From assembly GCA_002269645.1 (NCBI GenBank), contig NIVC01000723.1, forward strand, positions 248,001-312,000: a stretch of DNA of 64,000 nucleotides, read 5' to 3'. The position numbers were made by a program, and so were the translations under genes. The notes beneath the pieces are model-generated. The model saw only the letters and a list, made by a program, of their open reading frames with translations, ran no database searches and was not told where the DNA came from. The stretch comes from Macrostomum lignano. Lineage: Eukaryota. Positions 1 through 64,000 of the stretch are shown here, one piece after another (position 1 is the stretch's first letter; the number at the start of each line of letters is the position of its first letter).

Positions 1-39
1 AATATAACAGTAGAAGTTCGACAGCAATAGGACACTCAC

Positions 40-3000
40 TGGAAATGTTCACCAATGCTTCGATGTCTTTAGCCAGATCGGCGGCACTCCTCTGTAGTAA
101 GCTGGCATTGACTTTCGCTTCGCTAGACAGTTTTGACAGTTGGCCCAGCTTCAAGTCCGTCTCAGCCTGCCTGTCGAGAATCTGACCCAGCCTGGTCTCC
201 ATGTTGTCTAGGGAGTCGGCCACCGACCTCACTTGCTGATAGGCCGACATCGCATCCGACAAGTTGGCATTCGAATCTCTTAGCAGGCTCTCCGAGCGCT
301 AAATTTTTTTAACCATAGTAAGGTTAACAATGTTAGTAATAATTTCGGTGAAAACCATTGGTGACATCGTCCCACAAACAGCGCTGATGCAATTCTTCCC
401 ATTTCGCTGACTCATATTACATGTAAGTTACAGAGTGAAATACTAAATACTACTCTGCACATTTGCAATAGAAAATTACTGATCCCAACAAGGAATTAAT
501 TCGTTTGTTACGGTTGAATGATCCAATTATGACGGCCTACAGACACAGATGTGATCTATCGCAGACACGGATGTAACTGATCACAGACACGGATGTGATG
601 GATCACAGACACGGATGTAACTGATCACAGAAACGGATGTAACTGATCACAGACACGGATGTAACTGATCACAGACACGTATGTGACGGATCACAGACAC
701 GGATGTAACTGATCACAGACACGGATGTAACTGATCACAGACACGGATGTAACTGATCACAGACACGGATGTGATGGATCACAGACACGAATTTGACAGG
801 CAATTGACCCTAGTGTATCATAAAGCATCTCAACTAGAATTGGCAAGCAATTTGGAACTCAAACCTTTACTTACATTATACAGAGAAGACGCCAGCTGCT
901 TCGTGTCGTTAGCTTGGCCAGCAGCCTCTGTCGCGGCCGCGAAGTGATCGTCGTGCAGTCGCTGAGCTTCCTGCAGAGTCGAGTTTGCCGACATGGTAAC
1001 GTTTCTAACTTTGGCCAGCTCCTCAATTTTCAACAGAGCGTCAGTTCGGCTTGCTTCGATGCTGTCCTTGTAGTTATTCAGCTTTTTTAGCAGCTCGTGT
1101 GCGCTGGCATTGTAGCTCAGAGAGCGGTTGAGCAGCTCCTGAAATTTTTCGCGATTGATTGCACAATTTAGAATCTTGATTTTTTTTAGACAACAGTCTG
1201 CCTTCAATTGAAAGAAATTATTGTTACCAGAGTTAGTAAGTAATGCTTCATTTTGAGTAGGCAGTGATAAAGGGGAAATTAGATGATTTGATAATGAGAC
1301 AGGAAGAAACGGTCCTCGAACCTGAACTTCCGCCTTCTGTCGCAGCAGGTCCCTATAGAATTGATTCGTCCTGGCCTGAGTGTCGTTCTGGGTTCTAAAA
1401 TCTGTCTCGGCCCCGTTCACTACTCGGGTGAGATTGGCCTGGGCGCCTCGGATGCGGTCGGAAACGTCGGCGTGTTTGCGTTTCACCTGCTCGTTGAGCT
1501 TGGACAGATCGTCGAGAGAATTGTTGAGCTTCTTCAGCTGGGTGGAGTCGGGCTGGGGCAGCTGGCTCAGCAGCTGGTGGTACCTGCGAGATTTCATGGT
1601 TTTACGCTATTTTACACAGATGCTCAGTTTGTCAGAACCGACAGAGCGGTAACGCGTGGGGGCTAAACCTCATGAGTGTCAATCGCGAAGCCACCGGTAA
1701 TACGAGCGTATGATTTTCGTGTCAAATAATACATCGCCCTAAGGACGGAAAAGCCATACCTGGCCGTAAAGTTTGTCGCTCTTTCTCTTGCCGCCTCCAC
1801 GGCAGCCTCCGCCCGGTTGGCCAATTCTAGCAGCGCGTCAGCCTCTCGGCCAGCCTGGCCAAGCCGCTGCTCAGCCGCGGCCACCTGTTCGGGAGCGTCG
1901 GCCAGCTCTCTCATGAGAGTCCGCGACTCTTCAAGTCGTTGGGTAGCTAATCGGCGAAGCTCGTCCGCTTGGCGTTCCAGCTCGTTTGATGCGGAGTCAA
2001 CACTTTTCAAACGCTTCTGTCCGTGTGGTTAACGCGTAGAATTGGATTAGATTAGGAAAAAAGGATTGAGGGACTGACCATAAAACTGATAGGCCCACCT
2101 CGCGCCGCACGGTTAGGAAAGAGGGGGTTGAAGGACTGGCCATAAAACTGATAGACCCACCTCACGCCGCACGGTTAAGAAAGAGGGGTTGAAGGACTGA
2201 CAATAAAACTGATAGACCCAACCTCACGCCGCACGGTTAGGAAAGAGGGGGTTGAAGGACTGACCATAAAACTGATAGACCCACCTCACGCTGCACGGTT
2301 AGGAAAGAGGGGGTTGAAGGACTGACCATAAAACTGATAGACCCACCTCACGCCGCACGGTTAGGGAAGAGGGGTTGAAGGATTGACCATGAAACTGATA
2401 GACCCTCACGCCGCACGGTTAGGAAAGAGGGGTTGAAGGATTGACCATGAAACTGATAGACCCTCACGCCGCACGGTTAGGGAAGAGGGGTTGAAGGATT
2501 GACCATGAAACTGATAGACCCTCACGCCGCACGGTTAGGAAAGAGGGGTTGAAGGATTGACCATGAAACTGATAGACCCTCACGCCGCACGGTTAGGAAA
2601 GAGAGGGTTGAGGGACTGATGGTTATCACCGCCACACAAAGAAGCAATGACAAAGTGCTATTTGTATATAACTCACCAACAAGTCGGTGTTGGTCTTGTT
2701 TACATCCCCGGCCAGGCCAAGATAGTCTTGCAGCAGAGCCTGCGCCTGCTCCAGTGTCACATTTATTGGTCGAAGCTTGGCATCGATTTCCTGACTAAGC
2801 TGTTGCAGCTCTCGTTTGATAGCTGGCAGGCGACTTGAAAAAAATGTCTGCGCCTGGTTCAAGTCCGTATCCGCCTTGGCTAGATTGTTGCTGGCCTCGT
2901 CCAGCATCCGGCTCAGATTCTGCATCAGGCGCTGGTTTGTCTGGCTCAGCTACAGTGTAGATTGTAGATTGTGTGATAATGGAGACTTAGTTTTTGTACA

Positions 3001-6000
3001 AGTAAGCAGATATGAGGGCCCAGAAGAGTATCCGTTTAACAATGATCACTCACACCAGGTCCGAGAAGGGTCTCTAGATATCGCACAAGCCGGGTCGCCC
3101 TGTCCCTGGCCCTCTCCAGCTTGCCTCGGACATCGCCAACAGCGCTGATGTTCGGAGTCTGGTCGAACAGAGTTTCAATGATGGCCAACTCGGAGCGAAG
3201 ATCGTTGACCAGCTGTTGAACAACGCCGTAGCAGTCCGGGCACTCCGGGCAGCCGCGTGCGACGTCGAACCGGTTTTCAGCGCAGCGATCGCACTTGGCG
3301 CCAACAATGTGCTGCTTGCAGCTGCACTGCCCGCTGGCGTCGCAGATGGCCTGTAACAGGATGAGCAAGTAAGTGGGTAGGTATTTAGGTAGGTAGGTAG
3401 GCGGTTAAGTAGGTGAGCAGAAAGGTAGCAACGGTAATAGTGTAGTAGCAGTAATGTGCGAGTTGTAGTAATGTAGTAATAAACAATAAGTAATCATAGT
3501 AGTAATCATAAAAAGTGATATTAATACATGCATAAATAGCACAGTAGTGTGATGAGTAGAGCCAGCAGCAGTACATACCTGAGCGGGGTCCCGGATGCCC
3601 AGCGGGTTGCACTGGCAGGGTGTGCAGCCGCGCTCGGTGAAGTTAAAGAAGCCGGGCAGGCAGGAGTCGCACTTCAGCCCGCCCACTCCGGACAGGCAGC
3701 TGCAGGCGCCGGTGTCGGCGTGGCAGGTGGCGGAGCCGCCGGTGCCGGTGTAGTTGCAGGCGCAGGACTCGCAGCCTGTCCCGCTGCTGATGTTGAAGAA
3801 GCCCTGCTGGCAGGTGTCGCACCGGCGTCCGTCCACATTTGGCAGACACTGGCACTCGCCGCTGACCGGGTTGCAGGTGGCTGTCAGGTTTGTGCCGGCC
3901 GGATGGCAGCCGCAGGAACGGCACTTGACTCCGCTGGTGGCCAATGCGTTGCCATAGTAACCATTTTTGCAGCGCTCGCACTTGTCACCGCCGGTCTCGT
4001 GGATACATTTCGTGCACACGCCCGTGTCTGGGTGACACACCTGGGTGAGAAAGGAGTGGGATGAATACAGATGATGAGGAGAATGGGGATCAATACAGGT
4101 GATGAGGAGAATGGGGATCAATACAGGTGATGAGGAGAATGGGGATCAATGTAGGTGATGAGGAGAATGGGGATCAATACAGGTGATGAGGAGAATGGGG
4201 ATCAATACAGGTGATGAGGAGAATGGGGATCAATACAGGTGATGAGGAGAATGGGGATCAATACAGGTGATGAGGAGAATGGGGATCAATACAGGTGATG
4301 AGGAGAATGGGGATCAATACAGATGATGAGGAGAATGGGGATCAATACAGATGATGAGGAGAATGGGGATCAATACAGGCGATGAGGAGAATGGGGATCA
4401 ATACAGGTGATGAGGAGAATGGGGATCAATACAGGTGATGAGGAGAATGGGGATAGCTACAGATGGGAATAAATAGTCAAATCCCCGTTCACTCGAAATC
4501 CCAAATCCACATTCGCACCTGCAGATCGTTGGGATCAGTATTGCCGTTGCACTCGCACCTGCGGCAGTTGGGCGGCCTGCCGTAATAATTCAACGCGCAG
4601 GTGTCGCATCGAATTCCCGACAGGCCCTCCGGGCAGCGGGTGCAGATCACCTGGCCTCTACGCAGATCCTGAGCGCAGGTGGAGTTGCCGGGGCACGGGC
4701 AGGGCTTGCAAGCGTCTGGAACGCCGCTAGACGCGTTGCCATAGTAACCATCGGCGCACTGGTCGCATTTGAAGCCGACGGTGTTGTGATCGCAGATCCG
4801 GAGCTCCTTGGGGTCGAGGCCGCGGCCCTCTACTCGGCCGCACTCGCCTGTGGCGAGAGGGATATGGCAGGAATCATGGTAACTAATTCTGAGCTGGTCC
4901 CATCTCTTCAGTCAGATCCAGGCAATTGAGATTCCCGTCTGTACATACGGCTCGTAGTCCCATCTCCCACAATGCTATCCCATTCCGTAGTCCATATCTC
5001 ATCTCCCAATTCATAGGTCCCAGCTCTAGCCCCATCTACCAATCGAGAGATCCCATCTCGAGCCCCACTTCCCAATCAAAAGATCCCATCTCGAGCCCCA
5101 CTTCCCAATCAAAAGATCCCAGCTCTAGCCCCACTTCCCAATCAAAAGATCCCATCTCTAGTCCCACTTCCCAATCAAAAGATCCCATCTCGAGCCCCAC
5201 TTCCCAATCAAAATATTCCATCTCAAGCCCCACTTCCCAATCAAAAGATTCCATCTCAAGCCCCACTTCCCAATCAAAAGATTCCATCTCAAGCCCCACT
5301 TCCCAATCAAAAGATCCCATCTCGAGTCCCACTTCCCAATCAAAAGATCCCATCTCTAGTCCCACTTCCCAATCAAAAGATCCCATCTCTAGTCCCACTT
5401 CCCAATCAAAAGATCCCATCTCTAGTCCCACTTCCCAATCAAAGAATCCCATTTCAAGCCCCACTTCCCAATCAAAAGATCCCATCTCGAGCCCCACTTC
5501 CCAATCAAAATATCCCATCTCTAGTCCCACTTCCCAATCAAAAGATCCCATCTCTAGTCCCACTTCCCAATCAAAAGATCCCTTCTCTAGTCCCACTTCC
5601 CAATCAAAAGATCCCATCTCTAGTCCCACTTCCCAATCAAAGAATCCCATCTCTAGTCCCACTTCCCAATCAAAGGATCCCATCTCGAGTCCCACTTCCC
5701 AATCAAAGAATCCCATCTCTAGTCCCACTTCCCAATCAAAGGATCCCATCTCGAGTCCCACTTCCCAATCAAAGGATCCCATCTCGAGTCCCACTTCCCA
5801 ATCAAAGGATCCCATCTCTAGTCCCACTTCCCAATCAAAGGATCCCATCTCTAGCTCACCAGTCTCGCTGTTGCACGTGGCCGAATGATTGAAGCAATCG
5901 CAGGGCACGCAGGCCCCGTAGGGTCCGGCGTTCGGCACCGACCTCCGGTAGCCGTCCTTGCAGCGCTGGCACATGGGCCCCGTGTGACCCTCCGGACAGT

Positions 6001-9000
6001 CGCATTTGTGCATCGTGATGGCGTCTGGAGCGCCTGCCGCTGCGGCAGTCCTGGGCACCGTGCCCTCCAGTGTGATGCTGTGCAGGCTGGCAAATACTAC
6101 AGGGTGGTTGGTGGGGGTTGCTCTCCCTGTACCCTTCGCGATCTCTGTGACATCTTTGTCCCTCTCTGATCTCCGCCTGTCTCTCTGATCTCTCCGCCTT
6201 TCTCTCTGATCTCTCTGTCTGTCTCTCTGATCTCTCCGCCTGTCTCTCTGATCTCTCTATCTGTCTCTCTGATCTCTCTGTCTGTCTCTCTGATCTCTCG
6301 GTCTGTCTCTCTGATTCTCTCCGCCTGTCTCTCTGATCTCTCTGTCTGTCTCTCTGATTCTCTCTGTCTGTCTCTGATCTCTCTGTCTGTCTCTCTGATT
6401 CTCTCCGCCTGTCTCTCTGATCTCTCTGTCTGTCTCTCTGATCTCTCGGTCTGTCTCTCTGATCTCTCTGTCTGTCTCTCTGATCTCTCTATCTGTCTCT
6501 CTGATTCTCTCCGCCTGTCTCTCTGATTCTCTCCGCCTGTCTCTCTGATCTCTCTGTCTGTCTCTCTGATTCTCTCTGTCTGTCTCTCTGATCTCTCTGT
6601 CTGTCTCTCTGATTCTCTCCGCCTGTCTCTCTGATCTCTCTGTCTGTCTCTCTGATCTCTCTATCTGTCTCTCTGATTCTCTCCGCCTGTCTCTCTGATT
6701 CTCTCCGCCTGTCTCTCTGATCTCTCTGTCTGTCTCTCTGATCTCTCTGTCTGTCTCTCTGATCTCTCGGTCTGTCTCTCTGATCTCTCTGTCTGTCTCT
6801 CTGATCTCTCTGTCTGTCTCTCTGATCTCTCCGCTTGCCTCTCTGATCTCTCTGTCTGTCTCTCTAATCTCTCGGTCTGTCTCTCTGATCTCTCTATCTG
6901 TCTCTCTGATCTCTCTGTCTGTCTCTCTGATCTCTCTGTCTGTCTCTCTGATCTCTCCGCTTGTCTCTCTGCTCCCTCGGCCTGTCTCTCTGATCTCTCT
7001 ATCTGTCTCTGAAGCAATAAAGTCATAAATTAGTTTTCGACAATAAAACCGCCACTTGCTACTTAAACAACTAAGTAGAGTGTACCGCGCACTGAATTGG
7101 ACAATAAATATTTTCCTCTCTCCAATTCTTCTCACTTAATCCACCGCTATTGGCGCCGCGAAAGTTGGCCCGAACTCGAATCTGGGTCAGGCCGGCCAGC
7201 ACGTTGCGGAAAAGTTCGCGCGAGTCGCTCAGCCGATGCCATACGGAGCTGGCGGGGTCGTGCGCGAGGCGGAAGGCCAGGCTGAACCGGCCCTGCCTCG
7301 GCTTGTCGAGGCCTTGCGACGAGTCAAACGAGGCGGAGAACACCAGCCCGCGAGACTCCAGCTCGACGTCCTTAAGACCGGACCGGCTGTCCGGTGTGGG
7401 GTCCTCGGGCAGGGACATCACCAGCCGCAGCTGCCGGTTGTAAGAGCCGGACTGATCGCCCAGCATTGAGGGCGGCAGGGTGAAGTACAGGGTGTTGTAG
7501 GGCGGCTCGAGACCCACCTGCGGGTTTGAGGGGTGACGCTTAGTATTGGCGACGTGATGGCGAACATCGGTGAAGCTAAAACACACTGTCACTCCAACAC
7601 TGTCACTCCAACACCGTCACTCCAGCACTGTCACTTCAACACCGTCACTCCAACACTGTCACTCCAATACCGTCACTCCAGCACTGTCACTCCAACACCG
7701 TCACTCCAACACTGTCACTCCAACACCGTCACTCCAAAACTGTCACTCCAACACTGTCAATCCAACACTGTCACTCCAAAACTGTCACTCCAACACTGTC
7801 AATCCAACACTGTCACTCCAACACTGTCACCCCACACGGGCACCCACCAAAGCAGCTGCAATGCGTCTCTCGGGGTACATCTCCACCGCGTCAGCCGCCG
7901 AGACGTTCTGCTCCTCCCCCACAGTCAGGCCATCTATTCTACGTCGAACGAAGCCGACGCCCCAGGGCCGTTTCGTCTCATCGGTAAAGTTCTCGACGGT
8001 GTCCTGCAGCGACATGGCCGGGTGTAACTGGCAGCTGGTGCTGTGCCCGTAACAGAAGCACTGCTGGCAGCCGTCTGGATCGGTGGCGCTCAGGCCGAAG
8101 AAGAACGGCCGGCACTCGTTGCACAGACGGCCGACGGCGTTCGGCTTGCATCGACATTCGCCAGTTATGGGATTGCACTCGCCCGTGTTGTTCGCTGTGC
8201 CTTCGGTCGCGCAGCCGCAAGGTCTTGAAGGAGTGACGGTGTTAGAGTGACAGTGTTGGAGTGACAGGGTTGGAGTGACAGTGTTGGAGTGACGGTGTTG
8301 GAGTGACAGTGTTGGAGTGACAGTGCTGGAGTGACAGTGCTGGAGTGACAGTGTTGGAGTGACAGTGTTGGAGTGACGTTGCTGGAGTGACAGTGTTGGA
8401 GTGACGTTGCTGGAGTGACAGTGCTGGAGTGACGGTGTTGGAGTGACGGTGTTGGAGTGACTTTGGAGTGACTGTGTTGAAGTGACGATGTTGGAGTGAC
8501 AGTATGGTAGTGACACTGTTAGAGTGACAGTGTTAGAGTGAAGGTGTTGGAGAAACGGTGAGTACTGTAACAGTTTCAGGTAGTGTGAGTTGACAGTGGG
8601 GATATTCAAGAGTGTTGTCTTGAAAAATTTTCGCTGTGGATTTCGCAACTAGCGTAGTCGAAGCGTAAATTAAAATTTTGCCTAAGCACTTCAACAGTCG
8701 AGAATGCCTCAAATTGGAAATCTCGATGCGCAATTTCCGCCAAATTTTCTCCTAAGCCCCGTTCACGGGGATACTGGCGAAAAATACTGTCCCAGTTTAG
8801 CTACCAACAATGCACCAGCTTGTACCGCAGTGTCGATGGTTAGGAATGGGGGATAAGGGACACCTACACTTCAGCAGCCTCTCCAACCCATTCCTTATTT
8901 CGAAGCTTTTTCAGTTTTTCATTCTTCCTCTTCTTCTTGACTTGGGGGCCAGAAATTCGCCATGGCAATGACTGAACCGCCGTCCACCGCTAGCCCAGCC

Positions 9001-12000
9001 CCTTCGTCTGTGCGCTCCCCGTGTGGTACCGATCGATAAACGTTGGACCAGGCTGATGTGCGACCAGGGTGGGCTGGGTTCCATTGCGCAAAGAAGACAG
9101 GAGGATTCACCCATCCCTCATTCCCTCTCTCTCTCCTCTCTTTCTCCTCCCTAACCAACCCAGTTCTTCCCCATCCCATTCGAATTCGATAGCAGAAAGG
9201 TTTCAAGCAATGCGCCGAATTTGGGACAAAGAACCCCAACGCAACATTGCAATTTCAGGCTACATTTCATATCGACATATTGGAAAGCGCTAATGAAATT
9301 GTTTAGTAGGAGGTTTAAAATACAAAAACAATTACACTTATTCTACTGAAAAAGAGTTCGAGCAAACATTTACATGTCAGATATTCCATATCTGTTTCCT
9401 GTGTTAGCCTGGAGTCATGCGGCCTTTTTATTTCTTTGCGTGAGCAAAGATCTGCCGTCAATGCTTCAGTCGTGCCTAGAAGCCCATAGTTTGTTAAGGT
9501 TTTCGTTATCTAAAAGACTGCTCAGCCCTGATAGGTGAGGCAGCACCGAATAGCTTGTAAGAAGAACCAAATTGAAGAGGCCGGTTGAGCACCAGAGAAA
9601 CAGTGGCGGGGAGGTCAGGCCAGTGACAGAAAAGCAGGCAAGGGTCAGACTCTATCTATTAGCTAACTAACTTTCAGCTACTCAATGGACTGATTGCAGC
9701 TATTCAAATGCTCGGTGCAAAAGCACTAACTTAGAGGCTAGTATAAATCTGGATAGATTTAAGGCATCAGAGAGTAATCTGCTCTGAAGGGTTTGATACT
9801 TTTAATCACCAGTAAATTAAGGTGTTCAGAATGATCATAGGGTTTTCGGCATTCGGGCGCAACACACCTTCTGCCAATTCCGCTGACTTCTAAGCACATA
9901 TACATGTACAAGCACGCCAATACTGCAGTACGCAGGCACGCACTCGTACACACGCTCACACTGGGTGTACAGCCAGCCCTGACTTTCTGATCGTCAGACA
10001 TGTACACTTTCTGTGCTTTGGGAGCTGGCCATCATGGGTGTGAATCACACGACACTGTTCAAACGGACTGACTATGAATGAAAATCGAGAAAGCAGTCGA
10101 ACTTACTTGCATCCGCTAGCCGTCAGATTGTAGTAACCCGTCAGGCACCTGTCGCACTTGTCCCCAGTGACTCCTGGCTGACAGACGCACCGTCCCTGAT
10201 CGTCGCACTGGCCGTGCTGCGACCCCACAGGATGGCAGTTGCAGGCGACGCAGCCGCTGGCGCCGGGCGTTGGTCGCCTGTGATTCGGCAGGCAGCGTTC
10301 GCAGTGCGGACCTTCGGTATTGTCGCGACAATTGACGCATCGTCCGCCGCTGACGTTGCCGCTGGCGTAGTACAGGTCCCAGTCGAACTGGCACTGCTCG
10401 CTGTTGCCGGAGCAGTTACACGGCCGGCACTCCCACGCGTTCTCCTGTGTGGCGGCGCGCCAAGGCCTGTCGTTATAGTCTTTTCGGCATTTCTCGCACT
10501 GGATGCCTTCGGTGTTGTGCTGACAGGAGCAGGAGCGCTCCTGAGTGGTTGGATTGGTGTTGCAGACTGCCGCGTGACCGTTGCACTGGCACCGGCCGCC
10601 CACAGTGATGTCCGTGATGGCGTAGAAGTACTTGTAAAGCACGTCGGCGCTGAACGTGTCGCCGTGGGTGTTGAGCCGGTCGAGACTGATCAGGATGTCC
10701 GAGGCGAGGACCCAGTCCTGCGCGGCGTGGGGCATGGAAGGGGACAGTTACTAAGTTAGATTGACACGTTTCTGAAGTATCTGAGGATAGCTGATGTCCT
10801 GAAGTATCTGGGCGTAGCTGAGGTCCTGAAGTATCTGAGGGTAGCTGAGGTCCTGAAGTGTCTAAGGGTAGCTGAGGTCCTGAAGTATCTGAGGGTAGCT
10901 GAGGTCCTGAAGTATCTGAGGGTAGCTGAAGTCCTAAAGTATCTGGGGTAGCTGGGGCCCTGAAGTATCTGACGGTAGCCGTGAAGCTGTATAAGTAGTT
11001 GATTGCATTCTTGAAGGACCAAGAGTGCAGTGGCCCAGCAATCAATTCAAGAACTCGATCCTTGCCTGCATTCTGTCGTCTTTCCAGAAGCCGTCCTTGT
11101 CATTGACATCCAGCCGGTCCATCAGGGACACGAACAGCACGTTTCCATCAGTGAGTGGCACCATGTCGGAGAAGTGTGACTTGCAGACGGGCTGGTACTT
11201 GTTGCCATCCGTGATTTGTTCGTCCGAGATCATTTTGTACTGGGCCTCACAATTGCGGCTGAAATAGGCCCACGGCTGCCAGGGCAGGTTGCGCTTCTTT
11301 CGCCGGTAGATAGCCATGCTGTGAGGCCTGGGCGAGTGGAACAGCAGTCGGATGTAGGTGACCTGCGTCTGGATGCCTGGGATGGAAGGGCAGTCAAAAC
11401 TTGGATGAAAATTAGTTAATTAAAACATTGAAAACTGGCATTGTTTGTGATTGTGAATCATAAATAATTTTTCAAGTAAAACTAAAACATTCAGGAAAAA
11501 ATATAGCAAAAAATTATATAAAAAACGGAATCGAAATTGGACTGATTGGGAAAACTTTAATGCACACATTTCAATTTAGTGTTAGGTTTTAAATATTTTC
11601 GTAACAATACTAAAGTTCAAAATATAAAAAATATAACTTTTGTTTTTAAAGGAAATTATATCAATAAAGTTGAAACTAAATAATCAGATTTTTTATACTT
11701 TTTATATCTTTAAAGTAAATTTTAAAAAGTTCTTTAAAAAGCAAGTAAAAACGACAATTTTTTCATAGATAAATGGAAAAATTGATATTTTAGTATTTTC
11801 TACAGTAAATTTGGCAATCAATTTGCTCACCAAAGTCAATAGTAATATTGACATTAAATTTGCTGCTCCTTGTTGGAGTTTCATACAGAGTCTGACTTTG
11901 CCAGAATGTCTTCCACGGATTTTCTCTGTTGAAGTCGGTCAGAAACTTGGCGCTGTGAGATTTGTCCCGCTCGGCCTCGGAGCAATAGAAGCAGTACCGA

Positions 12001-12275
12001 TCCTGAATGGAGGTCGCCTGAATTGACGTTTGAACGCAGAATCTTTCCCGACTTGTCATTCCGCACGTGTTCGAAGCGGCTGGCTCTCTACCGTAAGCAA
12101 GATTCCAGAATTTTGTCAAGCACATTTTCGGCTTTCGATTTTTATAACACTCGGAGACATTTTCGTTGCTCCCGATCGGATCGCCAGGGGTACCGGAGGA
12201 TTGGGCTCTGGCTGTGCTAATCAAGAAAATTACTAGAATAATTACAGCTAACAAATTTTGGCTAAGTTGCCACAT
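40..12275 (-). CDS. LAMC1: Laminin gamma chain, multi-exon, 3' end beyond the left edge of the window
   Basis: Inferred exons (minus): 12275-11831, 11376-11066, 10717-10107, 8223-7848, 7517-7145, 6096-5860, 4847-4519, 4040-3579, 3350-3054, 2949-2677, 2016-1669, 1606-1322, 1138-875, 298-40. Phases are consistent where checked. Product has a signal peptide, LN domain (NVNITIDFG, YIRLLFHSPRP, DWVLASDILISLDRLNTHGD), LE1-4, LE5 split by an L4 domain, LE6-11, CPECPDCY and then coiled coil, which is the gamma-chain layout. Symbol indicates family, not proven orthology. Confidence 0.92.
545..792. repeat. Intronic minisatellite, ~22-23 bp unit (GATCACAGACACGGATGTAACT)
   Basis: Tandem copies visible inside laminin intron 299-874. 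Confidence 0.9.
2066..2618. repeat. Intronic minisatellite, ~60 bp unit
   Basis: Repeated GAAGGACTGACCATAAAACTGATAGACCCACCTCACGCCGCACGGTTAGGAAAGAGGGG in laminin intron 2017-2676. Confidence 0.9.
4068..4460. repeat. Intronic minisatellite, 28 bp unit
   Basis: (GATGAGGAGAATGGGGATCAATACAGGT)n in laminin intron 4041-4518. Confidence 0.92.
5005..5852. repeat. Intronic minisatellite, 33 bp unit
   Basis: (CCCACTTCCCAATCAAAAGATCCCATCTCTAGT)n in laminin intron 4848-5859. Source of the SPTSQSKDPIS and GLEMGSFDWEV ORFs. Confidence 0.93.
6140..7010. repeat. Intronic CT-rich minisatellite, ~21 bp unit
   Basis: (CTCTCTGATCTCTCTGTCTGT)n in laminin intron 6097-7144. Confidence 0.92.
7583..7831 (+). repeat. 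Intronic minisatellite, 14 bp unit ACTCCAACACTGTC
   Basis: Tandem copies in laminin intron 7518-7847. Confidence 0.9.
8231..8550 (-). repeat. Same 14 bp minisatellite in inverted orientation (GACAGTGTTGGAGT)n
   Basis: Reverse complement of the 7583-7831 array, on the other side of exon 7848-8223. Confidence 0.9.
10770..10985. repeat. Intronic minisatellite, 27 bp unit
   Basis: (CTGAGGTCCTGAAGTATCTGAGGGTAG)n in laminin intron 10718-11065. A similar partial unit occurs near 12555-12575. Confidence 0.88.
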
Positions 12276-14107
12276 GACTAAAAGTTAATTAAAATACCAT
12301 ACGATCAAAACGCAGAGTGCGAGAAGTTCATGTTCAACTGATTATCATTTAAAGTAGTGCGAAAGATTTGCGCGGACGTAGTAAAACAACACACTGGGAA
12401 AAACGGTGCGTGCTTTCAACTTTTCAATTGTTCAACCAAGTTATCGCGTGCAAAAAGTTTACAAAAAAAGTTTAATACTTCTTAAAAATAATTAGCGGTA
12501 GTAGAAACGCACTGAAATTATTAGGAACCTGCATATGTACTAACTTGAAGCTAAAGTATCTGAGGGTCGCTGTGAAGCATCTGTCCAGAGATCCACTATC
12601 CAGAGACCACTTAAGCAAGGACCACTATGTCGTACATGCTGTTGTGTCTTGAGGGAAGCATTGGTTCTTTTCTTATAACTTTTTTAAAGGCTGTGGCTTT
12701 ACGTAAAAATACACTTTCAATATATTATTTTCCATTATAAAGCAAAAAGACGTAACCATCAATACTTTGATTGTATGCAGATTGATCAAATATGACTTCT
12801 CGGTTTTAGTGTCAATCAACCGCTAATCTTTGCAAAAACATGCAAGTCCTGTATTAATTACCTTCCAATAAAACGATATCGCGGATTTAAGTGCGCATGA
12901 CTTGGTGCAAATGTACTGTCTGATTTCTTCGCCTGCATCATGCATGTATATGTACATGTCCATGCATCTACCGACTCGTGTATTTACGATCGTACTATTT
13001 GACAACGTTTGGGTGCACTACTCCGTTTTCTATCTTGTTTTGCAAATGCAAAACAACGCAAAAACGTCAGTATTTAAACACTACTGATATAGTTTAGGCA
13101 ATATATTACCAATGTCATTGGCCCCTGTTCGGTACTCTTCCGCTAGACTACTCCATCTTAACGAAAAAATGTCCATGCAATTTTATAAGTGTCCCTCGAA
13201 AACCGCATTATATTCGGAGTCGAGCTGCATGGGTACAGAGGATCATAGCTCTTAAAGAATGTTTAGAAATGAGCTTTGCACACAGACAAATCAAGACCAT
13301 AGACAACAAAATTTTCTCTATGGTAAACGTTTTCTGTAAATCCGTGCTGCGCTCATTGGCACAGTAATAAGTATGAACTCGCATGTACATTTACATATTT
13401 TCTGGCACTTTCACGTTCTCTTGGTCATATGCAGTGAGTGCTCAAACATGCATAATAAATAATTGAACTAATTTCAGCCCTCACTTTTTGAGAGCATGCG
13501 TACTAGTAAACATAAAAAGATAAAGGAACAGTATACAGAAAGAAATTAACAAACGTGATGTGATATGCAAGATATGATTTTGCATTTCCATGATATGCTC
13601 GTATAAGGATCCAAAAAATCTACATAGATTTGCTCAAGCTCAATTACTGCCATAACGCACTGCTGCCATGCCACTGTACAGTCATGCATTTGGTGTACTC
13701 TCCTATGCAAAATGGCCAGTGTACATTGTTCCCTGCATGCACTCTCTCTCTACCCTTGCAGCCTGTACGCCTGCTTTAATTTCAAGGTACTAAAACTGAT
13801 AGCATTTAAGCTGCAGTTATTAGAATTTATTCATTTATTTATTTATAAGGCTTATTAAACTGCGCCAGATTAACTTTATAATCTTCAAAACCTTGTTCTG
13901 CATATCGAACACATTTGCCAGCAAAGTATGTTCTTTGATGACGGTAAGTTACATTGGAAAACTGCTTTTAATGGACTCAGACTCAATTTGGGTTGTCTTA
14001 AGATTATAAAAAATTTGGCGTACCAGGTAACGAAATTTCTTGAGACTCGTCAAAGATTTCTCAAATCAAATGAGTCGCATCTTTTTTGTTGCGCTCTGAT
14101 CTAGTTA

Positions 14108-14735
14108 CAAGTTTCTTAGGGGAATTACTAGTTTCTCAAGGGAATTACGAGCTTCTCAATGGTATTACTAGCCTCTTAAGGGAATTACTAGTTTCCCAAG
14201 GGAATTGTTAGTTTCTTAAGGGAATTACTGGCCTCTCAAGGAAGTAACTGTTTTTTCAAGGGAACTACTAGCCTCTTAAAGGGAATTACTATAATAGTTT
14301 CTCAAGGGAATTACTAGCTCCTCAATGGAGTTACTAGTTTCTCAAGGGAATTACGAGCTTTTAAAAGGGACTTACTAGTTTTCCAAGGGAATTACTGGTT
14401 TCTGAAGGGAATCATTAGCTTCTCAGGGGAATTACGAGCTTCTAAGGGAATTACTAAAGGGAATTACTAGTTTCTCAAAGGACTTACTTAAGGGAATTAC
14501 TAGTTTCTCGAGGGATTTACTAGTTTCTCAAGGGATTTACTAGTTTCTTAAGGATTTACTCAAGGGAATTACTAGTTTCTTAAGGGAATTACTAGTTTCT
14601 CAAGGGAATTACTACAGCTTCTCAAAGGACTTACTAGTTTCTCAAGGGACTTAATCAAAGGAATTACTAGTTACTCAAGGGAATTACATGCTTCTGAAAG
14701 GAATTACGAGCTTCTCAAGGGAATTACTAGTTACT
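14108..14735. repeat. Minisatellite, ~20 bp unit AAGGGAATTACTAGTTTCTC
   Basis: Degenerate tandem copies upstream of the first identified ankyrin-kinase exon. Confidence 0.88.
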
Positions 14736-15064
14736 CATGGCTCTTGCAAATGAAAGTTTTCAGGCAGGCTTAGAACCATCTAATTCAGATTTCACCTGTG
14801 GCATATGGACCGGTGTGATGATAACCAGATGGTTAATAAAGTCCAGTTAATTGTGAGAAAAGTGGCAAGATCTGTAGCACAACGCAATCCATATACTAAA
14901 AATGGTCTGTCGGTAGGTAGGTATGTGTGTGATCGATTCTAGAAAAAATGGCTCAACTGATTTTCTTCAAACTTGGATTATGATTAGTTTTTTACGTTTT
15001 TTTCGGTTTACTAATAGTAGTAGCGAACATTTTGCCAAAATTGACGGACATCTCGTACCTGCAG

Positions 15065-18000
15065 AATCCAGCAGCGGTGCCAGCCTGTTTGCCCAGCTGC
15101 TGGCCGGCATGATGCAGCAGCAGCAGCGCCAGGAGCAGGGTCGCAACAATAAAATGTTGCTGTTCAAGGCCGCCATCGAGGGCAACGGGTCCATGTGCCA
15201 GCGGTTAGTCGCTTCCGGAGTTGACCCAGACGTACAACACGAGAAAGGCCTGAGGCCGCTGCACCTGGCCGCGCACCAGGGCCACGAGAAAACTGTGGCG
15301 GCGCTGCTCGACGCTGGCGCCAACGCGGACGTCACTGACGAAGACGGCGACACCCCGCTGATGGTGGCGATAATGCAGAAGGAGTGGCAGACAGCTCGAC
15401 TGTTGATTGAACGAAACGCCGAACTGCGATTGAAGAACAATAACGGCTACACGGCGGCGGATTTGGCGTTGGCCAAGGGCAACCTCGGCCTTGTCAAGAT
15501 GATGGAGCGCAAGAGGCCGGCGCTGCAGTTGAACGGCCGAATAAACGGCTCACAGCTGCTGCAGGTGACGAAATGATTTTATTGAACAATGCACTGTACT
15601 AAAATATAAGGACTCTAGGCTTGAAAACCGTGTACGGGGAGAGCATTGAACGCAAGGCACGGCCAACCGTATTCAACCAAAGCTGTGACGATTGTCTATG
15701 GCCAAAAGCGTGTATGGGGGCATTGAATTCAAGACACGGCCAACCATATTCAACCAAAGCTGTGACGATGGTCTATGGCCAAAACCGTGTATGGGGGCAT
15801 TGAATTCAAGACACGGCCAACCGTATTCAACCAAAGCTGTGACGATGGTCTATGGCCAAAACCGTGTATGGGGGCATTGAATTAAAGACACGGCCAACCA
15901 TATTCAACCAAAGCTGTGACGATGGTCTATGGCCAAAACCGTGTATGGGGGCATTGAATTAAAGACACGGCCAACCATATTCAACCCATGCTGTGAAGAT
16001 TGTCTATGGCCAAAACTGTGCATGGCGGGCATTGAATTCAAGACCTCGAGCAGTTGAATTCAGACTTTAAATTCAGAACCATTTGCAAAAATTGATAAAG
16101 ATAATTGACTGTTTTTCATGCACATATAGCGAACAAGTTAAAACTGCAACTGTAACTAAACTGTCAGCAGTCTCAAAGCAAAGAAAAAACCAGTACATTC
16201 CTTTTAGGCCAATGCATTTTAAAGCCACATTGGGCATTCAATTCAAGGTGTTACTTGAGACAAAACAGACATTCTACAGTTGAGACATCTCGTGCTTTTA
16301 GGATCCCTGGGCTGAAAAATTCTGACTTATTTATCTTTCATCATTTCTTTCAATTGTTTGATACTATTGACGGTCGCATTCGAAGAACAGTGCAAACTGA
16401 GTGCAGAATTTGGTGGTGCATTTACCAGGCCGCCCAGGACGGAAACGACGACCTCATCGGGTTCTGGTTGGACCAAAACCCAGACCGGTCGGCGTGCAAC
16501 GTTCAACTCAAAGACGGCCGAACCCTGGCGTTTGTGGCCGCCCTGAACGGTCACTTGGACATCATCGAGCGGCTTGAGCGATGCCGCGCCGACTACAACA
16601 TCGCCGACAGCGAGGGCAACATTCCGCTGTTCTGCGCCGCCCAGAATGGCCACGACAAGATTCTGAAAATCCTCATCAAACGAAGCCGGGTGAATCATCG
16701 CAACGAGAACAAGCGAACCGCTCTGTTCTCCGCCGTGCTAAACGGACGCGAGACGGCCATGAAGATGCTGCTGGACGCCGGAGCCGACACTGACGCGGCC
16801 GACTGTCAGGGCCTGACGCCGCTCGCTTGCTCCATTGTCAGCAACAATCCTGACCGGATTGTCCGTCTGTTGGCCAGTCGGACCAAAGACCTGAGCTTCG
16901 TGGACAAGAATGGCTACGGGTATGCTCATCTGGCCGTTATCTCCCAGCGCCTGCCTGTGCTCAAGACCCTGCGCAGTCACGGCATAATTCTCGACACGCC
17001 CAACACCGGCGACGGCGAGACGCCGCTGCTGGCAGCCTGCCAGGTTGGACCGCTGGAGACTGTTGAGTACCTGCTGAAAGAGGGCTGCAACTCCGGGCAT
17101 CAGAACAATCACGGCGTGAGTCCGGCTCTGCGGGCTGCCTACTGCAACCAGGAGGACATCCTGCGCCATCTGGTCAATCACGGAGCTCCGTTGGATCTGA
17201 AAAACCGCAAGGGCGAGACGGCGATTCTGTGCGCGGCGGAGAAAAACAGCTTCTCTATGGTGCAGCTGCTGCACAGGCGCGGCTGCAACCTCCGCGTGGC
17301 CGATCGCTCCGGCATGACGGTGGCTCACTACGCTGCCAAGCACGCCAACCACGAGCTGCTGGGCTACCTGGATCAAAACGGCGTCGCTCTGGACAAGCCG
17401 GACTCCGACGGCCAGACGCCGCTGATGATGGCCGCCGGCGCTGACGACATGAACTGCACAGTTGTGCGCCTGCTGGTCCGCGCCGGCGCCAACGTCGATG
17501 CGCGGAACAATAAAGGAAAGAATGCGGCTCAGATTGCCAACGGCCAGGGCAACCGGCACCTGGTGCACCTGCTGCAGTCGGGAGGCATCAGCGACCAGTA
17601 AGTTCTCGTATCAAATGCTAGCTCCTGCCAAGGACTACTCAAGTAGAAGGACGGGAAATTACATTTCTTAGAAAATGTTTAGGAGGCTGGTTTTCGCCGA
17701 AAAATACACTATGGAGGCAGACCCAATGTTCTAAACGAAAAGCTTTATGAATATCAATAGAGCTATAAGAAAAGCACAACGTATCAAGAGATAAACATCG
17801 GGTCTGCCTCTTATCGAAAGCAATAACAATTTTAATATAAAAAAGCGAAAAGTTACTATCTTCATAGTGTGTTTTTTTCAGTGAAAACCAGCCTCCTAAA
17901 CATTTTCTAAGAAACGTAGTTTCCCGTCCTTCTACTTGAGTAGTCCTTGGCTCGTACATGTAAAGTAGAGGCAACTTGAGTCGAGGGGCGCAAAATCATG

Positions 18001-19718
18001 AAAATTTCAATGCAATTTTAAGTTTTTTAATCAATAAAGCCACTATATCTGTCCATACGTACTTCCGAATTTACGCCTAATTCGAGGTTGAGTGGTAAAA
18101 TTACCTTGTTGAGAATGATTAACTCTCGTTGACGCTCCTTCCAACAACACACAGGCCGAAGAACCCGCCTCCGTCGTACCCGAAGCCTCCTAGGGAGTCG
18201 TCAACCCCGAGAGCTGAAATTGACGAAAACTTCGACACCTGGGACTTCTTCATCGAGGAGGGCGACAAGAAGAAGCCAATCGGCAGCGGCGGCTTCGGCA
18301 AAGTCTACAAAGCCTTCACCGATCGGCACCAGTTCGTAGCCGTGAAGGTCATCAAACCCATGGGCAATATGGACAGCGCGAAGCGGCGCCAGATCTTCCT
18401 GCAGGAGAAGCAGGCCATGGATTTGCTGCGCCATGTCCGCCACGAGAACATTGTTCGCTTCCTCAAAGCCGAGGAGAAGGATGGAAAGTTTTACATCTTT
18501 TCCGAGCTACTTTCTGGCTACACCATCCAGGAGATTATGTTTAAACAGAAGAAGCCAATTGACGAAAGCGGCATTAAGAGGTTCACTATTCAGGTTAGTA
18601 AATCAGTAGCAATTGCGCTCACAATAAGCTCAAATACCTTTCCGTTGTCTCTTTCTAGGCTCTAATTAAATGAGCGTAGAATCTTTACTGCGTCTCGGGA
18701 CTGATACCGAGATGTCTCGGGACTGATACCGAGATGTTTCGGGACTGATACGGAGATGTTTCGGGACTGATACCGAGATGTCTCGGGACTGATACCGAGA
18801 TGTCTCGGAACTGATACCGAGATGTCTCGGGACTGATACCGAGCTGTCTCGGGACTGATACCGAGAGGTCTCGGGACTGATACCGAGATGTCTCGGAACT
18901 GATACCGAGATGTCTCGGAACTGATACCGAAATATCTCGGGACTGATACCGAGCTGTCTCGGGACTGATACCGAGAGGTCTCGGGACTGATACCGAGATG
19001 TCTCGGAACTGATACCGAGATGTCTCGGAACTGATACCGAAATATCTCGGGACCGATACCGAGATGTCTCGTTGGTTCTATAGTCGACTGATATGACCAG
19101 TTATTGACTGATCTTACTGAGATTGAATAAGACAGAAACGTGGGACTTTCGATGATTCTAATACGCTGTGGAAATCTACTCAGAAGTTGCAAGTAAAGTT
19201 AACCTTCCTTTGACAGACAGGTGAATTATAACCATGCGTGTAAATTGCAGGTGTGCCAAGCCTTGAGCCACCTGCACAGCCTCCCGAAGCCGATCATTCA
19301 CCGTGACATCAAGTCGTCAAACATCATGCTGACGAACCCGGGCATCGTCAAGCTGATTGACTTCGGTTTCGCTCGCGAGATTAGCAACTCGCAGATGATG
19401 ATGACTCGGACCCAGTGCGGCACCCCGTTCTTCATGGCGCCGGAGATACTCGCTCCGATGAACGAAGGCGTCGCCTACACGTCCAAGACGGACGTCTGGG
19501 CTCTTGGCTGCACAGTCTACGAGATGGCCACAATGGAGCCGCCAAACTCGGAGATTCAGGCGCTATTTTTTCTGGGAATCGTCGTGTCCAGCAAGCCGAT
19601 GCCAAAGATTCCGGGGGCGTCCGCTGAACTGCAGGATTTCTACCAGCTGTGCGTGGAACGCGAGCCCAGCAACCGTCCAGAGGCGTCTCGGCTGCTGCAG
19701 CACAAGTTTTTGAAGTGA
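15065..19718 (+). CDS. Ankyrin-repeat protein with C-terminal STE/MAP3K-like Ser/Thr kinase (one spliced gene, 5' end uncertain)
   Basis: Exons 15065-15564 (CAG|GTGACG), 16429-17597 (CA|GTAAGT), 18155-18593 (CAG|GTTAGT) and 19251-19718 join in frame (phases 0, 2, 0). Many ankyrin motifs (RPLHLAAHQGH, TPLMVA, TPLLAAC, TVAHYAA). Kinase motifs intact: GSGGFGKVY, VAVK, HRDIKSSN, DFG, GTPFFMAPE, DVWALGC. First in-frame ATG after the acceptor is at 15109. Confidence 0.82.
15625..16045. repeat. Intronic minisatellite, 77 bp unit
   Basis: TGTATGGGGG recurs at 15711, 15788 and 15865 (77 bp period) inside intron 15565-16428. Confidence 0.9.
17628..17950. mobile_element. Foldback/MITE-like element with ~95 bp terminal inverted repeats
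   Basis: CCAAGGACTACTCAAGTAGAAGGACGGGAAA...AGAAAATGTTTAGGAGGCTGGTTTTC at 17628 is mirrored by GAAAACCAGCCTCCTAAACATTTTCT...TTTCCCGTCCTTCTACTTGAGTAGTCCTTGG ending at 17950. No clear TSD. Confidence 0.75.
18693..19070. repeat. Intronic minisatellite, 22 bp unit GGGACTGATACCGAGATGTCTC
   Basis: Tandem copies inside the kinase-domain intron 18594-19250. Confidence 0.92.
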
Positions 19719-21429
19719 AAAGCTTTCTTTGCTTGCTCGCTGGCTACGCCGAGGAGCTCTAAGCGGTTAAACGATAAACACGATCGTATGTTTATGATTA
19801 ACGTCTAAATTTTTATTATCCTTATCGTAAGCTTTCTTCTGTGTAAGTTTTTATGTACAATTACCTCATTGCATCATTTCGGCCTTGTGAACCATTTTTA
19901 TTACCAGTCAGTTTGAAGTTAACTCTTTAAGTTCAGTTAACTACTACGATCCAGCTTTCATTTGTGCTTAGGATTTCATTTCAATAGACTGCCAAGCGCA
20001 CTCTCTCCTTGATAAACTCCGATCCTGCCTGCAGGGTCTGTAACTAGCCTGCAAGTGAGTAACCCAACCCAACCATGCCATCTCTAATAATACCGGTATG
20101 GAATACATTTTTTATTCAAATCCTCGGTGAAAGTTACATTTCTCTACAAGTATAGCTATTCAAACTGATCATCCATTTTTTAGATATGAATTGTAATATT
20201 GTCATTTTCTCATCAGCTATTTACCCCCCAAGACTTGATAAATGGTTTCAAATTTGTCATTAGTTAATTCCAATTGTTTCCAAAGTAAATTAAGGACCTA
20301 AAAGACTCGCGAATCAAGACAAACAAAAACTACATGCAGGAACCGGTTTAAACGTTATGATTACTATTAATAAATGTTTGGCACCGTTTTAAAAAAATAA
20401 TTTCGACATTTTAATCCCCTTCAAATTTATTAGCAAAATACGCGACGCCGACTACTTAATGCTGAGTTGATTTATTGACTGTCAAAACTGATTGACCATA
20501 TTCCGATAGTATTGGGATATTAGAATGAAAATTTAGAACCTATTTACCAATTATAACTATTGATTCTGGCAGGTATGACAGCTCCGACTGACACAGTATG
20601 GACCCGTGCATAATGCGCGCAATTAGCAGTCTGATATACCAGAATTTTGGGAGTAGAGAGGAATTATGAGAGGAAAGAGCGAGGACGTCGATCCGTATAG
20701 CTGTTAGCTGCCTGCAGTGTACTTACTAACAGAGGGACAACCACCCAGCTAATTCACTTTTGGGTGCAAACGCGCAGGATAAGCGCCCACCAGGTGAGGG
20801 AGACAGAGATACGAGTAGGGAGAGGCGTCAGGCCTGGAAGCGGAAGCCGGGGTAATTTGGCCGGTGAATAAATTTGCTTCATTGGCTTTCGACATTGGCC
20901 AGAGGGGAGAGGGAGAATTTTCAGGAATTGGAAGATCGTTGCTTGGAGATTATCGATATTAGCTGCTGTTGCAGTGACAGAAGTTTGGGGGACGGTCTGG
21001 AAACGGCAGGGACTGGCTTAACCACTTATTCACAAAGGCCTGGCTGATTATAATTTTTGTGCACCAGTTGAGCTCAAAAAGCATTGACTGGGATAAAACC
21101 TGCCCCAGAGAGTCGGGGATTCCACTGTTAGGAGACGGACTACCTGGCACAACTCTTGAACCGGTCTGGAGGCAATTAGGGTTGTGATGACTGCCAGAGG
21201 AAAGGTGAGAGTTTTACCATTTTTAATCCTAAGCATAACGTTGAGAATTCAAATCTCCCATGACACTTTGATCTTGGAGCTCTACAAGTTCTCCGATCAA
21301 CAAGACGACATCGCTTTACAACAAGAATACTTTAATTTGATCCGAAATTTAGAGTAAAACTGTATTTTCCACTATTTATCAACTAGTAGTAGACCATACG
21401 AACTCAATTGTTAACTCTATAACTACGAC

Positions 21430-22105
21430 TCTGTAACTCCTATCGGTAACTCACCCGATACTCTCCATCGGTAGCTCATCTCGTGACCCCTGTATCCTCC
21501 ATCGGTGACTCACCCGAGACTCTACATCGGTAACTCACCCTGAGACCCTAGCCTAGATCATCCATCAGTAACTCACCCCGAGACTCTCCATCGGTGACTC
21601 ACCCGAGACTCTTCATCGGTGACTCATCCGAGACTCTTCATCGGTAACTCACTCGAGACCTTCCATCGTTAACTCACCCTGAGACTCTCCATCGGTGACT
21701 CACCCCGAGACTCTCCATCGGTGACTCACCCGAGAATCTCCATCGGTAACTTACTCAAGACCCTGTAACCTCCATCGGTATCTTACTCGAGACCCTGTAA
21801 CCTCCATCGGTATCTTACTCGAGACCCTGTAACCTCCATCGGTATCTTACTCGAGATCCTGTAACTTCCATCGGTATCTTACTCGAGACCCTGTAACCTC
21901 CATCGGTATCTTACTCGAGACCCTGTAACCTCCATCGGTAACTTACTCGAGACCCTGTAACCTCCATCGGTATCTTACTCGAGACCCTGTAACCTCCATC
22001 GATAACTCACCCGAGACTCTCCATCAGTAACTCACCCCCAAGACTATGTAACCTGCATCGGTAACTCACCTCGAGGCCCTGTAACCTCCATTGGTAACTC
22101 ACCCC
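21430..22105. repeat. Minisatellite with ~23 bp and 32 bp unit variants (core CTCCATCGGTAACTCAC)
   Basis: Tandem copies immediately upstream of the acceptor at 22158, probably intronic. Confidence 0.85.
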
Positions 22106-22158
22106 AAATTTTGGGATATTTAAATTTAACTCAGTTTATTCCCAACTCCCTTTCAAAG

Positions 22159-25345
<3,187 letters not shown>

Positions 25346-26520
25346 GAATAGTAGTAGTACAAGTAGTAGAAGAAGTGTTTTTATCTACAATATATCAATT
25401 TCTCATCGCTCCCGATACTTGCAGAGGACAGAATCGTGCAGTATAGAACTTGCATACTTTTTTACGGACCATGCAGCTTTTACTACTATGTACTTCGCTG
25501 CATGGTTACAGCTTGCAATTAAAAAATGTTAACATTGCAGTACGAGACTGCAGAGAATATTCTCTGCGAGACTGTTGATACTATGAGGAACTTTCTCTCT
25601 TAACTACATTGCGGAGAAACTACTGTACAAGCTACAGAATGCAAAGTTTTACGCCCCAGATGCCATAGAATATAGTATTCAGTGTTCTATACCATATGCC
25701 AAAAACAAAAATGTACTTATTTCTTTCACCAGCATTTTTATACTCCTATATTCGTTTACTTTCCTATTGAATTCGATAGAGGCGCTCCTCAGGCCATGGT
25801 AATGTCCGCTGCATATTTATGTACTTTTTGGTTCTTAAATCTGCACTTGTAAATACTTTATTTCGCCAAAAATAAAACGACTCGTCGCTGATTATCAGTT
25901 GGATTCGCTGACAGCGCAACAGTTTGCTTAGCCTTATAGGTGTATCAGGCCGGCACAACGATACCTGTACGGGTTGGATGGTAGCTTTTTTCATCACCGA
26001 TCAGTGAAGGTGGCTCGCACCTCCCAGATCTAGGCTCGTGTCTCAAAAGAAGTCCGATATAGGAAGTCTGGTGCCACAAAACCTTCGTGTCACGCAGATC
26101 GCCATGTTGGCGGCAACCATACAGCTGCTCTGGCACGTTGTACGCACGGAGAACCACTGGGGAGAACTCCTATCCACGCAGCTGGCCATGTAGCTCTTAT
26201 CCACGCATCTTCGGCTCGGCAAAGAGCCATACAGGCCCTATACGCCTCTGCAGTGTCGTTTATGCATTGGGCCACAACCATTTCAGAATGCTCTCTATAA
26301 AATAATTATTTCAGCTACAGCCCAGCGTGACAAATATGCTTTTCTATAGCACTATGCAGTACAATATAGATTTGTACACGTCCGCTGGATGCCATGGTCA
26401 GATGTTATGAATACCTCGTAGTAGAGCGCGGCCGATGTACTGGGAGGTCACGACGGCGAAAAGCTCACATCGGTGATGGCATGGTTGAAACGGCATCCAG
26501 CAGGAAATACCGATATGTAC

Positions 26521-29500
26521 CCCAGTAAAAAAGGGTAGTCGGAATCCGATCGGAATGTCCGGTCGGAATTTGTCAGCAAAGTGGCTCGTGCAATCCGGTC
26601 GTTTTCTAGTCGGAGTTTTCCGATCGGAATGTGACGCTAATATCCGACTAAATTACGATTAGGTTGTATTTTTCAGAATTTGCTTTTGCATCGGCTAGCT
26701 TGCGTAAAAAATAAACAAATCGGTTTTCAAAGTGCTTAGCAAAATAATACATTATTTAAAATATTATTCTGCTTGAAGAGTGAAGCACAATAATGATTGG
26801 CTATTTAATTTACTCAATGCATTGTATATTATGCAATTATAAAGATTACAGTAAGCAATTTCTGCACAACACGTCAAGAGAGTAATTGTATTACACGTGG
26901 ATGCAAGGAAACATCAAGAAAGAGCATAATAATAATGCAATATATGCAGAAAATGAGTGCCGAAAACAAATAATAAAATACAGAAAACAAATGCAGAATA
27001 ATACAATAATATGATTGATGAACAACACATGAATGCAAAAAGCTAGCTAGCTAGATAAATGTTGTGAACCAAACGGCTGCATTATCAGTCAGCGAACTTA
27101 CAGCCAGAGTCAGCACATGGTTTGTCATCACAGGTGGCGGCAGAGGCGCTTCATTGTCGCAATTGCTTCCCCCACTGACACTCCACAAATGTTGGTCTGG
27201 AGCTCTTGCACTTTCAGACGCCATCGCAGAAGCTCTAAATGGCCTTTGATGCAATCCAGAGAACTCGGAGGATATGGTCCTGCATTGAATAATTTAGAGA
27301 GTTAATGGCATGATCAGCAGACCAGTTGGGCACCTTCACTGTCATTAGAAAGATTTGGAAATAAAAAATAAGGAGAATAGTTGTCTTCAGGCAAGGCAAG
27401 AAAAAACTTGACATTTGCAATCTTTAAAACTGGTATAAAAGCAATTGGAATATATACTATAAGAATAAAAACACAAAGAACACATACCCTTGAAGATCTC
27501 GCCAAAGTATGCTTGTACATATTCAAAGACATTTGATCTTTGATCCTTGTTAGCTAGGCCTAGTCAGCTCTTCCAGGATCCTTTTCCCCAGTCTTGAACT
27601 GAACCTAGAGATCCCATCCATTATGTAGCAAACAGACTGTGGCACCTTTGCACTAATGCACCACATCTAGACCAGCAGTGTCTGAAATAGAAGCAGAAGC
27701 CATTGATAAGATAATAATACAAGCTGTAGCATGCTTAGTAAAGCTAGAACTAGGGGCCTAGTCTTAGTCTAAAAGTGCTCTATGATAACTAAGAGAAATA
27801 ATATAAACAATAAAAAATTAATACTAGCATAATCAAAATGTACAATCATATTTACTATTATAAATAATGTATTCTAAGGATATAATGTCCTGAGTATTTT
27901 TTATCTTATTGACCTGTTGTCTATTTGAACTTTCATTTGACATTGAGATATATAGTACTTTATTTATCTAAATATACTAAATCTTAATATTTCTAAAGGC
28001 AAAATTAAAAGACCAAATTATTCTAAGTCTTAGCTAGGGTCCGGATTGTGTAATAGTGTATGCTAGAACAAGAATCTTATCTTAGCTAAATGTATGCCAG
28101 TGTATGCCAAAAACAAAAAAATCATTAAAATGTAAACTAAAAAAGCCTCCTAAAAAGGTCATTTGGTTTTCACAAGTTGAGTTTCCTAAGAAAGGTTTTT
28201 GTATGAAAAGTATTCTTTAAAATATTATACATATTTTCATTTTAGACAAACTTGATTGTACCTATAAAAATAATGATGCAACATTTACATTTTAATAATA
28301 ATTTTACTACTCTAAATCATTTTTAATTATAAAGAAGTAGAAAGTTTATTATTAATTTCTTGAGTATACAAATATTTCTTTATTTTACATAAAAACATTA
28401 ATTTACATTGAAATTTTCATGCTCAACATAAATTTATTCACCAAAAGTTGTAGGCCAAAAATGGATGTGAATTTGTATACCAAAATTTGTATGCCAAAAA
28501 ATGTATAAATTATACACCAAAATTTGTATGCCAACTTTAAAATGAGTCAGTTGACATTTGCATATCCAAATTTTCTGACATACATGTAACATTCCAGGGT
28601 CTAGAGTCTTAGTTTAATTAGAGTTCTAGAGTTCTAAGCATAGAAATGTTTTATAAGCAAGTGTAAATAGCTATTGACATGTGGCCTATATTATTTACTT
28701 ACTAGGCCTAGTCTATAAATAATAAGTTAATAATTCTTCATTATAATTGTAGCCGCGTATTCTTGAGTTTTAACTGCCGGGACTTCTTTAGTCAGAGAAA
28801 AACTTGATTTATTTGCGTTCCAGCTTGCTTGATTAAATAGACTGACCGCGATGGGGGAGGGCAGGGTGAAAAACGCAGCTTAGAAAATCCTAACCAATCG
28901 GATTTCGCCGATAGGGTAGGCACTAAGCACTCTATTGGTTGGGGCTCGTTATTCACGCGTTTTCAGCCAATCAGAAACAAAAAGAAATTTCTAGAAAAGG
29001 CTATACGCAGGGGTGGGGTGACGCAGAAAGAAATACGGAGAAAACACTAGAAGTGCACGCGCACGCAAATTGAGCACTATTACATAATACTAAAAAGAAA
29101 GTCTTATCTAAAAGCAAATTATAATATACAATTGTAAACTATAGACATTATTCAATTACTTTGCTTAAATGCCTTAGCCTAAACAAATGTCTATTGATTG
29201 TTAGGTATATTGAGTAAACCTAATAAGACACACTAAATGTCTAAAGTAAGTTTAACTAGGGCCTGGCCAAGGCCTTATATTTTTAGATTCAATGACTAAA
29301 AGCCTAAAACTAGGTAGTATTAATTTCATATATAAGAAAAACAAGGTATAAGTTGTAGTTGTAGTTAAATGAAAATACTGCTTTAAAGACAATCTTGAGA
29401 AAAATGTGTAGCAAAATAGGCTAGGCCTAGACCCTAGTAAAGTAGGAATTGCAATAGGAGTAGGCCTAGGAGTATTGCAATTAGCAATAATTAATAAGAT

Positions 29501-30075
29501 AGTGGTTAGGCATTAAGTAGGTTTTTAATAACAAGGTTTTTAATTTTAATTTAGTAATATTTTTGCCAGTGCCAGTGCTAGTGCCAGTGGAAAGACGCTA
29601 TAAGCAAAAATATAACGAAAAGGTTATATAGAGAGGAAGGTAAAAAATAAATCGCTTTTTAAATACTTTCGATATAAATTGGATGGCCAGCATTTTTTTG
29701 TGGCATCAAAACAAAAACTGAATTATTGTAGTAATTTTTTGTATCATAAAGGTATATTCTGCACATTCTGGCAATACATAAAAGCAAGAAAACACGTTTA
29801 GTACAGCACATGCGTTATGAATATGGCTGTATCGGAAAGTAGGAAGAAAAATGAGTACAAATTCCGATCGGAAGAAGAAGAGATGGTTTCCGACTATTTT
29901 CCGATTGCGCAAATATAGCTCGAAAAACATTTTATTGTATTTTTTATGCTTATTATCATAGTAACGTGTTATATAAAACAAAATATTGTGGTTTAAACCT
30001 TTTCCGGCAAATTCCGACTGCCGATTAAATTCCGATCAGATTCCAATCGAATTCCGACTACCCTTTTTTACTGGG
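26521..30075. mobile_element. Non-autonomous CACTA/EnSpm (CMC)-type DNA transposon
   Basis: TIR CCCAGTAAAAAAGGGTAGTCGGAAT at 26521 and its reverse complement ending at 30075. Terminus fits CMCWR. 2-bp TSD AC (26519-26520 and 30076-30077). Many subterminal TCGGAAT/ATTCCGA motifs at both ends. No transposase ORF. Confidence 0.85.
28880..29030. promoter_or_regulatory. CCAAT-box cluster with TGACGCA motif inside the CACTA element (possible internal promoter)
   Basis: Local GC-rich island with AACCAATC, ATTGGTT and GCCAATCAG boxes and GTGACGCA in otherwise AT-rich DNA. Confidence 0.35.
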
Positions 30076-31679
30076 ACGATCCTAAAAACCCAGTGTAAAA
30101 CCTGACACTGAAATCCCGACTGTTCTGGACTCTTCAGGAAAGACAAATTACTAGTCAGAAGTTTTCAAAGGTATAGCTATTAGCGGTAAAAAATTCACTA
30201 GAAGTTATATACAGTAGATGCAGATCGCACAGTAATTCTGATTGAAGTGCAGTACTTGACTCTAGATTTTCCGATTGTTTGTGAGGCGAACTGATACAGT
30301 GTGCGTGTGTACAAATATACGACTTAAGGAAACGGCCACTGATTTACTCGGAACATTTTCTCTCACTAGTGCTAATTGTGTTTCATATTAAATTAAATCT
30401 ACGCGTTTTAATTTGTTTATACCCACTGATTATTCCATAAATTCAAACTGACAACTGACGACAATAAAAATTTCATTTTTTGATCAATTCAATTGATGTA
30501 CTACAGATGACTTGAATTACAGTGGTAATTTCAATTGAAGTTGCTGTTTTAATTGCGCATGTAAAACACTTTACTCTTGATAAATTGCTGTTTAAAATTG
30601 TGAACTGAAATTTCTGTGGCTGCGTTATAACTGAAAATGAGAATTAAATCAAGGATCGATGGCACACTATTACACTATGACAGTTGCTGGCTAGTGGCTA
30701 GGTCTAGCCTAGAGCCTAGCCCTAGAGACAGTCAATTTTGTTGAACTTCTGAATGTGACGTTCTATGTTAAATTTGATTTGGTATAGGCCTAGGCCTATG
30801 CCGCCTATTGTTAGTATTTAGCTTTAGGCATTTGATTATTTGATATTTAATTATAAATTAAAAGTGCACATAACATTGTAATTCAATTAGGCCTCTGTTT
30901 GGAACTGACCCAGGAACAAATTTTACTATTGCATTGGTATTGATAAATGCATAATTAGGCCTATATATAGTATGCATTATATGATTGGGCTGTGAGCATT
31001 ATTATTTCACTATAAAAAAGTATTTATTTGCAGTAGTTTTAGACTTGATTTGCATTTAGACTTATATAAACAGTTCAAATATCATTAAGACTTTTGCCAA
31101 GGTTTTTAAGCTAACTTATTTCTAGATTAGATTATCATGTTTTATACAAAGTGTTTTTTAGTAAATATGGAAAAGTAAATATAATCTATCTAGTGTGCTA
31201 GGACCTAGAACAATGAAACTCAAGTAGGGATAGACCTAGACCAATATTTTTTTATTAGCTAAGCTGGGCCTATATTGGCTAGGTCTATATACCAAGCAAC
31301 AATAAATGAATAGGCCTAATACAATATTAGAAAACAGACCTTGCATAGTTATTACTAGTCTATAGTCCAAAAGTATAGGCTTTTTATAGTTTAATTTTTC
31401 GCCATGGCCCTTTAGCCCCCTTGGATATATACATAATATACCTATTTCAAAAAATATAAACTATAATACAAATTAGATAATAAGACATCATTTAGCTCTA
31501 ATAAAATAGTCATAGCTATTCCTGCCATTTATCCAAGATAATATTTAAATTGTTTTTTACTTTATGGTTTTTTATAGTTAATTTGTATTTTTAGTCAAAA
31601 TTAAGTCATATGGCCAATATAAATCAGGGGGTTGCATATATATAAGGGCTGCTTAATAAGTTTGTGGAAAATCCTATTT

Positions 31680-32420
31680 CGAGCACTTGCGACAAACAGA
31701 CAATTGAGTAGGCCCTACTATTTACCAGTCACTGTGGTACTATCTTCGAGTAGCATAGATGGCAGGATGTTTCATCATCTGAAGAAAACTGCCACCATGA
31801 CTTTCCTAATGCTTTGCTCGCAATGAAGCTTGATGGGCATGTCCTCTTCTCTTACAATCTATTGCCAGCTCTGCTCTTTGGTTTCTAGGTCATAAAAGTA
31901 GACCCAGCTTTCGTCACTAGTAATATGTTATCCACTAGTTTTTAAGTTCTTATGTCAAACTTTTTGAGCATAAAGCTCAAGAACTTGACCCAAGCCTATT
32001 GCCTATATCTGGTTTGGGTCTAGGTGCTGGAAGACTTAGTGTGCAGACATTTTCTTATGCCAAGGTAATTGTGCAAGATGGAAACAATGCTTAAATCCAA
32101 AATTCCCACACTTGAGCTCTCAAACCATTATGCATCTGTTCTTGTCTAGCAGCCTTTGGACAGTGGCCATAGTTATGTCAGTAATGGCCATATTTGGACA
32201 ACCTTCTCAGTCATTGTTGTCCAAAGACATAGAGCTATAGCAGAAGCAAGTAAACCACTTGTGGACCATTGTCAAAGATAAGGTTTTATCGCCAAGGGCC
32301 ATTTGAAGCATCTGCATACACTTAGAAGCTTACTGGCTAAGACAAAATTGGATGAGAATTGCAACTAGTCTATCTCAATCAATGAGACTCAGTGCAAACT
32401 GCAGAGTTTCACTGCTTCTT
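31680..32420 (-). pseudogene. Decayed, 3'-truncated mariner transposase
   Basis: Minus-strand fragments LQMALGDKTLSLTMVHKW, ILHNYLGIRK, ITSDESWVYFYDLETKEQS and RKVMVAVFF match mariner motifs. Multiple stops and frameshifts. Confidence 0.85.
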
Positions 32421-33869
32421 TGGCCGCTACATTGCAGCATTTTAGCCAATCAAGCTAAAATTTTGCATAGCTGTTATGAACATGTGGGAAAAATATTGTG
32501 TCAAATGTTGTGAGAATCGGGCAAAGAAAAATGGGATTGTCCATAAACTTATTAAGTAGCCCTTGTATGTTTTGATAAATCCAAGTCAAATTGTTAATTG
32601 GCATTTTGTTAACTATTGTCTATTGAGCCATTGCTTTTAGGTAATTTCACTTCTGTCAATTAGCCAATGAGTGGCAAAAATGTGGTCACTTTGTCATTTG
32701 CCAATTGCAATATTTTTAAATGGTACACTTTGTCACTTATGTATTATATATGCAATGCAATATTGTATATTATATATATATATAGCTCATGGATTTATCT
32801 ATGCCAAGAGTTGTGTTATACTAAACTTTCTCATATGAATGAAACAGGTTTGAAAATAATTTAAAAGTGCAACATACTGCATTGGTATATTGTTTCCAAA
32901 ATATATAATGATATAGATTAGAATTCTCTAAGTTATTCAAATTCAAAATTTAATATTCAATTATAATAAAGTAAAAGGATAGTTTAGTAAGAATGATTAA
33001 TAATGATAAACAATTAACTAATTAATCAATAATATAAAGCAAAGAAAAATTAAAATTAAAGCAGTTATTAAATTAGAAGTTTTAACAATTTTAAATAACT
33101 TTTTAAAAACCTAAAGGTCAAGGCAAAGGCATCTACTAGGAGACCTTTTACAACTTATCCGATTTGCTCTTAACTAAGTTGCCACTAATATAGATGCCAA
33201 ATAACTCCACTTTCACTTTAGGAAGAGCCAGAAGTCTGCAGAAGCCAAATCTAGCAATTAACAAGTAAAGCCAATGATTAAGTACCTGAATTGAATATCT
33301 TTAGAAAACTCTTCAGGCTTATTGCTAAGCTGATAGGTGGATTATCCCAATGGAAAACCTTTATTGCTTGGTTAGGTCAAAATCTTTGTAGAGTATCAAG
33401 TGGAAAATCCTAACAGGCTGAATTTGGCTATTAATTCCTCAATTTTCACATGACAGTCTAACTCCACTGCTATTTAAATAGCAATTGGTATCTACTGACA
33501 CTTGGTCTTTTTTGGTTTAAACTGCCACTGGTCTTCATTGTCAAATATGTTTTTTGCCTGCCAAATGAGTGTATAGATCTGATTCTCTGGACCATGGGCT
33601 TTGAACAAGGTATCTTTGATTTTCTTTAGGCAATAACCTGCTTTGCCATGTCACTTAACTGCATTAGCACTGCTAGAATACATATAGAAAGGGAGGTGAA
33701 CTTTAGCAGCTGCTTGCATTAAAGTGCATCAATAATTTTTTTGATTTTTTGCACATTTGAATCATAGTATATAAAGTGATAAAAAATCATGACAGAATAG
33801 CCTTCAAAGCTAAGATATGATGTTAACTGACATTTGTTTTTGAAAACACCTGCAGATTCATTATTTCTT

Positions 33870-34180
33870 AATTAATAGTAATCAATAATTGATCATATCT
33901 GGCGCCCAATGGGTAGATGTGCAATTGACAGTTCAGCCGCAGCTATTGTGTGGTGTATCTGAAGGCTGCATATGGCTATTCAGTCCAAGGACTGGGGGTC
34001 GCCACACACACCCTCAATTACCCCATCGAATGCTGGCACCCATTTTACAGCTGGGTGAACTGAAGCAATGCAGAGTTAAGTGTCTTGCTCAAGGAAACAA
34101 ATTGTTCCAATGGGATTGGGAATCGAACCCCCGACCTTCAAGTTGTGAGTTCGACGCTCTGACCACTAGGCTGCAACGCC
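33870..34180 (-). mobile_element. tRNA-derived CORE-like SINE, copy 2 (more diverged)
   Basis: Same head and body as copies 1 and 3 (GGGGGTTCGATTCCC B-box; CACCCAGCTGTAAAATGGGTGCCAGC on minus). Confidence 0.82.
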
Positions 34181-34415
34181 TTAATTAGAGTTATAAAGAA
34201 AAATGTCTTAGATTTTTACTTCAAATTAAATTTTCTAAAAACGTTTATATTTATTTTAATCATACATTTTATATGTAGGTGTTTAGCTGTGCTAAGCAAG
34301 TCAGTGCCCAACTAAAAATCAATATATTGAATTAGATGCTAATCAAAAGCTGCAATTGTGAATTGCATGCAAATTAATTTTCAATTTCCAACTCAATCAT
34401 CAGCAACAGTCAGTC

Positions 34416-37400
34416 ATGGACTCCACATCGCGCACCCCATCTGAGCGGTCTCGCCTATACAAAAACAAAGACAAAGATGGCGAAGAGTTGCGCCGTCGAC
34501 GCAACGACGCAAGCGTTGAGCTGCGCAAAGCGTCCAAAACTGATCAGATGATGAAGCGGCGAAATATCGACCTGGCCGCCGGGGATGACGACGAGGACGT
34601 GGCCCTTGGCGACGGGCAGCAGCAGGCCAGCGGCAAGGTGCTCAGCCCGCTACGCGACGCCAATAACGTCTTGGCTAATGCCAGCATTGACGACATCTGC
34701 AAGGCTATGAAGTCCGGATCTCCTGCCGATCAGTTTGCCGCCATCCAGGCCTGCCGACGGGCTCTGTCTAAGGAGCGGCACCCGCCTATTGATGAGTTCG
34801 TTAATAGGGGCGTGCTGCCCGAGCTGGTTGTGGCCCTGACCAAGCCGGCTAATCACCAGGTGCAGATTGGCCTGTGTTATTGTCATGCGTTAATAGTTTC
34901 AGCCAGTCAGTGTGGCTCATTGTATAGGCGCTGTCGTTAGGGATGTTCATATCTCCGTAAAGCAGCTTGTTTTACAACTCCGACATTTCTTACCTCCGAC
35001 ACTTCATATCTCCGGCACTTCATAGTTCCGACTCTTCATATCTCCGACACTTTATATCTCCGAAACTTCATATCTCCGACACTTCATATCTCCGGCACTT
35101 CATAGTTCCGACTCTTCATATTTCTGACTCTTCGTATTTCCGACACTTCATATTTCCGACACTTCATATCTCCGACACTTCATATTTCCGACAATTCATA
35201 TCTCCGACACTTCATCTCACTGACGCTTCATATTTCCGACACTTCATATCTCCGACACTTCATCTCACTGACACTTCATCTCACTGACGCTTCATATCTC
35301 CGACACTTCATCTCACTGACACTTCATCGCACTGACGCTTCATATTTCCGACACTTCATATCTCTGACACTTCATCGCACTGACACTTCATCGCACTGAC
35401 ACTTCATATCTCTGACACTTCATCGCACTGACACTTCATATCTCTGACACTTCATCGCACTGACACTTCATCGCACTGACACTTCATATCTCTGACACTT
35501 CATCGCACTGATACTTCCTCGCACTGACACTTCATCGCACTGACACTTCATCTCACTTGACGCTTCATATTTCCGACACTTCATATCTCCGACACTTCAC
35601 AACTCCGACACTGAATGTGTGTTGTGTCCCTGCACCCTCGGATGAGTGAATGTGTATTGTGTCCCACAAAGTCTACAGTTTCTTGCATCGGTACTATATT
35701 TAAACGCATCAAGCATTGGACTGTGCAGTGCCTATTATTAAGCCATTAATTCGCCATCACAGGTGGTATTCGAAGCGGCCTGGGCCCTCACCAACATAGC
35801 CAGCGGTGAGGCTCAGCACACTCGCGCCGTTGTTAACGCCGGCGCCCTGCAGCCCCTGATTGAACTGTTGAACTCCGAGCATCTCAACGTGGCCGAGCAG
35901 GCCGTCTGGGCTCTCGGCAACATCGCTGGTGATGGCTCCGAGCTGCGCGACCGCGCCATCAAAGCTGGAATTGTCCAGCCGCTGCTCCGGCTGCTCCAGC
36001 GGGTGTCACGCGATTCCGCCATCGCCGCTAGCAGCAGCAGCTCGGGCTCGGATAATAGCGTCTCGTTGCTAGGCAACTGCGCTTGGCTAGTTAGCAACCT
36101 GTGCCGCAATAAGAATCCGCCACCGCCAGCTAGCGCCGTGCTGGAACTCCTGCCGGCTATGGCCGCCCTGCTGCAGGCGCCGCACAAGGAGGTGGTGCAG
36201 GACACCTGCTGGGCTCTGAGCTACGTTACCGACGCCGTTAATGATCTTATTGGACAGGTAATTCAAAGGCAACAGTGTTTAACAGAATGGATAATGAAGT
36301 GTCCAGAAAAATTAGTTATACGTACTAATGCTGAAATGTGCCAAAATCACATGCTGATGTACGAGTATGTAATAGAATCCCATGTTTGATGTACATAGGA
36401 GAATCCCATGTTTGATGTACATAGGAGAATCCCATGTTTGATGTACATTGGAGAATCCCATGTTTGATGTACATTGGAGAATCCCATGTTTGATGTACAT
36501 TGGAGTATCCCATGTTTGATGTACATTGGAGAATCTCATGATGTTGTACATTGGAGAATCCCATGCTGATTTATATTATAGAGAATCTCATGCTGATGTA
36601 CATTGAAGAATCCCGTACTGATGTAAATTGGAGAATCTCATGTTGATGTACATTGAAGAATCCCATGCTGATGTACATTCGAGAATCCCATGCTGATGTA
36701 TTTTGAAGAATCTCATGCTGATGTATTTTGAAGAATTCCATGCTGATGTACATTATAGAGAATCTCATGCTGATGTATTTTGAAGAATCTCATTGGTGTG
36801 TACATTATAGAAATGTACATGCGAAAACTCATTTGCTAACTCTGTACCAACAAAAGCCAACTAATGTACACGGGGAAATCCCACTCAATGGCATAGCAGA
36901 TATCTTAACTGTTGACATTAGAGAAACCAATCTTCAATGGCTTTAATATTCCGTCTAATTGCGCCTCACTCAAGGTAATTGCTAGCGGTGTCCTACCCAC
37001 CCTGGTGGCCCTGCTGGACCACACGGAGGCCGCCATTGTCACGCCAGCCCTGCGCACCATCGGCAATATTGTGACTGGCACAGACCAGCAGACTGACACG
37101 GCTCTGGCTGCCGGATTTTTGCCCAAGTGCCACCGCCTGCTGCTGCACAATAAACCGAACATTGTTAAGGAGGCCGCCTGGGCTCTGTCCAATGTTTTGG
37201 CCGGATCGCAGCCGCAGATTCAGCAGGTTTGCACTTTTTGGATGATTGGGTGTTTGGTAGATGTAGATCAGGTCCATCGATGGTCCGCCATGCCCTCCTT
37301 ACCCTGTCTTTCAATGGGCTGCCTTACCCTCCTCCCCATGATCTAATAGGCTGTCTTCCCTCCCCAAGATCTAATAAACTGTCTTACCCTCCCCAAGATC

Positions 37401-38305
37401 TAATAGACTGTCTTACCCTCCTCCCCCAAGATCTTCCAATGGGCTGTCTTACCCTCCTCCCCCAAGATCTTCCAATGGGCTGTCTTACCCTCCTCCCCTA
37501 AGACCTTTCAATGGGCTGCCTTACCCTCCTCCCCCAAGACCTTTCAATGGACTGTCTTACCCTCCTCCGCCAAAATCCTTTGATGGGCTGCCTTACTATT
37601 CCTCTGTTCAAGGTCCTCAATCAACCCCTAGCCCTGGACTGCCTTACCCTTTTCCCCAATGTCCTTAAACAGTCCACCTTACGAATTTTCCTTGCCATCG
37701 CGTACCTAAATATTGAAATTCAGAAAATTCCTTGTTGATACACATAACTTAAAATTTTCTGTATTCCGATATGTATCGAAACAAGCATTAAAAAACTAAA
37801 AATCCTCCAGGTGATCGACAACAACCTGATCCCGCCTCTAATTGGCATAGTTATTAATGGCGATTTCAAAGCCAAGAAAGAGGCCACCTGGGCCCTCACT
37901 AACATGGTTACTGGCGGCGACGAGGCCCAGATCAGCTACCTGGCCAATCAGAATGTTGTGCCAGCCCTGTGCGAGATGCTGTCGGTGCAGGAGGCCAAGA
38001 TTGTCTGCATCGTGATGGAGTCGCTTACCGCCCTGCTTAGTCTGGCCAAAAAGTACAACCAGGCCGACGATATGTGCATCGCTATCGAGGGCTGCGGTGG
38101 ATTAGACAAACTTGAAGCCCTGCAGGAGCACGAGAATCCTCGAGTGTACGAGATGTCACTCCAAATGATCGAGGAGTTCTTTGGCAACGACGAGGACGGC
38201 GGCGGCAACGAGTCGGGCGCCGCTGCCGCCGGTGACGGCGCCGGCCAGATGATGTTCTCAGCCCCGACTGACGGCAACGCTCCCGCTGGTGGATTCAAAT
38301 TCTGA
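34416..38305 (+). CDS. KPNA2: Importin subunit alpha (alpha2-like)
   Basis: Exons 34416-34859, 35763-36257, 36975-37226, 37811-38305, all phase 0, giving about 561 aa. IBB domain ([30 protein letters not shown]) and ARM motifs [49 protein letters not shown]. Subtype call is tentative. Confidence 0.93.
34975..35610. repeat. Intronic minisatellite, 16 bp unit CTTCATATCTCCGACA
   Basis: Importin intron 1. Confidence 0.9.
36365..36800. repeat. Intronic minisatellite, 26 bp unit GAGAATCCCATGTTTGATGTACATTG
   Basis: Importin intron 2. Confidence 0.9.
37290..37670. repeat. Intronic minisatellite, 36 bp unit
   Basis: GGGCTGTCTTACCCTCCTCCCCCAAGATCTTCCAAT repeats in importin intron 3. Confidence 0.88.
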
Positions 38306-40619
38306 TGGCCAGTTAATCTCCGATAATATTTCTACAACTCCCAAAAATACAGTACTACTAATAGTAGTTTATTTTAAGGTCAACTGGTAACAACTTAGAA
38401 TCTATAGTAATGACTGCTACACTTTTCAGCTAAAGATCTTTGCTACTAATAGTAGCTTGATTCCGTTTATCACAAATTTAAGCAACTATGCTCGTAGAGT
38501 ATAGTATTGCTACTAAAAGTAGGTTGTCAATTTTCGACTAAAAAGTAGCATTAAGAATTTAACTGCATCTCGTTATATTGCTAGTAACTACTGAACTCTA
38601 AAAGCATTTGTCACCGTTTGCAATTAAATATTTTCTTACTCAATTTTTCTTTAAGCGTCTACAAAGCTGAGTGAGTCTTATTTTTACAAATTAACTTTTT
38701 AGTACTACACGAATGATTATTCTTAATCGTTCCAGCTTCAATCCAATCAGCGTTCCTAGCAACTAACCAGTGATTCTCTCGTACGTGTAACTCTAGACTA
38801 TGGTGCAATTAGCTCGTATTTATTTTTTCTAATAATTTACACTTTTTAGTCAAACAATACTACATTGTCAAATCAGCTGGTGCTTATTAAATATATTTTG
38901 TTCCAATTGAGTTATGCCCAAGTGCGCGCGATATTATATTTTTTTAATTCTACTAAGTAGCTCGTACGTTTAAATATATAAACTGAACTAAAATGTCAAG
39001 TTAACTTTTTGACCGTCAAAAAAATTCCATCTTTGTCTTATCTGATTAAAATTTGAGCGGCATTCGATTTATTGCTAATTCGAATTTTTTTACAAGCTGT
39101 GGATTGGGATCGATCGAATCGTGCTGAGTACTTGTATGGGAACGTTTTCTCTAAATCTATTGCAATATAACGGTAAAAGATTGATCAGCAAGCTTTATTA
39201 ATCATAAATTTACGTTTCTATCAAGCATGCAGCTATAAGTGCAAGAAAAGTCGAGAAATCTTGAATTAAATATAAAAGCAGATAGCGTTATTGTCTTGAA
39301 AAAGCAATTATTGTTCAACTTTACGGTACTTAGTTTTTATATTGAATTAAATGTTAGTTTTAATTACTGAACGATGGTATCGAAATGGTTCATTCCCGCG
39401 ATAGTTAATTCCCCGGGCTGCAGGCTTAACAGAGCCTTAGGAAGACCCGTTTTCCTTACTTTGAAATCTTATTTCCGATTGGCTGATACGATCTGCAATT
39501 AGTTAGGTGAGCAAGTCCATCTTATTGTTAATATTTAGGTGTATGACTGGGAGGATGATTGAAGCACGCACAAGCGTGTGTGTTAATGCCCTAATCAGCA
39601 ATTTCTGGCAGCAGTAACTAGGCATTCGTTGAATCAGATGAGCTTTTGCTCAAATTATTTGAAATTCTTGAGTATTTATTTTGTTGGCTCTATTACGTCA
39701 TAGTGGCAATATTTTGCATCTTGGTGTTATATTTTTCAACTATACAGAAACAAAAACTTTCTGAATGTCACAAGCTAATTTTTTCCTACGTCGGACGGTT
39801 GTTGTGATTCGTTGTAATTTTTTCGCACTTCTTTAATTTTCTTATTTCCTTCAATTTCGCGGGCTCGAGTACTTACTTTCGTACTCGTAAGTTTCAACTC
39901 AAATGCTTAGCGATAATTTTAGCCTATCTTAAGCACAAAGACGTAAGTAATAATCCTAAGTTAAAATGTCGTTTAAGCTTCAAATATTCTAGATCTATTG
40001 ATGTATTGTCATTTGTGATCAATTTTTAAATGGGGCCAGATTATCCTTTCTTTGCCAATCAAAATACAAAAATTTCACAGCTTGCCAGATCCAGTTCAGA
40101 TTCAGATAAAGCTGGTCTTAGACTCTTAGGCCTATCTTTTTTGCCCCAGATAAGACTGGAATACTAAGTTATTTTTAACTATGTCATATGCTAAATATTT
40201 ATCCACAAAAACATCCATTGGCTATGGCCAAAGATGAATATCTAGGAGTAAAAAAAACTTGACAATTGCAGGGCCTAGGCTGCCTAGCATAAGCCTGGCT
40301 AGTGTCTAGAGCCTTTAAGATTATTTTGACTAGAAAATTTGTAGGCCTATGACTTGTTTAGTACCTATCTATGAGGTAAATTAAAAGCAAATCAAGAACA
40401 TTAAACCCAAAATACTATGAGGGTATCATAGAGCCTAGTTAGCATCATGATATTGTAACTAGTAATATGTTACTAAGTATTAGGCACAAACTTTAAAGGT
40501 GGAATTAATAAATATTTATATGGTATTAAAAGTATATTTAAGTAGCCATATAGGGGCTAGAAGGTTTATAGAATTTTCATCAACTTTTTTTCATCAACTT
40601 GGTTGACGAATATTCCAAC

Positions 40620-41145
40620 CCTCATTTCTGCAGTTCACGAATATTCCAAATCTTCCCTGCCTGTTGACAAAAGTTCCACAGCCAGATTGAAAGCATCAGA
40701 GAACTGCCTTTGTGCACAATTTATTGTGTATACTGTATTGCATATTCAACATAGTGTTGATTACCATTGTGCAATGTTGTTGTGCATTACAATCTGAGCA
40801 TGAACTAGCTAGCAGATGTACATGACTTGTTCAAATGCGAGGAAATGAGCATCTACAACCAGACCATTCATACGAACAATGAGTGTGAGAGGTGGCATCG
40901 GCAACTGAAGCAATGAGCAGAGTGAGGTAACATCTGCCTGTACCCCTTGTTGCAGCTACTGCGCAATGAGGCTCTCATGGTGCCAGTTCAGGCAGCACTG
41001 GTGCAGCAAGGGCAGAGTCAGCGGCAGCATCGCGGTCGATACAAGAAGCTGCAAGAGCTAGTAGACCAGCATTGGTGTGATTATCGTAACAGCTAGCTTA
41101 CTATCCACAGGCTTCTGGTAGAATGCTCCCGGCTGAATCATTCCA
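40620..41145 (+). pseudogene. Decayed MULE/Mutator transposase C-terminal fragment
   Basis: Reads SIYNQTIHTNNECERWHRQLKQ*..LYPLLQLLRNEA..RYKKLQELVDQHWCDYRNS*LTIHRLLVECSRL, resembling the RTNN.xEGWH region of MULE transposases. In-frame stops. Confidence 0.7.
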
Positions 41146-43181
41146 AAATTTGGTCAGAGAGGATAGTGAATACAGTTTTATGAGATGAAGACTACTAGAC
41201 TATATGCTTTTAATATATTCCATTATACTCCATATACCCCAATATTCCATATACTCCATATACTCCATTTTTTAATATAATCCATATACCCCATATACTC
41301 TATATACTCCATATACTTCATTTTTTAATATAACCTAGGCTTATTGGTTATTGGCCCAATAGCCCAACCCTCACCAGTTCCACAACATCAAGCCAAACTA
41401 TATTGTACAATATTTATACTGTAACTGCATGTTTGTACTGCAGCTTGTATCCCTATAGGAAAAGTTGTAAAACCGCGGATGGTGTCTGGTGCACTTTTGA
41501 AATTTTTCTAAAGTGCAGCGTGCGCACAGGCGCATCGCCTGCATGTGCACTGCCTTTTCTTACTGGCTGCTGCTTTAGCAAATACATCTACATGGAAATG
41601 GGTATAATACCTCTGTTGAAAGGGCTTATACACTCATACATGCACAACTGCTGGCCGACCTGGCCGATCTGGCCACCGTAAATTGTGGTGGACCAGGGGT
41701 AAGTCGCAAAAATGCCACCCCAAAGAATACGGACGTAGTACTAATTAGATGCCGAGGCATTTAGGCCTGATAAGACAGTCATAGTTACTCCTGCCGTTAT
41801 ATAAGCGTTAATTTTGCTTTAGGGTTTCTTTCACAGGTAAGTCGCATTTTTGGTCAAAAAGTAAGTCACATGGCCAGTGTAAATCAGGGGGGTTGCGCAT
41901 GTATGTATACACTTGTAATTTATTAAGCTTAGAGATGTTCCGAAAATTCAATTTCAATTTTCCAAAATTAGAAATTTTTTAGAGCAAATTTCAATTTAAA
42001 AAAAAATTGGAATTGAAAATTTTGGTAGTGTCTAAAAAGTTGCTAATGTGCAAGCGCTTAATGCTACTAATAGTAATAATAATAGTTTTTGTAAATAAAT
42101 TTGTCAATAATAATTTCGAGTTTTACCACTCAAGAATAGTATTCACATATTATTTGTTTTAATCTTCTAACGTTTAATAATAATATTCATGTAAAAATTG
42201 TATGTATTTTTAAACCGAAAACTAATTTTAGCCCTATTTGTTTTAATACTGCATATATCAAAATTAATATTGATCAAGTCTCAAAATAGTATAAATAGAC
42301 GGGATCTGGCCAGAGAGCCACCAACTGGCTGATTGCTTGTTCCTAAATTAGTCTCAAGTCTCGCTACTTGTTGAGCCTTAAACTGTTACTTAGAAATCTT
42401 TTCAAGACTTAGTAAATTTTTCGATTCAAAGAGTGAAGTGGAAGTTAATCATATCACAGATACTACTGATACTCAGAATACCAAGGAGATTGAAGTAAAA
42501 CAAAGTAGATCTCGGGAATACATATACAGTATTGAGAAGGCCGTGACCCTCTAATCTCGGGAACGCCTAAACGACTGGACTAGACGATCAGACACTTAAA
42601 TAACTACAAAAGAATTACAAGGAAGATCATTCTGAGAAATACATTCCAGGCCAATAGTAGACCACTCGGCATATACTAAGAACGCTACCAATACATATAC
42701 TAAGAACGCTACCAATAGAAGTAGATACTTAGACTAATCCTTAGACATATACCTAGACTTATTCTTAGACTTATACTTAGACTGATACTTAAAGACTTAT
42801 ACTCAGACCTATTCTAAGAAACATTTCTCAGATTATTCTAATATTGATAAACTCATAATTTATTAATCGAATAATCTTGGTGGCAGCTACCAACCTAAGA
42901 AGAACACTTAAGAGATTAGTAAATTAGCCCTGTGACAGCTTTTGGTGACAGTGTGAAATTATTATTAGAGACAGAAGTAACCCCTAGGACAACTTTGGTG
43001 GCAGCGGTGGGATTCTCAGTGTATAGGAATCACCACTGTTACAACTTGGTGGCAGCGGTGGGATTAGAGAAACGGCCAGAATTTCAGAATCAAACAGATT
43101 AGAGAAACGGCGCGATTTAGATCAGAGAAACGGCAAAACATTAGAAGACTAGAGAAATAGCAGAACCTGACAAGAAGAGAG

Positions 43182-43775
43182 ATGGCTAATGCCAACGACG
43201 CAATTGCTAGGTTAGCTGAGGAGCTGTCAAAGAAGCTAGGATTAGGAATGGAGAAGCAAGTAGAGATTGAGAAGTACACACCTGACAAAAATATCAGACA
43301 GTGGATCAATGCATTCGAGCAGCAATGCAGGATGCAAGGACTGAATGGAGAAAAACGAAAAGTAGCTCTTTTCGCCAATCTGGATATCCCAGAAGAATTG
43401 AAGCGGAGGATGAGCCATAGACAAGACCAGCAGCACTATCAAGACATTAGGCGACAAGTTATTGAGCAGTTCGAAAGGAAGCAGCAGAAGCAGGAGGAGA
43501 ATGGAGTCCAAGCCCTAGTCGAGTGCTTGATGACCCTAACGGCCATTCTGACAAATGTGAACTTAGGGCTAAACCCAAAGCAGCAGCAGCAGCAGTACAA
43601 ATATCAGATGACGCCAAAGCCGCGCCCGCCGCACAGATTCAGTGGCGCCAGACCAGAACCAAAGCCCGGCCACTGCTTTTTCTGTGGTCAGCCAGGATCA
43701 ATCAGGCCACAGGCAGGTCATAAATGCAGAGTAAACTTGGGAGAAGCCAGACAGCGAGCTCAGGAGAATGGATAA
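43182..43775 (+). CDS. gag: Gag-like protein of the LTR element
   Basis: First ORF after the PBS. Gag-type N-terminus (YTPDKNIRQWINAFEQQC) and an incomplete zinc knuckle CFFCGQPG. Confidence 0.7.
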   Translation: MANANDAIARLAEELSKKLGLGMEKQVEIEKYTPDKNIRQWINAFEQQCRMQGLNGEKRKVALFANLDIPEELKRRMSHRQDQQHYQDIRRQVIEQFERKQQKQEENGVQALVECLMTLTAILTNVNLGLNPKQQQQQYKYQMTPKPRPPHRFSGARPEPKPGHCFFCGQPGSIRPQAGHKCRVNLGEARQRAQENG

Positions 43776-45180
43776 TGGTAATTTTCTGTAAGCACGATTC
43801 GATTAAGCTAAGAAAATTGTACATAATATTCATAAAAAACATAAAAATTTATAAAAAGCTTCGAAAAAGAAAATAAAAATGTTAAACATAGAACCGTACA
43901 ATATACATAATGCACATAATTGCCTAATGGAGCCCCAAAAGGGCCGTTTTAGCAAAATACCACTTATGTAAATCGCTAGCTCATTAAAATGTTTGACATA
44001 CATGATTATTATAGTACTGTATTATGTAAATACGTCACTATTGCACAAAATTGCTTGAAGTAAATAGCTCAGGAAGGTTCTCTTAACAAAATACTGTATA
44101 GAAGCCTCAGAAGGGCCGTTTTACCGAAGTTTTCGAGTAGACTCTTAGCATATATGAAATAACTAGAATTAGCACTGTGTAACTGTGTAAATATTCTCTA
44201 TGCAAATAGCACACTAAATTACGCAAAATTAAGTCTCCAGAAGAGCCATAAAGAATTAGGTGACCCCGAAAAGGGCCGTTTTGACAAAGAAAATTCAGAA
44301 AATCAACAAAAACAGGTTTAATTCGGTTAGTTAGGCTGCTCAGAAAGTAAGATAGGAAGTCTACAATAAGAGTCGGAGTAGTGAGAAGCTCTGTGAAGAA
44401 GAAATAATTAAAGAATTAATGTAATAAACTCTGACAATAGGCAGTAGAGAGAAGAGAATACAGGACGCTGAGAAGTTGAATTGAAGAAGAAGACGAGAAT
44501 TTGAGAGGAATCGAGAATTAGAGAAGAAAAGGTGTGCTAAAAGCAAGAGGTAGACTAAAGACTTTTTGTCGCCATCGAGTGACGTAGTCTAGCCGCACCC
44601 TCAAGCGCTAATAGACACCAAGTAGAAGAGAATCAAGAGTAGTCGAGAAGCGAATTTGAAGAAGTGAATTCAAGAGAAGAATTCGAAGAAAAATCAAGAA
44701 GAAGTACATAAGCAAAGTCAAAGAAGTGAACCAGAAGAATTGAGAGTTTGATAAAGCGAGGAGAAAAATTGTGAGAAAAAGCCAAGAAAAATCCGATCAG
44801 CTATCTCATGGTGTCCCTCTTTAGATCAGATATCATTGCTGTCTAAATGGATGCGATAGTCTGTGAAGAACAAAAATAAGAGAGATGAGAAAAAAAGAAG
44901 AATTTGTCAGAGAAAAATTTAATTAAGAAAGAAGGAAAACTTTTCGATCCCGCTTAGAAAGGCTCGGCACAGCCATTTTAAAGCCCTTTCTCAAGGATCC
45001 TGAAAATTGGAAAAGAGAAATATGAGAGATGGAATACTGGAAGGAGTGCTCACTGTTCTTTTGGAGGAAGCAAGGTAGTCCAATGACAGCCAATTTTAGC
45101 CCATTCCTGAGGACATAGCAATTTCGGAAAGTAAAGGCTTGAAACCAAACTAATCCAATAATTACATAACTTACTAACTA

Positions 45181-45411
45181 GAGAATGAGATAGAACCAAC
45201 CGAAGAAGAATTTGAGCATGAAGATGAGTCAACAGATAGTGAGAAGACTGAGCCAGCCGAAACAGATGACGCATTAGAATTAGATAGGAGAGAAAGAAAT
45301 GAAGACGAAAGGATTGAGCATAGGTCGCATTATAATTTGAGACCAAGAAGTGAGAGAATTGTCACCTCAGGATTCGCCCCCCGCAGGCGATACACCCATT
45401 ATCTGAAATGA
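45181..45411 (+). pseudogene. Relic of pol/integrase C-terminal tail
   Basis: Acidic stretch ending HYNLRPRSER..YTHYLK*, a motif commonly seen at the end of LTR-element pol. Stop codon just upstream. Confidence 0.45.
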
Positions 45412-45819
45412 TCGAATTTGTATCATACCAAGTATTAAATTGTAAATAGAATTTGCTTAAAATCAGAAAAATTGCTCTGTATATAGAAATCTGTTGTAAA
45501 TAATAAAAATTGACAAAATATAAAAAGTTTAAAAATATAAAAACACAAAAACATTGCGCATTACTAGTAGTAGAAATGAGAGAATTGTGTGAAGAAATCC
45601 GAAGTCAATAAATAATCCTAGCAACGCTTAGCAACGGTGCGCTGCTCTGAACCAATGAGCGAGCCCGTTCGAAATTTGCTAAACCCCCTCTCGAGCGAAC
45701 ACGAAGATGCGGTCCAGTTTTTCGAATACATTATGAAAACACGAGCCAACCCAAGGAATCATATTAGTTCTCACTGTAAGCTTAAAGATTACAAACCATC
45801 AAGTCTGACAAGCCCAGCC

Positions 45820-46704
45820 ATGGAAGACGAGAATATCGACGATTTCCTGAAGGCTCTGCTCGACGAAGAGGTGCCGATCTCAACGCCGCCGCCGCAGGAA
45901 GCTTCAGCGGCCGCAGCTTCGTCAGCACCAACAACAGCCTCGTCAGCCGCCTCGTCGTCGGCAACCTCATCAGCGCCAACATCAGCAGCCCCGCCAGCAG
46001 CCCCCGAGGACGAAGCACCGCTCCGACAGCCGACTCGGCCCCGCGCTCTTGGCAGTTCGAACAAGCGGCCTCGAGAACCGTCGCCTGTCGCTTCAAATGC
46101 TCTGCAGTTACGCGTCGATGAGCCCCCGCATCAAAAGCGCGCCGCTGTCATCAGGGCTCAAGCAGCAGCACCCGTACAGCAGTACATGCCGCAGAACTGC
46201 CGAGCAGCCGCCGCAAGCCAGGAGAGGCGCACCGTGCAGCTGCCGACACCATCGACGGTACCGAAGCGAACGGCTCGTGGTCCACGACTGAGTGCAGCAC
46301 CGGCAGCCCCGGCACCAGCTCCGGCAGGATCGACAGTTGCCCAAGAACATCTCGAAAACACTCTGCGAGAGGCGATGCACGCTGTTCTGCGTCAGCATGG
46401 CGAGCAACTCGAGAAAATCGCCCACGCAATCCGCCAGTATCTCATGCGGATTGGCCGTCTTCGATTAGATCAGGCCTTGCCGCAGAGGTCTCAGGTTTGG
46501 ACAGCGATCAGGGCTCTGCGAGACCGTCTCGAGCAACGGCAGGCTGTCACGGTACTGCAGTACATCGCCCTCGGCCTCCGCCGTGCCATGCCTCCAAGTG
46601 ACGAGACTGTCCAACATCAGCTGCTCGCAGTTGAAATGCGCTGGCTGTTTGCCCAACTCGGCTGGCCATACTACCGAGAACTGCCTGACCCATGCAATTT
46701 TTAA
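45820..46704 (+). CDS. Orphan 294-aa ORF carried by the LTR element
   Basis: ATG at 45820 in good context (GCCATGG). GC-rich and uninterrupted. Acidic N-terminus, Ala/Pro/Ser-rich linker, predicted helical C-terminal domain. No family recognised. Confidence 0.7.
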   Translation: MEDENIDDFLKALLDEEVPISTPPPQEASAAAASSAPTTASSAASSSATSSAPTSAAPPAAPEDEAPLRQPTRPRALGSSNKRPREPSPVASNALQLRVDEPPHQKRAAVIRAQAAAPVQQYMPQNCRAAAASQERRTVQLPTPSTVPKRTARGPRLSAAPAAPAPAPAGSTVAQEHLENTLREAMHAVLRQHGEQLEKIAHAIRQYLMRIGRLRLDQALPQRSQVWTAIRALRDRLEQRQAVTVLQYIALGLRRAMPPSDETVQHQLLAVEMRWLFAQLGWPYYRELPDPCNF

Positions 46705-49700
46705 GTATGCTTTCTTTTTAACTTTTTCTACTTTTACTACCTGTTTGCTATGCAGCTTTTAGTTTTATATCTTGCTTGTTTGCATTAGTCTAATAATTTT
46801 TCTGATAGCTTCATTTTTATATAGTTTTACATTATGTAAATATTCATTGCCTACATATGCTATATTCTCAATGTTTGCCTTATAACTAAGCAGCCTTTGT
46901 TTGCCTGTATGCTTGTGTTTTTCTAATTGTGCTCTATTAATTGCATTTTTGACTATTTTTCTAAAAAGTTTGTCTGTTTTATTTTTATCTTGTGCTACAT
47001 TTATAGTTTTATATTGCATACGCTAATTTCTTGTATTTGTTTCTATGCTGTTGTGTTCTACATGCTAAATAAATTTTCACTCAAATATTCAATATTTTTA
47101 TTCAAATTTATTTTTTAAGGGTGAGCAGGTTGTGCAAGCGCTTAATGCTACTAATAGTAATAATAATAGTTTTTGTAAATAAATTTGTCAATAATAATTT
47201 CGAGTTTTACCACTCAAGAATAGTATTCACATATTATTTGTTTTAATCTTCTAACGTTTAATAATAATATTCATGTAAAAATTGTATGTATTTTTAAACC
47301 GAAAACTAATTTTAGCCCTATTTGTTTTAATACTGCATATATCAAAATTAATATTGATCAAGTCTCAAAATAGTATAAATAGACGGGATCTGGCCAGAGA
47401 GCCACCAACTGGCTGATTGCTTGTTCCTAAATTAGTCTCAAGTCTCGCTACTTGTTGAGCCTTAAACTGTTACTTAGAAATCTTTTCAAGACTTAGTAAA
47501 TTTTTCGATTCAAAGAGTGAAGTGGAAGTTAATCATATCACAGATACTACTGATACTCAGAATACCAAGGAGATTGAAGTAAAACAAAGTAGATCTCGGG
47601 AATACATATACAGTATTGAGAAGGCCGTGACCCTCTAATCTCGGGAACGCCTAAACGACTGGACTAGACGATCAGACACTTAAATAACTACAAAAGAATT
47701 ACAAGGAAGATCATTCTGAGAAATACATTCCAGGCCAATAGTAGACCACTCGGCATATACTAAGAACGCTACCAATACATATACTAAGAACGCTACCAAT
47801 AGAAGTAGATACTTAGACTAATCCTTAGACATATACCTAGACTTATTCTTAGACTTATACTTAGACTGATACTTAAAGACTTATACTCAGACCTATTCTA
47901 AGAAACATTTCTCAGATTATTCTAATATTGATAAACTCATAATTTATTAATCGAATAATCTTGGTGGCAGCTACCAACCTAAGAAGAACACTTAAGAGAT
48001 TAGTAAATTAGCCCTGTGACAGCTTTTGGTGACAGTGTGAAATTATTATTAGAGACAGAAGTAACCCCTAGGACAACTTTGGTGGCAGCGGTGGGATTCT
48101 CAGTGTATAGGAATCACCACTGTTACACTAAAAATAAACTACTTTCTACTACATATACATGTATTACTTTTTGCTTAAGCAGTAAATTGAAAGTAAAAAA
48201 GTAAGTGTTGATCATACTAGGCCTAAACTTTGTTTTTCTGAATTATGATTTTGGAAAATTTTAATTTTGATTTTAGAAAGTTAGCAAATTTTGATTTCGA
48301 CAAAACTGCAGATCTTTCGGAACATCTCTAATAATCCTAAAGCGCGGTAAAATAGTTTGACAAGCGTGCGTCTGCAGGTTTTTAACATTTATTCTAATAG
48401 TGACTTGTATCTTAACATTTTAAAATTTTTTACTGTTGAAAATTTGTTCGATCAACTCTCGATAAAAAAACTGCACCAGATTGTTACTGTAAAAGTTGGT
48501 GAAAAACAAAAAAGTAAAATGTGGTACAACTGGCAAGTTGAATTCTCGCAAAGTAATTATTGGACAATAAAGTTTAATAAATTTACTTATTAAAATATGT
48601 ATCACGTAAGTTAAAGTTAAAGTGCATCCAATGGCACCCAGTTGATGAAAATTCCACATTTCTCATTGGTAGTTGATGAAGATTCAATTTTTCCTATTGG
48701 CAGTTGACAAACATTCCAACTACCAATTAATTTTTGTCAACTCTCAGTTAACAAAAAAAAGTTGACAGAAATACTAGGATCCATATAGAATTTTATAAAT
48801 GGGATTGGGAGAGCACTATATCTAGGCAATATATAAATGCCCTTGCCCTTAGCTCAAAAGGCTATATAACTTATACTTAAACTAAATAGATAGAAGTAGA
48901 TATCAATATAACAAAAAAAATTACTTTAGCAAACAAAATAAAGCTTATTTTCTTAAATTAAGCTTGTGCAGTTGTAGTTTAGCCATACCAAACCCTTAAA
49001 AAACATTAGCATGCTTTTTGGACTAAAAAAATAAAAAATCTTAAGATGCAATTTAGCAAATTAGGTTCAATAGACATATTTATGAAGACTGAATCCTAAA
49101 TTGTCAATACTACCAAGGTGAGATCTCAATATTATAGGATAAGGAACATTGATGATTTTTCTCAATATACAGCCAGCTAAGTATAATTGGGCAACTATTA
49201 TCATTTCATTCATTCCATTTAAATCAATAATATGCTACCCAATAAAAAAGATCAATGTTTTTTTGGCAATTTTTCTATAGCTCAAATAAGCCAAGTAGGC
49301 TCCAATTGAGTATATTGCTCTAGTCAATGCTAGAAGCCCAAAAAATATAATACTAGGACTTAAATCCCTATCTAGGACTTAAATCCCTATCTAGTCCTTA
49401 TAGTAAAAAGTTGTAAAACCATGGACAATGTCTGGTGCACTTTTAAAATTTTTCTGAAGTGTAGTGCCTGCATAGGCACGCAGCGCCTACACGCATGCTA
49501 CCCTTTCCTGCTGGGTGCTGCTCTAGCTAATACCTAATACCTTTGTGGAAAGGGCCTATACACTCGTAATTTCTCGTATAATGCTTAGATGTTCCAAAAT
49601 TTGGAATTTTTAAGTGAATTTTAAATTTTGAAAAAAATTGGAAGTCAAAATTTTGGAAGTTTGTAAAAGAGTAGCTAAAAATAAACTAATTTATGCTATA

Positions 49701-51883
49701 TATACATGTATTTTGTTTTGCATAGGCAGTAAATCTAGAGTAAAAAAGTTAGTTTTGGTCATACTAAACTTTGTTTTCCTGAATTTTGATTTTGAAAAAT
49801 TTTAATTATGATTTTGGAAAGTTAGCAAATTTTGAATTCAACAGAAAATAATCCTAAAGTGTGGTAAAATAATTTGACTCTTTTTCTAAAGTGCGCATCC
49901 CTGAGTTTTCAACATTTATTCCAATAGGGGTACTTGTAATAATATCACACTGCTTATAGTGTTTGTCTATCTATTTGTAATTAAACTTAGTACAAGTTGT
50001 TAGTCCAACTGTTGGTCCCAGACTCCAAGGTGTGTAGGAGACATGCACTCCATTTTTATACATACCCATTTGAAAATGTGTTCTTTGACAAGGTTAAAAC
50101 AAAACAATTTAATTTGAATAGCAAAATCTAATGACAATAATGTTAAATTTCAATGAACACTACAGCTTTCTTTAAACTTTAGCATTCACAAAACTGGTTA
50201 TTTCCTAACTGACTACTTGCTTAATTGGCTGTTACCAAATTCTAACAGCCAATTTCCAAGTGCTTTAACTTTGATTATTAAGTCTAAAAGACCATTTTTT
50301 ATAACTTTAGGTTGTCTATTAGGTTCTAGTTTGTTAATGATTTATAACTAATTGCATATATGTTTCAGTATAGGCATCTTTCATAAAAAGTATTATTGAC
50401 CACTAACCAGCCAGACAAAATGTAAGGCATGCAATAGTTTGGCAAATAGCAAGCAAGAGGCAATAATAGAAAGTGGCCTCTAGCCAGGCAATAACTATTT
50501 ATTTATAGACAACAGCATTAGCAAACAATGTACATTAGCAATAATATTTAATTCTAAGGTTAAAAATGTGGAAATAGAAAAAGATAGTTTAAAATAAATT
50601 AAAAATAAACCAAAAAATGTAGACAAATAACTTAATAAGCAACATTATAAATTGAGCCAGTTGCACCATGAGACAGCTCACTAAAACAGAGCTGAGACAC
50701 TATTAGCAAAATTTTTAGCAGCCTCAGCTGCCTAATAAAACTAAGAGAAGTAACACTGCATAGCCCCACTCCTCTTAGTCACTAATGTGCATGATGTCAG
50801 ACACTAGGAGGCCAAGCACGGATAACTAGGTGGCTCCTCTATATAGACTATGTATATGCATGGAATAAAGTTTTTATTGAAGGCCTCTTAGTTAGCAAGT
50901 GTGAGCTGCCACTTCTATCAGTGTAAGATCAGAATGGTAATTCCATTAACTGCAATCAAGTGCAGATGTGTCACTTGACTGCACTCACCAGACACAAGGC
51001 TAGCCCCCATGTCAATCTTAGCAGCAGTACCATGTGTTTTGAACTAGACTTGTACTTTGAGTCTTTATACTTTGTGTTTGTTAGGTCGGCTTATATTTTT
51101 GCTTTGACTCAATTAAATATCATTTATTTTGTTAAGTTGATCTATTTGTTTTTTATTTTGAAGTTTATCATACAAGTGTATTATTAAATAATTTATTAGC
51201 TATATATAAATGCCCAACACTTGTCTGACCTGTCCAAACCAGACAGGTGAAATGGCAAATAGCAGATGGAAAATGGAAAAAAGTGTAAAAGGAAAAATTG
51301 CAGGAAGAAAAAAAGGAGAAGAGAAAATAAAAAGAAAGGAAGGAGACAAGAGAGAGGGGAAAGAGGAGAGAGAAAGAGAAAAAAAGAGAAAGGCAAGAAA
51401 AGTCATATACAAAGTGAAAATTAAGTTGCAATCGAGAGGAACTAAGTTGCAAATCTAGACAAATCTAAGTTGCACCAGGTGGGTGAAATTTCGAGGTTGG
51501 GCATGTATGAGGCTATGTAAGGCATATATCCTAGAAGGCTTAGTAGGTAAATGAAAGGCATTTAATACACTTAGAAATATATGTTTAGTTTCTTATATAT
51601 AAAAAACTAATAGTCAAAAGTAATTTTAATAATCCTGAGAGCTCCTGAGATATTAAAAGAAAAGGGGGTGTATCAGTATAAGCCATAAGTTAAAATGCTG
51701 CAGGTATATGTGATAGTTGTGTTCCAAGTCAATGGCAGCCTAAACTCAAAGCTAATATAGTGGTACCATTGAAGAGGCAAGAGTCCTACATGGAGAGGCA
51801 AACTGGTTCAAGTACCAATAAAAAACCTGCCTCCCCCAAGATGTCCCAGAGCCACGAGTTGAAAATGTTAAGTCACTGGAAGC

Positions 51884-52240
51884 CTGGTGGTCATAGTCTG
51901 CCACACCGCTACCTACCTACCGCCAGCCTAGTGGGTTGCAGCCTAGTGGTTAGAGCGTCGGACCTACAACTGGAAGGTCGGGGGTTCGATTCTTGACCCA
52001 CTCGGAACAATTTGTGTCCTTGAGCAAGACACTTAACTCTGCATTGCTTCAGTTCACCCAGCTGTAAAATGGGTGCCAGCATTAGCTGGGGTAATTGAGG
52101 GTGTGTGTGGCGACCCCTCAGTCCTTGGACTGAACAGCCGTACGCAGCCTTCAGATGCGCCGCGCAATAGCTGCGGCTGAGCTGTCGGTTGCACATACCC
52201 ATTGGGGCGCCAGGTGTAATCAATTATTATTATTATATTA
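51884..52240 (+). mobile_element. tRNA-derived CORE-like SINE, copy 3, with 16-bp TSD
   Basis: Head TAGTGGTTAGAGCG...GGTTCGATTC, body GTGTCCTTGAGCAAGACACTTAAC...CTTCAGTTCACCCAGCTGTAAAATGGG, (ATT)n tail. Flanked by TTAAGTCACTGGAAGC at 51868-51883 and 52241-52256. Confidence 0.9.
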
Positions 52241-52410
52241 TTAAGTCACTGGAAGCACTCAACGCCGCGTTGACCTACAGTCTGCAATTACTAGTTTTGT
52301 TAGTATCTGTGGATTAGGGTTAGGGTTTAGGTTAGGTTTAGGGCCAAGGTTGGCTACCAATTGTTGTCAACCAAATAAGGCACATTGACATTCCCTGCTT
52401 GCAATAATTC

Positions 52411-54850
52411 ATGTCTCAATTAACAGCTTCATCATCAGCTGCCGGCTTCGACATTGAAGTCGCAGCCGATGCAGGCGCAGAAATTCCAGTTCGCCTACTG
52501 GATGACCTGTGCAGCCGGTTCATTGTTAACCTGCCCAGTCACTACTTCACTAATGCTGTGAAACTGTTCTACGAGATTGAGCACGCCTATTGGTTCTATT
52601 TGGACAATCTGGTTGCTGAGCACAGTCTGAAGCCGATGAATATGTATCGATTCTCTGCTCTGGTGTTCCAGCACTGCAGCAAATTGGCCAGCTACACTTA
52701 CACCTGGCAGGCTCATTATGACGAATGGCGCAAGACCAAAGCTGAGACGCCAACCTGCGGCGCCGCCTTAATGAACTCAGATTTGGATCAGGTGCGATTT
52801 TTTTGTTTAGAAATATCATGGACTGTATTTTAGTAAATATCGCCTTTGAATTATATCCCGTTAGAAATGCCTTGAAAAAATCACTCCTGATGTCTGCCTC
52901 ATTAGAAATCGCCCCTGAACTCTCCACCTCATTAGAAATCGCCCCTTAACTCCCTGTCTCATTAGAAATCGCCCTTGAATTTTTTGCCTCATTAGAAATC
53001 GCCCCTGAACTCTCCACCTCATTAGAAATCGCCCCTGAACTCTCCACCTCATTAAAAATCGCCCCTGAACTCTTTGCCTCTTTAGAAATCGCCCTTGAAC
53101 TCTTTGTCTCATTAGAAATCGCCTCTGAACTCTCCACCTCATTAGAAATCGCCCTTGAACTCTTTGTCTCATTAGAAATCGCCTCTGAACTCTCCACCTC
53201 ATTAGAAATCGCCCTTGAACTCTTTGCCTCATTAGAAATCGCCTCTGAACTCTCCACCTCATTAGAAATCGCCCTTGAATTCTTTGCCTCATTAGAAATC
53301 GCCCTTGAATTCTTTGCCTCATTAGAAATCGCCCCCTGAACTCTTTGCCTCTTTAGAAATCGCCCTTGAACTCTTTGCCTCATTATAAATCGCCTCTGAA
53401 CTCTCCACCTCATTATAAATCGCCCTTGAACTCTTTGCCTCATTAGAAATCGCCTCTGAACTCTCCACCTCATTATAAATCGCCCTTGAACTCTTTGCCT
53501 CATTAGAAATCGCCTCTGAACTCTCCACCTCATTAGAAATCGCCCTTGAATTCTTTGCCTCATTAGAAATCGCCTTTGAACTCTTTGTCTCATTAGAAAT
53601 CGCCCTGAACTCTCCACATCTAGAAATCGCCCCTGAACTCCCTGTCTCATTAGAAATCGCACCAACTGCAATCTGAGCCGCACCCCTCTCACCCCCAGGT
53701 GGTGCTTGTCAAAGGCTTCACGCCCGGCTGGATGTTCCCGCGCGGCAAAATCAACGATCGCGAGGCTAAAGCAAAATTCTATCCGCAGGCCGCTGCCAGA
53801 GAAGTTCTGGAGGAGACCGGGTTTGACATTGGGCCGATACTGGACCCCGAGCTCTACATTGAACGGGTGGTGGGCTCGGCTCTGTCTAGGCTCTACTTAG
53901 TACCCGACGTGCCAATGGATTTCAAATTCAAACCGGAAACTCGAAACGAAATCGAAGCGATTCTGTGGTTCCGGCTGTCCGACCTGCCAACCAGCCGATC
54001 GGACGAGGACTGCGCCAGGCGGATCGCTTTAAAGTCGAAAGATTTCTTTCTAGTGATACCGTTTGTGTCTCAGCTGCGCCGTTGGGCCGCGCTGGTCCGC
54101 CAGGGCGGCTTAAGCCGGGTTGCGGCTCTGAGGAAGTCTGAGAATTCGTCTGTGCAGCAGCAGCAGCATCCGCCTCCGCTGATGCTTCAAGCTTCTGCAG
54201 CTGCCCAGCAACATCAGAAGCGATCTCAACAGCAGCGCAAGAATTCTAGATCTTCAGCTGCCGCTGCTGGCTCTGGCGATGCCGCGGCCGCTCCGTTGCC
54301 TGTCAATAATACTACTACTACAACTACTACTAACAGTAGTAATAATAATAATAATAAAGAAAATGGCGGGGGAGGCAGGCGCGGTGGAAAACAGAAACGT
54401 GGTGGTGGCGGTGGCGGCGGAGGTCGCGGCCGAACGCCTTCAACTTCCGCCGCTGCTGTTGCTGCAGATTCAGCCGCATCATCCAACGCTGCGGCAGCCA
54501 CAGCCGCATCATCCAACGCTGCGGCAGCCACAGCCGCATCTCTGGGCCTGTCCCATCCAGTTGTCAAGTCTCCGTCGGGCATTCTAACCGTCCCTGATGC
54601 CGATTCTATGAGTTTTCAAGAGTTGAACACGCTGGCTTTAGAGGCCGCTAGACTGGGACTGCCATTGCAAATCTATCAGGATTATGAGCCCAGTCCCAAT
54701 CGAAGCAATGGTCGAAGTAATGGGCAGCAGCCGCAACAACAGCAGCAGCAGCAACAGCCACAGCAGCAAGCTGTGTCGCGTTTCAGTTCGTCTGCCTGGT
54801 CGAATTTCCGACTGGATATGGGCGCCCTGCATCGCACGCTGCCGACTTAG
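52411..54850 (+). CDS. DCP2: mRNA-decapping enzyme 2 (Nudix)
   Basis: Exons 52411-52791 and 53699-54850 (phase 0). Box A LDDLCSRFIVNLP and EIEHAYWFYLD, then TCGAALMN, GWMFPRGK, AREVLEETGFDI, and a low-complexity C-terminal tail. Confidence 0.93.
52880..53662. repeat. Intronic minisatellite, 30 bp unit CTCATTAGAAATCGCCCCTGAACTCTCCAC
   Basis: Fills most of the Dcp2 intron. Confidence 0.92.
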
Positions 54851-55014
54851 GGCTAAATTGTTCTGGATGGATGGATGATCGATGGAAATGCTATGACAAA
54901 TACTGATTGATTGAATGACAGCTGGAAGATTGGGATAATTGGTCCTTATAGAATCGCGGAATAGAGGAATGGAGATTAAGGATCCCCCGAGAGCATGACC
55001 GTGTTATTTAGAAT

Positions 55015-56425
55015 CAAGATCCCCCCCTATAAGAAATCGAATAGGGAACCATGGGATAGAGATCCCTATAGGAACTCGCATAGGGAACCAGGGGATAGAG
55101 ATCCCTATAAGAAATCGAATAGGGAACCATGGGATAGAGATCCCTATAGGAACTCGCATAGGGAACCAGGGGATAGAGATCCCTATAAGAAATCGAATAG
55201 GGAACCATGGGATAGAGATCCCTATAGGAACTCGCATAGGGAACCAGGGGATAGAGATCCCTATAAGAAATCGAATAGGGAACCATGGGATAGAGATCCC
55301 TATAGGAACTCGCATAGGGAACCAGGGGATAGAGATCCCTATAAGAAATCGAATAGGGAACCATGGGATAGAGATCCCTATAAGAAATCGAATAGAGAAC
55401 CATGGGATAGAGATCCCTATAGGAACTCGCATAGGGAACCAGGGGATAGAGATCCCTATAGAAACTCGAATAGGGAACCAGGGGATAGAGATCCCTATAG
55501 AAACTCGAATAGGGAACCATGGGATAGAGATCTCTATTATTGAGAACTCGAATGGGAAACAAGGGGATAAAGATCCCTATTATTGAGAACTCGAATTAGA
55601 AACCAGGGGATAAAGATCCCTATTATTGAGAACTCGAATGGGAAACAAGGGGATAAAGATCCCTATTATTGAGAACTCGAATTAGAAACCAGGGGATAAA
55701 GATCCCTATTATTGAGAACTCGAATGGGAAACAAGGGGATAAAGATCCCTATTATTGAGAACTCGAATTAGAAACCAGGGGATAAAGATCCCTTTAGGAA
55801 ATCGAATGGGATAAAGATCCCTATTATTGAGAACTCGAATTAGAAACCAGGGGATAAAGATCCCTTTAGGAAATCGAATGGGATAAAGATCCCTATTATT
55901 GAGAACTCGAATTAGAAACCAGGGGATAAAGATCCCTTTAGGAAATCGAATGGGATAAAGATCCCTATAGAAACTCGAATGGGAAACAAGGGGATAAAGA
56001 TCCTTATAGAAACTCGAATATGGAACCATGGGATAAAGATCCCTATAGAAACTCGACTGGGAAACCAGGGGATAAGGATCCCTATTATTGAGACCTCGAA
56101 TGGGGTTTAGGGGATTAATATCCCTATAACTGAGAACTCGAATGGGATTTAGGGGATAAAGATCCCTATGATTGAGAAATCGAATGGGGTTTAGGGAATA
56201 AAGACCCCTATGATTGAGAACTCGAATGCGGTTTAGGGAATAAAGACCTTTATGATTGAGAACTCGAATAGGGTTAAGGGAATAAAGACCCCTATGATTG
56301 AGAACTCGAATGGGGTTTAGGGAATAAAGACCCCTATGATTGAGAACTCGAATGGGGTTTAGGGAATAAAGATCCCTATGATTGAAAACTCGAATGGGGT
56401 TAAGGGAATAAAGACCCCTATGATA
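55015..56425. repeat. Minisatellite, 39 bp unit with 78 bp A/B higher-order structure that drifts along the array
   Basis: Alternating GAACCATGGGATAGAGATCCCTATAGGAACTCGCA and GAACCAGGGGATAGAGATCCCTATAAGAAATCGAA units, changing sequence toward 56400. Confidence 0.9.
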
Positions 56426-56889
56426 TAAAGCAAGAACAATTGCTGATAATTATTTGTGTTGCTACATAGTCCTGTACAATTGAACAACGATCATCGAGTA
56501 CAAATTCCGTGTAAAGCTCTAATGATTTATGGTCGATAAAACCAGGTGAATATCTATCTTAAGTGAACCTTCGTTTTAATTATTTTTGTTTTAATTAAGT
56601 TCTCTGTTGCTAAAACAAAACATTTAATTAATTTCGTCTTTGATTCAATAGGACTGAACTATTTTTGTGTGTTGTTTTACTGCTTTTTTTAAAGTTACTC
56701 TCGCTAGGTTGGTTGAAGGAACCAGCTATGCATTCTCATTATTATATATGCACGTATGCTCGTATATTCTGAACTGCCCTGTTGTCATGTCATCCTGATA
56801 CTGATTTTTGTTTCCTAATAACTGTTGTTTTTGTACTCTGTTGACGCGAAATTCATTGTTACGCCATCTATCATTTGTCACTTTAACCC

Positions 56890-57625
56890 TGTACCCAGTT
56901 GTCACTCCACACTGTCACTCTCGCTCTGTATCCCATTGTCACTGCAGTCTGTCACTCTCGCTCTGTACCCAGTTGTCACTCCAGACTGTCACTCTCTCCC
57001 TGTATCCCATTGTCACTCCAGCCTGTCACTCTCTCCCTGTATCCATTGTCACTCCAGACTGTCACTCTCGCTCTGTACCCAGTTGTCACTCCACACTGTC
57101 ACTCTCTCCCTGTATCCCATTGTCACTGCAGTCTGTCACTCTCGCTCTGTACCCAGTTGCCACTCCAGACTGTCACTCTCTCCCTGTATCCCATTGTCAC
57201 TCCAGCCTGTCACTCTCTCCCTGTATCCATTGTCACTCCAGACTGTCACTCTCGCTCTGTACCCAGTTGTCACTAAACACTGTCACTCTCCCTGTATCCC
57301 ATTGTCAATCCAGCCTGTCACTCTCGCTCTGCACCCAGTTGTCACTCCAGACTGTCACTCTCTCCCTGTATCCCATTGTCACTCCAGACTGTCACTCTCG
57401 CTCTGTACCCAGTTGTCACTCAACACTGTCACTCTCTCCCTGTATTCCATTGTCACTCCAGCCTGTCACTCTCGCTCTGCACCCAGTTGTCACTCCACAC
57501 TGTCACTCTCTCCCTGTATTCCATTGTCACTCCAGCCTGTCACTCTCGCTCTGTACCCAGTTGTCACTCCACACTGTCACTCTCTCCCTGCATCCATTGT
57601 CACTGCAGTCTGTCACTCTTGCCCT
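56890..57625. repeat. Composite minisatellite built on a TGTCACTCCA core
   Basis: Shares its core with the 14-bp laminin intron arrays at 7583-8550. Confidence 0.88.
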
Positions 57626-58239
57626 GAATCTGATAACTATCTGTCACTTTCTCTTCCTGCTTCTCAGTTTTGCTCAATTTCTATCGCTTCTAGTCTAAGC
57701 TGTTAACAATGCTATTTTATCATGCGCATGCGCTTACAGCCTACTGCTAGTAGCATCTCCGCACACGCTCAGAAACCTAATTAAATTCTCGCTTTCATTA
57801 TTTTGTGCAGCTAAACTTTATTGTTGCTTCAAAAGGTTTGCTACAGTCTACAGTTGAAGTTCAATCAATTCGCTTACAAATGAAGTTCGAGTTCATGTAA
57901 GCGCAATTCTAATTTGTAAGTTTAATATTCCAGTGATTCCAAGTTTCAGTGACCTAACAGATTCTCTTAAAAACGAAGGTGAAACTTGATGTCTCCTGTA
58001 AACTTTCCATTATAATCAAAAAGGTATATTTTTATATGCTCATTCTTTGTTGTTTTTGTACTTTTTATGTCTGCGTCAGTTCAAAATATAATGCAAAATT
58101 GGGCCAAATCAAAGTTTGAATTTTTTTTCATAGTTGCCGCAAAAATAACCTTTTATGTTGTGCCATTTAAAAGCATAACTTGGACCTGACATTTCAATGA
58201 GAATTTCTCTGAACAGTCTTTAAAGATTCCCTAGGAATA

Positions 58240-59470
58240 ACCCTGTAGATGCCATGAGAATAGTCCTGATGATGCCATGAGAATAGCCCTGTAGATGCCA
58301 TGAGAATAGTCCTGAAGATGCCATGAGAATAGCCCTGTAGATGCCATGAGAATAGTCCTGAAGATGCCATGAGAATAGCCCTGTAGATGCCATGAGAATA
58401 GTCCTGAAGATGCCATGAGAATAGCCCTGTAGATGCCATGAGAATAGTCCTGAAGATGCCATGAGAATAGCCCTGTAGATGCCATGAGAATAGTCCTGAA
58501 GATGCCATGAGAATAGCCCTGTAGATGCCATGAGAATAGCCCTGAAGATGCAATGAGAATAGCCCTGAAGATGCAATGAGAATAGCCCTGGAGATGCTAT
58601 GAGAATAGCCCTGTAGATGCCATGAGAAAAGCCCTGTAGATGCCATGAGAATAGTCCTGAAGATGCCATGAGAATAGCCCTGTAGATGCCATGAGAATAG
58701 CCCTGAAGATGCGATGAGAATAGCCCTGGAGATGCTATGAGAATAGCCCTGTAGATGCCATGAGAAAAGCCCTGAAGATGCCATGAGAATAGCCCTAGAG
58801 ATGCCATGAGAAAAGCCCTATAGATGCCATGAGAATAGCCCTGAAATTGTAATGGGAATATCCCTGTAGATGCCATGATAATAGCCCTGAAGATGCCATG
58901 ATATTAGTCCTGAATATGTCATGAGAATAGCCCTGAAGATGTCGTGAGAGTAGCCCTGGAGATTCCATGATATTAGTCCTGAATATGTCATGAGAATAGC
59001 CCTTAAGATGTCGTGAGAGTAGCCCTGGAGATGTCATGAGAATAGCCCTGAAGATGCCGTGAGAATAACCTTGAAGTTGTCATAAGAATAGCCCTGAAGA
59101 TGTCATGAGAATAGCCCTGAAGATGTCATGAGAATAGCCCTGAAGATGTCATGAGAATAGCCCTGAAGATGCCATGAGAATAGCCCTGAAGATGTCATGA
59201 GAATAGCCCTGAAGTTGTCATGAGAATAGCCCTGAAGTTGTCATGAGAATAGCCCTGAAGTTGTCATGAGAATAGCCCTGAAGTTGTCATGAGAATAGCC
59301 TGAAGTTGTCATGAGAATAGCCCTGTAGATGCCATGAGAATAGCCCTGTAGATACCATGAAAATTGTCCTGAATATGTCATGAGAATAATCCTGAATATA
59401 TCATGAGAGTAATCCTGAATATGTCATGAGAATAATCCTGAATATGTCATGAGAATAGCCCTGTAGATGT
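58240..59470. repeat. Minisatellite, 22 bp unit GATGCCATGAGAATAGCCCTGA
   Basis: More than 1.2 kb of tandem copies upstream of the CLASRP exon. Confidence 0.92.
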
Positions 59471-59827
59471 CAGAGAAGAGTCGGGAAGATTCTATGAGAA
59501 CAGGTCCAAAGATTCCCTAAAAAATGCCCTGAGCAATCCAAGAGTATTTACCTGAAGTTCCTATGAAAATGTCCTAATGATAGCCCTGTAGATTTCCTGT
59601 CTCCTCTATGCACAAGTTTTGCATAGCCATAGGAAGGTTCAATTATTGAACTTTGCCTAAAAATCCATTTAATACATGCTCGTATTCTTATAAATATTTA
59701 AATATTGCACTGTTTCCGTTCATGTCAATTATCAAGCTCAGTTTAGCTTATTTTCGTTGCGGATATCGTGTGCGCACACTATTTGGCATTCAGCTCAGCA
59801 GGAACACGAAAACACTCCTGACAGACC

Positions 59828-59926
59828 ATGTGGGTGGAGGCCAGGCGCCAGGAGAAACAAATTCGAACCTCTATGGTTGATTATAGAAAACGGGCCCAGC
59901 GTCGGAGAGAATATTATCAGCGAATT
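59828..59926 (+). CDS. CLASRP: First coding exon of CLK4-associating serine/arginine-rich protein (SFRS16); gene continues past the window
   Basis: MWVEARRQEKQIRTSMVDYRKRAQRRREYYQRI followed by a GTGAGT donor. Matches the conserved CLASRP start as recalled (MWHEARKHERKLRGMMVDYKKRAERRREYYEKI). Missed by the ORF track. Confidence 0.85.
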
Positions 59927-59947
59927 GTGAGTGCCTGTCTGATACTG

Positions 59948-64000
<4,053 letters not shown>

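Follow-up and report, generated by a model that had tools for sequence, protein, structure and literature searches.

A very recent Macrostomum lignano LTR retrotransposon insertion that keeps a gag-like ORF, lacks recognisable pol and carries a conserved accessory protein gene

A 6,081-bp LTR element occupies positions 42047..48127 of the window, the 64,000-nucleotide stretch of Macrostomum lignano contig NIVC01000723.1 that was analysed (contig positions 248,001 to 312,000, forward strand). The element has a gag-like ORF and no recognisable pol, and before its 3' LTR lies an ORF that encodes a real, conserved, non-env protein. Our preferred reading, to which we give a probability of about 0.4, is that this element is mobilised by enzymes from a relative that is primed by tRNA-Leu and that its 3' gene encodes a nuclear regulator activating transcription of the element. 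The features are as follows.

42043..42046, +, 5' target-site duplication CTAA (empty-site comparison)
42047..43043, +, 5' LTR, 997 bp, TG..CA (LTR alignment)
42290, +, TATA-like box in the 5' LTR
42670-42812, +, short tandem repeats in the 5' LTR
42878..43014, +, three additional PBS-like units near the 3' end of the LTR (at 42878, 42943 and 42996-43014)
43047..43065, +, primer-binding site (PBS) for tRNA-Leu, 19 nt (compared with tRNA genes of other organisms)
43182..43775, +, short gag-like ORF, 197 aa (ORF list, ESM Atlas neighbours)
43776..45177, +, purine-rich internal region without recognisable pol domain (Pfam scan; near-identical in sister copies)
45178..45411, +, acidic open frame of 77 codons containing YNLRPR, a possible pol tail
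45617..45675, +, candidate internal promoter with two half sites (45619, 45629) presumed to be RFX-type and a CCAAT box (45652) presumed to be NF-Y-type
45820..46704, +, accessory ORF, 294 aa, intact (ORF list, homologue search, structure prediction)
46705..47116, +, T-rich 3' untranslated stretch with AATAAA at 47068
47117..47129, +, candidate imperfect polypurine tract 1 nt before the 3' LTR, 11 of 13 purines
47131..48127, +, 3' LTR, 997 bp, same sequence as the 5' LTR (LTR alignment)
48128..48131, +, 3' target-site duplication CTAA (empty-site comparison)

The alignment of the two LTRs showed 0 differences, with exact identity ending at both LTR boundaries, and the 95% bound on their divergence was <0.3%. 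Direct TG..CA terminal repeats and a short target-site duplication are the marks of an LTR retrotransposon. The flanks of the element are one host repeat, and a paralogue of this repeat within the window (49590-49760) crosses the insertion point with a single CTAA. The empty site was also present in contigs of three of the four runs, in which 42042 was joined to 48128, the 4 letters at the junction matching either flank. The element was inserted very recently. No canonical heat-shock element was found in the LTR.

The PBS begins 3 nt past the 5' LTR. Of the three PBS-like units within the LTR, the one at 42996-43014 is a full 19-nt copy of the PBS, all three recur in the 3' LTR, and the end of the LTR is able to pair with the PBS. 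These LTR-internal sites may be an overlooked cis element. Unrelated elements primed by tRNA-Leu likewise have PBS-like sites within their LTRs.

The nearest ESM Atlas clusters to the gag-like ORF (0.93) carry Retrotrans_gag, Ty3_capsid or zf-CCHC annotations, and the ORF shares 129 to 152 of 256 features with its Atlas neighbours. Its length falls about 100 aa short of those clusters, its knuckle is an atypical C-X2-C-X11-H-X-C, and it had no significant match to Pfam or to PDB sequences. The initial annotation had described a very young, non-autonomous, gag-bearing element with two 997-bp LTRs without difference, a clean CTAA duplication, a tRNA-Leu PBS and a gag-like ORF, and each of these points was borne out. 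Its further claim of a C-terminal scrap of pol found no database support, as the six frames of 43776-45819 (only 2 kb) matched 0 Pfam families. The pol-tail label of 45178-45411 is based on YNLRPR, an integrase-tail motif. The protease, reverse transcriptase (RT), RNase H and integrase of an autonomous element were thus not found, and the element is likely of the Ty3/Gypsy type.

The accessory ORF was, as first described, intact, GC rich (61.6%) and placed just before the 3' LTR. Its product consists of an acidic amphipathic helix at about aa 1-20, a low-complexity linker, basic patches at aa 66-110 and a predicted five-helix C-terminal domain (aa 173-294) with a net charge of only +3. The view that it is not env-like was upheld, since no transmembrane segment was found (maximum 19-residue hydropathy, 0.67), the N terminus is acidic rather than a signal peptide, and the small all-helical model is not a glycoprotein fold. 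The pLDDT of the domain model rose from 47 with a single sequence to 83 with 6 sequences (pTM, 0.79). The model contains no strand, and the Pfam scan of the full ORF and of 6 alignment members gave no match, unlike the alpha/beta catalytic domain of enzymatic ORF3s. No significant match to the domain model was found among PDB and viral (BFVD) structures, and the homologue and fold searches gave no clue to function.

The phmmer search of 1.84 billion representatives returned four relatives besides the window's own protein, at 38 to 60% identity. All relatives that bear a species name are from M. lignano; the label of orphan given to the ORF at first therefore holds outside Macrostomum and fails within it. 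All four share the C-terminal domain, which aligned with that of P0003 without gaps (51/114 identities), and Arg occupies 4 of the 12 columns that do not vary across 6 sequences. The linker aligned with that of a relative no better than 239/2000 shuffles. Three of the four are fragments or parts of a chimeric gene model. The sole full-length relative, P0007, keeps the acidic N-terminal helix (1/2000 shuffles) and the basic region (0/2000), a pattern of conservation that fixes 45820 as the start. Conserved islands around an unconserved linker indicate that the protein has long been under constraint.

Across all four runs, the listed long contigs had 0 differences in the cassette (the accessory-ORF region), and listed contigs started at 45693/45694 in every run, with a shared branch point near 45693-45724. 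The depth of the cassette versus the upstream internal region was 128 versus 337-408 in run X7, 42-58 versus 101-135 in X8 and 7.6-8.6 versus 13.3 in X16. The reverse of X7 and X8 was seen in X1, where one contig (45693-47505) had a depth of 34 versus 7-9 for the upstream long contigs; X1 is no more than presumed to be RNA, depth should not be read as copy number, and both depth hints are weak. As a weak hint, the depths suggest that only some sister copies carry the cassette and that many lacking this version still spread. The initial annotation had read selection within the element from the survival of the ORF, an argument that is not supported, since this copy inserted too recently, its cassette is invariant and the depths hint at partial carriage. 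The apparent evidence for selection comes from the diverged relatives, which may themselves be host genes.

The RFX- and CCAAT-type motifs lie 150 to 200 nt before the accessory ORF and occurred together in 0/5000 shuffles, the motifs having been chosen post hoc. The ORF's ATG has G at -3 and at +4, and 216 of the 426 nt between the ORF and the 3' LTR are T. Under the preferred reading, full-length RNA would very probably start in the 5' LTR, be packaged and tRNA-Leu primed, and be reverse-transcribed and integrated by helper enzymes. The 3' gene would probably be read from its own internal promoter, with transcripts ending near or in the 3' LTR, and its protein family seems, on balance, to be borne by retroelements rather than to be a host family. 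There is perhaps an even chance that the basic patches would bring the protein to the nucleus, where the Arg-conserved domain would bind chromatin or the DNA of the element, while the acidic helix would recruit activators; element and helper would then be transcribed more strongly or freed from silencing. The labels used here (activation helix, NLS and promoter) are readings of sequence patterns. A more far-reaching version seems quite improbable, namely a pol-less satellite family with an internal-promoter slot for interchangeable cargo genes of a new five-helix family, whose protein would be a transactivator or anti-silencing factor supplied in trans to the helper.

A sharp GC step, from 0.38 before the accessory ORF to 0.55-0.68 inside and 0.23-0.28 after it, would also fit the recent capture of a gene from a host family specific to Macrostomum. 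Whether taken up together with its promoter or not, such a gene would be a passenger doing nothing for the element. We see a real, if minor, chance of this. The invariant cassette with its lower depth and shared branch point is consistent with capture, and two relatives carry host-gene annotation, in which case conservation could reflect host function. However, no orthologue is named outside M. lignano among the representatives searched, and the relatives are mostly fragments, one adjoining a non-LTR RT/RNase H remnant in the chimeric model, as expected of mobile-element debris. The GC3 of the ORF (0.58) is also below that of three of four host exons (0.72-0.77) and near that of gag and of the fourth exon (both 0.54). 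It is unlikely that the protein instead acts on RNA or particles, by exporting unspliced genomic RNA from the nucleus in the manner of Rev or CERV, as an RNA chaperone or as capsid cargo. The invariant arginines and basic patches would suit RNA binding equally well, CERV of the C. elegans element Cer1 is such a nuclear factor (PMC10309623), and a chaperone could open the pairing of LTR end and PBS. The acidic amphipathic N-terminal helix, conserved at about 40% identity, would nevertheless better suit a transcription activator, and neither Pfam nor the fold searches named an RNA-binding family.

Those same searches found no toxin-like domain or fold, and the element has no further linked ORF that might encode an antidote. 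It is very improbable that the element is merely the vehicle of a selfish gene with the host as its target, such as a toxin-antidote or germline-biasing factor, although a lineage-restricted, fast-evolving family with a candidate promoter of its own would fit one. A chance GC-rich open frame or a mis-assembled autonomous element is largely refuted. An open frame of this length arose in 22/2000 dinucleotide shuffles, none of the listed contigs covers the whole element, and polishing can homogenise two LTRs. Against this stand the conserved relatives, the confident fold, the single-CTAA empty site and a 1,421-nt sister contig (12 differences) that spans 43938-45357 without pol. Position 80 of both LTRs is C, versus T at full depth in the covering run contigs, and the LTRs were therefore not collapsed onto the family majority. 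Assembly collapse of an autonomous element, which the initial annotation had named as fatal to its proposal, is contradicted by that contig and by the empty site.

To our knowledge, there are few known cases in animals of a transposon that encodes a regulator of its own silencing or transcription, CERV being one. A conserved, foldable family without characterised relative, in a very recent insertion and in a species amenable to RNAi and transgenesis, makes the question of self-regulation directly testable. If the transactivator or anti-silencing reading is true, the protein would be an animal LTR counterpart of VANC and Tas in a transgenic-ready flatworm. Should the gene prove to be no more than a captured passenger, the locus would still clearly exemplify how a non-autonomous LTR element has recently transduced a gene. 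Surveys of the M. lignano genome seeded on RT would overlook such elements.

The Ty3/Mdg4 families reported from the same host in PMC12801592 (Mag, 78; CsRN1, 9; Gmr1/Osvaldo, 40; Mdg3/micropia, 2) are the likely helper pool; the survey used reverse transcriptase as its seed, and an element lacking RT would therefore not have entered it. The element most resembles TR-GAG, a group of non-autonomous LTR retrotransposons of plants in which gag alone is retained and of which AT5TE33540 was shown to transpose (PMC8704663). Like them, it has LTRs, a PBS, a candidate polypurine tract and a gag-like ORF without pol, and a helper would be needed in trans. Unlike them, its host is an animal, its gag has 197 aa and an atypical knuckle versus 562 aa in the example in PMC8704663, and gag is not the single ORF, since a second, longer one (294 aa) precedes the 3' LTR.

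Extra ORFs located downstream of pol and before the 3' LTR are described for maize Grande (gene23), RIRE2 and Retand, and the gene23 product is nuclear and expressed from its own promoter (PMC7264820). The accessory ORF shares with these its position, its lack of similarity to known proteins and a proposed nuclear regulatory role. The plant ORFs, however, are mostly antisense and in autonomous elements, the sense ones being env-like with transmembrane segments, whereas the ORF here is sense, encodes a soluble protein and lies in an animal element without recognisable pol; no sequence relation to them was detected. A third gene in an animal Ty3/Gypsy-type element is also found in the bdelloid ORF3s (GDSL esterase and DEDDy exonuclease; PMC5408684), in Cer1 (CERV) and in Oikopleura Tor, whose env is expressed from an internal promoter (PMC4402516). 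These elements keep pol, whereas the protein here is predicted to be all-helical, with no enzyme signature and no Pfam or fold match. CERV, VANC, Tas and Grande gene23 did not appear among the Pfam, PDB and BFVD database matches for the accessory ORF.

Although no sequence or fold similarity to them was detected in these database searches, the most likely working analogues would be foamy-virus Tas, a transactivator with an internal promoter (PMC13220597), and VANC, the anti-silencing factors of MuDR transposons (PMC13547354), as element-encoded nuclear factors that raise the expression of their own element. The element thus resembles a TR-GAG with a 3' accessory ORF, each already a known kind, and the accessory ORF belongs to an uncharacterised protein family.

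The element is bounded by two LTRs that were identical at 997/997 positions, with 0 differences on alignment as the initial annotation had noted, and their divergence is below 0.3% (a bound computed from zero differences). The features considered here are as follows.

42047-48127, LTR element, defined by terminal repeats and CTAA flanks
42047-43043 and 47131-48127, LTRs, 997 bp each
42878-43065 and 47962-48098, PBS-like units, three extra per LTR 3' end, one of them a full 19-nt copy
43047-43065, tRNA-Leu primer binding site (PBS)
43182-43775, gag-like ORF, 197 aa
45820-46704, 3' ORF (cassette), 294 aa
41450-42046, 48128-48410, 49395-49938 and 31489-31643, host repeat, as flanks of the insertion and as further copies in the window

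Both LTRs start with TG and end with CA, and CTAA lies on either side of the element. The insertion split a host repeat, whose paralogue at 49590-49760 crosses the site with one CTAA, bearing out the clean target site duplication (TSD) claimed initially. Contigs from 3/4 sequencing runs joined 42042 directly to 48128, but the flank is a high-copy repeat and these junctions possibly represent paralogues rather than an empty allele. The surrounding host repeat is dispersed and very high-copy, with a summed contig depth of 10^4-10^5 in run X7. The polypurine tract upstream of the 3' LTR is imperfect. LTR position 80 (42126 and 47210) is C in both LTRs and T at full depth in the contigs covering it; either this element has a variant of its own that both LTRs inherited, or the C was introduced by the assembly.

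Elsewhere in the window, a 2.4-kb GATA-type microsatellite with a GC skew of 1.0 occupies 59800-62170, and a 14-bp minisatellite forms inverted arrays at 7583-8560 (arms of up to 232 nt, ~91% complementarity, ~410 nt apart). A dispersed repeat of ~200 nt occurs at 23654-23852, 33995-34177 and 51935-52195 in opposite orientations with 92-95% identity. By eye, we take 800-12300 (minus strand) to be a laminin-like gene with minisatellite-filled introns, 14900-19700 an ankyrin-repeat plus kinase gene, 34360-38305 importin-alpha and 53650-54850 a Dcp2-like exon.

A gag is present in the element, and its functionality is putative. The gag-like ORF had no significant match in Pfam or the PDB sequence search, and its sole relative is a Macrostomum lignano protein (94% identity). 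The nearest ESM Atlas clusters (0.93) carry Retrotrans_gag, Ty3_capsid or zf-CCHC, which supports the gag assignment; the protein is ~100 aa shorter than these, with an unusual spacing in its knuckle. The sister gag protein aligned in two frames, indicating that the sister copy is frameshifted near 43350-43400. The C-terminal pol scrap reported together with gag gained no support from the searches: it is an acidic 77-codon frame containing YNLRPR, a motif of Gypsy integrase tails, with no database match. A six-frame search of the 2-kb stretch from gag to the 3' ORF yielded 0 Pfam families. A 1,421-nt contig from another run covers 43938-45357 with 12 differences, indicating that the pol-less interior is common to sister sequences and ruling out an assembly collapse of an autonomous element; among the contigs listed, none covers the whole element. 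The GGGCCGTTTT core occurs in the noncoding interior at 43941, 44113 and 44273 (spacing 172 and 160 nt), and these copies might serve in binding or packaging. The stretch from the PBS to gag holds four short repeats led by AGAGAAAC/T (43066-43160).

All 7 window matches to the 10-nt PBS pattern fall in the element (0.19 expected). At 43028-43065, the final 16 bases of the LTR can fold onto either the true PBS (-16.3 kcal/mol, 1/200 shuffles) or its internal copy (-18.1 kcal/mol, 6/200 shuffles), and these two alternative hairpins could control primer access. Among 15 unrelated metagenome loci that share the full PBS and are not tRNA loci, seven (L058, L062, L091, L106, L137, L162 and L163; two nearly identical, so 6 distinct) had a PBS-like copy of 9-11 nt located 55-122 nt upstream, which was matched in 0-3/500 shuffles. 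A CA end precedes the PBS in 12 of the 15 and is the sole indication that these loci are LTR elements. No description of PBS-like sites within an LTR was found in the literature searched. The extra sites may represent a second, conserved site for tRNA, or else act as a tRNA-fragment decoy or as a pairing switch.

The 3' ORF encodes a real, conserved, soluble protein. A frame of this length stays open in 22/2000 shuffles, which is modest evidence taken alone. Across all 1.84 billion representatives, the HMMER scan picked out 5 proteins, one of them the window's own. The other four are relatives with 38-60% identity: the Logan protein P0003, of which P0007 is a longer form; two short models from M. 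lignano; and part of a chimeric model from the same species, where it is flanked by the remnant of a non-LTR RT/RNase H and by an LRR protein. All relatives that carry names are from M. lignano, which, together with the gag relative, points to this flatworm as the host. Conservation with P0007 is confined to islands, namely the acidic amphipathic N-terminal helix (1/2000 shuffles equally good), the basic region (0/2000) and the C-terminal domain, which aligns ungapped (0/2000), but not the linker (239/2000). The shared N-terminus places the ORF start at 45820 and not at the annotated 45655. Pairwise identities of the C-terminal domain among five distinct lineages ranged from 27/103 to 50/86. 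AlphaFold2 gave a pLDDT of 47 for the lone sequence, and five helices with a pLDDT of 83 and a pTM of 0.79 when six sequences were supplied. Searches of Pfam, PHROG, PDB sequences, Atlas, Foldseek and VIA-align returned nothing identifying the protein, and the family is uncharacterised and apparently restricted to Macrostomum. No transmembrane segment was found, so the ORF is not env-like, in agreement with the initial annotation.

In 4/4 runs, the contigs listed over the 3' ORF begin at 45693 or 45694 and show 0 differences in the cassette. Contig depth, which does not equal copy number, was lower in the cassette than upstream in X7 (128 versus 337-408), X8 (42-58 versus 101-135) and X16 (7.6-8.6 versus 13.3). 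In X1 it was reversed (34 versus 7-9); that X1 is RNA is a guess only. The single X1 cassette contig extends into the 3' LTR as far as 47505 and differs from the LTR at two positions. These data hint that most sister copies lack the exact cassette and that the sequences part ways near 45724, directly beyond a promoter-like block. This block holds what we take to be two half sites of the RFX type and a CCAAT box of the NF-Y type (8 and 22/5000 shuffles, together 0/5000; motifs picked post hoc). The 3' ORF may have its own transcript.

The cis signals of the element are intact, pol is undetectable, and the 3' protein is conserved and soluble. We infer, with a probability of about 0.9, that the element would be mobilised in trans by a tRNA-Leu-primed helper of the Ty3/Gypsy type. 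The TGT..ACA termini and 4-bp TSD of the window element are also found in Saci2-like elements of tapeworms (PMC12471100, available text).

Transcription activators usually join an acidic amphipathic helix to basic patches of the NLS kind and to a domain that folds. The acidic helix, the NLS-like basic patches and the C-terminal domain, in which Arg accounts for 4 of 12 invariant residues, match this layout, and the 3' ORF protein can be read as an activator. It might act in the nucleus as a transactivator or anti-silencing factor, a tentative assignment at somewhat below even odds. Taken as a whole, the features of the initial annotation were borne out except for the pol scrap, and its interpretation found support in part. 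The intact ORF had been taken to suggest selection in the element. This was not supported, since an intact frame in so young a copy is no sign of selection and sister copies seem to have spread without the cassette. A captured host gene carried as a passenger is somewhat less likely than the nuclear role and is its nearest competitor. An RNA-export, chaperone or capsid factor is more doubtful, selfish cargo acting on the host would be a considerable surprise, and an artefact of the ORF or locus is the least probable explanation of all. As to the nuclear role, there is little likelihood, slightly below that of the RNA-export, chaperone or capsid factor, that the element proves to be a satellite supplying a transactivator.

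The M. lignano element survey was RT-seeded, and the window element would therefore lie outside it; the terms 'non-autonomous', 'ORF' and 'PBS' have 0 occurrences in its main text (PMC12801592). No description of the element or its 3' ORF protein was found in the literature searched, repeat libraries not being covered. From the available portions of the respective papers, the element works like TR-GAG elements but departs from their single-ORF criterion (PMC8704663). The additional ORFs of plant elements occupy the same position as its third gene, and one of these, Grande gene23, has a promoter of its own and is nuclear (PMC7264820). Animal precedents for a third gene, likewise from partial texts, are the bdelloid ORF3 enzymes (PMC5408684), CERV (PMC10309623) and Tor env, which has an internal promoter (PMC4402516). 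In the database searches, no homology of the 3' ORF protein to the plant additional ORFs, bdelloid ORF3, CERV or Tor env was detected. The element is a new variation on known kinds, a non-autonomous gag element and a 3' accessory gene, and it carries the uncharacterised protein family.
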